Part shown: positions 1 to 55,290 of the stretch, piece after piece
How positions within the stretch are numbered: position 1 is the stretch's first letter
How the letters are laid out: each line of letters begins with the position of its first letter
Source: a virus
Taxonomy: Duplodnaviria; Caudoviricetes
Virus record (IMG/VR): IMGVR_UViG_3300032006_000008
Location: 1-55,290 of that record
Length of the DNA: 55,290 nucleotides
Direction: 5' to 3' (one strand)
Translations under genes and position numbers: made by a program
The notes under the pieces: generated by a model
The model's database searches: none
What the model was told of the DNA's origin: nothing
Seen by the model: the letters and a program-made list of their open reading frames with translations, nothing else

Positions 1-1947
1 TGCTTTAACCATCAATACAAAAACATCTTGGTAATTCAATCCCCAATATTCTTCATCTTCTTGTTTTGTTACAGCAGTCGGCAATATTTTCTGAACTTCT
101 TGTGCAGATAGTCCAACTATTTCAAGTCCGTCATATTCAACTTCTTTTGTTTCAGGGTCTATTTTGTTATAAGTCCCTATTTTTGTAAGAGTATTAATCT
201 TACCTAATGCATCATCAAACATTTTCCAGTTATCTTTTAGTCTTTCATCTGAGGAAATACTTGACCAAGAGGTACTGCCATTACTGAGTTTTACTCCCTC
301 TGAACGGGTTGATTGATTTGTATAAAATCTCCAATCTCTAATCGTTGTGTTCATCCACCAAGAAGATGCTGCGGAATCGTGTCTATAATATGAAGTCCAT
401 CCACCACCACCATAAGAAACAATATCATTTAATGGGCTAACTTGCAAAGAGGAATCTGTTGTAGTAATTACCGTTTGTCCACTTGCGTAGATATGTAAGG
501 GTGTACGAGATGAGTTTATCCATTTAAACTCTTCCCCACCTCTTCTACATTCAATATTAAAACCGTTAGAATGTTGATTTAACAGAGTTCCCCAAGTTGA
601 TTTTGTGTTATTATAATGTCCGAAATCACCTAAAGCTATTGCTCCATCACCGCTTCCATTTTGTCCGTAAACGTGCATCACATAATCATCATTGAACCAC
701 CCATCAGGTGAGTTAACTGAAAGTTTCCTTCTAATATTAACTTCAGATGGAGATGTTTCTATATTCCAATCTCCATTGGGTGCAAGAAAACCGATTGACT
801 CTCCACTTGCGTAAACAAACCCGTCAGTAGTTCCCCCCGAATCAATAAATTTAATTCCTGATTCTGTACCTGAACCTTTTATTTTTAATTGGTCATAATT
901 AGCACCACTTATTTGCACATTACCTGCAAATGTAGCGTTGCCATTTGCTTTTTCAATCTTGAGAGCATTAAGCCTACCACTAACATTTAGATTGCTATCT
1001 AAATATAAATTTTCCCCATCAGTTGAATTTCCAACTCTAAAGCCCCATCTTGGATGGTCTGTGCTATCCCCACCAAAAGCTATTTGATAATTATCAGGGT
1101 TATTATCAACAGAATTTGCAAAAGCCCCTTTTATACCAATTCCACCTGTTTTAATTTTTACTTTTTCAGTACCAGCAGTTTCAAATTTTATATAGCCATC
1201 AGAATCCATATGTATTTTCTCATTACTATCAGTAGTAACAAGAATTAAATCACCTGAGCCTATAACTCTTTCCAAAACTTGGACATTATTTGCAAACGTA
1301 GCCGATTGGTCTCCACCAAATATTAAGGCTTGTGTTCCCCCACTTGAAAAAGCAAGTTGATTATCTGCTGGACTATACATTCCTGAATCTGTGTTATTTG
1401 AAAATGAATATGAAGGTGAACCTGCTGACCCATTAGCAACTAAAGCAGAACCTGCAAACGTAACGCTTGAGTCAGTCCCTATTACAAGTGCATCATCACC
1501 ACTACTATAATTTGCAGATAAATGCAAAGGATGGGAAGATGTAGTCCTTAATGCTGTAAATGAACCGCCACTATATAAATAAGATTGACTTCCACCACTC
1601 TCACTAACCAAGACTTGTCCTGCTCTTATCTGTACTGAATTGCTTAAAAAATCTGTATTTCCAAGAGTACCTACTGAGGTAATAGTATCAGAATCAGCAG
1701 GCAATCTTGCTTTGTTTAATGTACCTGATGCTATATTGGATGCGTTTGTTGTGTCGGTTGTGGCAGAAGTTGCTAATCCGTGAGAACCTACAGAGGTTAA
1801 TGCACCACTTACTTTGCTTGTAGCGATAGCGGCTGAGCTATTTATATCAGAATTTACTATACTTCCATCGGCAATATCTGCTGAGACAACCGAATTATCT
1901 CCAATCTTAATTGCTTGTTCTGCAGGTTTATACCCATAATAAGCCAT
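1..1947 (-). CDS. Tail fibre protein with C-terminal peptidase S74 intramolecular chaperone domain (3'-truncated at window edge)
   Basis: Not in the ORF track because it runs off the window. ATG at 1947 (TAATG overlap) gives MAYYGYKPAEQAIKIGDNSVVSADIADG..., and the same frame at the window edge reads SSDERLKDNW...GLSAQEVQKILP...LNYQDVFVLMVKA, which are S74 motifs. G/S/T-rich. Confidence 0.85.
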   Translation of the reverse strand, partial: MAYYGYKPAEQAIKIGDNSVVSADIADGSIVNSDINSSAAIATSKVSGALTSVGSHGLATSATTDTTNASNIASGTLNKARLPADSDTITSVGTLGNTDFLSNSVQIRAGQVLVSESGGSQSYLYSGGSFTALRTTSSHPLHLSANYSSGDDALVIGTDSSVTFAGSALVANGSAGSPSYSFSNNTDSGMYSPADNQLAFSSGGTQALIFGGDQSATFANNVQVLERVIGSGDLILVTTDSNEKIHMDSDGYIKFETAGTEKVKIKTGGIGIKGAFANSVDNNPDNYQIAFGGDSTDHPRWGFRVGNSTDGENLYLDSNLNVSGRLNALKIEKANGNATFAGNVQISGANYDQLKIKGSGTESGIKFIDSGGTTDGFVYASGESIGFLAPNGDWNIETSPSEVNIRRKLSVNSPDGWFNDDYVMHVYGQNGSGDGAIALGDFGHYNNTKSTWGTLLNQHSNGFNIECRRGGEEFKWINSSRTPLHIYASGQTVITTTDSSLQVSPLNDIVSYGGGGWTSYYRHDSAASSWWMNTTIRDWRFYTNQSTRSEGVKLSNGSTSWSSISSDERLKDNWKMFDDALGKINTLTKIGTYNKIDPETKEVEYDGLEIVGLSAQEVQKILPTAVTKQEDEEYWGLNYQDVFVLMVKA

Positions 1948-2309
1948 TAAACATCCATCTCCATTAGTGATATTATTAAATCAACTGCACTTCCCGTGCT
2001 AGCCATCGCTTTTATTTTATCAGACGCCTGTAGAACGAGTTTATTCCCTTGCATTACCTCAAGAGTACTTCCACTTGGAACAGGGGCTCCTTTTAAAAGA
2101 TATACGTCTGAATTAGCGCTTGCATTTGCAATATCTGAATGGTCTGAAGTATCCGATATTACTTGAACATCTGCTGTTACTGCGCTTCCAGTTTTATTGG
2201 CTAAAGATATGCCAAGTATAATAGCTGTTTTACTTGAAGGTACATCATAATACTCTTCAAGACTTGTTCCGATACTAGCCTTTGTTTTTAGTTTAAATAC
2301 ATTCGCCAT
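1947..2309 (-). CDS. Small virion structural protein (MANxFK-type, tail region)
   Basis: 120 aa, beta-rich, translationally coupled within the tail operon. Confidence 0.6.
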   Translation of the reverse strand: MANVFKLKTKASIGTSLEEYYDVPSSKTAIILGISLANKTGSAVTADVQVISDTSDHSDIANASANSDVYLLKGAPVPSGSTLEVMQGNKLVLQASDKIKAMASTGSAVDLIISLMEMDV

Positions 2310-2313
2310 AATA

Positions 2314-2538
2314 TCAACCTAACGCAATTGCAAGAGCAGTCGCTTGGTCATCTACACCCGCTGAGTCTACAATCTCACGAATATTGTTTCCTGAGTCTTT
2401 AAAATAGAGTTTTCTTACACCTGAGTGATAGTTAAGAGCCAACTCTCCATAATCAACATCTGTAGATGCATTACTGCTATGAGTTGGAGCAGGGTTAGTT
2501 TCATTACTTCTATTTCTAATGATTATTTTATTTGCCAT
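2314..2538 (-). CDS. Small tail-fibre-associated protein (Mtd-N/hyaluronidase-N-like motif)
   Basis: KIIIRNR...GELALNY...KLYFKD resembles the N-terminus of the adjacent 315-aa protein. Confidence 0.55.
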   Translation of the reverse strand: MANKIIIRNRSNETNPAPTHSSNASTDVDYGELALNYHSGVRKLYFKDSGNNIREIVDSAGVDDQATALAIALG

Positions 2539-3485
2539 TAAAATGTTCCTCCATTAATTGTACAAGTAGAACCACTCGGTCCACCTATTGATGTAGCTTC
2601 TATAGCTCCAAATTCAACAGCTCCTGCAGTTCCACTAATTACTTGCGCCCCTGATTCAGTTGAGTCAGGAATAAATGTAAATTTTCCAGATGACTCATTA
2701 AATCCAAAGAAACCAACTTTAGCAGCACTTCCATTGTGCCATTTAAAAGCAATTCCCTTATCTTTATCATCATCTGAAGCATCGGTATCTCCACCTACTG
2801 TGAAAATTGGGTCATCAACAGTTGTTACCGTGCTATTTACAGTCGTAGTAGTTCCATCAATTTGTAAATCTCCACTTATAATAACCTTTGAGCTACCATT
2901 TGCATCTATTGTTAAATTTCCACTAGTAGTAGTAATTGTATTATCATTTTCTATTCCGACTGTTACATTACCTCCTGTAATACCTGCGAAAGTAGGGCTA
3001 GATGAGGTTGCTACTGCTTGTCCTATTGCGATTGCAGCTGAAGAGCCTTCAGATTGTGTATGTGTTACAGTGACTCCAGTGCCTGCTGTAACATTACTCA
3101 TATAGTTACCTGTAGTTTCAGTTCCTAGAGCAACACCATTATCTTTTATGGTTACTACTCCACTAGATACTAAAAAGTTATCAGTACTAAAAGCTGCTAA
3201 TCCTTTAGCTGAATCAGTTGCCCATACGGCTGACTGGTCTTGCCTAAGAGTTACTGTTCTTCCTCTGTCGTTTTCACCAGATGCTGCGCTTAATGTAATT
3301 CCATTACCCGCAGTTAAATCATCTAGCATTGGTAAATGAGCTACTTGTACACTAGAATTATTATGTCTTCCAATGTATAATTTTCTGCCAGCCTGGTCTA
3401 ATGCCATTTCACCTGACGCTAGACCACTAGGCACAGAGCTAGTACCGTTATCGGCAGCTCTTTTTATTTGAATGGTATTAGCCAT
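2538..3485 (-). CDS. Tail fibre-like protein with Mtd-N-like N-terminus
   Basis: TIQIKR...PSGLASGEMALD...KLYIG, then G/T/S-rich repeats and GDLQIDGTTTTVNST..VDDP fibre motif. Confidence 0.7.
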   Translation of the reverse strand: MANTIQIKRAADNGTSSVPSGLASGEMALDQAGRKLYIGRHNNSSVQVAHLPMLDDLTAGNGITLSAASGENDRGRTVTLRQDQSAVWATDSAKGLAAFSTDNFLVSSGVVTIKDNGVALGTETTGNYMSNVTAGTGVTVTHTQSEGSSAAIAIGQAVATSSSPTFAGITGGNVTVGIENDNTITTTSGNLTIDANGSSKVIISGDLQIDGTTTTVNSTVTTVDDPIFTVGGDTDASDDDKDKGIAFKWHNGSAAKVGFFGFNESSGKFTFIPDSTESGAQVISGTAGAVEFGAIEATSIGGPSGSTCTINGGTF

Positions 3486-3500
3486 TTTATTCTCCTATTG

Positions 3501-3827
3501 TTAAGTGAATGTCCCACCGTCTAGAGTGGAACGACCATCTACATGGATTTCTTGCCATGAGTCCTCGTCTCTGATATATGCTTTATCATCATCAGAATCA
3601 TACCACAGTTGACCTTCAAACAAATCGCTCGTTGGAGCTGAAGCTGAAGCTGTGATTGCTTTACTTGAAATTTCTTCTATTGCGGCTTTAACATTTGTAG
3701 CATTTACCCCACTTGCTGATACTGAAATTTGTCCAGCTCTTATATCATGGGTAGATGATACTTTTGATACTCTTTGAGTCCCTACGCTTTTACTTGAACC
3801 AGTTGTCGTAGATTTAATTGAAGCCAT
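3501..3827 (-). CDS. Short fibre-like structural protein
   Basis: APTS...EGQLWYDSD trimeric fibre motif; ends in DGGTF like the neighbour. Confidence 0.55.
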   Translation of the reverse strand: MASIKSTTTGSSKSVGTQRVSKVSSTHDIRAGQISVSASGVNATNVKAAIEEISSKAITASASAPTSDLFEGQLWYDSDDDKAYIRDEDSWQEIHVDGRSTLDGGTFT

Positions 3828-4465
3828 TATGTAAATACTCCTTGTTTTGTTACAGACTTCTCTAGATAGACTTCTCCATTTATTTGCCTTGTTATTACCG
3901 AAGTATCATTATGTTTAGATATTAAATCCCAATACCCAGTAAATGTATCATCTAGAACAGCTGTCTTACTTGCATCTAAAGTCATTTTGTATGTATCTCC
4001 ATCTGAGTCTATTGACGCAATTCCATTTAGTGTTAAAAATCCTGCTTCGCCTACCAATAAAGATATACTTCCTTCTGTTCCTGACCCTACTCCTGATGGC
4101 AAAGAAACTGTAGGTTGAGTACTATATCCAGAGCCTGCGTCAGTTATGGTTACAGATGTAATCTTTCCACCTGATATTACACAAGTTGCAGCTGCGTTAG
4201 TTGCTCCTGATATTACTCCATTTCCACCAGAAAGTGATAATGTATAAGTCCCATCCGTATAATCCTTTCCAGCATTATTAACAACATAAGCTACTATTTT
4301 GTTAGCTTCGTCATCTCCAGTAAATGCAGTCTGTGAATAATCCTTAGATATTCTTGCAACCAATTCATTCTTCTCTATCACAAAAGAAGTTTCAAAGGTT
4401 ACAGTCTCTTCTAATGACTCATCTTGATATATTGTCAAGTTAATATAGTCGGTAGTAGAAGCCAT
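3827..4465 (-). CDS. Virion structural protein (BppU-N-like fold with inserted G-rich repeat)
   Basis: INLTIYQ...MTLDASKT...YWDL...INGEV pattern with an inserted VTITDAGSGYS..PTV repeat. Confidence 0.5.
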   Translation of the reverse strand: MASTTDYINLTIYQDESLEETVTFETSFVIEKNELVARISKDYSQTAFTGDDEANKIVAYVVNNAGKDYTDGTYTLSLSGGNGVISGATNAAATCVISGGKITSVTITDAGSGYSTQPTVSLPSGVGSGTEGSISLLVGEAGFLTLNGIASIDSDGDTYKMTLDASKTAVLDDTFTGYWDLISKHNDTSVITRQINGEVYLEKSVTKQGVFT

Positions 4466-4471
4466 TATTAC

Positions 4472-4816
4472 CTACATAAGTACTGAAGTTACTGTAGAGT
4501 TAGTAGAACCATTTCTTCTGAAACAAAAGTATACAGAATCATTCGGGTCTCCTAAGTCTGGAACATTCAAATAATGGGTTTGAGCTCCATATAGTAATAA
4601 ATCATTAGTAGCATCTATATCATAACTTGAAGATGTACTAAAACTTACTATTATAGGATTCGTAGCTGTGACTGCAATCTTATGATTTTTATTTTTATCA
4701 ATAGTAATCCTAGATGTATTAGTATTACTAGTAGTTACTGCAGTTTGCACATCCCAAACTGGAGAAGCGTCAACATTTAATGCTTCACTTGCTCCCATTT
4801 TTTGTAGTTTCGCCAT
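4472..4816 (-). CDS. Hypothetical virion protein
   Basis: 114 aa beta-rich ORF with AAGGA RBS in the structural operon. Confidence 0.55.
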   Translation of the reverse strand: MAKLQKMGASEALNVDASPVWDVQTAVTTSNTNTSRITIDKNKNHKIAVTATNPIIVSFSTSSSYDIDATNDLLLYGAQTHYLNVPDLGDPNDSVYFCFRRNGSTNSTVTSVLM

Positions 4817-4829
4817 AGTTTATTCCTTT

Positions 4830-5333
4830 TTATCTAACACTAAATATGCCTTTAGGCATTGATATTGAGACATTTCTATTATTGCTCTCATTATCGCTTA
4901 ATTTTTTATAAAACTCTCTCATATAATATTCTTTTTTCTCTATTTCTCCAGAACGCTCAAAAGACTTTGCTTTAACATAGTCTACGACAGCTAAAGATAA
5001 AGTAGAATTTAAGTTTATATGTGAAGATTCGGAAGGGCTACTTACATTAGTTAGGGTCTGATTTACCCATGTATCTTCATCTGTATCTGTAGATAAAGAA
5101 GATGGGTCTTTATCAACAAATGCCCCTAATCCGTTAGCATCCTTTAAACCTGTATATTCTACCCTTAATCCATTTTGAATATCTTCACTTGGATATATAA
5201 TAGTAGAATCATCAAGATTTACCATTTTACCAGTTGTATCTGGATTGATTTTAGCACTTGACATTTTTTCATATATATGAATCATGTCTCCAATTACCTT
5301 GTAAAACCAATTCCTGCTAGTATCGTAACTCAT
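4830..5333 (-). CDS. Putative head-tail adaptor/ring protein (C-terminal-half-like)
   Basis: IIYP...LRVEY...LAVVDYVKAK...EYYMREF resembles podovirus adaptor C-termini; lies downstream of MCP. Confidence 0.45.
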   Translation of the reverse strand: MSYDTSRNWFYKVIGDMIHIYEKMSSAKINPDTTGKMVNLDDSTIIYPSEDIQNGLRVEYTGLKDANGLGAFVDKDPSSLSTDTDEDTWVNQTLTNVSSPSESSHINLNSTLSLAVVDYVKAKSFERSGEIEKKEYYMREFYKKLSDNESNNRNVSISMPKGIFSVR

Positions 5334-5614
5334 GGATTTGTATCCTCTGTAACAATTGGTTCATCAACAATGCGTCTAATTCTCTTATATTTATTATCAT
5401 CATCAGTATCTAAAACAGATACAGACTTGAGAGATATTAAATCATTTGGCAAATTATACTCTCTAGTGCCTTTAGCAATATCCATCTTTTTCACCCTAGC
5501 TTTTCCACCTGCTCTTTGAGTACTCTGAATGGCGTTAAAAGCATCTTTTATCCAAGCGATACATAATTTTGTATCTCTAATATTGCTTCTTTCCATAATC
5601 TCAAGTATAGTCAT
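5330..5614 (-). CDS. Putative head-tail adaptor/ring protein (N-terminal-half-like)
   Basis: MTILEI...IKDA...EYNLPNDLI..V resembles adaptor N-termini; ATGA-coupled to the next gene. Confidence 0.45.
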   Translation of the reverse strand: MTILEIMERSNIRDTKLCIAWIKDAFNAIQSTQRAGGKARVKKMDIAKGTREYNLPNDLISLKSVSVLDTDDDNKYKRIRRIVDEPIVTEDTNP

Positions 5615-7197
5615 TATTGGTCAGATTTCCTTTCCTCTGCTCTTTGTGCTTGTTGTTGTTGTTGTGGAGCTGCCACACCTCCAGTAATAGCCTTTAATTC
5701 ATTCATCGCCCAATTATAATATTGCATACCAGCTTGTTGATTTTGAGTTGATAAACTTAAATATCCTTGAGCCTTTTGCATTTGCTGTCCAGCTTCTTGT
5801 AAAAATCTTTCTCTTTTCTTTAAATCCATTCCGTAATTTTGAACTTCTTTTTGCACCTCCTGAGTGAACTTCTGTACCGATTGAGAGTTTGTTTCCCTTT
5901 CAATTTGTAATTGAGCAGCCACCTTTTGAAGCTCAGACGTAAATTTGTCCTTCTTTTCTTTAGATTTAAAAGAACGTTTTTCAATATCAGACCTCATTTG
6001 TTTTAGTTCATTATCAATCCTCGCATTTTCTTTTTGAACTTGAGCTCCCCATCTTGCTATTTCTGCTTGAAATTCTTGATTCCCTCTTTGTACACTAGAT
6101 GCAAATTCTTCTAGTTTTGTTTTTTCTTTCTCTAGATTTCCTCTTGCTCTTGTTAATTCTTGTTGAGAAACTTTTAAGGATGAATCAACCATCTCTATAT
6201 CTTCATCATTTAACCACCCTTGAGCTGATGTTCCTACAGAATCTCCTCCAATAGAACTTTGGCTATCTACAATATTCTGAGATTTAGATAATGCATCTTC
6301 TACGCTTGAATAATCAAGCACTTGGTCGCTAGATGGTATATAATCAGATGGATTGGGAAGACTTAGACCTGACATAGTAAATACATCACTAGTAAATCCA
6401 CTTTCCTCTGCTGTCAATGTCTCAAGAGCTCCTATTGAGCTCCACGTTAAACTTGGTACAGTAACATTATTAATACTATGTGAGGGGAATAGTGTTAGAT
6501 AATTTGATAAAGATGTAGTTGAAGAGGCTAGCGCTGTTCCCGCACTATCACGATTATCCTTAGAAGTATAAAGCATATCCAATCCGCCTGCATACATAAG
6601 TGCAACATTTTCAAATTCAGCCAATAGCCAAGAGTCTGTATTTTCATCAATGACTGGTGGAGCTGCATATACTATTACTCCTTTATCTCCTGTTTGGGCA
6701 GGAATGTTAGTTACTGCGCTACTACCTAGTTTATAATAAGTATGGTCATTTGCGCTAGTTGCATTCCCTTGATTATCTAAAGCTATTGAGTCATTGTTCC
6801 AATCTGGGTCTGGCTTAATATAGACCTTTCCAGAAAGTTTATAAAATTTTGGGAACATATTAGTAGCTCCAAGAAGACTTTCACTTTCATCAAATATATG
6901 AATATTTTTATCAGGAGCTTCAGCTGCTACTCTTTTTTTCTTTACTCCATTTGCATCAGTTCCATCTTCTCTATAAACTGCTAAAATTTTATCATATGCA
7001 ATAGATGAACCTAACCCTATTTTTTTAGTACCACTTGAATCCCATCCCATAACTTCATCTTCAGTGGCAATGCTCCATAAGAACTTCTCAGGCAAAGCAG
7101 ATGTAAGTAGCTTTGAAGCCATGTTGATATACTCTACTAAGTTTTTACTTGCAGTAGAATTACCAGTCAAGTTGTTTACTTTTTGCCAAAGTTTCAT
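5614..7197 (-). CDS. Virion protein, adaptor-like N-terminus plus long Q/E/K coiled-coil C-terminus
   Basis: 527 aa; FPKFYKLSGKVYIKPDP ring-protein-like segment; heptad-rich C-terminal ~190 aa. Confidence 0.5.
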   Translation of the reverse strand: MKLWQKVNNLTGNSTASKNLVEYINMASKLLTSALPEKFLWSIATEDEVMGWDSSGTKKIGLGSSIAYDKILAVYREDGTDANGVKKKRVAAEAPDKNIHIFDESESLLGATNMFPKFYKLSGKVYIKPDPDWNNDSIALDNQGNATSANDHTYYKLGSSAVTNIPAQTGDKGVIVYAAPPVIDENTDSWLLAEFENVALMYAGGLDMLYTSKDNRDSAGTALASSTTSLSNYLTLFPSHSINNVTVPSLTWSSIGALETLTAEESGFTSDVFTMSGLSLPNPSDYIPSSDQVLDYSSVEDALSKSQNIVDSQSSIGGDSVGTSAQGWLNDEDIEMVDSSLKVSQQELTRARGNLEKEKTKLEEFASSVQRGNQEFQAEIARWGAQVQKENARIDNELKQMRSDIEKRSFKSKEKKDKFTSELQKVAAQLQIERETNSQSVQKFTQEVQKEVQNYGMDLKKRERFLQEAGQQMQKAQGYLSLSTQNQQAGMQYYNWAMNELKAITGGVAAPQQQQQAQRAEERKSDQ

Positions 7198-7754
7198 TAT
7201 CCACCAATTAGGATAGCTGTTACAGTTGATTCAGCGTCAGTATTAACATATCCAGCGTCTTTAATCTTTATGTTTGCAACTGGTAAACCACTTCCATCAG
7301 TATCAGACAATGGAATTACACAACTCTCACCAGATGAAAGTCTTGCAAGTACTACTTTTAATGTGGTAGTACCTCCATTTAATGTTACAGCCCCATCTGC
7401 GTCAGTTGGGCTAGTTACTGCAGTATGGTCTCCAGTTAGAGTTAATTCTAAATCTACAGTTCTTGCAGTCCCAGTTTGAGAATCTACTTTTAAAGACAAA
7501 GCTTTGACTTCACTTGGGGCTGTCCCAACTGTGGTTACAGATTCAAACGCACTTGCAATTGCAGTAAAGTCAGTTCCACTTACTACTCCACTATACTTAA
7601 CTGCATCAGCAGCTGTATAGCTTTGAGTATAAGAACCACCAGAAGTACCTACATTTTTATCAGAATCTTTAATAGTGTAAGACTTTGAGCCAACTGTCTT
7701 AGAATCATTAATAATTGCGTCTAATGTAGACGTTATTTTTATATCATTTGCCAT
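7197..7754 (-). CDS. Putative capsid decoration/structural protein
   Basis: 185 aa, T/S/A/V-rich, immediately downstream of MCP, GGAG RBS. Confidence 0.5.
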   Translation of the reverse strand: MANDIKITSTLDAIINDSKTVGSKSYTIKDSDKNVGTSGGSYTQSYTAADAVKYSGVVSGTDFTAIASAFESVTTVGTAPSEVKALSLKVDSQTGTARTVDLELTLTGDHTAVTSPTDADGAVTLNGGTTTLKVVLARLSSGESCVIPLSDTDGSGLPVANIKIKDAGYVNTDAESTVTAILIGG

Positions 7755-7777
7755 ATTTTACTCCATAATAACCGTTC

Positions 7778-7821
7778 GCCCCTCTCGGAAGAAAGGAGGA
7801 GGACAAAGAACCAAAAGGGGC
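7778..7821 (-). promoter_or_regulatory. RNA stem-loop with pyrimidine-rich anti-SD loop downstream of MCP
   Basis: GCCCCTTTTGG/CCGAGAGGGGC 11-bp stem whose 2 G-U pairs form only on the sense strand; loop TTCTTTGTCCTCCTCCTTTCTT. Confidence 0.6.
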
Positions 7822-7850
7822 TACTAAGTTATATTTCACGAAACTAGTCC

Positions 7851-9413
7851 TTAGACTTTCCAGATTGCGTGACATTCAGGCATTGAGAACTCAGTACCTA
7901 ATTCAGAGAGGATTAAGTCAACCCTTCTGTCTGTACCAGTATTCTCTAATGATTGAACACCAACATAAACTGATGTGTCTCTGTTAACGCCGTTGCCAAC
8001 TAGAGGTCTTATTTTCGCATAAGACATATTAACAGCCATTATCTTAACATGAGTTCCGTCAAGTTGGATATTGCGAACTACATTCATATCTCCATAAGGA
8101 GTTGAAATTTGTAGAACACCAAGTCCGTATGCATTCTTCTTGCCTGTTACAGCGAAGTCTGCACGACCTAAAGCGTCTCCAGTTGTTCCAACTGCTTGTA
8201 CGTTCTGTGAGAAATATCCACCTAGTTTATGCAACCAGTTGTATACATCTGTAGAACAGAAAAAGATTGTTGGTTTAGAACTTTGATAACGCGGGTCCAT
8301 GAACCTTGACATATCATCTAAGAATGAATCAGCTGAGTGTGAACTACTCCATGAAAAGATATTACCTTTATCAAGGATGTAGCTTACAGCACCCTGCGTG
8401 TACTGAACTGTGTCAGAGCTAGAACCATAGGCTCCACTTACTTGCGTACCAAACAAGATAGAATATTCAATATCCCATTTATGTTCAATAAGCTTTTCGC
8501 GCCAAATACGTGCCCATTCATTTGGTTCATATTTAAGAACCGTTGCACGAGCTGTATTGGTCATGTAAGCTTCTGTACGAAATATCTGAGTTTGACCACT
8601 AGATGTACTAAAAGGTTGGTCATTCCAAGATAAGTCAGTTAGTTTAGAACCTTCTGGATAAGCAGTACCAACAACATAAGAACGTGCTTGTTCTAGAGTT
8701 GTGGTTGCGCTATCAGCCATCTTCGCTTGACTTGCTCCATGAGCAACAATCAAAGTTGAGCCAGCTGTATAAGAAGCTAAATGCAATCCACTAGCTGAAG
8801 AAGGTTTTACAACCTTTACTCTTACAACCATTTGATTTGCATTACCGCCTGAGCCAGAAACCGTTTCTCTAACTTGGACAACTGCATATTCACTTGTTCC
8901 AACTGCCGTAGCTGAAGCCTTTAGAGGGACTTTTATCAGCTGGTCTTTCATAAGGAACAAAGGCTCTGTATTAGCAGAGCCAATACTTACTGAACCTTGA
9001 CCAATTGTATTACCAATATTGCCAGTGTTTTTGTAATCAGTACCGATTCTAAGAATCTGCCCATTACCAGCTGCGCTTAAATCACCTACTGCACTTGTAG
9101 CGGTGATACTAGTACCAGCAGCGGCTGTTCCGTCAGCAGCGAATCCAGTTACATATCCATATCGTTTATGAAAAGAAGGTCTACGCTCGGTATATTTAAA
9201 CTGAGGGTCATCTGTCGCTTGTTTTGACATCTTTGACAAAATCCTAAAGAAAGGTGTTTGGTCAATTGCCAATTCAGAAACTCTGTCTCCGAAGTTAAAT
9301 TTCCGACGCAGTAAACCTGTGTTGAGGGGAGTACCACCAGCGTAATCCACATCAGCGGTATTATAATCGCTTACTTGAACTCCACCTGGAGGTACGGTAG
9401 AATAACTTGCCAT
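7851..9413 (-). CDS. Major capsid protein (HK97 fold, SU10/DUF5309-like)
   Basis: Follows portal and scaffold; TPFFRILSK, QTQIFRT, EHKWDIEYSILFG, STPYGDM motifs; strong AAGGAAGGAG RBS. Confidence 0.85.
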   Translation of the reverse strand: MASYSTVPPGGVQVSDYNTADVDYAGGTPLNTGLLRRKFNFGDRVSELAIDQTPFFRILSKMSKQATDDPQFKYTERRPSFHKRYGYVTGFAADGTAAAGTSITATSAVGDLSAAGNGQILRIGTDYKNTGNIGNTIGQGSVSIGSANTEPLFLMKDQLIKVPLKASATAVGTSEYAVVQVRETVSGSGGNANQMVVRVKVVKPSSASGLHLASYTAGSTLIVAHGASQAKMADSATTTLEQARSYVVGTAYPEGSKLTDLSWNDQPFSTSSGQTQIFRTEAYMTNTARATVLKYEPNEWARIWREKLIEHKWDIEYSILFGTQVSGAYGSSSDTVQYTQGAVSYILDKGNIFSWSSSHSADSFLDDMSRFMDPRYQSSKPTIFFCSTDVYNWLHKLGGYFSQNVQAVGTTGDALGRADFAVTGKKNAYGLGVLQISTPYGDMNVVRNIQLDGTHVKIMAVNMSYAKIRPLVGNGVNRDTSVYVGVQSLENTGTDRRVDLILSELGTEFSMPECHAIWKV

Positions 9414-9471
9414 TTGAAGTTACTCCTTCCTTGTTTACTATGTTAACAAATTATGTTAACTAGGAAGCCAT

Positions 9472-10386
9472 TTATTTATTTATACTAAATAAATCCATTT
9501 CTTCTGTGTCAACATCTACATTCATGAGTTTGTCAAACACAGCATCCTCGTTGGACTTGGAAGTAGTAGAAGAAGCATCTCCAGTAGCCCCTAGGCTTCT
9601 TGGTTTCTGCCTTACGTTCTTCATTTGGTCAAGAAGTTCTTCTTTTGCAGACTCAGCAACGTTTTGTTTTACGTTTTCCCTGTTTTTTAAGTAAAGAATA
9701 TCATCTAAAGAAAGTTTGTGCTGTTTAGCATAATTCATAAACTCTTTATAGTCTTCTTCGCCAAGTTCATGTCTTTGCTTAAATGCGCTAGCTTCTTTAA
9801 GTCTGCGATTTTCTTCAGCTTGTTGTCCTTGAAACTGCCCAAGTCTTTTTTGTATCATTCCGTCAATTGTGCGATTTAAAACTTTTGCAGAACCACTTTC
9901 AGGGTCTTTCACTGCTTCGTCTCCATCAAATATGAAGTCTTCTCCCAAATTTAACTCTTCAGTCATGGATTTTGGTGCTTGACCGCCTCCCTCAAAATAA
10001 TTTCTCACATGAGTAATTAAATTGGGGTCGTCTCTCATTGCGTCAAGAAGAGGTAAGTAAGGTTCTAATTCACCCAAGCGGGAGTTAAGCCGCCTAGCTT
10101 CCTTGCTTGAATCTGCATACCTTTTCTCATAATCGTGTTTTTCTTCACCAGAGTCCACAGCTTCCTCAGCGACAGGAGTTGTCTGGGCTGGTTCAGGTTG
10201 CGCGTCCTCAACCAGCGATATTTCTTCATCTAATTGTGCTGCATTAACAGAATTGTCTAGTTCTTCAAAAAAACTATCCTCTGCTCCTGCAGGCGTAAAA
10301 ACATCAGAGCTTTCATCAAAGACATTATCAGATGCTTCTTGCAAAGCTTCGTCTTTGGAAAGGTTATCTTTGTTGTCTTGTGCCAT
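9472..10386 (-). CDS. Capsid scaffolding protein
   Basis: Acidic, helical 304 aa between portal and MCP; YEKRYADSSKEA motif. Confidence 0.75.
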   Translation of the reverse strand: MAQDNKDNLSKDEALQEASDNVFDESSDVFTPAGAEDSFFEELDNSVNAAQLDEEISLVEDAQPEPAQTTPVAEEAVDSGEEKHDYEKRYADSSKEARRLNSRLGELEPYLPLLDAMRDDPNLITHVRNYFEGGGQAPKSMTEELNLGEDFIFDGDEAVKDPESGSAKVLNRTIDGMIQKRLGQFQGQQAEENRRLKEASAFKQRHELGEEDYKEFMNYAKQHKLSLDDILYLKNRENVKQNVAESAKEELLDQMKNVRQKPRSLGATGDASSTTSKSNEDAVFDKLMNVDVDTEEMDLFSINK

Positions 10387-10400
10387 AATTAATTGTCCTC

Positions 10401-10431
10401 CAAATTAAAGGATTTTTAGGTTATTTGTCAA
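10401..10431 (-). promoter_or_regulatory. Putative promoter for scaffold/MCP
   Basis: TTGACA-N17-TTAATTTG just upstream of the GGAGG RBS of the scaffold gene. Confidence 0.5.
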
Positions 10432-10434
10432 TTG

Positions 10435-12723
10435 CTATTCACTCTTATCTACAACTTGATTTTTAGCGCTTCTTAGTCCAGCTCTGTACTCCCTTTCGGC
10501 AGTTTTCTTCCTAGAGTCTAAGTCACGCTTAGCAAAAGCAATCTCTTTTTCCATAGTCTTTCTTAAATCTTTTTGCATAGATTTAGAATCAACTTTCTCT
10601 TTGTAGATTTCTTTATCAGCTTCTCTAATCTGGTCACGAATACCAGCTTGTACTATTTGTCGTTCCAGAGTTTCATTTTCATCTTGCATATCTTTCATTT
10701 CCTCCTCTAGAGAATCTATCTGATTCCTCATTTGTGAGTATATTGATTTACGTTTAATAATTTGCTCTTTATTCCTAATATCTGTTTCAGACAACATAGC
10801 TATGTCATCAATCAATCCAGATTGAAACCATCTAAAGTATTCTTCCATCAATGCCCACCTATTAACAGGCAATGTAGAACCTCCAACTATTCTTACATCA
10901 AACCTAGCTGATGCATAATCATTGAATTTATTAATAGCATTTCCAAAATCGCTATATACAGGAACATTGATTTCTACTCTTTTTGTTTCAGTCGTATCAG
11001 GTTGAACAATCCTAAAGACTTTATTAGCTTTATAAGTTTGCTGTGCAATATCTTTAAAGACTTTACCAAGATGTTCAAGGGAAGGCTCCACTGTCGTTTG
11101 CATCCACGCTTTTATTCTTCTTGTGCCATGCTCATCTACTGCGAGCATTCCTCTATATGTTTCATGTTGCTGAGCTGGAGCCCCTTGCATACTTGAATAC
11201 ACTCCAGATATATATTCTAAATCTTGCTTACCTTCTGTAACTATTCCAAAAAATGCATTATTTAAAGGAGCAGGTTGAACTGGAGAAGGAGCTTCAAATC
11301 CTTGTCTATATTTTAATAATGCTCCAGGAGAAGAAGAATACTGTTCCCACTCTTCTTCAGGTACTGAACCCTCTTGGTACATCCATCTAAGATTAGAAGC
11401 TAAGTTAGCATTGTGTATCATTAACTGATGAGCTTTATTAATCTCTTGTTGTTTACCAACTAAAGGACTTACTGCGCTTACAGGATATGGAGTTCCTACC
11501 CACTGATAACATATTGGAACGATTGGATATTCATTCATTGGCAATATATAATCATATAAGACAGTATCGCTACCTAAAGTACAAGTCAATTTTACTCTAG
11601 TATCATAAAATTTTACAGAGTCAATTACTTGTTTTTTAAACTCTGGAGACTCCATCATTGCTTTATATTCATCTTCTGTAACAACCACATTAGCAACTTT
11701 AGTCTTTTCTTGTTGCAAGATAGAAGTCAGCTCTTGCTGTTTTTTCTCAATAGCTTGTTCATTTTGCATTTTTAGCTTTTCTTTTTCAAGCTCTCTTCTT
11801 TCTTCTAACATCTCACCTGACTCTACTTGAGCATCAAGAGCCATCAATTGTTCTTTATATTGAACCTCTAACTCTTTTATAAACATTTCCATTTGCTTTT
11901 CAACTTCTTGTTGAATTTGAGCCATCATCTCTTCGTCTGGTGGAACTTTATAATTAAGATTTATAAACGCAACTTTAATTTTTTCGTATGTTTCATAGTA
12001 GTCTAGTAAAGAATCTCTACTACCATCCATCTCATAAGACTCATCCCCTATATCTTCTGGTATAATATTATCAGAAAATGCAGTATTCCTAGATGAGTAA
12101 TAATCACTACTTATTTCTGGACTTCCAGTAGCTTTTGCAATTTTCCTTGTATGTTCTGGGAATAATTGCTTTAATTGTTTTTTTGGAAGTATTTTTCTTA
12201 TTTGTATATATCCAGCGTCTCTGAAAAGGAAATCCCTACTCATAGGGTCTATGTATACATCATAAGGGTCAAGTCTTTTAAATAGCACTTCTCCCATTCC
12301 TCTATCAGCGTCAGGGTCTACATCAATTAAGAAATAACCAACCCCTTTAACCAAAGCATCTTGTATGACATGAGAAAAAACACTTCTTCCGTTAGATTGA
12401 TACCAACAATAATCTGCTAAGTCTGCATGAATAGCTGCTATGTTTGAATCACTACCATCTGAACCAACTGCTTGCCATCTTGGATTGTTTGCTGTAACAA
12501 AATATTTCATCATTTCAATTACAGGTGTTATTCTATTAATAACAAAAGTAGGCATCCCTGACTCTTGTAGTGCTTTTATTTCTTCTCCACTTAGTTGGTC
12601 GTTAAGATAAAAATCTTCAGACTTCTGTGCTACAGAACGCCACTTTTTACGCCAATTCCCGTTTGCATTTTTAAATAGTTGAAAATAATTCTCAGCAATT
12701 TTTTTATTTGTTTTCCTTGCCAT
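10435..12723 (-). CDS. Portal protein (P22-like)
   Basis: 762 aa; FVINRI.P, DALVKGVGY, DPYDVYIDP, YPIVP, QQEINK motifs; C-terminal coiled-coil barrel. Confidence 0.9.
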   Translation of the reverse strand: MARKTNKKIAENYFQLFKNANGNWRKKWRSVAQKSEDFYLNDQLSGEEIKALQESGMPTFVINRITPVIEMMKYFVTANNPRWQAVGSDGSDSNIAAIHADLADYCWYQSNGRSVFSHVIQDALVKGVGYFLIDVDPDADRGMGEVLFKRLDPYDVYIDPMSRDFLFRDAGYIQIRKILPKKQLKQLFPEHTRKIAKATGSPEISSDYYSSRNTAFSDNIIPEDIGDESYEMDGSRDSLLDYYETYEKIKVAFINLNYKVPPDEEMMAQIQQEVEKQMEMFIKELEVQYKEQLMALDAQVESGEMLEERRELEKEKLKMQNEQAIEKKQQELTSILQQEKTKVANVVVTEDEYKAMMESPEFKKQVIDSVKFYDTRVKLTCTLGSDTVLYDYILPMNEYPIVPICYQWVGTPYPVSAVSPLVGKQQEINKAHQLMIHNANLASNLRWMYQEGSVPEEEWEQYSSSPGALLKYRQGFEAPSPVQPAPLNNAFFGIVTEGKQDLEYISGVYSSMQGAPAQQHETYRGMLAVDEHGTRRIKAWMQTTVEPSLEHLGKVFKDIAQQTYKANKVFRIVQPDTTETKRVEINVPVYSDFGNAINKFNDYASARFDVRIVGGSTLPVNRWALMEEYFRWFQSGLIDDIAMLSETDIRNKEQIIKRKSIYSQMRNQIDSLEEEMKDMQDENETLERQIVQAGIRDQIREADKEIYKEKVDSKSMQKDLRKTMEKEIAFAKRDLDSRKKTAEREYRAGLRSAKNQVVDKSE

Positions 12724-13211
12724 TATACTAAGTACTTTCTACATGCGTCAATAAAATGTTGAGGGTCACCTTTTCCCTGCTCTGTATTATAATATTTTTT
12801 CCAATAATTTGCCATTCCTTCAAATGTGTTAGGCATTTTTTTAGGAACTCTCCAATATTTTAACCTACAGTGAACAATTCCAGCTGCTATGTTTTTTTCA
12901 AGAATATCTTCCCATAATATCTCATCAAAATTCTGCCAATGCTTTATATCTACTACACTAGCCTCAGCGCATTTTAACATTAACTTTTTTCTATGTTTAA
13001 GATAGTGAGCTAGATTATCTACACAGGTAGCTGCTTCTACTTGCCAGAAACTTCTCGCAGGACCGTCACCCATTTGTCTAATGTATTCATATCTTGACTC
13101 AACTATACCAGTAGCTATAACAAGATTTATAGCATTTTCTGAAGCGAATTTATCGCCCATATCAGAGCATACTCTAGTAACCAAATCTCTCATCTGACTA
13201 ATGCTAACCAT
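12723..13211 (-). CDS. Lysozyme-fold/transglycosylase-like protein (endolysin candidate)
   Basis: ATGIVES (putative catalytic Glu), GPARSFWQVE, YWKKYYNT..GKG; start re-assigned to ATG 13211 (TAATG coupling). Confidence 0.6.
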   Translation of the reverse strand: MVSISQMRDLVTRVCSDMGDKFASENAINLVIATGIVESRYEYIRQMGDGPARSFWQVEAATCVDNLAHYLKHRKKLMLKCAEASVVDIKHWQNFDEILWEDILEKNIAAGIVHCRLKYWRVPKKMPNTFEGMANYWKKYYNTEQGKGDPQHFIDACRKYLV

Positions 13212-13396
13212 TAATACCTCTTTTTTTTGTTTTTCTTTAAAGATAGTTTTGGGTGTCTTTTTTGAAAACCAGCTGAATCTACAAAACCTTGCCATACAGA
13301 TTTGCTCTTACCATTAAAACTAGGAGAGCCAGACGTTTCTTTGTTTTCTAAAGATTGATTATCAGGCTTATGTGTGAAATCTCCTCGCGTACTCAT
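13211..13396 (-). CDS. Hypothetical small basic protein
   Basis: 61 aa, coupled on both sides (ATGA and TAATG). Confidence 0.55.
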   Translation of the reverse strand: MSTRGDFTHKPDNQSLENKETSGSPSFNGKSKSVWQGFVDSAGFQKRHPKLSLKKNKKKRY

Positions 13397-14001
13397 TTCG
13401 GTATCATTTCTAAATCTTTTAAAATATTCATAGTTTCCTCATTTGTGTTTAGTTTTTCCAAGCGAGATTTTAAATCCATCGTATCTTTCTCTGTAGTAAA
13501 TGGGTCATCTCTCCTAAATAATAACTCTTCTGCTCCTCGTAGAGCTTCTTTTGTCTCCACAGTTGTATTGTAATGCTTATCATATTCACCAATAAAATGA
13601 TTCATTCTTAGAATAGTTCTTCTCCCAAATTGTCCCTCTACAGGTATTGGGGTTAGGTCATAACCAGATTCTTTGAAGAATGTATTTAATTTTCTCTGCA
13701 AAGTTCTTACTTGTTTCTCATCATTCCCATCAAGATTATATACAAACCATCTAAGAGCATTAGGGTCTTGGATTTCACTTTCACTAAGGTTTCCACCATG
13801 CTTTCCACCCTTATCATACAATAATTCCATTTTTTCTTTATAAGGCATATTCACCCACTCTTTAGCCTCTTGTATTCTTTTTAATGATAGTCGTCTTTGT
13901 TGTTCAGATTTTATAGCCCCACCAATCCCTGTCCAATCCATTAGTCTTTCAAAGATTCCTCCTGTTTGTTTTTCCTGTGTTTGTTTTTTTTGGTAATTCA
14001 T
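13393..14001 (-). CDS. Protein with peptidoglycan-binding (PG_binding_1-like) segment
   Basis: VRTLQRKLN...PIPVEGQFGRRT matches the V..LQ..L...VDG.FG..T pattern. Confidence 0.5.
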   Translation of the reverse strand: MNYQKKQTQEKQTGGIFERLMDWTGIGGAIKSEQQRRLSLKRIQEAKEWVNMPYKEKMELLYDKGGKHGGNLSESEIQDPNALRWFVYNLDGNDEKQVRTLQRKLNTFFKESGYDLTPIPVEGQFGRRTILRMNHFIGEYDKHYNTTVETKEALRGAEELLFRRDDPFTTEKDTMDLKSRLEKLNTNEETMNILKDLEMIPK

Positions 14002-15548
14002 GCTATTAACCAGCTTTTAGCCTTCCTTTTGGGTTTAAACCACCTCTTTTTGTCCTTATCCCGTGCATATTTTGGCGGAAATGAGTGTAAAGTTGCATAA
14101 AATAGTGTTTCAATGGTATCATCATGAGCCATTCTCGGTCCGAAAGTAAGGATTTCGTTGATTAAATCAAACATATTTTCTTTGATATGCACTAATCCCA
14201 TAGAAAAGCGACCACTTAATCCGCTATATATTCTATTTCTTTTTTGTTGACCTCCAGGCTTCTGAGGGATTACAGATATATGAAATTTATTCAATCTTCG
14301 TCTTTCTTCGTTTAAAGCTTGAAATATTGACCTATTCATAGCCACATCTTCAACTGTACTTGATAAACAATGGTATTGTTGGTGAAGTTCCATTATATAA
14401 TCAACTACTCCTTTTTTGCCAATAATCTCTCCATCTGTTAAAGATTTAGAGCCAATAGTTGGAATAGATTTGTGTCTTTCATAATGAAGAACATATACAT
14501 TACTCTCCATATCAACAGCAACAACCATTATAACAGAATAATCAGATTCTTTAGTATCAATATCTGTGGCAGGGTCACAACCTAAAAATGTGTTAACTGG
14601 AATCTTATCTCCATTGACATGGATATAATTAACGTCATTATCGTTATCATATTCATAATGACCATTCCAGTATCTTATGTCGCTGCGTTTCCAAACGGAG
14701 TCTTCTTCCGATTGGACTTCCATCATGTACTCTTGATAGAATTTGGATGGAGTACCTGAATCTTGATAAAACTTTTTCTTTTCTGCTAATTTTTTTAAAG
14801 GAAACCAACTATCCCACAAAGGAGATTCATCAGGAAGTATGGCTTTATAAGTAATTACTTTCCAAGCAAACTTTTCTTTATTCTTTTGACTCCTTGCGTG
14901 ATTAATGATAAGATTATTAATAAAGGAATCATAGTGAACGGGAGTACCATTAACACGCAGCCGACCAGTATGAGGCTCAAGCGCGGGATAAACAACAGCA
15001 GTGACCAAATTTGAGTTTTTAGCTCTGGCTTCGGATGTAATTGTGTTTGCTTCGTGTTCAAAGTCATCTAATATAATAAGGTCATATCTTTTATGCAACT
15101 TTGCTCCACCACGAATACCAGCCACATTACTTTTAGATATAAGTTTGCACCCATTTTTTAATTCAACGTCTTCCTCAGTCCATTTCTTTCCCTTTAAGTT
15201 TCCAAAATAATATTTTATCTTTTCATTAAATTCAAAATGGTATTTAATGTAATCCATATTTCCAGTTGACAATTTCTGAGTAGCGGACACCCATGCATAG
15301 AAGTGCATATCATCTTTTGGCGTAAAACAAAAGTCTTTAATAATTGAACATTTTGTCAATACCGTTTTCCCATGTCCTCTTGGGAGAATGATAGCTAACT
15401 GTTTACAGTTTTTATCATCTATTGCATCAGCCATCTCATAATGAAATGGGGGTGTCTCACTACGCATAAAATCATCAGGCAAAAACAATTTACCAAATGC
15501 AATTAAATCATTTTTTGCTAATTCTAATACTTGTTCAGCCTCACTCAC
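13998..15548 (-). CDS. terL: Terminase large subunit
   Basis: Walker A PRGHGKT, Walker B LIILDDFE, motif GTPVH, nuclease GCDPA and HDDTIE. Confidence 0.92.
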   Translation of the reverse strand: MSEAEQVLELAKNDLIAFGKLFLPDDFMRSETPPFHYEMADAIDDKNCKQLAIILPRGHGKTVLTKCSIIKDFCFTPKDDMHFYAWVSATQKLSTGNMDYIKYHFEFNEKIKYYFGNLKGKKWTEEDVELKNGCKLISKSNVAGIRGGAKLHKRYDLIILDDFEHEANTITSEARAKNSNLVTAVVYPALEPHTGRLRVNGTPVHYDSFINNLIINHARSQKNKEKFAWKVITYKAILPDESPLWDSWFPLKKLAEKKKFYQDSGTPSKFYQEYMMEVQSEEDSVWKRSDIRYWNGHYEYDNDNDVNYIHVNGDKIPVNTFLGCDPATDIDTKESDYSVIMVVAVDMESNVYVLHYERHKSIPTIGSKSLTDGEIIGKKGVVDYIMELHQQYHCLSSTVEDVAMNRSIFQALNEERRRLNKFHISVIPQKPGGQQKRNRIYSGLSGRFSMGLVHIKENMFDLINEILTFGPRMAHDDTIETLFYATLHSFPPKYARDKDKKRWFKPKRKAKSWLIA

Positions 15549-15564
15549 ATTTTGAGTATTAATA

Positions 15565-15771
15565 TTAATCTTTTGCTTCTCCTATGAGAGTTGGGACTTC
15601 AAGTTTATTAAGTATTTTCACTATATCAGTAAGTTTAAACACTACTTGTGAAGTAGGATTAACAATATGATATTCATCAATTCCATTAGCTAATGTTTTC
15701 ATTTTCTCTATTGATTCGCCTAAGCTCATCCCTTCTTTAACTGGTTTCCTTATTTTATATACGTTTTCCAT
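15565..15771 (-). CDS. Hypothetical protein
   Basis: 68 aa ORF in the packaging operon. Confidence 0.55.
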   Translation of the reverse strand: MENVYKIRKPVKEGMSLGESIEKMKTLANGIDEYHIVNPTSQVVFKLTDIVKILNKLEVPTLIGEAKD

Positions 15772-15883
15772 TTGCTTTTCTTTGTTTTCTTGCTATTTGA
15801 GCTGCCGTTCTTCCTTCTCTATTTAATTTTATATTTAATAAACGTCTTTTTCTTTTGCGAATCTTAGCATCTTTATTTGGCAT
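15755..15883 (-). CDS. Highly basic 42-aa microprotein
   Basis: Below the ORF-track cutoff; MPNKDAKIRKRKRRLLNIKLNREGRTAAQIARKQRKANGKRI fills the gap exactly. Confidence 0.55.
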   Translation of the reverse strand: MPNKDAKIRKRKRRLLNIKLNREGRTAAQIARKQRKANGKRI

Positions 15884-15885
15884 TG

Positions 15886-16767
15886 TTAATTAGTCCAACA
15901 TTCTATTTTATCTTTGGTAAATTCAATTGTTGTCCAACCAGTTCTTACAATAGGGTAAAAACTATACCTTGCATACTCAGCGTACTTTAAGAACGAACCT
16001 CCTCTAATATACCATCTCCTATGAAGTCTTTCTTCGTCTCCATCTATTCTTAAAGAATCTATTGGTTTACAATATAACTGATGGTTATGTCCCAAGAAGA
16101 ATACATCACCTTGACTATATACAGCAGCCATCTTATCTAATTCCAAATCACCATTCTTTCCACCTCCTTTTCCATGCCCACTAACTAAATTCCATTGTTG
16201 TCCATCAATATTAATTTTTGTGTAGCCTGGCATAATGAAATAAGGAACATTCATCTCATTTGCTATAATTTTACATATATCCAAGTCAAGAATGTTAAAA
16301 CTTCTAAGATAATCGTGATTACCTCCTCGTATGAATAAACATTTGTCCTTAATAGGTCTTACTAAATCTAAGAACGTAAGATATTGCTCATCTGGTGGTA
16401 TCTCTTGACCTCTCTGTGAAATCTTATACCCAGGCGGAATGAGTTCTAATAAATCACCATTACCAAACCAAACTGCATTATCGTCTTCATATATAGCTTT
16501 TACAGCTTCGTTAAACTTTTTTAAATCAAATTCATTTGCGCCTACATGGACATCTGTAAGACCATGAACTCTTACTACTTTATCTGATTTATATTCAAGA
16601 ACCTGTCCAGGCTCCACCATTTTTAATCCATCTTTAATCTCGGAATCTAGTGGAACTGAGAAGTATCTTTTGCAAGATTTACATCTATATTCTTGCCTTA
16701 TTCCTTTTTTGCTTTTCTTTTTCCCATCCTTTTTTACGTGCAAGCTTGAGCATCTTGGACATATCAT
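15886..16767 (-). CDS. Calcineurin-like metallophosphoesterase with N-terminal zinc ribbon
   Basis: CPRC...QEYRCKSC Zn ribbon; DVHVG, GDLLE, GNHD, SGHG, GHNH motifs. Confidence 0.85.
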   Translation of the reverse strand: MICPRCSSLHVKKDGKKKSKKGIRQEYRCKSCKRYFSVPLDSEIKDGLKMVEPGQVLEYKSDKVVRVHGLTDVHVGANEFDLKKFNEAVKAIYEDDNAVWFGNGDLLELIPPGYKISQRGQEIPPDEQYLTFLDLVRPIKDKCLFIRGGNHDYLRSFNILDLDICKIIANEMNVPYFIMPGYTKINIDGQQWNLVSGHGKGGGKNGDLELDKMAAVYSQGDVFFLGHNHQLYCKPIDSLRIDGDEERLHRRWYIRGGSFLKYAEYARYSFYPIVRTGWTTIEFTKDKIECWTN

Positions 16768-16770
16768 AAG

Positions 16771-17547
16771 TTATTTTCCTTCTGTTAGTTTTTCTGGAAT
16801 TTCTTCTCTTTTAGCTGACTCTATGGCATCAGGAGCGAACCCTTCAAACATTCCAAAAACTCCCATTTCTCTATTTTTAATAGTCGTTCCTCCTATTGTG
16901 CCAACTATTTTCCCCAGCTCTTTTACTGATTGTAATCTTATATTCTCATCTTCGGAATTGTCGCATAAACATTTTAAATTTCTTAAAATATAATCATGGT
17001 CTATTCCTAATTTTTTAGCAACATCCAATGCTCCTTTTTCAACCTCTTTGATTACTCTATCTTGTTTTAATAGCATTAGCCCTTTTCTCCTTGCTTTTTT
17101 GTTATCTTCTTCATCAAACGCGTCCATGTATGACTTAGCCACCCCAACCCCAGATACAATTTTTGCTGAAAATGCCCGTTCCTTTTTAGTAGTCCTTTCT
17201 CTATTCTTAATATTCGCATTTGTATTTTTAATAGAAGTGCTGAATGTGTACCTGTTAGGGTGCTTCTTGAAATCAGTATCCATAAATGTATTATCTTTGA
17301 TAATAAAAGTGCCCACAATAGTACGAATATATCCATTAGCATTTTTATAATTTTTAGTATCATTTGGGTGACTAAGCTGAGACCTTTTTAATACTTGCAC
17401 AACTCCATTGTCGTCTGCTATTACCCATTCTCCTTCTCTCGCTTTCTTCCAATCTGGATTAACGGTGGTATTTGGATTGTGTGCTTCAAATTCTTCTACA
17501 TCGCTATAAACGCAATGCTCTACATCTTTAATTTTTTTCTTTATCAT
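16771..17547 (-). CDS. Terminase small subunit-like protein with N-terminal extension
   Basis: TKKERAF...AKSYMDAF...LLKQDRV...DYILRNL...IRLQSVKELGK resembles the TerS HTH/oligomerisation pattern; upstream of TerL. Confidence 0.6.
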   Translation of the reverse strand: MIKKKIKDVEHCVYSDVEEFEAHNPNTTVNPDWKKAREGEWVIADDNGVVQVLKRSQLSHPNDTKNYKNANGYIRTIVGTFIIKDNTFMDTDFKKHPNRYTFSTSIKNTNANIKNRERTTKKERAFSAKIVSGVGVAKSYMDAFDEEDNKKARRKGLMLLKQDRVIKEVEKGALDVAKKLGIDHDYILRNLKCLCDNSEDENIRLQSVKELGKIVGTIGGTTIKNREMGVFGMFEGFAPDAIESAKREEIPEKLTEGK

Positions 17548-17716
17548 TAAAAGTTTCTGGAAATTTACACTCTATAACTTCCTTAACTTGCGAAGAAAGG
17601 CTCTGTATTAACTCTAGTACTTTAGGGTGTACGTCATACACATCCCCATCTATTTCAATAGCAACTGGGTTAATCCCAGTCTCTTCTGGAACTGTATTTA
17701 TGTTTTGATTTGACAT
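17528..17716 (-). CDS. Hypothetical protein
   Basis: ORF track 17528..17737; likely start ATG 17716 after AAGGA. Confidence 0.5.
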   Translation of the reverse strand: MSNQNINTVPEETGINPVAIEIDGDVYDVHPKVLELIQSLSSQVKEVIECKFPETFNDKEKN

Positions 17717-17933
17717 AAGTCCTTTTAGAATATACATTATTTTTAGGAAACTTTTGTTTCTTATATTCTTTTCTATATTCTTGCATTATTTTTGATAGCT
17801 CACTATTAGAACATTCCCATAGCTTCTTCTCTGAGCCTACAATATGTCTTTTAATATCAATTGTCTCTTCTATTGTAAGGTAATCATTAGATTGAATTAC
17901 CGCTAGCTTCTTTGTGAAATCCTCAAATGTCAT
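17670..17933 (-). CDS. Hypothetical protein, first gene of the leftward operon
   Basis: 87 aa directly downstream of the putative promoter. Confidence 0.5.
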   Translation of the reverse strand: MTFEDFTKKLAVIQSNDYLTIEETIDIKRHIVGSEKKLWECSNSELSKIMQEYRKEYKKQKFPKNNVYSKRTYVKSKHKYSSRRDWD

Positions 17934-17972
17934 TATGTATATATTAATTAATAGTATTATATATATAAGAAA

Positions 17973-18000
17973 AATATAGCAAATTTACTATGTATGTCAA
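17973..18000 (-). promoter_or_regulatory. Putative sigma70-type promoter for the packaging/structural operon
   Basis: TTGACA-N16-TATATT with TGn extended -10, in an AT-rich divergent intergenic region. Confidence 0.55.
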
Positions 18001-18056
18001 GTCTTATTTTATGTTTACCTAAAAAAGTTATATCATTTTGATGCTCAGACATATTT

Positions 18057-18111
18057 ACCCCCCATATGGGTGGTTAGTTGGTTTCGGATTCCCCAACTTC
18101 AATTGGAATCC
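18057..18111. repeat. Cluster of GC-rich inverted repeats at the strand switch
   Basis: ACCCCCCATATGGGTGGT near-palindrome; AGTTGG/CCAACT and GGATTCC/GGAATCC inverted repeats. Confidence 0.55.
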
Positions 18112-18135
18112 ATTTACCTTAGAAAGGGGTAACTG

Positions 18136-18360
18136 ATGTTCTTATTAATGACAATCAAGGGCGATGATGGCAAGTCTCGCAAGTTCTTAACACCTTTAAC
18201 TGGATTATTTGAGATTAAGGGTATGGAAGGCGACATACTCGTACACTTTGCGAGTGGTGGCAAGGCTATCATAGCACAGGATGAAGTGGACCAGATGTAT
18301 GCAGATGCACAGAAGGTGTTGAATGGCGATACTACGAAGTACGTTCCAGGTAGCAAGTAG
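18136..18360 (+). CDS. Hypothetical protein, first early gene
   Basis: 74 aa, AAGGGG RBS, more GC-rich than its neighbours. Confidence 0.65.
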   Translation: MFLLMTIKGDDGKSRKFLTPLTGLFEIKGMEGDILVHFASGGKAIIAQDEVDQMYADAQKVLNGDTTKYVPGSK

Positions 18361-18392
18361 TCCTCCAATTGCGGGGGAGATTGTCTAAAAAA

Positions 18393-18452
18393 TGGGATAT
18401 GTGGCTATAAAGACATAGAAACTTAGCTAGACACTGATAGTCATATATCCTA
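18393..18452 (+). promoter_or_regulatory. 16-bp RNA stem-loop (processing/terminator-like)
   Basis: TGGGATATGTGGCTAT/ATAGTCATATATCCTA; the 3 non-Watson-Crick positions are all G-U on the + strand. Confidence 0.55.
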
Positions 18453-18477
18453 TTTATACTACTAAAATCAAAATAAC

Positions 18478-18690
18478 ATGGGTAATAACATGAACTCAAC
18501 AATAAAACTAAAATACGATGAACTAGAAACTCTTAAATCCCTAATAAATTTATATATGCAAAGCGATGGCAAGGTAATTGAAAACAATTGGCACAACAAC
18601 AATGCAAGTACAAATATCTTTCACAATGAAGTAATTGAAATATCTAATAAGATAACTGTTTCATTAACAAATCAATACAGGGAAGAATAA
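18478..18690 (+). CDS. Hypothetical early protein
   Basis: ORF in a tightly packed + strand block. Confidence 0.55.
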   Translation: MGNNMNSTIKLKYDELETLKSLINLYMQSDGKVIENNWHNNNASTNIFHNEVIEISNKITVSLTNQYREE

Positions 18691-18692
18691 CT

Positions 18693-18935
18693 ATGAATGT
18701 ACCACAAGACATAATTGCAACTATCATATTCCTTATAACATTAGCTCTATTCTTCTCATTTTGGCTCAATATAGCACTTTCTTATAAAATGCGAGACTTA
18801 TATCAAAGAAATAAAGAACTACACGATAAGGTCTATTTAACTAATGAAGATTTAATAAAACTTGAACTAGAACATAATAATCCTAAAGAAAAGGAGAAGA
18901 ATAACAATGTCAGTAGAAAAATACAAATGGGATGA
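18693..18935 (+). CDS. Small membrane protein (N-terminal TM plus coiled coil)
   Basis: IIATIIFLITLALFFSFWLNIAL hydrophobic helix. Confidence 0.6.
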   Translation: MNVPQDIIATIIFLITLALFFSFWLNIALSYKMRDLYQRNKELHDKVYLTNEDLIKLELEHNNPKEKEKNNNVSRKIQMG

Positions 18936-19296
18936 GACAAACTCTGTCGGTCCTCATGCCACGGCTGAAGGAACACTTGAGTTCTTATGTGAATTTATAT
19001 GTAAAATACGTGGGCAACTTGCTAAGACTATAGTTGAGGAAATTGACCCAAACCACGATTTCTTGGGTGAAATGCTCGCAGACTGCTTCTGTAAAAAAGA
19101 CTCTTTTATAATTAATCACAGAGATGGTCATAGAACTGATTTCAGAATGCTTGAGTTTATACAACAAGCAGTGATTGAAAAGATAAACGATAAAGACTTT
19201 GTGCGAAAATTCGCAGAAGAAAACTTCTATTTATCGCAAGATAGAGAAGAGCCAATGATGAAATATGAACCACCTAAAGATAAGGAAACCTCGTAA
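18907..19296 (+). CDS. Hypothetical early protein
   Basis: 129 aa, AAGGAG RBS. Confidence 0.65.
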   Translation: MSVEKYKWDETNSVGPHATAEGTLEFLCEFICKIRGQLAKTIVEEIDPNHDFLGEMLADCFCKKDSFIINHRDGHRTDFRMLEFIQQAVIEKINDKDFVRKFAEENFYLSQDREEPMMKYEPPKDKETS

Positions 19297-19670
19297 TGAC
19301 AAACTATAACTATGATGAATTAAATAAAGACAGCAATGAGCTCATAGACCGCAAAGTTGACTTGATGTGTAAATTGCACGTGCTACTAATGACTATGATG
19401 TCTGCACAAGAAATGTTAATCATGAACTCATTAAAAGATGGAGATGTTATTTCAGAATTTTCATTAAAAATGGAAACAATGAAGGCTAACATTGAGGCAA
19501 TTGCTAATGTAATGTCAAGACTATATCATCTATTCTTCTTACACGATGGTAATGCTCCAGATATAGAAGAAGTCCAAAAAAGAATGGACGCTGAATTAAT
19601 AAAATTTAAAGAACACGCCGCTCGTATGTCAGAAGTAACAGACGAAATTGATAGGATGATGAAGTCATGA
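19296..19670 (+). CDS. Hypothetical helical early protein
   Basis: 124 aa, TAATG coupling. Confidence 0.65.
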   Translation: MTNYNYDELNKDSNELIDRKVDLMCKLHVLLMTMMSAQEMLIMNSLKDGDVISEFSLKMETMKANIEAIANVMSRLYHLFFLHDGNAPDIEEVQKRMDAELIKFKEHAARMSEVTDEIDRMMKS

Positions 19671-19861
19671 GCATGATAGTATGTTATACTTGTGGCGAAA
19701 TAAAAACTCCACTACCACAAGGTGACATTTACAAAATATATGCTTGTAGAAAATGCCTAGAGCACTTTAAATCAATTGATAAGATAAAAAATTATCATAA
19801 ATTTAAGGAGAAAACTAATAATGGGGCTGAAACGAACCAGCTTAGACTTAGACTGGTATGA
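19667..19861 (+). CDS. Small zinc-finger protein
   Basis: CYTC...CRKC; ATGA coupling. Confidence 0.55.
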   Translation: MSMIVCYTCGEIKTPLPQGDIYKIYACRKCLEHFKSIDKIKNYHKFKEKTNNGAETNQLRLRLV

Positions 19862-20069
19862 ATTAATTACTTGCCAAAGAGCAGTCAATAGGTATTTAAG
19901 GGAAACGAGGAAAGCGATTACTGCTAACCACAAAAGAGGATGGGAGCCAGAGCCGGGTAAACGAGATGTAAATAAACTCTCTTTGCAAAGTGCTCTGGTT
20001 CTCAATGACAAAATATCCGAAGAAATCAAAAGAATAAAAAGGATAGGAAAATATGAGGAAAAATATTAA
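19821..20069 (+). CDS. Hypothetical basic protein
   Basis: 82 aa, AAGGAG RBS. Confidence 0.6.
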   Translation: MGLKRTSLDLDWYELITCQRAVNRYLRETRKAITANHKRGWEPEPGKRDVNKLSLQSALVLNDKISEEIKRIKRIGKYEEKY

Positions 20070-20520
20070 AACACCAGTATTCTGTGGTCAAGAGCCATCA
20101 TTTATGTTTGGCTTATTTGATGATGAAGAACAACGAGCAGAAGATGTTGCTCAAGCAATAAGACTAGCTGGTAATCCAATAAATAAAAATAAAAAAGTCT
20201 TTGAAGTCTACTTTGATGGTGAGATTGAAGAAATGATAGGCTTTGATGTTGTTTGTCACATAGATGGTGTTGTTCCAAAGCTAAAATATGGTGATAAGAT
20301 AGAATGCATAGCTATAACTCCAGATGATAAAGAGCATGACGCAATAATGTATGTTGGAAGAAGAACTCTTGACTATTCAAATGGAAGAAAAATATTGGAA
20401 AGAGGTAAGATGATACCCTTGCATCAATCTATGGAATGGAGCGATATATATTGTGTTGTCAGATTATCTAGTGACAAACTAAAAGAATGGGGCGGAAATC
20501 TTACGGAGTTTAAAATATGA
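20053..20520 (+). CDS. Hypothetical protein
   Basis: 155 aa, AGGA RBS. Confidence 0.65.
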   Translation: MRKNIKTPVFCGQEPSFMFGLFDDEEQRAEDVAQAIRLAGNPINKNKKVFEVYFDGEIEEMIGFDVVCHIDGVVPKLKYGDKIECIAITPDDKEHDAIMYVGRRTLDYSNGRKILERGKMIPLHQSMEWSDIYCVVRLSSDKLKEWGGNLTEFKI

Positions 20521-20855
20521 GATACTTTAGAAATCAAATAGTCTTCGTAGGTCACGATGTAAAAGAAAGAATTGATGAAAGTCTGTTATCAGCTCATAAT
20601 GATTGGACTAATTTAATAATATTTCAAGAGCCATTGGAATGCTACAGAATAACAAGAGTCAGTACTAAAAATAGAGTATATCATTTGACAAATCATTATA
20701 ACCCATTCTATCAACATCCAAAAATGATTCAAGGATACGAGTGGAGAAAAGTTGGCGAAACTGATGTGATATCACTTGATGATTATCTAAACTATGTTAA
20801 AACATTCACCCTAATTAAAGGAGAGGTAAAAACTAATGGCAAAGAAGATAAATAA
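20517..20855 (+). CDS. Hypothetical protein
   Basis: 112 aa, GGAG RBS and ATGA coupling. Confidence 0.6.
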   Translation: MRYFRNQIVFVGHDVKERIDESLLSAHNDWTNLIIFQEPLECYRITRVSTKNRVYHLTNHYNPFYQHPKMIQGYEWRKVGETDVISLDDYLNYVKTFTLIKGEVKTNGKEDK

Positions 20856-21435
20856 ATCTATGGCAGTAACAGGTAGAGTATTAAATGTTGATTCTAAGGA
20901 AGAAAGAGCTGGAGATATTAATAAGATTAGAAGATATAACGAAGAGCAGAAAAAGCTCTGGGAAGCTGATAAGGAAGGCAGAACACACATAGTTTATATC
21001 AGGACTGATAAATTAAATAATATCATTCCATTTATAGTTCGCAGAAATAAGTTTGAAGGTTCTAAAACTTGGTTCTATTGTGGATATGTTGGTGTGCCAA
21101 AAACACATCATGCATTCGGACAGAGCATTAATGGATGGAGCGATGGTTTCTTTGATTTACGTTGTCATGGTGGATTAACTTATTCTGACTATCATACTCT
21201 TATTCCAGGCTACTGGTTCTTTGGATTTGATTGTGGACACGCTGGTGATTTTATTAGCCCAGATAGTGTACAAAATCATCAAAAAATGAAATTTCACGGC
21301 AAAGAATATGTCATTGAAAACTGTGAAAATATGGTTAATGAATTAGAAATTCTAGAACTAAAGTTTAGAGAAGATGAATATCTACAAAAATTGGCTAGAG
21401 AAAATAAACTAAAACAAGGAGGCAAAAATGCCTGA
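20836..21435 (+). CDS. Conserved phage protein of unknown function (HGGLTY/GFDCxH family, probably metal-binding)
   Basis: CGYVGVP..H...CHGGLTY...WFFGFDCGHAGD motif set. Confidence 0.7.
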   Translation: MAKKINKSMAVTGRVLNVDSKEERAGDINKIRRYNEEQKKLWEADKEGRTHIVYIRTDKLNNIIPFIVRRNKFEGSKTWFYCGYVGVPKTHHAFGQSINGWSDGFFDLRCHGGLTYSDYHTLIPGYWFFGFDCGHAGDFISPDSVQNHQKMKFHGKEYVIENCENMVNELEILELKFREDEYLQKLARENKLKQGGKNA

Positions 21436-21652
21436 TATAAAAGATATGGAATGGGATGCATATCCAAGTGTTTCAGAAGCTCTTGAGTTAATTGACCAAG
21501 CAATATGTGAAGAAAATACACAACATAAAAACGCAGAGTATCAAGCAAGAGAAGAAGATACCAATGTCCCAGAAGATTATTATTGTTTAGATTGTGGAAA
21601 GCAACTTGATATACCAGAACCAGATGAAGATGAATTGAGAGGTGACAGATGA
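21428..21652 (+). CDS. Hypothetical acidic protein
   Basis: 74 aa, GGAGG RBS, CLDC. Confidence 0.6.
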   Translation: MPDIKDMEWDAYPSVSEALELIDQAICEENTQHKNAEYQAREEDTNVPEDYYCLDCGKQLDIPEPDEDELRGDR

Positions 21653-21771
21653 AAGAATGTAGACCTACTGGCGAAAATGTCATAAAAGCAGAATTAATAT
21701 TAAATGCTTGGCTTAATTATTGCAGACAATCAAGGATTTATAGAATCCTAGAGTGGTTTGGATTAAGATGA
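21649..21771 (+). CDS. Hypothetical 40-aa protein
   Basis: Below the track cutoff; MKECRPTGENVIKAELILNAWLNYCRQSRIYRILEWFGLR, GAGGT RBS, ATGA coupling. Confidence 0.45.
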   Translation: MKECRPTGENVIKAELILNAWLNYCRQSRIYRILEWFGLR

Positions 21772-21848
21772 GAAGAAAATCTTACGAAAGAAATAGAAGC
21801 TTTATGCCTGGCTTTAAACACAAACCATTAAAGAAAATGAGGAAAAAT

Positions 21849-22031
21849 ATGGCTGTCCAAATAACAAAAGAAGACTTTTTAGAATTTAAAGAAGTTCAAA
21901 TGAGTGGTGACTATAATATGTTTGACCCAAGAGCAAGGGAAATGACATCATTAAGCAAAGACCAATGGCTTAGAATTATGAAAGAATACTCCAAATTAGA
22001 TGAAGCATGGGGTAATGACGAAGAGGAATGA
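21849..22031 (+). CDS. DUF5049-like small protein
   Basis: ITKEDF..VQMSGDYNMFD motif; start at 21849 after GAGGA (alternative start 21768). Confidence 0.6.
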   Translation: MAVQITKEDFLEFKEVQMSGDYNMFDPRAREMTSLSKDQWLRIMKEYSKLDEAWGNDEEE

Positions 22032-22063
22032 TTTGTTTATAAGTTCAATTATTGTTAAATTTG
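22032..22063 (+). promoter_or_regulatory. Putative promoter for the recombination/replication genes
   Basis: TTTG-N20-TAAATTTG (also reads as TTGTTT-N17-TAAATT with TGn). Confidence 0.55.
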
Positions 22064-22084
22064 CGTCAACAGAAGGGACAGAAA

Positions 22085-22825
22085 ATGCTAGATATTATTG
22101 GTATTTATAATCAATACCTAAAAACAATTGAGGATGAAAAAAAGGAAGAGTACAGAGAGTCCAATAAAGAGAAATTCTTTAGGGCATCAATGGCTGGTTC
22201 TTGTTTCAAAAAACATTTATACTACTTAAATGATGCTGATTCAAAAGAAATGGATAGAAAAAGCAGAAGATTGCTTAGACTTGGAACAATCATTCATAAA
22301 GATTTTGAAGATGCTTTAGTTACGCATTCATTAAATAGTGATGTATCAATAATGTGTGAATATGAGGTTGAGATACCAGAGATACAAGTTAAAGGAACAT
22401 TAGATGTTGCTTATATGAATCCAGATATAAACACTATTGAAATATTTGATTTAAAAAGTGCAAAGGCTTGGACATGGAGCAAAAAGTTTGGTTATAAGAA
22501 AAATAGGGATAAAAACCCATCAAGAAACTATGAACTACAGTTAGGTACATATGCATTAGCATTAAAGAAGTCAAACTCTGATTGGGAATTTGCATTGTAT
22601 CTTGTTTACTATAAAAAAGATGATAGTTCAATTAAGCCAATAAAAATTAGCAATACATGGATTGATGAGGCTGAAATGTATTGGGAAGAGTTGTTAGAAG
22701 CTACTGAAAAAGGGAAATTAGCACCAGATGATTTAATCGCTGGTTCTGCTCCTAACACTCCTGTATACGAATGGGAATGCAAATACTGTCAATTTTCTCC
22801 CATTTGTGATACGCCATTTAGATAG
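22085..22825 (+). CDS. Cas4-like/PD-(D/E)xK exonuclease
   Basis: ASMAGSC, GTIIH, E...GTLD...DLK, QL..Y, and CKYC...C (four Cys, Fe-S type); start re-assigned to ATG 22085. Confidence 0.85.
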   Translation: MLDIIGIYNQYLKTIEDEKKEEYRESNKEKFFRASMAGSCFKKHLYYLNDADSKEMDRKSRRLLRLGTIIHKDFEDALVTHSLNSDVSIMCEYEVEIPEIQVKGTLDVAYMNPDINTIEIFDLKSAKAWTWSKKFGYKKNRDKNPSRNYELQLGTYALALKKSNSDWEFALYLVYYKKDDSSIKPIKISNTWIDEAEMYWEELLEATEKGKLAPDDLIAGSAPNTPVYEWECKYCQFSPICDTPFR

Positions 22826-22833
22826 AGGTAATC

Positions 22834-23259
22834 ATGAGTCATATAATACTAGATTCGCATGGATTAAATTCCGTTGCTCACTTAAAGCACGTAGAGAACG
22901 ATAAGGGTGGATACCATATAGCAATTTTTCCAAAAACAAAATGGTTGCTATTTGAAAATCATACATATTATGGAGATGTTGAGTCTACTGAAGATGGTGA
23001 AAATGAATATTATAAATCAATACACATGATACCTAAATATCATGTTATGAAAAATAGAGTAAAAATCTCTATGGCATTACCAAGATTAGATATTAATAAT
23101 GAACCATATCTATTTATACCAAAAACTAATAAATATTCACAAAGAAAAATTATAGGGACTAAAAGAGATAAATTAAAATATTCAATAACAAAAAATTACT
23201 ACATATTTGACGTTGATGATGAATACGTTATCCATGATAATGCAAAATTATTCTTTTAA
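22834..23259 (+). CDS. Hypothetical protein
   Basis: 141 aa, GAGGT RBS. Confidence 0.6.
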   Translation: MSHIILDSHGLNSVAHLKHVENDKGGYHIAIFPKTKWLLFENHTYYGDVESTEDGENEYYKSIHMIPKYHVMKNRVKISMALPRLDINNEPYLFIPKTNKYSQRKIIGTKRDKLKYSITKNYYIFDVDDEYVIHDNAKLFF

Positions 23260-23281
23260 ATAATAAGAAAGAGAGGAACAA

Positions 23282-23842
23282 ATGAGCAAATTCTTTGAAA
23301 AGCTCAATGCAATAAATGTCAATGAATATACTGAGAAAAAAGGTCAGTTTACTTATCTTAGTTGGGCATGGGCAGTAAGAGAGTTGTTGAAGGTAGACCC
23401 AGAAGCAACTTGGGAAATACACGAGTGGGGAATTGATGGCAATAAACAACCATATATGCAAACACAAGCAGGATGCTTTGTACAAGTAACTGTTTGGGTA
23501 GGTGGAATAGCAAGAACTCAAGTCCATCCTGTGTTAGACAATAGAAATCAAACTATTGCAGAACCAAATGCATTTCAAATAAATACTTCTATCCAAAGAT
23601 GTCTTGCAAAAGCAATTGCATTACATGGATTGGGATTATATATATTCGCAGGAGAGGATTTACCAAAAGTAGAGCCATTAACAAAAGAGCAAGAAGATGA
23701 AATGGCTACTTGGATTGCAAAATTAGATAACGGACAAACAGTTGTTGATATTCAAACTAAATGTGCAACTAATGTTATTAATAATAGCAATTATAAAGGT
23801 GCATTGGCAAAAGTTAAAAGATTAGTTAAGGAGCAAAAATGA
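23282..23842 (+). CDS. Sak3-like single-strand annealing protein (DUF1071)
   Basis: FTYLSWAWA, PVLDNRN, INTSIQRCLAKAIALHGLGLYIFAGEDLP. Confidence 0.88.
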   Translation: MSKFFEKLNAINVNEYTEKKGQFTYLSWAWAVRELLKVDPEATWEIHEWGIDGNKQPYMQTQAGCFVQVTVWVGGIARTQVHPVLDNRNQTIAEPNAFQINTSIQRCLAKAIALHGLGLYIFAGEDLPKVEPLTKEQEDEMATWIAKLDNGQTVVDIQTKCATNVINNSNYKGALAKVKRLVKEQK

Positions 23843-24108
23843 GAGAAGTAAAAGTATCTCACGGCAGTGATGATAATCTATTATTAATAGGTCATACATA
23901 TAATATTGGAACAAGCGATGGTGTCCAATGGAATAAAATAGTATTTCAAGGATATAAATTTATCAATGGAAAACAAATTATGGTTTTTCAGACTAAAGAG
24001 AGATTTCAATTAACGATAAATCCAAGTTTTCATACTTTTACAATAGAATCTGGAAATTATGATGAATTTGGAAATCAAATAGAAGAAACGGAGGTAGATA
24101 ATGGGTAA
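23839..24108 (+). CDS. Hypothetical protein
   Basis: 89 aa, AAGGAG RBS. Confidence 0.6.
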   Translation: MREVKVSHGSDDNLLLIGHTYNIGTSDGVQWNKIVFQGYKFINGKQIMVFQTKERFQLTINPSFHTFTIESGNYDEFGNQIEETEVDNG

Positions 24109-24376
24109 GTTAACTCATGATTCAGCCAAACAGTTGGTGGAAAGTGGTGTATTAACTAAAAAATCCTTTGAAGAAATGCAAGAAAAAGGAATGGTTAGCA
24201 CCAGAGGGAGAAACCCAAAAAGATACATGAAAGCTGCTGACGGCGCTCAAGTTAGTCCTACTCTATACTTTAGAGGTGGAAGTGGTCACGCAGAATCACC
24301 TGAACAGATTGAACTTAGAAATAAGGTCAATGAATTAATAAAAAAGTACACTGAACCAATCAAAAACGGAGGTTAA
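24101..24376 (+). CDS. Hypothetical protein
   Basis: 91 aa, GGAGG RBS. Confidence 0.65.
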   Translation: MGKLTHDSAKQLVESGVLTKKSFEEMQEKGMVSTRGRNPKRYMKAADGAQVSPTLYFRGGSGHAESPEQIELRNKVNELIKKYTEPIKNGG

Positions 24377-24383
24377 TTAACCA

Positions 24384-25037
24384 ATGAAATCAATAGATGT
24401 TACTTTCAATGAAAAAGACAGCACTGGATTTAAACCAATACTTCAAGGTGAATATCCAGCTCATATAACTTCATTTGAATCAAGAGATTTAAATACTAAA
24501 GCTGGTAAAGCAACTGTGTTTAATCTCAAATATACAGTTTCAGAAGAAGTTGCTAATTTAGAGCAAACTGTCTATGAGATGGATGGATACAATATAGCAG
24601 TAGATGATAAAGGTCATCAAGTTGTTATAAAAGATGCTGATGGAAATCCTCAAAAGACTGACTCTGGATTCTTAAAAGGAAGAGTCTTTAGAGACAATGG
24701 ATATTTCTGTTTCACAGAAAAAGAAGGTTCTTCTAAAAATGGAAGATACTTCGGATTACTATCATCTCTTGGAATAGACTTAGGCGATGTTGAGGTAGAT
24801 GGAGTAAAACATAAAAAACTTGGATTGATTGAAGAAGAAGATGTGGTTGGAAAACCATGTACTATTCGCATTCAACAACAAGAATATGTTACTCACGAAA
24901 CCAGAGACTTGCCAGAGGGTGAGCAAGAAAAGCGTAAGGCTTGGAAAGTGTTTACTGTTAAAGCTTGGGACACTAATAGATTCGGTAAAGCAACTGAACT
25001 ATCAGCAGAAGAGCTATCAGAAGACGTACCATTTTAA
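24384..25037 (+). CDS. Single-stranded DNA-binding protein (DUF669-like)
   Basis: FKPI..GEYPAHI N-terminus, VVGKPCTI, acidic C-tail ending EDVPF; downstream of Sak3. Confidence 0.7.
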   Translation: MKSIDVTFNEKDSTGFKPILQGEYPAHITSFESRDLNTKAGKATVFNLKYTVSEEVANLEQTVYEMDGYNIAVDDKGHQVVIKDADGNPQKTDSGFLKGRVFRDNGYFCFTEKEGSSKNGRYFGLLSSLGIDLGDVEVDGVKHKKLGLIEEEDVVGKPCTIRIQQQEYVTHETRDLPEGEQEKRKAWKVFTVKAWDTNRFGKATELSAEELSEDVPF

Positions 25038-25040
25038 TGA

Positions 25041-25220
25041 ATGGGGAATATTGCTAGAGACTAGGTTGGCACATTCTTGTTAAGGTATGTGTTAGAATAG
25101 TTGAAAAAGTAATAAAAACTAAGGTTGGCTCTTTAGTTGATATATTCCCCATCAATATGAGGCTAGGTATTGCCAGTAGATTGAAAAGCACAACAGTCTA
25201 TGTTATGGCTCTAGCCTCAT
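25041..25220 (+). ncRNA. Putative structured RNA: two consecutive long stem-loops
   Basis: ATGGGGAATAT(25041-51)/ATATTCCCCAT(25142-52); ATGAGGCTAG(25157-66)/CTAGCCTCAT(25211-20) with inner GCCA/TGGC and TAGATTG/CAGTCTA stems. Confidence 0.45.
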
Positions 25221-25245
25221 TTAACTAAAAAAGGAAGGAAAAATT

Positions 25246-25881
25246 ATGGGCTTTGATTGTTATGGATTAAATCCACAAATGAATGAAGAACCGCATCCAA
25301 GAATACACGAAATACTAGAAACATATGGTAAAAATGGAATGTTAGATTGGAGTTCTCCAATACCAAAAGATGTAACTGAAGAGTATTTCAAATTAACTGA
25401 CGAAAGAGATGAAGCAAATCCAGGAAGTTACTTTAGAAATAATGTATGGTGGTGGAGACCTTTATGGAATTTTGTATGTAATACTTGTGATGATTTCTTA
25501 AGTGAAAAAGATATGGAAGGTGGAAGTTATAATGATGGTAGAAAAATATCTAAGACTAAAGCTGTAAAGATAGGTAAAAGATTGTCTGAAAAATTGGCTG
25601 ATGGAACAGTTGATATGGTATGCAGAAGATATGAATTAGCAAAAGCAAGGGCAGATGTTCACAATAAAAAAGTTCAGAAAAATCTAGATAAGATAACAAA
25701 AGAATGCCAAGATAAGCATGGAAAAGATTTAGTTCCTGCTGATTACCCAGAGCCATTTAAAACTCTTTGGAAAGAAACGTATGATACTAAGTCTTGGGAT
25801 TCTGATTATCCTTTTCGCAAGGACAATATAGAAGATTTTGCAACATTCTGCTTACAGTCTGGAGGATTTGAGATATGTTAA
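25246..25881 (+). CDS. Conserved phage protein of unknown function (YFRNNVWWWRPLW family)
   Basis: MGFD.YG, YFRNNVWWWRPLW, F..FC..SGGFEIC. Confidence 0.7.
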   Translation: MGFDCYGLNPQMNEEPHPRIHEILETYGKNGMLDWSSPIPKDVTEEYFKLTDERDEANPGSYFRNNVWWWRPLWNFVCNTCDDFLSEKDMEGGSYNDGRKISKTKAVKIGKRLSEKLADGTVDMVCRRYELAKARADVHNKKVQKNLDKITKECQDKHGKDLVPADYPEPFKTLWKETYDTKSWDSDYPFRKDNIEDFATFCLQSGGFEIC

Positions 25882-26165
25882 ATGAAATGGAAAGAGCAGC
25901 TGATATGGAAGCAGATGAAATTAATGATGATGAAAAGTGGAAAATGGTATTTCACGAGTGTGGAGATACAACTGTTAATAATCTTATGCGAAAGTTTTCC
26001 GATAGGGCTATTAAGTCTAATCATAAACACGGCAATACAATTAACCAAGTAAATAAAAATCAAATAGAATGGGCAGTAGAAGCTTTAGAGGAAGCTATGG
26101 ATATGTGTGTCTATTTACAAAGGTTAATAGAAATGATGCTAGAAGAAAGGAATGTTGAACTATGA
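25875..26165 (+). CDS. Small all-alpha protein, MazG/NTP-pyrophosphatase-like
   Basis: KHGNT...W..EALEEAMD..VYL, an EExxD-type motif. Confidence 0.45.
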   Translation: MLNEMERAADMEADEINDDEKWKMVFHECGDTTVNNLMRKFSDRAIKSNHKHGNTINQVNKNQIEWAVEALEEAMDMCVYLQRLIEMMLEERNVEL

Positions 26166-26380
26166 AAGTTAAAGAATTGATTGGTATGCTCAATACTCTA
26201 GAACTAGACGCAACAATAGATATGTCAAGTGATGAAGAAGGGAACAGTTATGGTGATATATCAAATGGATATGCTGAAGGTAAATTATTTAATGGTGAAA
26301 AAGTATATACTTTATATCCAAAGAACTCAGAGATGCCAGAAGATAGGTATCTAGAAATGAAAGGAGAGCAAAATGGGTAA
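26162..26380 (+). CDS. Hypothetical protein (MKVKELI..L...SDEEGN family)
   Basis: 72 aa, ATGA coupling. Confidence 0.6.
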   Translation: MKVKELIGMLNTLELDATIDMSSDEEGNSYGDISNGYAEGKLFNGEKVYTLYPKNSEMPEDRYLEMKGEQNG

Positions 26381-26558
26381 AATGTCTGAATTAGCAATGT
26401 TACTAGAAAATGAAGACGAAAAAGGTCTTGTAGAATTTTTTGGTACATACGGATGGAAAAGAAAGGTTGCTGATATTGGTGGTCAGGAGTTTTTAAAAGC
26501 ATTTAATCAAATTAAAGATGAAAGGAAAAAGAATGCAGAAAAACAGAAGAATAAGTGA
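26373..26558 (+). CDS. Hypothetical protein
   Basis: 61 aa, AAGGAG RBS. Confidence 0.6.
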   Translation: MGKMSELAMLLENEDEKGLVEFFGTYGWKRKVADIGGQEFLKAFNQIKDERKKNAEKQKNK

Positions 26559-26724
26559 CAGAAGAGGAAGTCCAGATAATATATTCTGGCAAACCTATCA
26601 AGAGTATTGCAATATGAAGCAACAAGATGAAATTATAAAATATCAAGTTGAAAATGAGCACCCAACAGATGCTGGGTCTGAAACTGGTATAGAATTGGAG
26701 CCTGGATATGAAAATAAAATCTAA
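26518..26724 (+). CDS. Hypothetical protein
   Basis: Fills the gap in the operon; start uncertain. Confidence 0.4.
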   Translation: MKGKRMQKNRRISDRRGSPDNIFWQTYQEYCNMKQQDEIIKYQVENEHPTDAGSETGIELEPGYENKI

Positions 26725-26965
26725 AACACTTTGGAATGGATTTGCCTCTATAAGCACCATTTTAATTGAAAGATGTAAAAGGAAAAAAGAGAATCTTGAA
26801 ATACAGCATGGTGATTCTATAATGGTAATACCGCTAGATAAATTAGATAGTCCTGATTGGATTCATAAAAAATCTTTTAAGGATAAATTTAAAAATAGGA
26901 AATATAGGTTATATAACTTTAAATTTGAGGAGACAAGGAATGTTAATCAAGAAAGCTTACTTTAA
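26708..26965 (+). CDS. Hypothetical basic protein
   Basis: 85 aa, GGAG RBS. Confidence 0.55.
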   Translation: MKIKSKTLWNGFASISTILIERCKRKKENLEIQHGDSIMVIPLDKLDSPDWIHKKSFKDKFKNRKYRLYNFKFEETRNVNQESLL

Positions 26966-27031
26966 TTGGGGCTGGCTTCCTCTTGTTCATTTCCCTCATC
27001 CTCAATCCTCATCACAAAAGCTAGCCCCAAT
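26965..27031 (+). promoter_or_regulatory. RNA stem-loop with pyrimidine-rich CCTC-repeat loop
   Basis: ATTGGGGCTGGCTT/AAGCTAGCCCCAAT 14-bp stem (1 G-U); 39-nt loop with four CCTC. Confidence 0.6.
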
Positions 27032-27049
27032 ATATAGAAGAGGGATATA

Positions 27050-27274
27050 ATGACAATAAAAGTAAATGAACTAGGAGTTCCGCTTAGCCCTAACACGCCT
27101 AGAGCAGGAGACTGGGTTACAGTTGAAGAATATCAAGATGAAACTCTTGTAATTAGAGACATTAATTATGATGATGCATCAATTGAAGTTGAACATATGG
27201 ATGGAAAAAGAAGTCATCATTTTTTTAGAGATATAATATATATCAGTAAGGAGTACTATGACCCGTCAAAATGA
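27050..27274 (+). CDS. Hypothetical small beta-barrel-like protein
   Basis: 74 aa, AGAGGG RBS. Confidence 0.6.
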   Translation: MTIKVNELGVPLSPNTPRAGDWVTVEEYQDETLVIRDINYDDASIEVEHMDGKRSHHFFRDIIYISKEYYDPSK

Positions 27275-27506
27275 AAAAACAGCTAAAATAATATTTTCTG
27301 AATCAGAAATAGAAAAACTAATATGGTCATTAACAGTTATTAAAACAATGAGATTACCAATTGAACCAGATTGGAAAGTTCCATATAAATCTTTACTAAA
27401 AGACCTTCAGAGAATAAAAGAAAATCTTGACAAAATTGAAACACCAGAAATGACAGAGGAGGAATTCTATGGTGAGAAAAAAAAATGTAAAAACTGCAAC
27501 GACTAA
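27258..27506 (+). CDS. Hypothetical protein
   Basis: 82 aa, AAGGAG RBS. Confidence 0.6.
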   Translation: MTRQNEKTAKIIFSESEIEKLIWSLTVIKTMRLPIEPDWKVPYKSLLKDLQRIKENLDKIETPEMTEEEFYGEKKKCKNCND

Positions 27507-27717
27507 ACTAAAAGACCTTGAATTAGGAACTAAGTTTAAACTTGCTTGTAGTGATACAACTGGAATTTTAATAGAAAAAAGTATTGGAGCAGCTACAGTT
27601 ATTGTTATAGATGTTCCTAAAACCCCATCATTTATAAATAAAGATGGAAGCATTGACACATATTGGACTGGAAAAGTTAAATGGGGTCCTGATACAGAAG
27701 TGAGAGTTATAGAATGA
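27469..27717 (+). CDS. Hypothetical protein
   Basis: 82 aa, GAGGAGG RBS. Confidence 0.6.
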   Translation: MVRKKNVKTATTKLKDLELGTKFKLACSDTTGILIEKSIGAATVIVIDVPKTPSFINKDGSIDTYWTGKVKWGPDTEVRVIE

Positions 27718-28085
27718 AGTGTCCAGTTTGTGGTTATTTGTATGGTAGTAACAAAAAGCAATCAGAGGATTTAGGTGAGATGATGAGGAAGAGAGGTGAA
27801 AAGACTAGAAAACTAATACAGAAAGTTCAAAGGGATATAGTTAAAAAAGTACCTTCAGATAGAACATTAAATTCATATTGGAAGTTTATAAAAGCAGTTG
27901 AACACATAGAAGATAGAGAATTAAGAAGAGGAATAAATGATTTTTACAAAGCCAATCACATAAACTATGGAAGAGGGTTAGCATATTTAAAAGCAATTAT
28001 AGTTAATAAACATCTAAACAAAGATAAACAAAAAGAATTAGAACGTAAACGGCTTGGCAGTACGCCACCATTAAGGGAGATATAA
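27714..28085 (+). CDS. Hypothetical basic protein (possible replication/loader accessory)
   Basis: N-terminal CPVC; LAYLKAII weakly resembles a DnaD-type motif. Confidence 0.5.
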   Translation: MKCPVCGYLYGSNKKQSEDLGEMMRKRGEKTRKLIQKVQRDIVKKVPSDRTLNSYWKFIKAVEHIEDRELRRGINDFYKANHINYGRGLAYLKAIIVNKHLNKDKQKELERKRLGSTPPLREI

Positions 28086-28086
28086 T

Positions 28087-28278
28087 ATGTTTATGGTATA
28101 TTGGAAAAAGATGCTAAAAGACAAAACAGATGCCCCAATGATGAGTTTTGATACTAGCATAGAAGCAAGAGCATATATTAAAGGGATAATAGATGCTATA
28201 AAAATCCATGTTGAAGGCACGGATGAAATTAAACTAATAAAAGAGTTTGAAGTGCGTGAGCACAGAACTCAGAAATAA
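28087..28278 (+). CDS. Hypothetical protein
   Basis: 63 aa, GGGAG RBS. Confidence 0.55.
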   Translation: MFMVYWKKMLKDKTDAPMMSFDTSIEARAYIKGIIDAIKIHVEGTDEIKLIKEFEVREHRTQK

Positions 28279-28287
28279 GAGGATAAA

Positions 28288-29067
28288 ATGCAAAAAAGAG
28301 ATTGGAGAGTAGAAGATACTCTATTCCCTGTATTAGAAGTAGAAGCTATTGGTGGACCAGATGGGACAGTTGACATTCTAGATAAAACAGGATATAAATT
28401 CATAGTACGAGAAGATACTCATGAGGTTATTAGTTGCGTAACTAATGATTATAAATTAGTTGAAAATAAAACCTTATTTGAAAGTACTGATAAAATTGCC
28501 AAGAAACTTGGAGGTACTTTAGTAGAAGCTCGCAGCTTTAATAATAAAAAGACTGATTATAAATGGAGATTTAATAAGCCAGTCAAACTAGGAAAAGGTG
28601 AAGAACACAAGCCAGAAATAATGATTAGAAATAGTTATGATGCATCATGTGAAGTATCAATTATGGCTGGAGCCTTTAGATTAGTATGTTCTAATGGTAT
28701 GGTAATAGGCACAGTTCTTGATAATGTTTCTAATAGACATTCTGTATGGAATAAAAATCTTGAAGATATTGAAGACATGATTAATGACTCAGTAAAGAAA
28801 ATTACTGAATTATTAAATAGTGGATATGATTTAATGTCTACAAATAAACCTACCCAGAAACACATTAAAGAGTTGTTTAAGATATTTCCTACTCAAGCAA
28901 ACGAGCAATTAACTCAGTATTTAATAGCAAATAAACCAAAAACATTTTGGGATTTATACAATGCTGGGACATGGTTACTTAGTCATGGAATGAATAGAAA
29001 TGCTTGGTCAACAAATAAGCTTGAAGGAACTTTATTTAAAACAGTAAATAATTGGGCTAGAGCGTGA
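28288..29067 (+). CDS. DUF932/DUF945 family protein
   Basis: IVREDT...VTNDYKLVEN, IMIRNSYDAS, FRLVCSNGM, T.WDLYNA. Confidence 0.85.
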   Translation: MQKRDWRVEDTLFPVLEVEAIGGPDGTVDILDKTGYKFIVREDTHEVISCVTNDYKLVENKTLFESTDKIAKKLGGTLVEARSFNNKKTDYKWRFNKPVKLGKGEEHKPEIMIRNSYDASCEVSIMAGAFRLVCSNGMVIGTVLDNVSNRHSVWNKNLEDIEDMINDSVKKITELLNSGYDLMSTNKPTQKHIKELFKIFPTQANEQLTQYLIANKPKTFWDLYNAGTWLLSHGMNRNAWSTNKLEGTLFKTVNNWARA

Positions 29068-29903
29068 AACGAAGAGGAGATTGGTTAAAATGCCCCACTA
29101 TAATACCATATATAGGGGGCAAATACCAATTTAGTAGAACTCTTGTCCCATTGATGCCAAAGCATGACAGGTATGTTGAAGTGTTCGCAGGTGGATTATC
29201 CATGTTCTTTAGAAAGAAAAGTGCAAGAAGAAGTATAGTTAATGATGTTGATAAGAATTTGATTAATTTGTATATTTCCATACTTGAAAAGAATGAGGAA
29301 TTTAAGGAATACCTATTCTGGTATCCTAAGAGCAGAAGTCTCCACAAGATTCTAAATGACACCTTTGATAAGGAGTTAACGGATTTTGATTTACCTAATG
29401 GTAAAAGAGCTGCTGATTATTTCTATTTAATTAGAAATACTTTCAATAAGACTCTTGTTAATAATACAATGAGTACTGATGCATATTGGAACACAGATAT
29501 TTGGGAAGAATTAATGTATTCAAGAGAGAAATTAGATAATACGTTGATAGAAAATTTAGACTTTGAAACACTTATAGAAAAGCATTCTCCAGAAACAAAT
29601 GATTTTTGGTACTTAGACCCACCATATATAGTAGCAGATACAAGAAAATATTATACTCATAATTTCTCATATGAAGACCATGTAAGATTAAAGGAAAATA
29701 TAGATAAGATTCATAAAAGTGGTGCAAAATTTATGATAAGCTATGATGATAAAGAGGATGTTTATAATTTATACAGCGATTATAAAATTCATGCAATTCC
29801 AGTACAATACAATACAAATAGAGGAGAAGGAACGAAAGATAAACTTTACAACGAATTAGTTATAGTCAATTACGATATAACAGAACAACAGTCATTATTC
29901 TAG
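29064..29903 (+). CDS. DNA adenine methyltransferase, Dam/D12 family
   Basis: PYIGGK, YVEVFAGG (motif I), VND, IENLDF, YLDPPY (motif IV). Confidence 0.9.
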   Translation: MKRRGDWLKCPTIIPYIGGKYQFSRTLVPLMPKHDRYVEVFAGGLSMFFRKKSARRSIVNDVDKNLINLYISILEKNEEFKEYLFWYPKSRSLHKILNDTFDKELTDFDLPNGKRAADYFYLIRNTFNKTLVNNTMSTDAYWNTDIWEELMYSREKLDNTLIENLDFETLIEKHSPETNDFWYLDPPYIVADTRKYYTHNFSYEDHVRLKENIDKIHKSGAKFMISYDDKEDVYNLYSDYKIHAIPVQYNTNRGEGTKDKLYNELVIVNYDITEQQSLF

Positions 29904-29915
29904 AAGGGAGATAGT

Positions 29916-31274
29916 ATGACAAAAAATAGTCCAATAGCAGAGCTACCCAGAGCTATAGACGCTGAGGAATCAGTAATTGGGTGCATATTGCTACACGGTG
30001 TTGATGTATATGAAGATGTACAGCCGTGGATAAAAAACGCAGAAGTTTTCTATAAAGAGATTCATCAAGAATTATGGAAAGCCTGCACATCTCTATACAA
30101 AGAAAATCAAACAATAGATATAATCACAGTTAAAGAAAAATTAAATGAAATGAAACTAAATTTAATAAATAAGGATGATTATGGGGCATATTATTTAACT
30201 GGACTAACTCAAGGTATTATAGGAAAGGCAAATATCAAGCATCACGCAAAGATAGTTTATGAAAAGTATGTACAAAGAAAGACAGCTGTAAGTTCATATT
30301 CATTATTTGATAAAGCAAGTGACAACTATAAAGATATACAGCAAGGATTAGTTGAACATGAAAGATTGATTGATGAATTAAAATCAATACAACCAACTAG
30401 AAGAAAAACAATTGACGATGTAATGGATGATACTATAGAAGCATTAGAAACATCAAATGATATTATACCCTTTGACTTTGAACCATTAGATATTTCATCT
30501 AGAGGAATGACAAGAAAAGAAATAACTATTCTTGGAGGTAGACCAGGGCATGGTAAAACTACCTTAATGATTAATATTATTTCCAAGTTAGTCTTATCAG
30601 GTAAAAAGGTAATGGTCTTTTCTAGGGAAATGAGTAAAGAAGAATTAATGAAAAAACTATTAATATTAGAAAGTAAGAATTTAGAATACTCAGCGTTAAG
30701 AAAACCAGAGATGACAGAGGATGAGCAACAACAGCTTGATAGAGCAATATTAGAAATACGTAGTAAGTATCGCAATTTGACCATCTATGATAACATAAGA
30801 ACCCTTAGCGAATCAATGCGGGAGATAAGTAGACATAAACCTGATGTTATTTTTGATGATTATGTCCAATTGATACAAGTAGATATAAATGGAAACAATG
30901 ATAGAAGGTTTCAGATAGAAACTATTATGATGGAATACAAATGGATAGTGAAAAAGATTAATGCTTCTGCATTTTTACTAAGTCAATTAAATAGAGAAAT
31001 AGAAAGAAGATTAGACCCAGAACCAAAATTAAGTGATTATGCAGAAAGTGGTGTAATTGAACAAGTTGCAGAAACAGCGATGTTTGTATTTTATGGATAT
31101 AATTTTGACCATGAAGAATATGGAAGAAATGAAAGTAAAATCATTGTAGCAAAATCTAGATATGGACAAATTGGACAATATGTAGTTGGATTTAATGGAG
31201 ATAGATGTAAATATTATAATAACCCTCAAGAAGCAGAAGATGAAATCACAGGACAAAGAAACTTATTGTCATAA
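29916..31274 (+). CDS. dnaB: DnaB-like replicative helicase
   Basis: AEESVIG N-domain, Walker A GRPGHGKT, FSREM, DYVQL, SQLNR, ESGVIEQ.A, KSRYG. Confidence 0.92.
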   Translation: MTKNSPIAELPRAIDAEESVIGCILLHGVDVYEDVQPWIKNAEVFYKEIHQELWKACTSLYKENQTIDIITVKEKLNEMKLNLINKDDYGAYYLTGLTQGIIGKANIKHHAKIVYEKYVQRKTAVSSYSLFDKASDNYKDIQQGLVEHERLIDELKSIQPTRRKTIDDVMDDTIEALETSNDIIPFDFEPLDISSRGMTRKEITILGGRPGHGKTTLMINIISKLVLSGKKVMVFSREMSKEELMKKLLILESKNLEYSALRKPEMTEDEQQQLDRAILEIRSKYRNLTIYDNIRTLSESMREISRHKPDVIFDDYVQLIQVDINGNNDRRFQIETIMMEYKWIVKKINASAFLLSQLNREIERRLDPEPKLSDYAESGVIEQVAETAMFVFYGYNFDHEEYGRNESKIIVAKSRYGQIGQYVVGFNGDRCKYYNNPQEAEDEITGQRNLLS

Positions 31275-31719
31275 TACATTTGTAGGAATAGACCCAGGCG
31301 CAAGTGGTGGTATAGCTATGATACATGGAGATGAATGTGTTGCTTGGAAGTTTCCTAGAGACAGAAAACAATTAATAAAGATTATAAAAGCTATTAAAAG
31401 AACTAATAGAGTTAATAAGATTACTTGCTATATAGAAAATGTCCATGCATTTCCAACAGATGCTAGAAGTAGAGCATTTGCATTTGGAAAGAATTTTGGA
31501 GTTTGGCTCGGAATGTTGACTGCCTTTTCTTTATCTTACAATAAAGTTACCCCTTCTACTTGGCAGTCGCATTTTGGGTCTTTTCCAAAAGAAAAGAAAC
31601 ATAGGAAAAATGCTATTAAAGATATAGCAAAAGAAAGATTTCCTAACACCGATAAAATTACATTAGCAACAGCTGATGCAATACTAATAGCGTTATACGC
31701 AAAGGAGGAAAAATGTTAA
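31240..31719 (+). CDS. RuvC-like Holliday junction resolvase
   Basis: GIDPG..GG, IENVH, FG..FG, VTPSTWQ, ADAILIA; start probably 31240. Confidence 0.85.
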   Translation: MKSQDKETYCHNTFVGIDPGASGGIAMIHGDECVAWKFPRDRKQLIKIIKAIKRTNRVNKITCYIENVHAFPTDARSRAFAFGKNFGVWLGMLTAFSLSYNKVTPSTWQSHFGSFPKEKKHRKNAIKDIAKERFPNTDKITLATADAILIALYAKEEKC

Positions 31720-31961
31720 GTCAAAAAGGAAATACCAAATCTTGGTTTAAGATTGGAATAGAAGAGTTTTTATGCATAAAAGCAGATACAATTACAATGG
31801 ATGATGTTGGATTAAGATTAGATACTTTGGAAATAGATTTCTTTCCATTTAGATTTACGATAACACAACAAAATGGAGCACAAGTAACATTTGCAATTGA
31901 TTTCATATTAGCTCAATTTGCTTTTACTGTTTCTCTTGGAAGAGGTTTCAGATATGAGTAA
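31713..31961 (+). CDS. Hypothetical protein
   Basis: 82 aa, AAGGAGG RBS. Confidence 0.6.
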   Translation: MLSQKGNTKSWFKIGIEEFLCIKADTITMDDVGLRLDTLEIDFFPFRFTITQQNGAQVTFAIDFILAQFAFTVSLGRGFRYE

Positions 31962-32121
31962 AGACTTATGGTTAAGAAAATTATTAAAACTAGCTCAAGA
32001 GAATATGGAAGAAGCTCTTCAGAAATCGTCTATAAATGAATGGGGGGAGTCTAAGGTTTATATGAAAATGGTTCAGCAAAGACTAAACGCTATGTCAGAC
32101 TACATTAAAGCAAAGAATTAA
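31954..32121 (+). CDS. Hypothetical protein, last + strand gene
   Basis: GAGGT RBS; its stop overlaps the stop of the convergent gene (TTAA). Confidence 0.55.
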   Translation: MSKDLWLRKLLKLAQENMEEALQKSSINEWGESKVYMKMVQQRLNAMSDYIKAKN

Positions 32122-35100
32122 TAGTCTTCATCTATAGTCTCATAAATGTCGTTCATCACATTTGCTCCTGGAACATAAGCTCTTAAACCTGCCCATCCCT
32201 CTCCTTTTACTAAGGATAATAATACGTTTACAATAACAGGTAGGAAAAAGAACTGCCAATCTTTGACATATTGCTCTTCTTCATCTTCTGTCATTTGTCC
32301 AGCCACTAATAATCCCAACATTAGTGTTCTTAAAATAAATGATATAGTTACAGATTGAGCACCCCTTACACTATTTCCCATAGGCATTGGTAAAAATCTT
32401 CTTAATATAGAATTAGCAAGAGAAATTCCAGGAGCAAATGTAGATAAAACAGTCAATACTGACATACCTCCTCTAATAGCTAAAAATGTAAACATTCTCT
32501 CAGCAGATAAATCAAATTTAGGATTGCCACTAGCTATTAAATCACCATATCCTAATTTCTCTCCTGTTAATGTTCTAGTAACTTTTCTTTTGCCAGCTGT
32601 AAGTAGCCTAGAACTCCAGCCTGGAACATGAAAAAATCCCCCACTCTCAGAAAAGAATTGCTCCATTATATTGTACTCTCTGACCCATTGAGCAAATGTA
32701 TAGGTTTTGAATTGAAAACCTACCACCCCAAATAACCCACCAAACATCTTTGGAAAATATTCCCTAGACATACCAAACATAGTATTTTTAACATTGACCC
32801 TAGCCATTATTAATGAAGGGGCTTGTTTATATTTATTACCCTCCTTATTTGCGTCAAGTTGTCCTAGTTTCTCTGCTAGTAACATACCTTGAATAGCAGC
32901 CCTCCTTCTCATAAATAATTCCACACCACTAAAAGTGAATAAAGATTTTGCACTTTCACTAATTTGCCACGTTAACATCCATGATGCTAACTGATTAATC
33001 TGGCTACTATTTAAACTCTGGTTTAAATCCTTAATCCTTTTCTTTAAAATTAAAATTTCTTTTCTAGTAGCTACCGCTTCTCTAATATCATTTTCTTTTA
33101 TATTATCTATATTTTCTTTCTTAGAAAGAATTTTCTTTAAATGATTCATTTGCAACCAAAAAGCTGCTCTTTGTTTCCTTAATGCTTCATAATTATCTTG
33201 GTCTTTTTGTGGAAGTAGTCTCATTAACCATCTATCTATTCCAGTATTCTTGTTTATAAAATCTTTTTTATTCATCTTTAAAAGAGACCAATTGAGCCTT
33301 GCACTCATAAAAGTATGCCACGGGGTTGATGATTCATCCCCACCTGCCATATAATCAGTATAAGCTGTAATTAAATCATCAACTCCACTAGCTTCTACAG
33401 CGTCTAATACTTCAGCGTCTTTCATCATTCCCCTAACAGCTAGAGTGTCTCTAAATCCCCAGTCTTCTATTAGACTTTCCATTTGAGTCATGTTTGTAAT
33501 GGATGATAGCCAATTCAAAACATTACCAGAAACCCAGTTATTATGGTTAGATGCCCACTTAGAAACTTGCCTTGATGTTACTGGAGAAGTTTGTCCGTTT
33601 CTACCTCTAATGGCATTAATCCTATCAGCTGATTCTTGAAATCCATACTTAAAACCTAAAAATCCAGCGTCATAAGATAAATCTTTTAGTGATATTTTAG
33701 TTTGATTTATAAGCCATCTTCTCATCTCTGGGCTTTCAATAATTATCATAGCTTTAAGCAGCTCTGCTTTAAGTCTGCTGTACTGAATAGCTGTTACAAA
33801 TCTATTAGTATAATCTCTGTCTAGGTCTATATCTCTTCTTCTATTAAGAGGGTTTGTAAAAGTTTTTCTATGCTTAGTAAAGTGAGACCTAGTGGCTAGT
33901 TTCATTTTTCTTATATTCTTTGGATTGTAAGGGTCATCAAGAGCCAATGTCTTCATGTCTTGCATCCCGTCTCTCATATCTTCTAAGCTTTTTATCTTAG
34001 ATTCTAATCTAGCCTTTCTGTTCATGTGAAAATAAAACTCTTGAGGGGTAACTAGTTGCTCTCCAGTTGATACTCCCTGTTTAAAATCATTTATTATCTC
34101 CTCAGAATCTTGAAGCTCACCTTTTAGTGCGTTTATCATACCTCCTGATTGGGCAATAGCTTCGTCTACATCATCCCAATAAGTATCTTTTGTATATACT
34201 TGTGGTGAATAATTTTGAGTTACTTTTTTAGTGAACGTATCCCATCCTGCGATAGCCCCATCTCTCATAGTTGCAAGATTCGCCGCCATCCCTCCAATGT
34301 CCTCAATATATTCTAATATCTCTTTATAGTCCTCCATAGCATCTTGCTTCATTTTCTTCTCAGCTAGAATCTTAGCTTCATTTAGAATTTTATTAGTCGC
34401 CTCTATTTCCTCCTCTACCATGTTAATAAACTTTGCATTTTGCTCTCTCTTTAACTGGAGAGCTTGCCATATATTATATTGACCCGGATTCTGCGTTTTA
34501 TTATTAATACCAGCTATTTCATCAATTGGCTGTCTTTCTAAGTATTCAAAATCTGAATAACTATCTACATTTTTATTGCTATCACCTATTGTATAATCAT
34601 ACTGAGTATGTTGAGTAGCTTCATGAAATCCTTCTCTCATTCCAGTCCCTTCCCACATACCATCCATCTGAGCCCCAATAGTCGGCACCCACATATATTC
34701 ACCAGTTTGAGGGTCTATTCCACCTCTCCTTATCATGACAGCAGCATAATATTCATGTTGATTATTAGGCTCAGACCCATCCTCATTTCTTTTCATCATT
34801 ACCCAAACAGATTCAACTCCATTTTTTTCTTGCTGATTAATAATCATCTCATGATGACTCGGACCTTGATATGCTTCTCCAAACTCTGTTGTGTATTCTT
34901 TTCTATATGTAGTTAAAAAATCCTTTTCTTCTTCTGTTAAGTTTTGATATAAAGTAGGAACTATATACCTTACCCTTCCATCAGCTAAATCCGATAATAA
35001 ACGAATATAATCATCTCTTATCAAATCTTCTTGTTTCTCTCTGGTTAAGTCATCAAAATGCTTATCAACAACTAATTCTTTGCTAATCCTCTCGGTAACT

Positions 35101-35879
35101 TGCTCCCCTATTACCTCCTCAACAATGGGATAATCATACCTTTCCTTATGCATAGTTCTGAATCTAATGTCTTCTAGATTTTTATAATTCCTTAATGTTG
35201 AGAGAACTCTTTTAGTAAAAAACCCATTAATTTCTCCATAGGCATCAACAAATGGCTGTTGCATATCAAATATTGATTCATTAAGACTTGTTATTTTATC
35301 TAAAATCAGAACACCTGCCCCAGTCTCTTCTTGAGTTGCAACCATTCTAAATATATCCCTTGAATACTCATTCCAGTTCCCAAGCTTCTTCTTTGGTTTT
35401 ACCCTTACAAACCTATCTACCATTTGAGAATATTTTTTTATTAATGGGACATTTAAGTGATTAAGATTCATCAAAGGAAATCCTAGATAATTATAAGACA
35501 TTACATTTACTGCATCTATAATTTGATGATTGGGCATTACAAACAGAGTCTTAGCCATAACATCAGCAGCGTGCTTAGCTAGGTCATTGTATATTTTATA
35601 ATGCAATCTTAGTCTTAATTTCTCACTTTTCAATCTCCCCACCATTACTTTTCTTCTTTTCTTTATCTCTTTTACTCTTTTATAATCTTTTAGAGATTTT
35701 TGTAATAGAAGTTCTTTATCTAAAGCTTTTATTTCTATTTCAAAACCAGTAGATAAATCTTTTGGTTGTCCAATTGACTGGTTTAAAGAACCAAGAATAG
35801 ACGTTGTTAAAGACTTAGCCTCTTCTTTTGTTACTTTAGACTCAAATAAAACGTTACAATAGTCTGCTGCTCTGCTCAT
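32118..35879 (-). CDS. Large internal virion (ejection) protein with C-terminal membrane helices
   Basis: 1253 aa, helical; FGVVGFQFKTY (QFKxY motif of podovirus ejection proteins) and several hydrophobic C-terminal helices; last gene of the late operon. Confidence 0.7.
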   Translation of the reverse strand: MSRAADYCNVLFESKVTKEEAKSLTTSILGSLNQSIGQPKDLSTGFEIEIKALDKELLLQKSLKDYKRVKEIKKRRKVMVGRLKSEKLRLRLHYKIYNDLAKHAADVMAKTLFVMPNHQIIDAVNVMSYNYLGFPLMNLNHLNVPLIKKYSQMVDRFVRVKPKKKLGNWNEYSRDIFRMVATQEETGAGVLILDKITSLNESIFDMQQPFVDAYGEINGFFTKRVLSTLRNYKNLEDIRFRTMHKERYDYPIVEEVIGEQVTERISKELVVDKHFDDLTREKQEDLIRDDYIRLLSDLADGRVRYIVPTLYQNLTEEEKDFLTTYRKEYTTEFGEAYQGPSHHEMIINQQEKNGVESVWVMMKRNEDGSEPNNQHEYYAAVMIRRGGIDPQTGEYMWVPTIGAQMDGMWEGTGMREGFHEATQHTQYDYTIGDSNKNVDSYSDFEYLERQPIDEIAGINNKTQNPGQYNIWQALQLKREQNAKFINMVEEEIEATNKILNEAKILAEKKMKQDAMEDYKEILEYIEDIGGMAANLATMRDGAIAGWDTFTKKVTQNYSPQVYTKDTYWDDVDEAIAQSGGMINALKGELQDSEEIINDFKQGVSTGEQLVTPQEFYFHMNRKARLESKIKSLEDMRDGMQDMKTLALDDPYNPKNIRKMKLATRSHFTKHRKTFTNPLNRRRDIDLDRDYTNRFVTAIQYSRLKAELLKAMIIIESPEMRRWLINQTKISLKDLSYDAGFLGFKYGFQESADRINAIRGRNGQTSPVTSRQVSKWASNHNNWVSGNVLNWLSSITNMTQMESLIEDWGFRDTLAVRGMMKDAEVLDAVEASGVDDLITAYTDYMAGGDESSTPWHTFMSARLNWSLLKMNKKDFINKNTGIDRWLMRLLPQKDQDNYEALRKQRAAFWLQMNHLKKILSKKENIDNIKENDIREAVATRKEILILKKRIKDLNQSLNSSQINQLASWMLTWQISESAKSLFTFSGVELFMRRRAAIQGMLLAEKLGQLDANKEGNKYKQAPSLIMARVNVKNTMFGMSREYFPKMFGGLFGVVGFQFKTYTFAQWVREYNIMEQFFSESGGFFHVPGWSSRLLTAGKRKVTRTLTGEKLGYGDLIASGNPKFDLSAERMFTFLAIRGGMSVLTVLSTFAPGISLANSILRRFLPMPMGNSVRGAQSVTISFILRTLMLGLLVAGQMTEDEEEQYVKDWQFFFLPVIVNVLLSLVKGEGWAGLRAYVPGANVMNDIYETIDEDY

Positions 35880-38800
35880 TTTGTTTTACAATTTCCTAAT
35901 TTTTCTAATAATTTATATGAACCATCATCAAATGTTGCTAATTTTATTTTAGCCCCTACAGCAGGCTCTGAATCAGGAGCATCTCTATATACCTCTGCAA
36001 ACTTGCTACCAAACAATCTAAAAAACCTTCCATCAATTAAATCCATTGGTAAAAAATGGCTCACATTTCTTATCCTGTCAACCCTTAGAGAGCCTTCTCC
36101 CCTTAATTTTAATTTCTCAGCCCTTTGAGACAGCTCTTCTTTAGTCGCTTCTATTTTATTTTCTAGATGGTCTATAGTCTCTTTTAATAAAACTGTTTGA
36201 TTATAGGCAGAATCAAGGTTTGATTTTATTCTTTGAAAATTGGCATATTGAGCTTTATTTTTAAAATCTTGAGATGAGAGACCCTTTTTAGAAGTTAAAA
36301 GTTCATAATCACCCTCTTGGGTGAGTTCCATAGAAACACTCTTTCCATAATCAACCATCTGATTACTTACGCCTTGATGTAATTGTAATTGCCCTAAATA
36401 TTCTCTTTTATATCTCTTAAGCTGATTGGATTCTTTCATATTTTCAATTCTAATATCTCTAAACTTTAACCTAAGAGAAGCAGGAATCATGTCTTGTATT
36501 GTAGATGTCCCGCTAAAGAAAGATAGGGAAGAAACAAATCTTGCTCCATCTGATAGTGCATTGAAATGAGGAAGCCACTGAGAAATAAAATGATTATTAA
36601 AAACAACATCATGGTCAATCTTTGCTACATTCAATTCTATTTCATCAATCAAAGTATTTTTTTCATTTACAACTTGAAGTAACATATAAAATTCTTTATT
36701 CATCTTTCTAGCAAATGCAAGACCTGTAACTATATCATTATCTGATAATTCATATTCTTTAACCAAAGCTGAAAGTTTAGCTGCTCCTTCTGGTCCTGGC
36801 TTTCCAACTATAGCCTGCATAGCCATATACCTTGCATTGTCCTCTTGATTTTTTGACATCTGTAAAAAGTTTGGCATATCATCTATCTGATTATCAACCA
36901 TATGTTTCCAAAGAGAAGCGACTGTATCTTCTAAATATGTTGTAGGAACTGTCTTGTCTCCTTCTTTAATATTATTAAATTGAACATCGTTAATAACAAG
37001 AGGTCTTTGAGGTCTTCTTTGAGCTCTCATCTCTTCCATCATTCTTGCATTATAATCTTTAAATACCTTTTTAGGAACTTTTAAATCTAAAGACATAATA
37101 TCTTGAACTTGCTCTGCTACAGTCTTATTAGTTCTATCATAAACAACTTTGCTCATCTCAGTCAGCTTTTCTGCTCCAACATAACTTTGGTCTTCGTCTC
37201 TTCCTTGCCTTACTTCGCTTGTTTTAAAATGATTAACAACTTTTTTTACTAGTGTCTGAGCTTCCTTATGACCAGAGACTATCTCATTACCCTCTTTATC
37301 TATAATCTTAAATGTTCTACTTCTAATAAACGTAACAAAATTTTCTATAACACCTATAGATGTTTGGCGACCATATAAAGTGCTCCACCAAAGAGCTAGT
37401 AATCCTTTTGTACTTTCATCAAAAGAAGCCTGCTGGATAATAGCCATCTCCCTATCGCTTGTTGTCTTTAGATATTTTACTCCATCTATAACAACTATGG
37501 AGTCACCAATCGGAATATTCTCTTGAACAATATCATCACGAAGTGGAGCATAGTCCATTATTACTTCTTCATCAATTGCTCTTTGAGTTAGGATTACATC
37601 TTGATAGTAATGCCCACTAAAATTTATAGCTAAACCTTTATGATTAAGAGAAGACCTCATAGTTCTAGCGTTTTGCACCATGCCGACTTGAGTTCCAGTT
37701 TCAAAATTATTAGCAATTTCTGTCACTACATTTGGGGTGGTTGGAGTAAATACCTTTTGAGGGTCTGCAAATATATCTAAAGGAATTTGATATACCATAC
37801 TTTTATACTCATCAGTATAATCATACTTATCCCCTGATTTCTGCCATTGAAAATCAATTAATTCTTTAGTTAGCTCCCTGTCCCATTTCCTACTAGTTAC
37901 AGCATCTCCGTCAAAATCTTGTTCTAGCATTTTTTTCATAGTATCATGCATAAAGACAACATCCCCATAATCTCTATATAGAAAATGTGCAATTTCTAAC
38001 ATTTGAGGATTTGTAAAGTGCTGAATTGGAAATCTGTAAAACTGTTCCCACCTATCTTTACTTGGGTCTGGTGGATTATTTTTCAGAAAATCATTAATAG
38101 CGTCTACCTGTTTTCTTCTTCCCTCTCTTGTATTGCCCCATTTGTTCCATTTTTCTACAACTTGTTTGGCTTGCCCATATAGATATGCATCAACTACTAT
38201 ATTCCATGAAACATCAAAGGGGGTTGCTCCATATTGATGAGGTTCTAATATGCCATGAAAATCTGGAATAACATGACTATAATTAGCAGCTTGAAAGCGA
38301 CTTGCTTTTGTAGGCTTCCTTGATTTAACTCTACCTCTAAAAGCTCCATCAACAACAAACCTATTTTTTATCATACCAACTTGAGGGTTAGAAAAATGGC
38401 TATGTAACAATATTGCGAATGAATCTGGGTCTTCTTCTAACATTTCTATAGACTTTGATAAATCAGATTTTGTAATGGTTTGGCTTTTCTGCAAGCTCTT
38501 TAGCCACTTCGCAAGTATATTTGGATTTTCTCTCATAGCAGAAATAGAGTTAAAATAATCTTTTTGATTTGTCTTTACTGCTTCAATTAGCTTATCAAAT
38601 AGAGGTGCTATGTCTGGGTTAGTGGTTATCATATCTTGCCATTGGTCAAACCATTGGAAAGGAGCAGTTCCACTTCCTTTAGAAAAGAAGTTAGAGTTCA
38701 TTAATATTCTAATATCCCCAGGCTCCATATAGTTAACTGTATTAGCAACATCATAGTTACCCTGTGCCATCTTTTTTTCTTCATTTGAAAAGACTTCATC

Positions 38801-41800
38801 CAATGGAATACCTTCAGCAGTTTTTATCTCCACTGAGGTATTATTTTCATTCCATCTAGATGTCCAAATCATTCTATCGCCTGGCTGTGGAGTTCTTGTT
38901 TCATCGCTATATTCATAAACAGTTATTCCAGCAGGAGCTAAAGTATTTAGTCCCTTTACCTGTATATAATCCTCACTATTCTCAGACATTTTTCTATCAA
39001 AAGTTTTTATCCAGCCTGGGAGATTGTCCAACTTATCTTGCTCTGGCATTCTTCCAAGAGGGACTGCTAGTTCAGAAAAGTAATTAGTAGATGATGGCTT
39101 ATTACCATCCCAAATATAATCCCCATTTTCATCCATTAGAGGAATAATTTTCCCAGTCACATCACTTATTGCATATGAGTTTTTATAATCAAACCATAAA
39201 TATGGAAAAGATGTAGCCCCTTCTGCGTTAACACCATCAGCAAACTCATTATTGTATCTTTTAAAATGAGCGGACATAGGATACCCTAGAACTTCATGAA
39301 GAGATTTTGTTCCATGAGTTTTTTGTATCCATCTGTATCTACCAACTATAGCAACAGCTAATTCAACAGCCTCTCCTCTAGCTAAGTTTACATCCTCTTT
39401 CATCTCATCGGCTTGATTTTGCGTTATATTTCCCTTCTCAACTTCTCCATCAAACCAAGCATCTGTATTGTCTTGCTCTCTCGCTATTGTTACATCATCT
39501 ACATCAGAAACACCTATAACTAGAGACTTACCTTTACCTCCCTTACTTGCGACAAGGAAAGCTGGGTATCTCATTTTATTAAATCTTCTATATCCGAATG
39601 CTAATTCCATATTTAATTGGTCTAAAGCATTTTTATCAAGAGTAAAAAATTCATCTTGGAATACCCACAGTTTCCTTAAATCAAACTTTGTTGGGTCGCC
39701 TTCTTGGTATGGATTTTTTTTATGAGCTCTTCTAATTCGTGTAGTATATATATCATTAGCACTTAAAAGGAATACTCTATCATGCATATCAGGGTTAGCT
39801 TCTAAGAAATTAGCTAACACAAAATCAGAATAATTTATCCCATTTACAGGATTAACTTGAGTTTGGCTATGCAATCTCTTGTCTGACTCACCAAGCTTTC
39901 TAGTCCTTCCATCATCTCCTTTTTCAACATTATTTAAAACAAGAGCTCCCCTGTCTCCTCTAGGTATAGAATTTATAATATTGTGATAATGACTGTTTAT
40001 AATATTGTAATTTCTATTAGACTGCTCTTCACTAACATCAACATTAAAAGATTCTTGCAGATATTCATAAAACTCTTCTCTTTCCATTTTGAGATTAGAG
40101 GCTGGTTTTATATAATCACCGCCTTCTTTTTTCCAAGTTCCCTTTCCTCTTGACCAAATATCCCATCTAATATCATTCCAATCATCAATGGTCATCCTCT
40201 CTCCAGAGTATTCTTCTATTAAATTCTTTAAATTCTGAGCATCTTTACCAACTTGTTCTTCTCTTTTATGCTGACCTATCAAATCATCATATGTATCTGG
40301 ATAGTCATCTGCTAGACCTTCTTGATTTTCCCAATCAATATTATCAGTCATATCTCCAACATATCTCTCTAAATCCAGTCTCATAGTCTTAGTGAATGCT
40401 TTACCAAAAGAACCCAAGTCTTCACCAACTGTAAAAAATCTTCTGTTAGATAAGTTTGTAACTCTTCCTATTTCATGACTTTTAGCCCATTTAGAAAACC
40501 AATCTTTTAAAACTTTTGTGTATTTAAATTTAAATCTTAGTTTTCTTATTTGCTTAATTACTCCATTATAGAATCTTTTAAATAATTGTTTTTCAGATAA
40601 TCCAATATTATTATAAGCCTTCTTAAATTCAATCCAAGCTGCTTGAAAATGCTTAGAGGCTGCTACGAAATCACTATCAGGTAATGGATTCATAGCAAAC
40701 TTATTAAGGTCTATTTTGAGTAAAGCTTGAAAAGCTTTTAATATCTCATAAGCTGCTTTTGTAAAATGATTTTGTTTGTCAGTAGAAGATTCTTGATATT
40801 TTTGATTAAATCCTCTTATTCTGTTTAAGAAATTATCAGTACTTCCATATCTTTGCTTAATCGTTTCAATTATCTTATCAACCATCATCTGTCTTTGAGA
40901 ATCATCTTTAAAATTATCATTATACTGACCTAAGAGTTGGTCAATAGCAGTTTCTATTCCAACTCCATCAATATTCTTTTGCTCAAAACTTGTCATAGCT
41001 AACAATGCTTTGGCTAAAGGAGAAAGGCTTTTAAATTCTCTGTCTATCTGGCTAGATTTACTTTTATTTTTTCCAGTCCTATTTTTTATAAATTCTGAAA
41101 CGTCTGTATCTGGTAAAGACTCACTTGCCATAGCTCTATCAAAGTCTGTTGTTCTTCCAGTGTTTTGTTCTCTTTTTTCATCTACGTCTTCTTTAGTATC
41201 TTGACTGACATCAGCTTTCTTTAAATCACCAACCGACATTCCTGTTAGCTCCATCATCTCCTGATATGACATATCCCCCATTCTCTTCGCTCCTCCCAAC
41301 TGAGAAGCATCTACGGTTTCATATTTTGAAGGCTTTTGCTTTTGAGCTGGTGGAGTAGGTGAGCTATCCTGCTCTTGTTTTAGACTTCTTATTGATGAGA
41401 CAATGGCTTTTGCTATTTTTTTCTTGTTTGCTACACTATAAGATAATTCTCCGTTTTTCTTTTTAGCCACAGTTTCATCTTTAAGTAGTCCTTTTTTTAT
41501 AGATGGAAATTCTTCTAATGTATTATTTAATTGAGTAGCTGTTAGCGATGATAAAAATTTTGTAGGATTCTCTTTAGATTCAAGCTCTCCTATTATCTTT
41601 CCTCTTTTTACTTCTTGTGGGTCTTTAGATGGCTTATATGGAGTTCTTTTATTAATGTCATCCCCAAGCTCCTTTTTAACCTTTTCGTATCTCTTTCTAC
41701 CTTCTTCAGTATGTCTATATACTTCTTCATCTAACGCTTGTTCTGCTTTTCTTTCATATTCTTTCTCAGGCTCTTTTTCTGATGGTGCAGTAAATATATT

Positions 41801-44434
41801 TGTTAATTCTTTTTCAAAACTTGTATACTTACTTTCAGCATCGTGTATACCCTCAGTCGCGTCAATAATGGCTTGCTCCTCAGAAAGTCTTTGATTAACA
41901 AGACTATCTACAAAGTCTTTTCCCTTCTTACCTTTGATAATAATCTTTGGGTCACCTTTTTTACTTTGCCCTGTTAAACTACTTCCTAAGCTTCTCCCTT
42001 TTTTAAACCCTAATTCACCAGTAACAAACATTCCAATCATCTCATCTAATTGTCTATTAATAGTATCTTCATCTGCCGCTAGATTTTCATTTGAGGACAG
42101 TGAAGGAAATATTTTCTTTATATACTCTCTTGCTAATATTAATGCATTTTCCTTTGATTGCTCATCCATCTCTTCTAGGATGCCCATGCCGCTTGGGTTC
42201 TTCATAAGTATATTTAATACCTGAGCTCCAACATCCTTATCTTGACTTGATTGCCTACCTCCAATCTCTTGCATAGCTTTAACAACTTCATTATCAGTTC
42301 TTAAGTTTCTATACTCATCTAAATTATATCCTCCGTCTTTAGCTATCTTCTTTAACCACATCCCCCAAGTCATATTGTCAACATGGTCTTCAGACTTAGC
42401 CTCCTCAGACAGATTACTTCCTACTAACTGACCTTGAGTGTAATTTCTTCCAAGAGTTTCTTGTAAATCTTGATTAATTTCCTCATCTAGCTCAGATTCA
42501 ATAGATTGTTTCTTAGCTCTATTAGCAAGAACTCTAATACCACCTGCTCCCACTCCAAAGACACCACCACCTAATAGTCCCCCAAATCCCTCAGCGAACA
42601 TTTGTTGCTTGTCAAACACATCATCAAACGTCTGGTCAGGTCTAACTTGTCCCAATGCTACAGCATTTTGAAATCTTTCATTAATTCCCTGAAAGACTTC
42701 TTCAACCATCTCTATTGTACCTTGCTTGAGAATATTGTATGCAAAATCTGCGTCTCTATTTTTCCATCCTTGTCTAAATCTATTCTTATTTGAGTTCCAT
42801 GCAGTCCTAGCTATTCCCTTTTTAGGAATAGAAGCCCTAGCTGCTTTAGCAATTGAAGGGATTCTTAACATCTCTAACATTGTATTAACAACACCAGTCT
42901 GAAGCCAAGCTGTGGAAGCTAAATCTAATGCCTCCATCTCTGTAAGAGTTCCATCCTTGACTTCTTTTTCCATGAGCTCTCCAAAGACTTCATCAAAAGA
43001 ACCTCCAGCTTGTTGACTAAACATAAATGCACTTGACAATGCATAAACAGTTGGACTCTTAGCTGTTAGTGAGTTAACAACCATAGCTACAGACGCAACC
43101 ATTGAAGGAGCTGATGTGATTAGTAAGTCTCTACCCCATGCCCATGTTTTACCATCTCCATCTAATATATCAGAGAACTTTTGACCAATTCCTCTCTCCA
43201 TCATGTCTTGTTGAAAAAGTGCATAAGCTAGAGCCTCAGGGTCTTTTTGAATAGCAGCTTCCATCTCAGCTCTTGCTAGTTTGTTTGCCTCCTTTAACCC
43301 TCCGTAACTCCAATCCTTCCCAAGCATCATCCCAACTGATTTCATCAAATTTGGAGCTTTTTTCATTTGAGCGAGCTTTTCTTCTGGCTCTAGTATATAT
43401 CTAATGTTTTCTGGCGAGAGTTCGTCTTTTGTAGCTGTTTCAAGTTTTTGTACTTTAATATTTAAACTAGCTTTGAATTGGTCTTCTAATGCTTTATCAT
43501 TTAATAGAAAATTATCATGGGAAGAACCACCATCATCTTTCTTTACCTCTTCCTCTTCTCTTACTTTATTTTGTAAAGAATCATAGACTGTAGAATCTGG
43601 AACAGACTGAAATGATTTTTCATCAATTCCTAGCATATTAGCTAAGTCTTTAGATATAATGTGACCACTACCTGTTCTAAAGTTATTTTCATCCTCAGAT
43701 TGCATAGTAATAGCTGGAACATTTATTGTTTCCATACTATCTATTCTGCCAGATGATTCTGCAATCATAACAGCTTTAGCTGTATCAGCGTCTTCTCCAA
43801 ACATCTCATCTATATGATTTAGATACTTTTCATCTAATCCATATGTTTTAGCTATTGTAGTGTTGTCTAGACCAAGAAACGGCTTATGAAGACCCTCTCT
43901 ATGCGTTGTCCACCTTTTCCATCCTTCTTTCTTTTTTAATCTAGATGCATATTCAATATTTTGCTCTGGGGTCATATCCGATGGAGGAACAAACTTTCCC
44001 CAGACTAATTTTTGATTATCTACACCTTGATAATGGTCATTTATTTGAAATAATCCATGACTATGGGTTTTTTTGAGATTTTTCTTAGGGTCAGGACCTT
44101 CGGGTGTAAAGTCTCCATAAATACCACTCTGTAAATTTTCCCAGTGCTCTCTTAATGATACAGTATTTTGAGCATTATGAGCCTGCAAAGCTTGCCCTCC
44201 ACTTCTAAGTGGGGTAGCTAAGTCTACATTACCAAATGCTCTTCTCCAGTCAGGACCGTAAGAATCTAGACCTCTGACTATTTCTTCTGCTTTTTCAGGG
44301 GATTGGTCTTGTAGAAGCTGTATTACAACTTCTCTATCTGGCTTATTCTGAGCTTGTGAAAGAGTCCAAAAACCGGTTTCTACATATTGTCCTCTTGCCC
44401 AACTAGCTAATTCCTGGAGTGAATATCCATTCAT
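35876..44434 (-). CDS. Giant virion protein: permuted lysozyme/SLT domain, membrane segment and two-barrel virion RNA polymerase
   Basis: 2852 aa; GLFQIN (aa127) and AESSG (E226); GFGGLLGGGVFGVGAGG; WDG (D1776), IK (K1810), VKG (K1827); YRFP (R2134); QDFDGD (D2173-D2177); VGMVQN; QASFDESTK. Confidence 0.8.
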   Translation of the reverse strand: MNGYSLQELASWARGQYVETGFWTLSQAQNKPDREVVIQLLQDQSPEKAEEIVRGLDSYGPDWRRAFGNVDLATPLRSGGQALQAHNAQNTVSLREHWENLQSGIYGDFTPEGPDPKKNLKKTHSHGLFQINDHYQGVDNQKLVWGKFVPPSDMTPEQNIEYASRLKKKEGWKRWTTHREGLHKPFLGLDNTTIAKTYGLDEKYLNHIDEMFGEDADTAKAVMIAESSGRIDSMETINVPAITMQSEDENNFRTGSGHIISKDLANMLGIDEKSFQSVPDSTVYDSLQNKVREEEEVKKDDGGSSHDNFLLNDKALEDQFKASLNIKVQKLETATKDELSPENIRYILEPEEKLAQMKKAPNLMKSVGMMLGKDWSYGGLKEANKLARAEMEAAIQKDPEALAYALFQQDMMERGIGQKFSDILDGDGKTWAWGRDLLITSAPSMVASVAMVVNSLTAKSPTVYALSSAFMFSQQAGGSFDEVFGELMEKEVKDGTLTEMEALDLASTAWLQTGVVNTMLEMLRIPSIAKAARASIPKKGIARTAWNSNKNRFRQGWKNRDADFAYNILKQGTIEMVEEVFQGINERFQNAVALGQVRPDQTFDDVFDKQQMFAEGFGGLLGGGVFGVGAGGIRVLANRAKKQSIESELDEEINQDLQETLGRNYTQGQLVGSNLSEEAKSEDHVDNMTWGMWLKKIAKDGGYNLDEYRNLRTDNEVVKAMQEIGGRQSSQDKDVGAQVLNILMKNPSGMGILEEMDEQSKENALILAREYIKKIFPSLSSNENLAADEDTINRQLDEMIGMFVTGELGFKKGRSLGSSLTGQSKKGDPKIIIKGKKGKDFVDSLVNQRLSEEQAIIDATEGIHDAESKYTSFEKELTNIFTAPSEKEPEKEYERKAEQALDEEVYRHTEEGRKRYEKVKKELGDDINKRTPYKPSKDPQEVKRGKIIGELESKENPTKFLSSLTATQLNNTLEEFPSIKKGLLKDETVAKKKNGELSYSVANKKKIAKAIVSSIRSLKQEQDSSPTPPAQKQKPSKYETVDASQLGGAKRMGDMSYQEMMELTGMSVGDLKKADVSQDTKEDVDEKREQNTGRTTDFDRAMASESLPDTDVSEFIKNRTGKNKSKSSQIDREFKSLSPLAKALLAMTSFEQKNIDGVGIETAIDQLLGQYNDNFKDDSQRQMMVDKIIETIKQRYGSTDNFLNRIRGFNQKYQESSTDKQNHFTKAAYEILKAFQALLKIDLNKFAMNPLPDSDFVAASKHFQAAWIEFKKAYNNIGLSEKQLFKRFYNGVIKQIRKLRFKFKYTKVLKDWFSKWAKSHEIGRVTNLSNRRFFTVGEDLGSFGKAFTKTMRLDLERYVGDMTDNIDWENQEGLADDYPDTYDDLIGQHKREEQVGKDAQNLKNLIEEYSGERMTIDDWNDIRWDIWSRGKGTWKKEGGDYIKPASNLKMEREEFYEYLQESFNVDVSEEQSNRNYNIINSHYHNIINSIPRGDRGALVLNNVEKGDDGRTRKLGESDKRLHSQTQVNPVNGINYSDFVLANFLEANPDMHDRVFLLSANDIYTTRIRRAHKKNPYQEGDPTKFDLRKLWVFQDEFFTLDKNALDQLNMELAFGYRRFNKMRYPAFLVASKGGKGKSLVIGVSDVDDVTIAREQDNTDAWFDGEVEKGNITQNQADEMKEDVNLARGEAVELAVAIVGRYRWIQKTHGTKSLHEVLGYPMSAHFKRYNNEFADGVNAEGATSFPYLWFDYKNSYAISDVTGKIIPLMDENGDYIWDGNKPSSTNYFSELAVPLGRMPEQDKLDNLPGWIKTFDRKMSENSEDYIQVKGLNTLAPAGITVYEYSDETRTPQPGDRMIWTSRWNENNTSVEIKTAEGIPLDEVFSNEEKKMAQGNYDVANTVNYMEPGDIRILMNSNFFSKGSGTAPFQWFDQWQDMITTNPDIAPLFDKLIEAVKTNQKDYFNSISAMRENPNILAKWLKSLQKSQTITKSDLSKSIEMLEEDPDSFAILLHSHFSNPQVGMIKNRFVVDGAFRGRVKSRKPTKASRFQAANYSHVIPDFHGILEPHQYGATPFDVSWNIVVDAYLYGQAKQVVEKWNKWGNTREGRRKQVDAINDFLKNNPPDPSKDRWEQFYRFPIQHFTNPQMLEIAHFLYRDYGDVVFMHDTMKKMLEQDFDGDAVTSRKWDRELTKELIDFQWQKSGDKYDYTDEYKSMVYQIPLDIFADPQKVFTPTTPNVVTEIANNFETGTQVGMVQNARTMRSSLNHKGLAINFSGHYYQDVILTQRAIDEEVIMDYAPLRDDIVQENIPIGDSIVVIDGVKYLKTTSDREMAIIQQASFDESTKGLLALWWSTLYGRQTSIGVIENFVTFIRSRTFKIIDKEGNEIVSGHKEAQTLVKKVVNHFKTSEVRQGRDEDQSYVGAEKLTEMSKVVYDRTNKTVAEQVQDIMSLDLKVPKKVFKDYNARMMEEMRAQRRPQRPLVINDVQFNNIKEGDKTVPTTYLEDTVASLWKHMVDNQIDDMPNFLQMSKNQEDNARYMAMQAIVGKPGPEGAAKLSALVKEYELSDNDIVTGLAFARKMNKEFYMLLQVVNEKNTLIDEIELNVAKIDHDVVFNNHFISQWLPHFNALSDGARFVSSLSFFSGTSTIQDMIPASLRLKFRDIRIENMKESNQLKRYKREYLGQLQLHQGVSNQMVDYGKSVSMELTQEGDYELLTSKKGLSSQDFKNKAQYANFQRIKSNLDSAYNQTVLLKETIDHLENKIEATKEELSQRAEKLKLRGEGSLRVDRIRNVSHFLPMDLIDGRFFRLFGSKFAEVYRDAPDSEPAVGAKIKLATFDDGSYKLLEKLGNCKTK

Positions 44435-44442
44435 AAAATTAT

Positions 44443-45705
44443 TTACTTGGTTGGTATATTAATATTTGTAGGTAATCCCGTACCACTTCCACCAACTGCA
44501 TTTTTTACTTGTAATAAGGGTGAACCAAACATTTTTTCATATTCTTCGTTAATTCTTCTTAAATAATCCACGTAAGCCTGTACTCCTCTAGCCACATTAG
44601 TGCTTTCTTTTCCATATTCTTTAACATTCAAATCCATCCATCCGCCTCCTGTAATTTCTATTTTAAGTTTTTCCAGCTCATCTGGGTCTGCAATTAAGCT
44701 CTTAACGTCTCCATCGTATCCCAATTGATTTGCAAATTGTCTAAGAGATTCCACTCTTTGATTAAACATAGTTTGCCACGGCTTCTGATTCTGAAAAACT
44801 TCAGGCTTTGAGCCATGAAAAGATTTGCTAATATTTTGATGACTGCTAACAAAAGAAGAAAGTTCTTCATGGTCTTTTAGAAGTTTACTACTACTTATAG
44901 GCTCTAGAGCCCCAGTAAGGATAGATTCTGAAGCTTTTATATTACTAATTCTAGCTGTTGTCTCAGCCGCTAAGAGTTTATCTCTAATTTTTATATCACC
45001 AATAGCTTTTTTAGCTTGTTCAAAATCTCCCGCCTCAACATAGCCTGCAACATTGTTTAACCAATCTTGTAAAGTCTGACCTTGAAATGGAACAGCTGCT
45101 CCCTTTGCTTTCATATCAACTTGTACGCCTTTGATTTCCTTATCCAAGTCATGTTTACCTAAGAAAGTAACAACGTCAGCAACATCTTTTAAGTCGCTTA
45201 GCTCTTCATTTAAAAACTTTCTTTGTTGAATGTTAAATAAATTTGCATTTTTGTTTAACATTTTATGTACGTTATCTAAAGATTTTACAGCATCATTATC
45301 AGAATAGAATCCAGACTTAGCTTGCTTCTCTAATGCATAAATACTATCAACTGCTTTTATAAACTCATTACTAACTTGCTCCTTCTTTTCTGATACTGGC
45401 TTTATTCCTCTTTCATAGTATCCAGAAATAGCTTCATAGAATGGCTTTATAACAAGGTTGTCACGATATTCTCCATCATCATTCAACGCTAAAGCTTTTA
45501 GACCATCCATAATGCCTTCATTAACATCAATAGGATTGTCAAAGTCTAGTTTATTTGCTAATGTATTCATCCTAACAGATAAATCATCTCTTAGTGCATT
45601 GTCTTTTGTAAACTGACCCATAGCTTGTAAGAGATAAAACCCCTTGTAAGCTAAATTTAGCAAACTTGTTTCTTGTATATCTATATCATATTTTCCACTT
45701 GCCAT
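44443..45705 (-). CDS. Putative internal virion/ejection protein
   Basis: 420 aa, helical, Cys-free, in the ejection operon. Confidence 0.55.
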   Translation of the reverse strand: MASGKYDIDIQETSLLNLAYKGFYLLQAMGQFTKDNALRDDLSVRMNTLANKLDFDNPIDVNEGIMDGLKALALNDDGEYRDNLVIKPFYEAISGYYERGIKPVSEKKEQVSNEFIKAVDSIYALEKQAKSGFYSDNDAVKSLDNVHKMLNKNANLFNIQQRKFLNEELSDLKDVADVVTFLGKHDLDKEIKGVQVDMKAKGAAVPFQGQTLQDWLNNVAGYVEAGDFEQAKKAIGDIKIRDKLLAAETTARISNIKASESILTGALEPISSSKLLKDHEELSSFVSSHQNISKSFHGSKPEVFQNQKPWQTMFNQRVESLRQFANQLGYDGDVKSLIADPDELEKLKIEITGGGWMDLNVKEYGKESTNVARGVQAYVDYLRRINEEYEKMFGSPLLQVKNAVGGSGTGLPTNINIPTK

Positions 45706-46433
45706 TATGATTGTTCCATTTGTTCTACTTGCATAAGTCTATCAAAGAAGTCATCCATCCATTGTTGTCTCTGACCATAAACATCTTGTTCAAAACCTAT
45801 AGCTGCTTGTTTTGCCTCAAAGTCTAAACTAGTTATAGCGTCATCTAAAGTTCCTAATTTAGCTTCAGCTTGTCCCATCATTTGATTTTGCTGTCCATAT
45901 ATTCCTGTTTGTGTAGTTTGAGACTGGAATCTATCTGCGAAAGTTCCACCTCTTAATCCACCAACTTGCTGTGACCTCTGCGTTGAAGCTTGATTTAGTT
46001 TAAATGATTCAGTCTCACCTGAGCGCATTACATTTTCTAAATTCATATCTAGACCACTCATTAATGAGCCTCTCTGTCTAGCAATTCCTTGTTTCTTTAA
46101 TTCTGTTTTCTCCTGCTCAATACCAAATAAATCTTTTAAGAAAAACTCCTCTTGAGGGTCATATTCCATTCCCTCAAAATATTTTCTCATATCAGAGTCT
46201 ACGCCATACTTTTTAAACAAATCCTCAAGGTTAAGATTAAATTTATCTTGCCAATCAAAATTAGGCATTCCCTCTACATCGCTTTGAGGATTAGTATCAT
46301 CATCGCCTCTTTGGTCTTTATTCCACTGAGCTAACCAATCTGAAGCTTCATTTTTAGTTGAAAACGATATAACCATCTCGCTATCATCATTAAAAACTCC
46401 CCATACTCCAGGTTCTACTTCTTTTATATGCAT
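45705..46433 (-). CDS. Putative internal virion/ejection protein
   Basis: 242 aa, Q/E/D-rich helical, GGLRGG, Cys-free. Confidence 0.55.
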   Translation of the reverse strand: MHIKEVEPGVWGVFNDDSEMVISFSTKNEASDWLAQWNKDQRGDDDTNPQSDVEGMPNFDWQDKFNLNLEDLFKKYGVDSDMRKYFEGMEYDPQEEFFLKDLFGIEQEKTELKKQGIARQRGSLMSGLDMNLENVMRSGETESFKLNQASTQRSQQVGGLRGGTFADRFQSQTTQTGIYGQQNQMMGQAEAKLGTLDDAITSLDFEAKQAAIGFEQDVYGQRQQWMDDFFDRLMQVEQMEQS

Positions 46434-46437
46434 TTAT

Positions 46438-47463
46438 TTATACCTTTATAGAAGGATTTTTAAGCCATTCTTTAAACAATACATCACCACCCAAGTCTTC
46501 ATACATTCCACCTCTAGATACAAAGCTACTATCAGAGTGAGTATATCCACCTTGCCCTTTAGATGCTAGGGTTTTTATATCATCAACAAGAGATTGTCCT
46601 GTAAATCCCTTTTGAGAAGATATGAATCTATTCTGAGCAGAACTTCCTGTATAATTACTAGAACTAGCTACATTAGTTGGACTAGAGGATGTAACAGTTT
46701 GAGGTGATGAGCCAGATGTAATACTTGCTGTATCTGTAGTTCCAACCATTTGTTGTGTTTTTTCTTGCATATTTTTAATCCACTGGTCATAGTCTCCAAT
46801 AAAGCCTGCCTTCTTACTTCTTTCATATGACTCTAGAAGAGTAGTGTCCTTTACAGCTAGCTCTGCTAAGTCTTCTTTTGGAGCACTCCCCCAAGCTGGC
46901 GTTCCAGATGCTCCTCCCCATTTTGAAAATGGTTTACTTTGTGTAATCTTATCACTTACTCCCATATCTTTTAATTTATCACCAGCAGCTGCTCCTCCAC
47001 CAGTTGTCCATCCAGCTATTACAGCAGTTGTCATAGCATTCATTCTAGCACTTTTCTCTATAGCTTCATCAGTAGCTTTAAAACTAGCAGCTTGACTTTC
47101 TTTACTCTTTCTCATTAATCCACCCTGTAGGGCTTTCATTTTTGAAAGTTTTGTTTTTTCAGTTGCATCCGCTAGACCTCTTCCTAAGAGACTTCCACCA
47201 TAAGAACCTCCCCCCATAGCCGCTGCTGTAGCAGCCCACCCTAAAGGATTAGAGGCTAAAATAGCTCCAGTTACAAGAGTACCGGCAGCCGCTCCTATGT
47301 TACTCCACAAACTTTTCTTTTTGCCTTTCTCAGCGGCTTCAGCGGCTTGTTCTTCCAATTGAGTTATAGTCTCCAGAGCATCTTTATTTAGAAGTCTTTT
47401 TCCATACTGCTTCCCTTTGTACTCTTTAACTTCTTTTACTTGTTTATTTTCAATGTCTGCCAT
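46438..47463 (-). CDS. Putative ejection protein (P22 gp7/T7 gp14-like, G/A-rich membrane segment)
   Basis: IGAAAGTLVTGAILASNPLGWAATAAAMGGG glycine-zipper-like segment; first gene after the promoter. Confidence 0.6.
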   Translation of the reverse strand: MADIENKQVKEVKEYKGKQYGKRLLNKDALETITQLEEQAAEAAEKGKKKSLWSNIGAAAGTLVTGAILASNPLGWAATAAAMGGGSYGGSLLGRGLADATEKTKLSKMKALQGGLMRKSKESQAASFKATDEAIEKSARMNAMTTAVIAGWTTGGGAAAGDKLKDMGVSDKITQSKPFSKWGGASGTPAWGSAPKEDLAELAVKDTTLLESYERSKKAGFIGDYDQWIKNMQEKTQQMVGTTDTASITSGSSPQTVTSSSPTNVASSSNYTGSSAQNRFISSQKGFTGQSLVDDIKTLASKGQGGYTHSDSSFVSRGGMYEDLGGDVLFKEWLKNPSIKV

Positions 47464-47485
47464 TTTAAATCCTTTTTAGAGTTTT

Positions 47486-47516
47486 CAAATTTAATATAAA
47501 ATTGCTTAGTAATCAA
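47486..47516 (-). promoter_or_regulatory. Putative promoter for the ejection-protein operon
   Basis: TTGATT-N17-TAAATTTG upstream of an AAGGA RBS. Confidence 0.55.
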
Positions 47517-47517
47517 G

Positions 47518-50500
47518 TCAAGCATTCTCTAATATCGCAACCTTATTCTCTAATTCTTCAACCTTTGCAAGTAGTTGCATAATAGCTGAAGTATTCATTG
47601 TTGTAATACCAGTGTAGTCTAAATGTTTCTTTTGACCATCTCTCTCAGATGGGTCATCAACATATTGAATTAATGATGGAATTACAGACTCTACATCTTG
47701 TGCAATAAAACCTAAGTTTGTATTCCAATCTTGACTATTAAATTTAAATGTTTTTGGTGTTAATTTTGCTAAATCCGTTAATGCGTCTCCAGTATAATTT
47801 GAAATTGTATTTTTAACTGATGAATCTGATATATTAGAAGGAGAAGTAGTTCCATCTGCTTTAAAATAAAAATGAGAACTGCCATCTTTATCATCTAATC
47901 TTAAGATAATATGAGAAGATGTATCTCCACCTTTAATAACCATCCCACCTCCAGTTGAATGAGTATTCTCTATAACCGATACATAATCATTAACTGACGC
48001 TGAAGTATGAAGAAAATATACAGGGTTTACACCAATACCTAAATGTCCATGCTCATCAAGAGTCATTCTTTTTGTTTTCTCTCCATTCGCAGCTGCAGTC
48101 CAGAATTGCATATCAACACCAGCTGACCAATATCCATCACTTGTAACATAGGTATCAATCATTGCTCTGATTTTATCTCCCCTCCAATCTCCTACACCAT
48201 AATGGTCAGTGCAATTAACAAAATATATACCTCCCATATCATGACCTGAGGGAATAGTCCCATTAGAATTAGTTCCTCTTGTGATTAAAGCTAGGGCTGG
48301 CTGTGCATAACTAGAATCAGAAGTATCCCATAGTGATAAAGTTGGATATGCTGTTGTACTTTCTTCATAGTAATTAAGAGGATTTTCAGTCCCACTTTGT
48401 TTTACTTTTCCATCAACATAGACATCCTCTAGCTTTGTATACCCGTCTGAGACATATATACCATAAGGAGTTCCGCTTCCTGCGTGAGTAGCTTTAAAAT
48501 ATCCAGCGTATACAGGTCCTGTTCCTGTATTGGTATTTTGAACAACAGCTGCTCCAGTCACTTGAGAATAAAAAGTTAAATCAGCCCACTCTACACCCCC
48601 TTGAGATATTCCTGAAGCAGATACGCTATCAATGAAGACTCCTTGACCATTTTCATATCTAACTCTATTTCCGTCTATATAATTATCACTACTTAATACT
48701 ATAGTCCCATTGTTTGAAAAAACTAGACCAGGCTTTGCGCTTCCTCCACTACTTGCAATTGAGCCAGGAACATCACTAATCCCAGTATTAAAAGATATTA
48801 CATCAGAGTCAAGTTTCATAACTAAATTAGATGAATCATAAAATTGAATTTCATTATTAGTACCATCAACAACTACCCTTTGACCACTACTAGCCGTTTG
48901 AAGAGTTCTTCCAGTTATTGTCCCAGATGTGATATTGGTGGCATTAATATTCTGAATAGTCATTGTGCCTCCATCTATTGTGCCAGTCGTAGCAGAGTCA
49001 ATAGTCCCTTTAAAATGAGCAGAGCCATCTGAATCTAGTCTAAATTTGTAAGCACTTATATAACCAGCTCCAATGGTCATATGAGCAGCCCCACCAGTAT
49101 AATTACCAGAGTTAACTCTAGTACCTCTAAATATGCCATCACCATCAATAGTCCACCCACCAATACTTCCATCTGTAGCAGTTATAGTACTAACTTTAAG
49201 ACCGTTAGTTGTATCATATTCTATATAATCATCATTCCCAGATTGAGCTCCAACCCTAAATCCTCCATTGGTAAACTTAGCTTTGACAGATGGAGTCCCA
49301 TCTAAATCAGAGCCTATGAATAATCCTCTTTCATTGCTAATTGTCCCAAGCTTTATAACTGTATTACTTGAATCTGCTACATTGAAAGAACCCTCATTTG
49401 CAACTAGAAAAGCTCCGTCTTTATACTCTACATCTCCATCTATCTTTGCTGTATCTCCTTGCTTAATCCAAAATCCATAGTCAGTATCAGCCCAATTCCC
49501 AGAACCAGAAGTCTTAGCAAGACCTCCTAAATATCCCATAGAAACAACAGCTGCGTTACTTGTGTTCCTTACTTCTACTCTATGGTCTGAAGGGTTTAAA
49601 AATATTCTCTTATGAGCTGCGTTTGAGCTTGACGATATTTCATTACTTCCTATATTCCATCCACCTATTGTAGCTGCTGTAATTGAAAGTTTCCCATCAG
49701 TATCTAATTCAGCATTAGCAGCTTTCCATGTAATCTTGCTTCCATCATATTTAAAAAATGCATTACTACCATCACCAAAGTAAACTCTAGGTGTCCCAGA
49801 ATTATACTGTAGTTGCAATCCAGAATTTCCAAACGTAGCATTATTAATGCTTATTGCTTTGTTGGTTGCGTCAAGTATAATATTCGTTCCCTTTTTAAGA
49901 GAAGAACTGGTTATATCCCATCCTCCTATATTAGCCGTGTCAGCAGCTATGTCTCCATCAGATATTTCCATCAATACATCATTTGAAGCATTCCATATCT
50001 TTAAACCATATTTATCACTGTCTAACTGACCAGCTTTTAATCTTACTACATTGTTTTGTGCAATCTCTAATCTTGGCTGAGAACTTGATGTATCTAATTT
50101 AACATAATCATTACCACTAACTTTTGAGATAGCATTTTCATCTATATTCCAACCGCATAAATTTGCAGTACTTCCATATAAGCCAAATATCTCAGCTCCG
50201 CTTGATTTATTTACTTTAAGACCAAAGTTATCAGTCGTTACTTGCCCTAGCTGAGCTCTAATTACATCATTATCATCTCTAACTTGAAAATAGCTTTCTT
50301 CAGATGATATAATAATATTACCATTACTAAACTCTAAATTAGATGTTGTATTAGTATCAGTTGAATCATTCCCACTAGAATTGCCACTATTCTCACTATC
50401 TTCATCATTCAGATTGAGATTCTCTACAAAGGTTTCCTCATGTATCTTTGTAATCCTTTTATATTCACCCGCGTCTGCAATAAGTACGCACTCACCATTC

Positions 50501-50553
50501 ATTAAAGAGCCCTCCGAAGGTGTAAAATCTAGAATATCAAATTCTACACTCAT
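47518..50553 (-). CDS. Tail fibre protein with C-terminal S74 chaperone
   Basis: 1011 aa; repeated (I/C)G(G)WxI motifs; SDSSVKNTI...GFIAQDVE..IP...LDY followed by a coiled coil. Confidence 0.85.
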   Translation of the reverse strand: MSVEFDILDFTPSEGSLMNGECVLIADAGEYKRITKIHEETFVENLNLNDEDSENSGNSSGNDSTDTNTTSNLEFSNGNIIISSEESYFQVRDDNDVIRAQLGQVTTDNFGLKVNKSSGAEIFGLYGSTANLCGWNIDENAISKVSGNDYVKLDTSSSQPRLEIAQNNVVRLKAGQLDSDKYGLKIWNASNDVLMEISDGDIAADTANIGGWDITSSSLKKGTNIILDATNKAISINNATFGNSGLQLQYNSGTPRVYFGDGSNAFFKYDGSKITWKAANAELDTDGKLSITAATIGGWNIGSNEISSSSNAAHKRIFLNPSDHRVEVRNTSNAAVVSMGYLGGLAKTSGSGNWADTDYGFWIKQGDTAKIDGDVEYKDGAFLVANEGSFNVADSSNTVIKLGTISNERGLFIGSDLDGTPSVKAKFTNGGFRVGAQSGNDDYIEYDTTNGLKVSTITATDGSIGGWTIDGDGIFRGTRVNSGNYTGGAAHMTIGAGYISAYKFRLDSDGSAHFKGTIDSATTGTIDGGTMTIQNINATNITSGTITGRTLQTASSGQRVVVDGTNNEIQFYDSSNLVMKLDSDVISFNTGISDVPGSIASSGGSAKPGLVFSNNGTIVLSSDNYIDGNRVRYENGQGVFIDSVSASGISQGGVEWADLTFYSQVTGAAVVQNTNTGTGPVYAGYFKATHAGSGTPYGIYVSDGYTKLEDVYVDGKVKQSGTENPLNYYEESTTAYPTLSLWDTSDSSYAQPALALITRGTNSNGTIPSGHDMGGIYFVNCTDHYGVGDWRGDKIRAMIDTYVTSDGYWSAGVDMQFWTAAANGEKTKRMTLDEHGHLGIGVNPVYFLHTSASVNDYVSVIENTHSTGGGMVIKGGDTSSHIILRLDDKDGSSHFYFKADGTTSPSNISDSSVKNTISNYTGDALTDLAKLTPKTFKFNSQDWNTNLGFIAQDVESVIPSLIQYVDDPSERDGQKKHLDYTGITTMNTSAIMQLLAKVEELENKVAILENA

Positions 50554-52868
50554 TAAGTTGCTCTTTTACGCTTAGGTCTAAACTCTACAGATATATCATT
50601 AATTTCAAGAAACAAAGCAGCGTCATCATCAGAATCATTAACAGGGTGGTCAGCGTCTGCAGATGTGGCTATTCTAAATGATATGCTTTCACACTCAACA
50701 GTAGAAGATGGTGTAAGCTTTATTATATTCCATCCATTACTACCAGCTAATGTACCAGACTTTGCAAATAAATCAGATGTTGCACTAGGTACAGCAGCTC
50801 CATCTAGTTCCCTTCTAACGCTTATTCTATTAGTAGACGTTCCATTTTTAAATCTATATGTTATATACATACAATAGATTCTTTTCTTTAAAGCAGGTTG
50901 TCCAAAATCATAATCTTTTGTAACTATAGATTGTTTAGTAGCTGTAGTAGATTGGCTCTGATTTAACTTTGATAAGTAGTAAACGCTAGTACTTGCAGGT
51001 CTGCTGTAAAAATGCAACTCATCATTATGGACAACAAGGTTACTTGCCCTATTGGGAGTAGCAGGTATTAACCAATCTCCACGACACATAGATTTTGTTC
51101 TAAAGTCATATACATACATTTCACGTGCATCACTACCCCCACTATTCTTTACAACTATAATTTTTTTATCTTTAGGGTCATATCCAACAATAACATTGTT
51201 TCCACCAGCGAAATCAGACCAAGTGCTATCTAGTATATTTCCACTTAAAGGAGTTATTTGTTTTCCAAAGATATATAAACCATTTTCATTAGCCCACACA
51301 ACCCCTAATTCAGTTTTAAACACAGCTCCGCTATTTTTAACACCCATATAATCAAAAGTTTCTAGTAATGCCCATCCAGCGTCATTTGGATTTTTAATAT
51401 TTATTATATATAACTTTGCCTTTTTAAAAGCAAATAGCAAATCATTATGAGAAATCAACTTTACAAATTCATCTCCATCGTTCATTCCTAAGTCAATCCA
51501 ATTGTCTGATGTAAACGTATCAAACTTATTTGGCAAACTAAAATATATTCTATCGCCATAAGCTGTTGAGTCTGCTTCGCTACCCCTAACATGAACATTT
51601 GCTACAAAAGCTCTTCTATTTGCAACTACAGCGGTTTTATATCCACATTTAGTTTTGCCAAAATCTATAAAAGGCTGGTCTTGTCTAAATCCATTAATAG
51701 ATTCAAACGTATCTAGTGGAGGTCTTTTTAATTGCATCTCTGCAGTTCCTTCTTCAACCCCAAGTCTATAATAGTGGTCACTTGTTACTTGAAGAGAAAC
51801 AAAATCTTTTAAGAAACTAGAACGACTACCTCTTTCAAAGTCTATATCAGCTACCAATCTCCATCTTCTGTTTGCCCCTTGTCTTCTAGTGTATATTCTC
51901 CCGCCCGTTACTCTCTCACTCCACCCTAAGTCACTGCCGCTTGTTCTTCTAAATAAACATTGAATATGTGGATATTGCTGAAACCCCAGTGTAATTGTGT
52001 ATGGAGTTCCACTGCTATTAGCATATATTGTTGGTACAGATTCTTGATTGCCTTCATACACTTTAGTTACTGCAAACTCATAAGTGCCTTTTGACCACTT
52101 TCCTTCATTAGAGCCAGTAGATGAATTAGCATACAGCTTAAAAGTTCCTACTGAGGGATAATTTGATGTAGTAGTGTAAGTAGGAGCTGAGCCAGTTAAA
52201 AACTGACTATCAGTAGAGCCATGACTATGTAAAGCATTTGTCTCTTTTACCCAATGATTAATTCCAACACCTAACTTAGTCTTTTTAACGTGTCCAATCC
52301 ACATTGGTATATTCTTTGTATTAATAGCATTTGTAGTGTTTGCATCTGCAACTCTTAATGCTCCATCTGCATAATAATATACAGCTTCTACAGCTCCTAA
52401 GTCGGCACCACTTGCACTATCAGCTGCTCCATTAGTACTCTCAGTAAACTTAAACTTACCATTTGCGCTCCACTCATTAGAGCCATCATGTACATCTCCA
52501 TAGAGTTTTATTTCTCTAGAGAAAGCATCATTGACAGCAAAGTAACTTTTAACACCCTCTTCGTTGCTATTGTCAGTATTAGCGTCATCTACATTTACAG
52601 CCGCTTGAGTACCTGCTTTCATTAGTCTTACAGCATAATCAGATTTAAATGAGAACGCTCCAGTCCCAAGTCTCTCTGTTGTGGCAGCGTTAGCTGGTGA
52701 GGTAAAGTTACTTTCGGAAGTATAAGATTCAGATGGAGTTAATGTACCAACATCATTAACTAGAAAGTTATCTACATCAACAAACTGATTCTCCCCAATA
52801 TCTCTTGGGTCACTCTTTGAATTAACTCCTCCCTCAAATTTAGCAATTGGGAAAAGTTGTTTTGGCAT
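50553..52868 (-). CDS. Tail nozzle/stabilisation protein (P22 gp10/T7 gp12-like)
   Basis: FEGGVNS...PRDI, beta-propeller-like core (DRIYFS..NKFDTF, VWANENGLY, VGYDP), TKDYDFGQP..KKRI. Confidence 0.75.
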   Translation of the reverse strand: MPKQLFPIAKFEGGVNSKSDPRDIGENQFVDVDNFLVNDVGTLTPSESYTSESNFTSPANAATTERLGTGAFSFKSDYAVRLMKAGTQAAVNVDDANTDNSNEEGVKSYFAVNDAFSREIKLYGDVHDGSNEWSANGKFKFTESTNGAADSASGADLGAVEAVYYYADGALRVADANTTNAINTKNIPMWIGHVKKTKLGVGINHWVKETNALHSHGSTDSQFLTGSAPTYTTTSNYPSVGTFKLYANSSTGSNEGKWSKGTYEFAVTKVYEGNQESVPTIYANSSGTPYTITLGFQQYPHIQCLFRRTSGSDLGWSERVTGGRIYTRRQGANRRWRLVADIDFERGSRSSFLKDFVSLQVTSDHYYRLGVEEGTAEMQLKRPPLDTFESINGFRQDQPFIDFGKTKCGYKTAVVANRRAFVANVHVRGSEADSTAYGDRIYFSLPNKFDTFTSDNWIDLGMNDGDEFVKLISHNDLLFAFKKAKLYIINIKNPNDAGWALLETFDYMGVKNSGAVFKTELGVVWANENGLYIFGKQITPLSGNILDSTWSDFAGGNNVIVGYDPKDKKIIVVKNSGGSDAREMYVYDFRTKSMCRGDWLIPATPNRASNLVVHNDELHFYSRPASTSVYYLSKLNQSQSTTATKQSIVTKDYDFGQPALKKRIYCMYITYRFKNGTSTNRISVRRELDGAAVPSATSDLFAKSGTLAGSNGWNIIKLTPSSTVECESISFRIATSADADHPVNDSDDDAALFLEINDISVEFRPKRKRAT

Positions 52869-53095
52869 TATTTACCTTTTATTAATCCTTCAATGAGGTC
52901 TGTAACCACATCAACACATTTTTCAAAGAAAACTTGCTCTTTGTCTTCACTAACAAAAGGGATGTCAATCTTTTCATTGATTTTTGTTGCAATCATCTTT
53001 GACATTTCTTCTGATTGAAGTTCTCCAACCATATCTTCTCTAATTTTATCAGCTTGTGCTTCAGCTGCTGCGATTAGCATTTGTTTTAAACCCAT
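52868..53095 (-). CDS. Hypothetical protein
   Basis: 75 aa, AAGGAG RBS; INEKIDIPFVSE. Confidence 0.65.
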   Translation of the reverse strand: MGLKQMLIAAAEAQADKIREDMVGELQSEEMSKMIATKINEKIDIPFVSEDKEQVFFEKCVDVVTDLIEGLIKGK

Positions 53096-53104
53096 TTTAA
53101 CTCC

Positions 53105-53338
53105 TTATTTAATTGCCATAGCTATTAATGAGGAGATAGCTGTGGAGATGGCAATTGTCCCAATAGCTACTCCTTTCCACTTACTAAGCGTAAATTCGGT
53201 ATCTCTTATTCTACCGTTTTGCTTTTCAAGTAATTTATCTATTCTTTTTACATGATGATAGATATTCTCTGTATGAGCTTCTATTTTGCTTATTCTAGAT
53301 TGAATATTATCTCTATGTTCCCATGCGTCTCTTGACAT
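53105..53338 (-). CDS. Coiled coil plus C-terminal TM protein (XhlA/holin-like)
   Basis: LEKQNGRI...KWKGVAIGTIAISTAISSLIAM. Confidence 0.55.
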   Translation of the reverse strand: MSRDAWEHRDNIQSRISKIEAHTENIYHHVKRIDKLLEKQNGRIRDTEFTLSKWKGVAIGTIAISTAISSLIAMAIK

Positions 53339-53435
53339 TTCTAATCACCTTGTATTTAAAGTTAGATGGACAAGAGAAGACAACAATAGGAGTTACCGAA
53401 GTATTCTTCATATTATATATCTTCTCTATCCTCAT

Positions 53436-53597
53436 TTACTTTTTCTCTTTTTTTACTTCAGACTTAGATTCTTTTCCATCTTCATCAGCAATCATTTGCT
53501 GTACAAGAGCTATTGCTCCAGTAATCTGGTGAAAGTTAGCTTCCATCTGCTTTTGCTGATTCTGAAGCTCTTCTAGTCTTTCTTGTAAATTCGCCAT
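53436..53597 (-). CDS. Small coiled-coil protein (53 aa)
   Basis: Below the track cutoff; MANLQERLEELQNQQKQMEANFHQITGAIALVQQM..., AAGGAG RBS. Confidence 0.6.
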   Translation of the reverse strand: MANLQERLEELQNQQKQMEANFHQITGAIALVQQMIADEDGKESKSEVKKEKK

Positions 53598-53612
53598 TTG
53601 ATACTCCTTTTT

Positions 53613-53864
53613 CTAGTGTTGTTTTCCATTTGCTCTTCCTTTAAGGAAGTTTAAATCATCCGATATATCGTTGATTTCTTTTATTAAATCTTCATGACGC
53701 CTGTCTCTTATGTCATCAGATTTGTTCCATCTATCTATTAATTTAATACATATATCCTCAACTTCGCTAAGTTTATCCATTAAGGTGCTTCTAAGGAAAT
53801 GTATCATTCCAATAAAGAGGAGTACTATTACTCCCATAGCTCCGTATTCTGCGTATGCTTCCAT
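53613..53864 (-). CDS. Holin-like protein (BhlA/UviB-like)
   Basis: EYGAMGVIVLLFIGMI single TM followed by a charged coiled coil. Confidence 0.55.
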   Translation of the reverse strand: MEAYAEYGAMGVIVLLFIGMIHFLRSTLMDKLSEVEDICIKLIDRWNKSDDIRDRRHEDLIKEINDISDDLNFLKGRANGKQH

Positions 53865-54127
53865 TATGGTTTTTTTAATCCTAATCTTTGCATTAATGTT
53901 CTGTTCTGTTCTTCTAGTTCTTCTATATGTTGTGTTTCCATTCCTTCTATACTAGCATTTAAAACAACTATTTTATCCTCCAAATCTTTAATTCTTCTTT
54001 CTTGTTCTGCAAATTTCATTTGAGCTTGATACCAAGAACCAGTGACAATGGCAACAGCCACCATTGCCTTGATAAGAAATGCAATACTAATATGAATCTG
54101 TGCATCTTCGCTAATCCCTTTTGCCAT
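53864..54127 (-). CDS. Small membrane protein (TM plus coiled coil)
   Basis: ISIAFLIKAMVAVAIVTGSWY; apparent paralog of the upstream gene. Confidence 0.6.
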   Translation of the reverse strand: MAKGISEDAQIHISIAFLIKAMVAVAIVTGSWYQAQMKFAEQERRIKDLEDKIVVLNASIEGMETQHIEELEEQNRTLMQRLGLKKP

Positions 54128-54383
54128 CTCTTAACCTTATTATTTCATCTTCAATCCTCTGTAATTTTTCATCCTGTCTCACGTCAGAAGGGATAGGTAA
54201 ATTCTGCATAGCTTTCATCTCTTTTATAGACTGCTCATTACCAGCTGCTTGATGTTCTACAAATTGAATCCTAGTGTTTAATTGTCCATATCCCCACACC
54301 ATCGCAGATATAAAACCTACAGCTTGTATTAACATCGGCAAGCTAATGTTCAAACTTGACTGTTCTCCTATTGGTTTAGTCAT
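54111..54383 (-). CDS. Small membrane protein (TM plus coiled coil)
   Basis: ISLPMLIQAVGFISAMVWGYGQL. Confidence 0.6.
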   Translation of the reverse strand: MTKPIGEQSSLNISLPMLIQAVGFISAMVWGYGQLNTRIQFVEHQAAGNEQSIKEMKAMQNLPIPSDVRQDEKLQRIEDEIIRLRDGKRD

Positions 54384-54639
54384 GTCCGTTGTTTATCCTT
54401 TGAGCATCAATATAAAACTTTTCAAAATCTATACTTGTACTATCAAGTTGATATTGGATTGCCATTATGAGTGAATCAACCTCAAACATTTCCCTTGTTA
54501 GTTCTTCCCTTGTTTTTCCAAAATAATACTCATCAGCGCAAGATACTAAGACAAGAGCTAAAAGAAACCCAATAAAACTTGACATTATTATGACTTTTAA
54601 TACGCTATTCATTTCTCGCCAATCAGGAACGACTCTCAT
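54376..54639 (-). CDS. Putative lipoprotein/membrane protein
   Basis: FIGFLLALVLVSC lipobox-like; start 54639 or 54612. Confidence 0.5.
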   Translation of the reverse strand: MRVVPDWREMNSVLKVIIMSSFIGFLLALVLVSCADEYYFGKTREELTREMFEVDSLIMAIQYQLDSTSIDFEKFYIDAQRINNGHD

Positions 54640-54856
54640 TGTTTTCTCTCTGACTATTAAATGTATCCTGTTGTGGAGCATATTGTATTGGATATGGATT
54701 GCTTATCTGATTAGTTGAATCAGAAACTTCTTCATAATAAACAGGTATTCCCAATTTCTGCTCAATCTTCTTTACAGTAGGCTCAAGAGTGCCTCTTGCA
54801 TCTGCAATTAGTATAACTAATGCAAATAAAACATGTGCTTTAAACCATAGAGTCAT
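54623..54856 (-). CDS. Small membrane-anchored protein
   Basis: HVLFALVILIA hydrophobic N-terminus; TAATG coupling. Confidence 0.5.
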   Translation of the reverse strand: MTLWFKAHVLFALVILIADARGTLEPTVKKIEQKLGIPVYYEEVSDSTNQISNPYPIQYAPQQDTFNSQRENNESRS

Positions 54857-55290
54857 TATGCGCTCTCCTTCTCTGGCTCAATAATTGGCTTACCATTTTC
54901 ATCTGTCCAAGGAGTTTCTAATATGTGCTTATCTTTTCTGTCTCCAATCACCATCCAAGCAACATCTGCTGTAGAATTTGAATCTTCACATTCTATTGTT
55001 AAAATATTTCCTGAGACAGAGCCCTTTACTGCTTTCCAATCTGATTCATTTGAGGTAAAACATTGAACATCATCACATAATAAAACAAAAGTACCTTCAG
55101 TCATTCCAGCGACTGTATCAATATTTACAGTTGCCGAACCATCTACTAATGTAACTTTATCTCTGTAAATTAAATCTGCTCTTGGAGATTCAGTAAATGA
55201 ATGAACTAAATAATGAGTATCTTTTTTTGATGGTAATGGATGGTCAATCTGAAAAGAACCTGACCCCTTAGACATCGCACCAAGCAACTG
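54856..55290 (-). CDS. Tail fibre C-terminal domain (5'-truncated at window edge)
   Basis: SKGSGSFQIDHPL...LVHSFTESPRADLIYR...WMVIGDRKD fibre-terminal motif; frame open to the window end. Confidence 0.7.
   Translation of the reverse strand, partial: QLLGAMSKGSGSFQIDHPLPSKKDTHYLVHSFTESPRADLIYRDKVTLVDGSATVNIDTVAGMTEGTFVLLCDDVQCFTSNESDWKAVKGSVSGNILTIECEDSNSTADVAWMVIGDRKDKHILETPWTDENGKPIIEPEKESA

What the first reader, a model, noticed from the sequence alone, without database searches (positions are those of the whole stretch)
35850..35895. Only two cysteines in ~5100 aa of ejection proteins, facing each other across one gene junction
Seen (manual count): the five ejection-operon proteins (341+242+420+2852+1253 = 5108 aa) contain only two Cys. 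One is C2849 of the RNAP protein (...KLGNCKTK*, codon 35888-35890). The other is C8 of the next protein (MSRAADYC..., codon 35856-35858). The genes are ATGA-coupled. Inference: a tail-to-head disulfide links the two proteins in the oxidised virion, so they are threaded through the portal/tail as one chain and uncoupled in the reducing cytoplasm. This would be a redox-cleavable ejection/delivery linker for the RNAP.
Basis: partly seen in the sequence, partly recalled or inferred. Interest (0 to 1): 0.8.

Follow-up and report, generated by a model that had tools for sequence, protein, structure and literature searches.

The report
Cysteine clasps joining ejected phage proteins
The two lone cysteines at this gene junction belong to a rule seen across crAss-type phages: where the giant injected RNA-polymerase module is split into separate proteins, the cut ends carry one facing cysteine each, most likely forming a disulfide that replaces the missing peptide bond.

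Summary
The five operon proteins hold 2 Cys in 5108 aa: C2849 of the 2852-aa RNAP-like protein, three residues before its end, and C8 of the next 1253-aa protein. The genes overlap by ATGA.

It is not chance. All 15 distinct junctions I could read, window included, keep both Cys at down to 20% identity. Of 108 non-fused relatives judged complete at the C-end, 106 have a Cys in the last 7 residues, and internal Cys is 0.006%.

Gene architecture predicts the cysteines:
- Three-gene forms carry C-end | N-end + C-end | N-end Cys.
- Whole-module fusions carry none (3 of 3 representatives, at least 2 independent events).
- 10 of 10 named phages sampled follow the rule, including phi14:2 and crAss001.

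An unrelated cyanopodophage, A4, shows the same pattern, and cryo-EM shows that pair as a real disulfide (PMC12002296).

Best reading, confidence 0.7: a tail-to-head disulfide concatenates the ejected proteins. Threading as one chain and release by cytoplasmic reduction remain inferred. I found no paper describing this for crass-type modules.

The parts
35888..35890 (-). TGT codon of C2849, the only Cys of the 2852-aa RNAP-like protein, three residues before its C-terminus (...LEKLGNCKTK*)
   Evidence: invariant column C1147 of alignment A3
35856..35858 (-). TGT codon of C8, the only Cys of the 1253-aa downstream protein (MSRAADYC...)
   Evidence: C8 is one of 32 invariant columns in A2 (14 sequences, down to 20% identity) and one of 23 in A4 (15 sequences)
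35876..35879 (-). ATGA overlap of the stop of the upstream gene with the start of the downstream gene
   Evidence: The geometry is not conserved in relatives (overlaps of 1 to 11 nt, or direct abutment)
35876..44434 (-). 2852-aa giant virion RNAP-like protein. It corresponds to parts A+B of the crass-type module in one gene
37904..37918 (-). DFDGD motif (aa 2173-2177). The three Asp are invariant in A3
32118..35879 (-). 1253-aa downstream protein (part C of the module), no Pfam or PHROG family
32196..32354 (-). two hydrophobic, transmembrane-like segments (aa 1176-1194 and 1210-1228) near the C-terminus of the 1253-aa protein, the only such segments in the five operon proteins
   Evidence: Kyte-Doolittle scan
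44443..47463 (-). three upstream Cys-free proteins (420, 242 and 341 aa) of the same operon
   Evidence: The 420-aa homologs in L001 and L003 also have 0 Cys

Best explanation
C2849 of the RNAP-like protein and C8 of the next protein form an inter-protein disulfide in the mature virion. This bond covalently joins the C-terminal tail of one ejected protein to the N-terminal tail of the next. It works as an evolutionary stand-in for a peptide bond. The crass-type module A-B-C can be encoded as one, two or three genes, and every break in the polypeptide is bridged by one facing Cys pair. All other Cys are purged, so no wrong pairings, loops or branches can form. Because both Cys sit within a few residues of the chain ends, the joined product is nearly linear. 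That suits assembly as a 1:1 unit in the capsid core and passage through the portal and tail in a partly unfolded state. Thiol-reducing systems in the host cytoplasm would then be able to separate the parts.

Shown here: the pattern, its conservation, its polarity, and its covariation with gene fusion and fission.
Shown by others: the same pattern is a real disulfide in phage A4.
Inferred: that the bond forms in this phage, that the chain is threaded as one, and that it is uncoupled by reduction.
For: 1. Close homologs: 4 of 4 homologs of the 1253-aa protein and 5 of 5 RNAP homologs have exactly one Cys at the same end.
2. Junctions in DNA: 12 of 12 metagenome loci whose junction is visible (of 21 fetched) and 6 of 6 such IMG/VR loci (of 7 fetched) carry both Cys. 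These make 15 distinct junctions, window included.
3. Representatives below 50% mutual identity: 106 of 108 non-fused proteins judged C-complete have a Cys within the last 7 residues (0 residues after it: 32; 1 after: 58; 2 after: 11; 3 after: 2; 5 after: 2; 6 after: 1). There are 12 internal Cys in 189,915 aa.
4. Polarity: 0 of 46 long single-gene forms have a Cys in the first 15 residues. An N-terminal Cys occurs only in split B proteins.
5. Split forms: all 4 loci where the A|B junction is visible (L016, L029, L030, L031) show ...C* | M..C...C* | M..C.... The first genes of L029, L030 and L031 are homologous to the N-terminal part of single-gene forms; for the 222-aa fragment of L016 no homology was found.
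6. Fusions: P0066, P0095 and P0109 match both profiles and have 0 Cys in 3651-3902 aa. They fall in two separate places on the tree, each beside a Cys-bearing AB sister, with support 100*. The Cys of P0111 aligns to Ser in P0109.
7. Named phages: 10 of 10 follow the rule at 14 junctions. These are crAss001, phi14:2, DAC15, LMMB, crAss002, Fpv1, IAS, Rudgehvirus, cr50_1 and cr271_1. In crAss001, DAC15 and IAS, gene A lies on the opposite strand, so the pattern is not a property of adjacent DNA.
8. Precedent: A4 gp27 has its sole Cys at 1715 of 1717 aa and gp26 has its sole Cys at 5. Cryo-EM shows the Cys1715-Cys5 disulfide (PMC12002296, passages).
9. Both TGT and TGC are used, and the junction geometry varies.
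Against: There is no direct evidence for an S-S bond in this phage or in any crass-type phage. Virions assemble in a reducing cytoplasm, so the bond must form late. Gut crassviruses live in an anoxic habitat, although crAss001 virions do contain resolved disulfides in the tail (PMC10172136). Gut crassviruses tolerate internal Cys (for example 7 in the LMMB B-C fusion and 14 in cr271_1), so the purge is not absolute. One representative, P0118, lacks the C-terminal Cys. The crAss001 gp50 C-terminal Cys lies 9 residues from the end. The crAss002 case needs the start moved 32 codons. The 'B' class was defined partly by its N-terminal Cys, so its 20-of-20 figure is circular. Only the placement of the 8 doubtful proteins outside the B clade is independent. 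In A4 the bond sits in a folded ring, which fits a static role as well as a threading role.
Confidence: 0.7

Rival explanations
1. The disulfide exists, but its role is static. It locks the folded internal core (pre-ejectosome) and fixes 1:1 stoichiometry in the capsid. The proteins are not pulled through the tail as one chain, and release by reduction has no functional role.
For: In A4 the C-terminal helix of gp27 inserts into a cleft of gp26 in a pentameric ring, and the authors describe the bond as stabilising that assembly (PMC12002296, passages). The fusion/fission covariation fits any need for covalent continuity.
Against: A static clasp does not explain why both Cys are always at the extreme chain ends. 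It also does not explain why nearly every other Cys is purged from about 190,000 aa. Both features are what a chain that must pass a narrow channel would need.
Confidence: 0.2
2. The two terminal thiols are joined by a shared metal ion or another thiol chemistry rather than by a disulfide.
For: The comparative pattern shows only that the two thiols belong together. It does not show the chemistry.
Against: Each end offers a single Cys. No conserved His, Asp or second Cys flanks it (contexts such as GNCKTK, YGCG, KEC / MAC, MSKHC, ADYC). The one solved case is a disulfide.
Confidence: 0.05
3. Each terminal Cys acts on its own, for example by bonding to a third virion protein, forming homodimers, or carrying a modification. 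The facing arrangement is incidental.
For: crAss001 virions contain several other inter-protein disulfides in the tail and portal vertex (PMC10172136, passages).
Against: Both Cys vanish together when the two proteins are fused. The strict polarity argues against independent roles: in all 10 named phages the N-end of the first protein and the C-end of the last carry no Cys, and the same holds for 0 of 46 long forms.
Confidence: 0.04
4. Chance, general Cys poverty of virion proteins, or a nucleotide signal at the gene junction.
For: Virion proteins of this window are Cys-poor overall (0.31%). Cys suppression in ejection proteins is known for Schitoviridae (PMC11445570).
Against: The pair is conserved where the surrounding sequence is unalignable. 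It holds for genes on opposite strands. Codon choice and overlap vary.
Confidence: 0.01

Closest known systems
Disulfide Cys1715(gp27)-Cys5(gp26) in the pre-ejectosome of Anabaena cyanopodophage A4 (PMC12002296; passages read)
   Same: A large ejection protein with its sole Cys 3 residues from the C-terminus, and the next gene's product with its sole Cys at position 5 (my count on KF356198). The bond is resolved by cryo-EM.
   Different: No detectable sequence relation to the window's proteins (HMMs and hhalign). gp27 has no DxDxD motif. It is a single junction in a single phage. In the passages I read it is not presented as a conserved rule or tied to gene fusion and fission. The SI could not be seen.
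Cys suppression in the ejection operon of N4-like phages (Schitoviridae; PMC11445570, passages)
   Same: Giant virion RNAP and companion ejection proteins almost free of Cys (0.00075% against 0.865% for the proteome, per the paper), explained there by passage through the periplasm.
   Different: There the RNAP is one roughly 3,400-3,500-aa chain with no Cys at all. That matches the zero-Cys fused forms here. Conserved terminal pairs are not part of that description.
Virion RNAP module of crAss-like phages: phi14:2 gp67-gp66-gp65 and crAss001 gp47-gp50-gp49 (preprint 10.1101/2020.03.07.982082, find plus section 8; PMC10172136, passages)
   Same: A giant DxDxD protein with flanking partners, packaged in the virion, variably fused. 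My counts show the same terminal-Cys rule in these model phages.
   Different: The window's genome is only 55 kb. Its proteins are linked to crass proteins only indirectly (crAss001 gp47 to P0072, E 1.5e-29; phi14:2 gb076 to P0052, E 5e-10). The papers contain no mention of cysteine (preprint) or of cargo disulfides. The preprint supposes that fused forms are cleaved.
AB-type protein toxins whose two chains are held by one interchain disulfide that is reduced after translocation (recalled textbook knowledge, no call)
   Same: What it would work like: a covalent tether kept through membrane translocation and released by cytosolic reduction.
   Different: Unrelated proteins. Those chains arise by proteolytic nicking of one precursor, not from separate genes.
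Tape-measure-fused virion RNAP of Thermus phage P23-45 (10.1101/2022.12.01.518664; search listing and start of abstract only)
   Same: A virion RNAP kept covalently continuous with a protein of the ejection path.
   Different: The continuity is a peptide bond, in a siphovirus tail.

Membership tests
crass-type virion RNAP module (A-B-C) | giant structural-operon protein with a DxDxD catalytic motif | tested here: met
   DFDGD at aa 2173. D471, D473 and D475 are invariant in A3. Relatives carry DFDGD, DYDGD or DWDGD.
crass-type virion RNAP module (A-B-C) | sequence or fold homology of the polymerase part to phi14:2 gp66 (PDB 6VR4) | tested here: inconclusive
   No hit with my HMMs or hhalign. 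Foldseek lists 6vr4_A at E 0.92 only, from a model with pLDDT 58.
crass-type virion RNAP module (A-B-C) | homology of the flanking parts to crass A and C proteins | tested here: inconclusive
   Indirect only. crAss001 gp47 matches family member P0072 (E 1.5e-29). phi14:2 gb076 matches P0052 (E 5e-10). The A2 profile against phi14:2 gb076 gave nothing.
crass-type virion RNAP module (A-B-C) | gene order: tail and cargo genes, then the giant protein, then the C protein, at the end of the structural block | tested here: met
   for the window; for crass genomes
crass-type virion RNAP module (A-B-C) | proteins present in virions and injected | not testable with these tools
   needs virion proteomics
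terminal inter-ejection-protein disulfide (A4 gp27-gp26 type) | sole Cys within a few residues of the C-terminus of the upstream protein | tested here: met
   C2849 of 2852
terminal inter-ejection-protein disulfide (A4 gp27-gp26 type) | sole Cys within the first few residues of the downstream protein | tested here: met
   C8 of 1253
terminal inter-ejection-protein disulfide (A4 gp27-gp26 type) | an S-S bond actually present in the virion | not testable with these tools
   needs non-reducing gels, MS or cryo-EM
terminal inter-ejection-protein disulfide (A4 gp27-gp26 type) | common descent with A4 gp27 and gp26 | tested here: inconclusive
   No HMM hit even at E 10. hhalign probability 0.3%. The fold search of the C-protein model gave only helical hairpins.
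Cys-suppressed ejection proteins (Schitoviridae type) | Cys frequency far below that of the rest of the proteome | tested here: met
   0.039% against 0.31% (other virion ORFs) and 1.4-1.6% (non-virion ORFs)

The most novel reading that the evidence does not exclude
Ejected phage proteins travel as a covalent 'train'. In crass-type phages, and convergently in A4-like phages, separately encoded proteins are coupled end to end by terminal disulfides into a single chain of roughly 4,100 to 6,900 residues. That chain is fed through the tail in a fixed order. Reduction in the host cytoplasm is the switch that uncouples the cars and releases the self-inhibited RNAP into its active form. Peptide bond and disulfide are interchangeable solutions, and evolution has swapped them repeatedly.
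Probability: 0.3. Interest if true: 0.9.

Novelty: new variant of a known kind. Interest (0 to 1): 0.78.

Why it matters
How podophages export megadalton amounts of protein in a defined order before or with the DNA is an open question. The crAss001 structure paper says only that the order is probably set by packing and mutual interactions. A conserved covalent coupling gives a concrete mechanism that can be tested in cultured systems (phi14:2, crAss001, DAC15, A4).

It also offers another view of the fused giant 'polyproteins' of some crassviruses: they may work as continuous chains rather than as precursors that need cleavage. It explains the extreme Cys purge as protection of a single designed pairing. 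It gives annotators a simple check for true starts and ends in these giant genes; the crAss002 gp33 start is one example. As a design idea, a redox-cleavable end-to-end tether for delivered cargo is simple and portable.

Tried and rejected
- Complex prediction: the last 200 aa of the RNAP-like protein with the first 200 aa of the 1253-aa protein, both as alignments. No verdict (score 0.02). This is no evidence either way.
- Structure models: RNAP C-part pLDDT 58.3, C protein pLDDT 69.7. Foldseek against PDB gave nothing at E <= 0.001. VIA-align gave only long helical-hairpin matches with Z up to 9.8. Both terminal Cys lie in low-confidence tails.
- Family and homology searches: Pfam and PHROGs found no family for the five proteins, apart from a sub-threshold SLT_3 hit. 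PDB sequence search found nothing. tblastn against the phage collection found nothing.
- Locus searches: single-protein and A1 scans of IMG/VR found no relatives. A3 had no conserved stretch to scan with.
- hhalign against phi14:2 gp66 and gp65 and against A4 gp26: nothing.
- Rows dropped: 9 of 21 metagenome loci are cut before the junction; one of them, L017, is also broken by frameshifts. 1 of 7 IMG/VR loci (L028) is cut. 39 of 150 representatives were judged C-terminally incomplete. Duplicates were counted once: L003 = L004, L012 ~ L025, L014 = L026, L018 ~ L029.
- Rejected idea, lipobox or prenylation-type modification: there is no signal peptide, the number of residues after the C-terminal Cys varies from 0 to 6, and the hosts are bacterial.
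For that reason the contigs of the representative proteins could not be examined.
- Supplements closed: Extended Data Tables 2 and 3 of PMC10172136 and the SI of PMC12002296 may hold relevant disulfide lists or alignments that I could not see.
Full report
**Observation.** The minus-strand sequence at 35850-35895 reads ...GGAAATTGTAAAACAAAATGAGCAGAGCAGCAGACTATTGT....
- The 2852-aa ORF (35876-44434) ends ...LEKLGNCKTK*. Its Cys codon is at 35888-35890.
- The 1253-aa ORF (32118-35879) starts MSRAADYC. Its Cys codon is at 35856-35858.
- Its ATG overlaps the upstream TGA.
- A script count gives exactly 2 Cys in the five proteins of 341, 242, 420, 2852 and 1253 aa, 5108 aa in all.
- Other virion-module ORFs of the window have 17 Cys in 5423 aa. 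The terminase/nuclease block has 23 in 1459. The plus-strand ORFs have 32 in 2215.

By composition alone it is already unlikely (binomial P 4.6e-5 at the virion background rate).

**Close relatives.** The protein database held 4 homologs of the 1253-aa protein (45-74% identity) and 5 of the giant protein (44-73% over the last 853 aa).
- All 4 have exactly one Cys, at position 8, 8, 8 or 4.
- All 5 have exactly one Cys, 2 to 4 residues before the end.

**Junctions read in DNA.** A profile scan of metagenome contigs returned 21 loci.
- In 12 of them the junction is visible, and all 12 show both Cys. The upstream gene ends ...C with 0 to 3 further residues. The downstream gene has its Cys at position 3-8 from the likely start.
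- The other 9 are cut before the junction; one of these, L017, is also broken by frameshifts. The visible C-protein fragments of the other 8 contain no Cys.
- A scan of IMG/VR gave 7 loci. The junction is visible in 6, and all 6 show both Cys.
- After removing duplicates (L003 = L004, L012 ~ L025, L014 = L026, L018 ~ L029) there are 15 distinct junctions, the window included.
- In an alignment of 14 C proteins reaching 20% identity, C8 is one of only 32 invariant columns.
- Both TGT and TGC occur, and the stop/start geometry ranges from an 11-nt overlap to direct abutment. The constraint is therefore on the protein.

**Breadth.** I searched a profile of the last 1150 aa of the giant protein against 1.84 billion cluster representatives. 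It found 293 proteins at E <= 0.001, and I examined the best 150.
- 3 are fusions with the C family. 108 were judged complete at the C-end. 39 were judged incomplete.
- Of the 108, 106 have a Cys within the last 7 residues. It is the last residue in 32 and the second-to-last in 58.
- One exception, P0094, is a fragment that stops one or two residues before the expected Cys. The other, P0118, is a very divergent 1213-aa protein.
- The 108 proteins hold 12 internal Cys in 189,915 aa (0.006%).
- None of the 46 long single-gene forms has a Cys in its first 15 residues.

**Architecture predicts the cysteines.** In L016, L029, L030 and L031 the giant protein is split into two genes. The pattern there is ...C* | M..C......C* | M..C... 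For example, L031 reads: a 1019-aa protein with its sole Cys at -5; then MGFNGVC...1525 aa...GPCSGV*; then MAC...1251 aa.
- The first genes of L029, L030 and L031 are homologous to the N-terminal part of single-gene forms. The 222-aa fragment that ends the first gene of L016 gave no such match.
- 18 of the 26 representatives with the length of a split B protein have an N-terminal Cys at position 3-8. The 8 without it all sit next to single-gene forms on the tree. One of them is identical in its core to a 3136-aa protein, so they are 5' fragments and not exceptions.
- Conversely, P0066, P0095 and P0109 (3651-3902 aa) match both the RNAP profile and the C-family profile (E 1e-115 to 1e-123) and contain no Cys at all.
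- On a FastTree of the polymerase core (67 rows) the split forms are one clade. The fusions lie in two places, each beside a Cys-bearing two-gene sister with support 100*. So at least two independent fusions each lost both Cys.
- Where P0111 ends ...NKCKV, the fused P0109 reads ...EKSNV and continues.
- Caveats: FastTree only, long branches, and the B label was defined partly by the Cys itself.

**Model crassviruses.** All 10 named genomes I sampled obey the rule, at 14 junctions.

| Phage | A (or A+B) | B (or B+C) | C |
|---|---|---|---|
| phi14:2 | gb078, 1797 aa, sole Cys is the last residue | gb077 (the crystallised RNAP, DFDID at 1361), Cys only at 3 and 2179 of 2180 | gb076, 1421 aa, sole Cys at 3 |
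| crAss001 | gp47, sole Cys 2339 of 2341 | gp50, Cys 5, 1334 and 2404 of 2412 | gp49, sole Cys 5 |
| DAC15 | sole Cys at -3 | Cys 5 and last residue (plus 3 internal) | Cys 4 (plus 1 internal) |
| IAS virus | last residue (plus 1 internal) | Cys 5 and -3 (plus several internal); gene broken in the record | Cys 5 (plus 6 internal) |
| LMMB | Cys at -2 (plus 2 internal) | B+C fused, starts MSC (plus 7 internal), no C-terminal Cys | fused to B |
| Rudgehvirus jaberico | sole Cys at -2 | B+C fused, starts MAC (plus 3 internal), no C-terminal Cys | fused to B |
| cr271_1 | Cys at -2 (plus 1 internal) | B+C fused, starts MSC (plus 14 internal), no C-terminal Cys | fused to B |
| crAss002 | sole Cys at -2 | B+C fused; fits if gp33 starts at the internal MSC, 32 codons downstream of the annotated start; no C-terminal Cys | fused to B |
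| Fpv1 | A+B fused, sole Cys at -2 | fused to A | starts MAC (plus 1 internal) |
| cr50_1 | A+B fused, Cys at -2 (plus 2 internal) | fused to A | starts MQC (plus 2 internal) |

- In crAss001, DAC15 and IAS, gene A lies on the opposite strand from B. This rules out any explanation based on adjacent DNA.
- In all 10 genomes the N-end of the first protein and the C-end of the last protein carry no Cys.
- Gut phages tolerate some internal Cys. The marine family almost never does.

**Literature.**
- PMC12002296 (passages only) reports a cryo-EM-resolved disulfide in cyanopodophage A4, between Cys1715 of ejection protein gp27 and Cys5 of gp26. In the A-4L genome, gp27 is 1717 aa with that as its only Cys, and gp26 is 1114 aa with Cys5 as its only Cys. 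This is the same pattern in proteins with no detectable similarity to ours.
- PMC11445570 (passages) documents Cys suppression in N4-like ejection proteins and attributes it to passage through the periplasm.
- The phi14:2 preprint (find plus section 8) never mentions cysteine or disulfide. It supposes that fused forms are cleaved.
- The crAss001 atlas (passages) reports disulfides only in the tail and portal-vertex proteins. It estimates that the capsid could hold, for example, 6 copies each of gp47, gp49 and gp50. It ran reduced and non-reduced MS samples without commenting on cargo links.
- Searches found no paper describing terminal Cys or disulfides in crass-type RNAP cargo. Subscription-only papers and supplements were not searchable.

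**Mechanism.** Shown here: a unique, conserved, polar pair of terminal Cys whose presence tracks breaks in the polypeptide. Shown by others: in one phage with this pattern the pair is a disulfide in the virion.

Inferred:
- The pair in this phage is also a disulfide, formed once the termini are docked and the particle leaves the reducing cytoplasm.
- Its value is covalent continuity of the module in the capsid core and during export.
- The extreme terminal position and the purge of other Cys keep the joined chain linear and free of loops, so it can pass the portal and tail partly unfolded.
- Cytoplasmic reductases can then separate the parts.

The 1253-aa protein carries the operon's only two transmembrane-like segments, at its C-end. 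It may be the membrane-engaging end of the chain, but the direction of travel is unknown.

**Identity of the proteins.** The RNAP label rests on the invariant DFDGD motif, on size and position, and on indirect links to crass proteins. Direct profile or fold matches to phi14:2 gp66 were not obtained. The genome is 55 kb and estimated 99% complete, about half the size of a crassvirus.

**Verdict.** The disulfide reading is strongly supported by comparative evidence and by a structural precedent. The threading and release model is plausible but untested. The rule, rather than the single locus, is the finding, and I could not find it described.

Noticed in passing
window 32196-32354 (-): The 1253-aa protein has two hydrophobic, transmembrane-like segments at aa 1176-1194 and 1210-1228. 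They are the only ones in the five operon proteins, and may mark the membrane-inserting end of the module.
   Followed up: partly
window 43904-44083 (-): Weak, sub-threshold Pfam SLT_3 (lysozyme-like) hit at aa 118-177 of the giant protein (E 7e-4, 20.4 bits against a cut-off of 27). This would fit a cell-wall-cutting N-terminal domain.
   Followed up: no
window 1-55290: The record is 55 kb and rated 99% complete, yet it carries a crass-type A+B | C module. Crassvirus genomes are about 90-105 kb. Portal, major head protein and terminase match PHROGs 156, 1328 and 38.
   Followed up: partly
L036 (crAss002) 11088-11190: The annotated start of gp33 is probably 32 codons too far upstream. The internal start gives MSCTPSNP..., matching the MSC/MAC starts of LMMB, cr271_1 and Rudgehvirus.
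   Followed up: partly
L024 (crAss001 gp45), L033 (phi14:2 gb080), L034 (A4 gp28): Other cargo or ejection proteins carry one closely spaced Cys pair each (390/398, 369/378, 1036/1039) and no other Cys. These look like local intrachain pairs or small metal sites.
   Followed up: no
L035 (CrAssphage LMMB) B-C fusion protein, Cys2220: One internal Cys lies 787 residues after the DFDVD motif, near where the B/C junction falls in phi14:2 (818 residues after its motif). It may be a relic of a former junction Cys. It is not conserved in crAss002.
   Followed up: no
L039 (IAS virus) 9812-18794: The B gene appears as two ORFs overlapping by 11 nt in a record with ambiguous bases. This is probably a sequence error rather than a real split. 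The first ORF also has a Cys 4 residues before its end.
   Followed up: no
window 47518-50553 (-): The 1011-aa tail-fibre-like protein has a C-terminal Peptidase_S74 intramolecular chaperone domain (Pfam E 1e-7).
   Followed up: no

Follow-up and report, generated by a model that had tools for sequence, protein, structure and literature searches.

The last third of P0001, a 2852-residue protein of an uncultured marine phage, very probably contains a catalytic core of the cellular RNA polymerase type, remotely related to the virion enzymes of crAss-like phages, as judged from profile comparisons. P0001 as a whole is likely to be an internal virion (ejection) protein, in which residues from about 1700 to the end would form a single-chain two-barrel RNA polymerase that is a distant relative of gp66. 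Injected cellular-type RNA polymerases are already known from crAss-like phages and from Thermus phage P23-45, where the enzyme is fused to the tape measure. What is new is that an enzyme remotely related to that of crAss phages occurs in small (55 kb) marine short-tailed phages that have no detectable structural genes in common with crAss phages. P0001 is unrecognised by public annotation and family libraries. The finding would add to the kinds of phages that can begin an infection without the host polymerase, it bridges the DFDGD and DFDID forms of the active-site loop within one family, and it offers a set of invariant residues for testing.

The window is the whole stretch of DNA that was analysed, 55,290 nucleotides from the record IMGVR_UViG_3300032006_000008 (Caudoviricetes). 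The source phage is short-tailed, its 55-kb genome is 99% complete, and no cultured relative of it was found. The gene for P0001 is positioned among virion genes, and the virion operon is convergent with the replication genes (Table 1). The portal and capsid proteins match P22-type and SU10-type Pfam models. According to Pfam and PHROGs, the phage encodes DnaB, Sak, a PD-(D/E)XK nuclease, and a resolvase, and neither a DNA polymerase nor a primase is recognisable among its genes by these models. No second RNA polymerase is recognisable elsewhere in the 99%-complete genome. Full-length relatives of P0001 are 2813–2917 residues long, share 35–72% sequence identity, and have the same neighbouring genes.

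Table 1 Features of P0001 and of adjacent genes, with positions in the window
Feature	Position	Strand	Basis or remark
Gene for 2852-aa protein P0001	35876..44434	(-)	ORF list and translation; penultimate in long minus-strand virion operon
Final virion-operon gene, 1253-aa protein	32118..35879	(-)	Only cysteine is C8 (nt 35856-35858)
Three genes upstream of P0001 (420, 242, 341 aa)	44443..47463	(-)	Zero cysteine in all three
Weak lysozyme-like N-terminal domain, aa 118-180	43895..44083	(-)	Pfam SLT_3, E 7e-4, under cut-off
Hydrophobic segment, aa 437-455	43070..43126	(-)	Kyte-Doolittle 19-residue mean 1.53
Gly-rich hydrophobic segment, aa 619-637	42524..42580	(-)	Kyte-Doolittle 19-residue mean 1.43
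Conserved upstream block, candidate beta-like barrel, aa 1773-1892	38759..39118	(-)	Invariant D1776, G1777, K1810, K1827, K1888, G1892 in A5
Catalytic beta'-like barrel segment, aa 2100-2190 (N2114, R2134-x-P2136, G2157-D2158, DFDGD)	37865..38137	(-)	hhalign, family HMM
DFDGD (D2173, D2175, D2177), presumed Mg-binding loop	37904..37918	(-)	Translation, alignment A5
Bridge-helix-like block, aa 2236-2258 (VGMVQN)	37661..37729	(-)	Aligns with gp66 GVGITAN inside bridge helix 1529-1559
Trigger-loop-like block, aa 2315-2352 (TTSDRE...QASFDESTK)	37379..37492	(-)	Aligns with gp66 SAFLNAFVDNAKDPYI inside trigger loop 1598-1636
C2849, only cysteine of P0001, fourth residue from C-terminus	35888..35890	(-)	Invariant in family

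Catalytic barrel and invariant residues

Profile comparisons support that the DFDGD segment and the catalytic barrel of the virion RNA polymerases of crAss phages are homologous. The barrel segment aligns by hhalign with residues 1300–1380 of crAss gp66 with a probability of 93.4%, an E-value of 2.6e-7, and a score of 39.1 over 73 columns, whereas the scores of 15 shuffles do not exceed 14.5. In a database of 120 crAss polymerases, the family HMM matches 87 at E ≤ 1e-3, and 81 of these matches overlap the DFDxD motif of the crAss protein. The same HMM matches none of the 120 reversed sequences at E ≤ 1e-2. The top match of E. coli beta' to the P0001 family comprises residues 410–468, which are exactly the NRAP...DFDGD segment, and the similarity to beta' spans just 28–58 residues.

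Comparison of the family profile with 28 crAss polymerases by hhalign resulted in an E-value of 1.3e-3 over 257 columns. Trimmed profiles align over 559 collinear columns with an E-value of 7.6e-4 and a score of 42.3, compared with 14.4 for the reversed control and 11.8–22.9 for column shuffles. The whole-region hhalign probabilities are low (18–25%), and the crAss signal weakens to E 0.063 if the profile is built from the seven close homologues alone. The reciprocal search of the P0001 family with a crAss HMM produced no match, the best E-value being 0.06 and located outside the motif. P0001 has no match in Pfam, PHROGs, NCBIfam, or the PDB sequences, nor to PF05183 or YonO. Since phi14:2 gp66 itself is likewise missed by all Pfam and PHROG models, those libraries are blind to the known family.

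An earlier note on this DNA had listed a series of motifs in P0001, all of which are in place in the translation: HFKRY at 1723, WDG at 1775–1777, K1810, VKG at 1826–1828, FSNEEKK at 1882–1888, YRFPIQ at 2133–2138, LEIAHFL at 2146, YGDVVFM at 2156, QDFDGD at 2172–2177, VGMVQN at 2250, and QASFDESTK at 2335. DFDGD is the sole DxDxD of the protein, and re-translation bore out its location at nt 37904–37918. The quoted distances between the arginine of R-x-P and the first aspartate are also correct, 35 residues from R425 to D460 in E. coli beta' and 39 from R2134 to D2173 in P0001; the latter is equal to the distance from R1322 to D1361 in gp66.

That the motifs exceed coincidence is indicated by residue conservation in alignment A5, which contains 42 rows with identities down to 18–20%; each count refers to the rows without a gap in coverage at that column. 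In the aspartate loop, D2173 and D2175 are each present in 36/36 rows, D2177 in 35/36, and G2176 in 33/36. R2134 and P2136 are each kept in 35/35 rows. The upstream residues D1776 (29/29), K1810 (30/30), K1827 (33/33), and K1888 (33/33) have no exceptions. The earlier note had called for a check of D1776, K1810, K1827, R2134, and DFDGD in homologs, and had held that its reading would fail if DFDGD and the lysine and arginine residues varied; because these four single residues are kept in all covering rows of A5, and the aspartates of the loop in 35–36 of 36, this objection does not arise. One relative (P0014) carries DFDGN. The proposal that the phage keeps DFDGD rather than the crAss form holds for P0001 but does not extend to all of its family, in which P0021, P0030, and P0033 carry DFDID, as crAss phages do.

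Blocks flanking the catalytic barrel

Alignments point to a putative bridge-helix-like block and then a trigger-loop-like block after the barrel, in the same order as in gp66. Taken by itself, the sequence that follows the barrel reaches a score of 23.3 (E 0.022), compared with a mean of 11.1 and a maximum of 14.2 for 15 shuffles. The trigger-loop-like block by itself scores 17.1, whereas no shuffle exceeds 11.9, and its residues T2324 and D2339 are present in 38/38 and 37/38 rows of A5, respectively. The score of the bridge-helix-like block alone is marginal, 12.8 with shuffles reaching up to 12.5; G2251 is kept in 34/37 rows and N2255 in 32/37.

Upstream of the barrel, the conserved block scores 12.0 in the hhalign comparison with gp66 residues 935–1080 and the shuffle mean is 12.3; the block therefore has no signal against gp66. 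Extension to the upstream region with the connector results in a score of 20.9, below the shuffle maximum of 22.7, and no match of E. coli beta to P0001 was found. The two barrels proposed in the earlier note have thus fared differently: profile homology upholds the catalytic beta'-like barrel, whereas the beta-like barrel is without sequence signal against gp66 or beta. Similarly, the single-chain order of the crAss virion RNA polymerase appears to be retained in the barrel, bridge-helix-like, and trigger-loop-like blocks, which are collinear with gp66, but the region of the candidate upstream barrel aligns no better than shuffles. The two lysines assigned to the second barrel, K1810 and K1827, are indeed invariant, and K1888 has to be added as a third. 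The DPBB-B (beta-like) barrel of two-barrel polymerases is described as poorly conserved in PMC10770324, and the comparison reported there has a strong signal in the catalytic barrel, a weaker one in the bridge helix and the trigger loop, and none in the second barrel, which is the pattern observed between P0001 and the crAss enzymes. The upstream block with D1776, K1810, K1827, and K1888 may form the second barrel and in this way complete the active site.

Ejection role and cysteine pattern

Injection of P0001 is suggested by features that mark ejection proteins, namely the position in the virion operon, the suppression of cysteine, and an envelope-degrading domain, here weak only and represented by the lysozyme-like N-terminus, together with the peptidase fusion in a relative. 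The lysozyme-like match occurs in 7/7 family members, at residues ~100–190 in six of them and at residues 213–233 in P0008. It is sub-threshold in every member, with 26.4 bits as the best value and the cut-off at 27, and the family profile matches c-type lysozyme 2fbd weakly (E 0.33). The relative P0161 contains an HExxH domain matching crAss g065 (BLASTP E 9e-11) and also matches the "internal virion protein with endolysin domain" of T7-like phages. Judged by these matches, P0161 is a family member that carries, as a fusion, the peptidase domain shared by crAss g065 and T7-like internal virion proteins. The hydrophobic segment of residues 437–455 is possibly membrane-inserting. The three genes upstream of P0001, the synteny of which is preserved in L004 and L007, probably belong to the same ejection block. 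The 1253-residue protein has no match in Pfam, PHROG, NCBIfam, PDB, or phage sequences and belongs to no known family.

P0001 and the 1253-residue protein together contain 2 cysteines in 4105 residues, compared with 33 expected (Poisson P 2e-12). Suppression of cysteine in ejection operons is described in PMC11445570. The lone cysteines of the two proteins, C2849 and C8, are located at facing chain ends. The crAss proteins g067, g066, and g065 have the same end-to-end pattern of terminal cysteines, so that cysteines at chain ends only are common to the gp66-type system and P0001. N4 gp50, with 0 cysteines in 3500 residues, is similarly suppressed but is without the terminal cysteines. We tentatively propose, as a possibility that may well prove wrong, that a C2849–C8 disulfide connects P0001 to its neighbour end to end in the virion, much as disulfides would connect g067-g066-g065 of crAss-like phages, that the ejection proteins exit in gene order as a single thread, and that reduction in the cytoplasm frees the polymerase. 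If this were true, disulfides would tie together in some phages the ejection proteins that others fuse into one chain, and terminal cysteines would be a shared, previously undescribed device of widespread polymerase-injecting phages beyond Crassvirales. A covalent link would also be relevant to the question of what orders several giant proteins and pulls them through a narrow tail.

Proposed function, alternatives, and known systems

P0001 would be packed in the capsid and exit through the tail before or with the DNA. The 1700 N-terminal residues, with the lysozyme-like domain and the two hydrophobic segments, could aid envelope crossing. In the cytoplasm, the polymerase would make the first phage transcripts, the host enzyme not being needed, most likely from the plus-strand early/replication block at 18.5–32 kb. 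It is also conceivable, albeit unlikely, that the injected protein is a crAss-type nucleotidyl transferase without promoter-driven early transcription, which makes sequence-nonspecific RNA on single-stranded or entering DNA, such as replication primers or host-interfering RNAs. As reported in bioRxiv 10.1101/2020.03.07.982082, single-stranded DNA is a good template for gp66 and double-stranded DNA a poor one, and early transcripts of gp66 have no common upstream motif. The presence of DnaB, Sak, the nuclease, and the resolvase without a recognisable DNA polymerase or primase points in the same direction. However, the same report describes transcription of early genes in vivo by the homologous enzyme of phi14:2. 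None of the findings points to priming, and the missing primase (Pfam, PHROGs) is weak evidence because most genes of the genome have no match.

That P0001 is an injected polymerase acting on early genes would also be wrong if the polymerase-like module were real but not delivered in active form, either because P0001 is an unpackaged late-acting protein or because the module is a structural remnant in an ejection protein. The invariance of the three aspartates, R2134, P2136, and the four upstream charged residues at about 20% identity argues for catalysis, and cysteine suppression and operon position argue for envelope passage. This alternative is improbable, even though gp66 was crystallised in a self-inhibited form and P0014 carries DFDGN. 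It is highly improbable that DFDGD is a short acidic motif of another fold, in some other Mg-dependent enzyme, and that the collinear blocks are over-interpreted. The restriction of the beta' similarity to 28–58 residues and the silent second barrel would fit such a coincidence, but the alignment at 93% probability over 73 columns extends beyond the five-residue loop, the downstream region beats all 15 shuffles with the motif excluded, and 0/120 reversed controls were matched.

Both P0001 and gp66 of Cellulophaga phage phi14:2 with its Crassvirales orthologues (structure PDB 6VR4, as cited in PMC10770324) are giant virion-operon proteins, in which R-x-P is followed after 39 residues by D-F-D-x-D and then by the bridge-helix and trigger-loop blocks, which are putative in P0001. 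In both phages, the giant genes cluster where the virion operon ends and are convergent with the replication genes. The differences include DFDGD in P0001 versus DFDID in gp66, and a genome of 55 kb versus about 100 kb for a crAss-type phage. Unlike in gp66, the polymerase module of P0001 is formed by the C-terminal ~1150 residues behind the 1700-residue N-terminal part with the lysozyme-like domain, and the N- and C-terminal regions of P0001 are not alignable to gp66. Membership of the phage in Crassvirales was rejected, since none of 23 virion-operon proteins has a tblastn match below E 0.2 in 56.5 kb of phi14:2; the P22- and SU10-type portal and capsid models and the 55-kb genome also speak against it.

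The ejected, polymerase-carrying proteins N4 gp50 and DEV gp71 of Schitoviridae resemble P0001 in their length of roughly 3000 residues. The N4 polymerase gene is the last of its virion operon and convergent with the replication genes, a layout like that of P0001. In N4, however, the enzyme belongs to the T7-like single-subunit polymerases, whose fold has no relationship to that of a DFDGD enzyme. As described in PMC10770324, gp96 of Thermus phage P23-45 combines a two-barrel virion polymerase and the tape measure protein in one chain and, by this description, resembles P0001 in being joined to a protein that exits the virion via the tail. P23-45 is a long-tailed siphovirus with the polymerase at the N-terminus of the tape measure, whereas the P0001 phage is short-tailed and its module is C-terminal.

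QDE-1-type (PF05183) polymerases and SPbeta YonO are single-chain two-barrel enzymes, like the proposed P0001 module. Language-model look-alikes of P0001 include viral clusters with the Pfam RdRP PF05183, which serves as a lead only. Membership in PF05183 was rejected, with no HMM match in the window at E ≤ 10, and YonO has no active-site match to the P0001 family by hhalign or hmmsearch. Internal virion proteins of the T7 gp16 type are without a polymerase module, unlike P0001, but share with it the virion-operon position and a lytic-type N-terminal domain (sub-threshold in P0001), and their "endolysin domain" is matched by the P0001 family member P0161.

Probable polymerase core of the 2852-residue protein

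Judged from its sequence, the 2852-residue protein (P0001) of the window is a new, unannotated variant of the crAss-type polymerase system, to which gp66 (g066, P0038), the virion RNA polymerase of Cellulophaga phage phi14:2, belongs. There is good statistical support that it contains the catalytic half of a two-barrel polymerase of the crAss type, whereas we infer the second barrel, the fold, the packaging, and the function of the protein. The comparison set comprised gp66 and 120 homologues, and 28 homologues were aligned for the crAss profile. In hhalign, the profile of the 2852-residue family matched that of the 28 crAss polymerases over 257 columns with an E-value of 1.3e-3. The trimmed profiles aligned over 559 collinear columns with an E-value of 7.6e-4 and a score of 42.3, compared to 14.4 for the reversed and 11.8–22.9 for the shuffled profiles. 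Residues 2100–2190, which correspond to the catalytic barrel, matched residues 1300–1380 of gp66 with a probability of 93.4%, an E-value of 2.6e-7, and a score of 39.1 (maximum of 15 shuffles 14.5).

The region downstream of the barrel, residues 2190–2460, aligned to residues 1375–1700 of gp66 with a score of 23.3 (shuffle maximum 14.2). When blocks were compared separately to gp66, the scores and shuffle maxima were 17.1 and 11.9 for the trigger loop, 12.8 and 12.5 for the bridge helix, and 18.0 and 16.2 for the connector. The downstream alignment pairs VGMVQN of the family with GVGITAN of gp66, and IIQQASFDESTKGLL with SAFLNAFVDNAKDPYI. GVGITAN is located within the bridge helix of gp66 (residues 1529–1559) and SAFLNAFVDNAKDPYI within its trigger loop (residues 1598–1636), as delimited in passages of the crAss polymerase paper. 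The block at the expected position of the upstream, beta-like barrel scored 12.0 against gp66, compared to a shuffle mean of 12.3. Of the two-barrel RNA polymerase proposed in the earlier note, the catalytic beta'-like barrel is recovered, whereas the candidate upstream barrel gives no signal against gp66 or Escherichia coli beta. A conservation gradient of the same shape is described for two-barrel polymerases in passages of PMC10770324.

In a search of the 120 crAss polymerases (database size 120), the family HMM matched 87 at E ≤ 1e-3, and the match covered the DFDxD motif in 81 of these; none of the 120 reversed sequences was matched at E ≤ 1e-2. A crAss HMM searched against the family of the 2852-residue protein gave no match. 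With an E-value of 0.032, the single best match in E. coli beta' was to residues 410–468, which are the NRAP...DFDGD segment; when the database size was six, the beta' match spanned 28 residues with an E-value of 8e-4. E. coli beta and YonO did not match the family.

Searches of Pfam, PHROGs, and NCBIfam with the 2852-residue protein and its relatives returned only a weak SLT_3 match, and cpYpsA in relatives. No polymerase was found for the protein in sequence and profile searches of the PDB. In tblastn searches of 50,697 phage records, nothing matched the full-length protein, its N-terminal 700 residues, the 1253-residue protein encoded next to it, or the relatives P0158, P0021, and P0023. 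The silence of the standard libraries means little, because they also fail to recognise gp66, an experimentally proven polymerase without a Pfam match at E ≤ 5 and without a PHROG match at E ≤ 0.01. A negative result from these libraries is therefore no argument against the presence of such enzymes.

In none of the comparisons made did the phage of the window prove to be crAss-like. None of its structural proteins resembles those of phi14:2. The 2852-residue protein shares the polymerase core with gp66, but not the N- or C-terminal regions; hhalign found no match to gp66 for the N-terminal 1700 or the C-terminal 400 residues. The N-terminus also did not match phi14:2 g067, and the 1253-residue protein did not match g065.

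Conserved residues and relatives

The motifs, spacings, and coordinates that the earlier note had quoted for the 2852-residue protein are correct in all details, and DFDGD is the only DxDxD sequence of the protein. In the covering rows of A5, a 42-row family alignment with rows down to 18–20% identity, the invariant residues are D1776, K1810, K1827, R2134, D2173, and D2175, which the earlier note had named for a conservation check, as well as G1777, K1888, G1892, N2114, P2136, and T2324. Of 36 covering rows, 35 retain D2177 and 33 retain G2176. The relative P0014 has DFDGN. The three exceptions at G2176 are P0021, P0030, and P0033 (1461–1513 residues), which have DFDID, as in crAss phages, and cysteines at both chain ends. 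These three proteins may be a bridge between the family of the 2852-residue protein and the crAss polymerases.

The seven full-length relatives, all from marine metagenomes, are 2825–2917 residues long and 41–100% identical. An exhaustive HMMER search with residues 1600–2500 yielded 29 representatives, and a profile search with alignment A4 returned P0009 alone. No related DNA was found in IMG/VR or in prokaryote genomes. Homologues that seemed to be short and free-standing were not accepted as such: the clusters of P0016, P0022, P0035, and P0012 also contain members of 1472–2940 residues, and the remaining ones originate from short contigs. The relatives P0010, P0012, and P0167 contain a circularly permuted YpsA SLOG domain (PF12694) inserted near the C-terminus, with E-values down to 1e-25; PF12694 is also listed for P0065, a homologue of the crAss polymerases.

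Virion operon and signs of probable injection

The window, an entire IMG/VR virus record of 55,290 bp, has a completeness rating of 99%. Its long virion operon, on the minus strand, leads from the large terminase through the portal, capsid protein, adaptor, and tail fibres to the left end, resumes at the right end, and terminates at 32118 (table below). The window is probably a circularly permuted whole genome, because the tail-fibre ORF lacks a stop codon at the left end and there is a frame that opens on the right. Identity to the closest cultured phages does not exceed 26% in the portal or 25% in the terminase. Besides the 2852-residue protein, no RNA polymerase was recognised in the window, nor was a DNA polymerase or primase, and it contains no tRNAs or Rfam matches. 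In metagenome loci, the gene order is kept at 35–41% identity (276, 247, 414, 2813, and 1250 residues), and the 1250-residue gene is followed by convergent resolvase, DnaB, methylase, and DUF932 genes.

Features of the window and terminal cysteines of the compared proteins
Feature	Window coordinates	Strand	Details
Tail-fibre ORF	1-1947	-	open at left end, no stop
Opening frame	54856-55290	-	right end
SU10-type capsid protein	7851-9413	-	virion operon
Adaptor, tail fibres		-	virion operon, after capsid protein gene
P22-type portal	10435-12723	-	virion operon
Large terminase	13998-15548	-	virion operon
Operon proteins of 771, 1011, 341, 242, 420, 2852, 1253 aa, in order	end at 32118	-	virion operon
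Five consecutive genes (341, 242, 420, 2852, 1253 aa)	32118-47463	-	5108 residues, 2 Cys in total
DFDGD, aa 2173-2177 of 2852-aa protein	37904-37918	-	
C2849, only Cys of 2852-aa protein	35888-35890	-	
C8, only Cys of 1253-aa protein	35856-35858	-	next gene
Promoter-like site	17973-18000	-	TTGACA, 16 nt, TG-TATATT; 11/12
Sak, PD-(D/E)XK nuclease, DUF932, Dam-type methylase, DnaB, resolvase	18478-31961	+	replication block
Metagenome locus L004 pair			2856 / 1245 aa; C2853 / C8
Metagenome locus L007 pair			2813 / 1250 aa; C2812 / C10
phi14:2 g067			1797 aa; C1797 (final residue) only
phi14:2 g066 (polymerase)			2180 aa; C3 and C2179
phi14:2 g065			1421 aa; C3 only

Several lines of evidence suggest that the 2852-residue protein is injected. 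Its gene is the penultimate one of the virion operon and convergent with the replication genes, a position that is also occupied by the giant proteins g067, g066, and g065 of phi14:2 and by gp50 of N4. A weak lysozyme-like match near the N-terminus is present in all seven family members, always below the Pfam cut-off, and the family profile weakly matches a c-type lysozyme. The protein contains two hydrophobic segments. Together, the 2852- and 1253-residue proteins (4105 residues) contain two cysteines, compared to 33 expected from the 0.81% cysteine content of the rest of the phage proteome (Poisson P = 2e-12). The preceding genes of 341, 242, and 420 residues encode none; elsewhere in the window, there are six in the terminase and eight in a 293-residue nuclease. 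According to passages of PMC11445570, cysteine suppression is conserved in the ejection operon of N4-like phages, and N4 gp50 has no cysteine in 3500 residues. The five-gene segment looks like an ejection operon as defined there.

The relative P0161 (1893 residues) has an HExxH peptidase-like domain (residues 386–507) N-terminal to the polymerase module. The domain matches phi14:2 g065 with a BLASTP E-value of 9e-11; g065 is annotated as "RNA polymerase associated protein". It also matches the "internal virion protein with endolysin domain" encoded by T7-like Ralstonia and Xanthomonas phages. According to passages of the crAss paper, crAss virions contain g065, g066, and g067, which are fused into a single polyprotein in some phages.

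A putative near-consensus sigma-70-type promoter is oriented towards the virion operon, although such sites are no more numerous in that region than the mean of the shuffles, which they equal. No sigma-70-type site of at least 9/12 lies in the 109-bp stretch (18369–18477) that precedes the plus-strand block. Early transcripts made by gp66 are described as lacking a common motif in passages of bioRxiv 10.1101/2020.03.07.982082.

Cysteines at the protein termini

The 54 family sequences, which total 75,511 residues and include fragments, contain only two internal cysteines. Five full-length members of 1461–1513 residues also have a cysteine at position 4–8. In 98 of the 120 crAss polymerases, cysteines are confined to within 10 residues of both ends. 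Therefore, in both groups a C-terminal cysteine precedes the N-terminal cysteine of the protein encoded next. No mention of this pattern was found in literature searches or in passages on cysteines and disulfides, including those of PMC11445570. It may be hypothesized that the terminal cysteines would link the proteins covalently end to end, and that the link would be reduced in the cytoplasm. The two groups with paired terminal cysteines otherwise have only the polymerase core in common.
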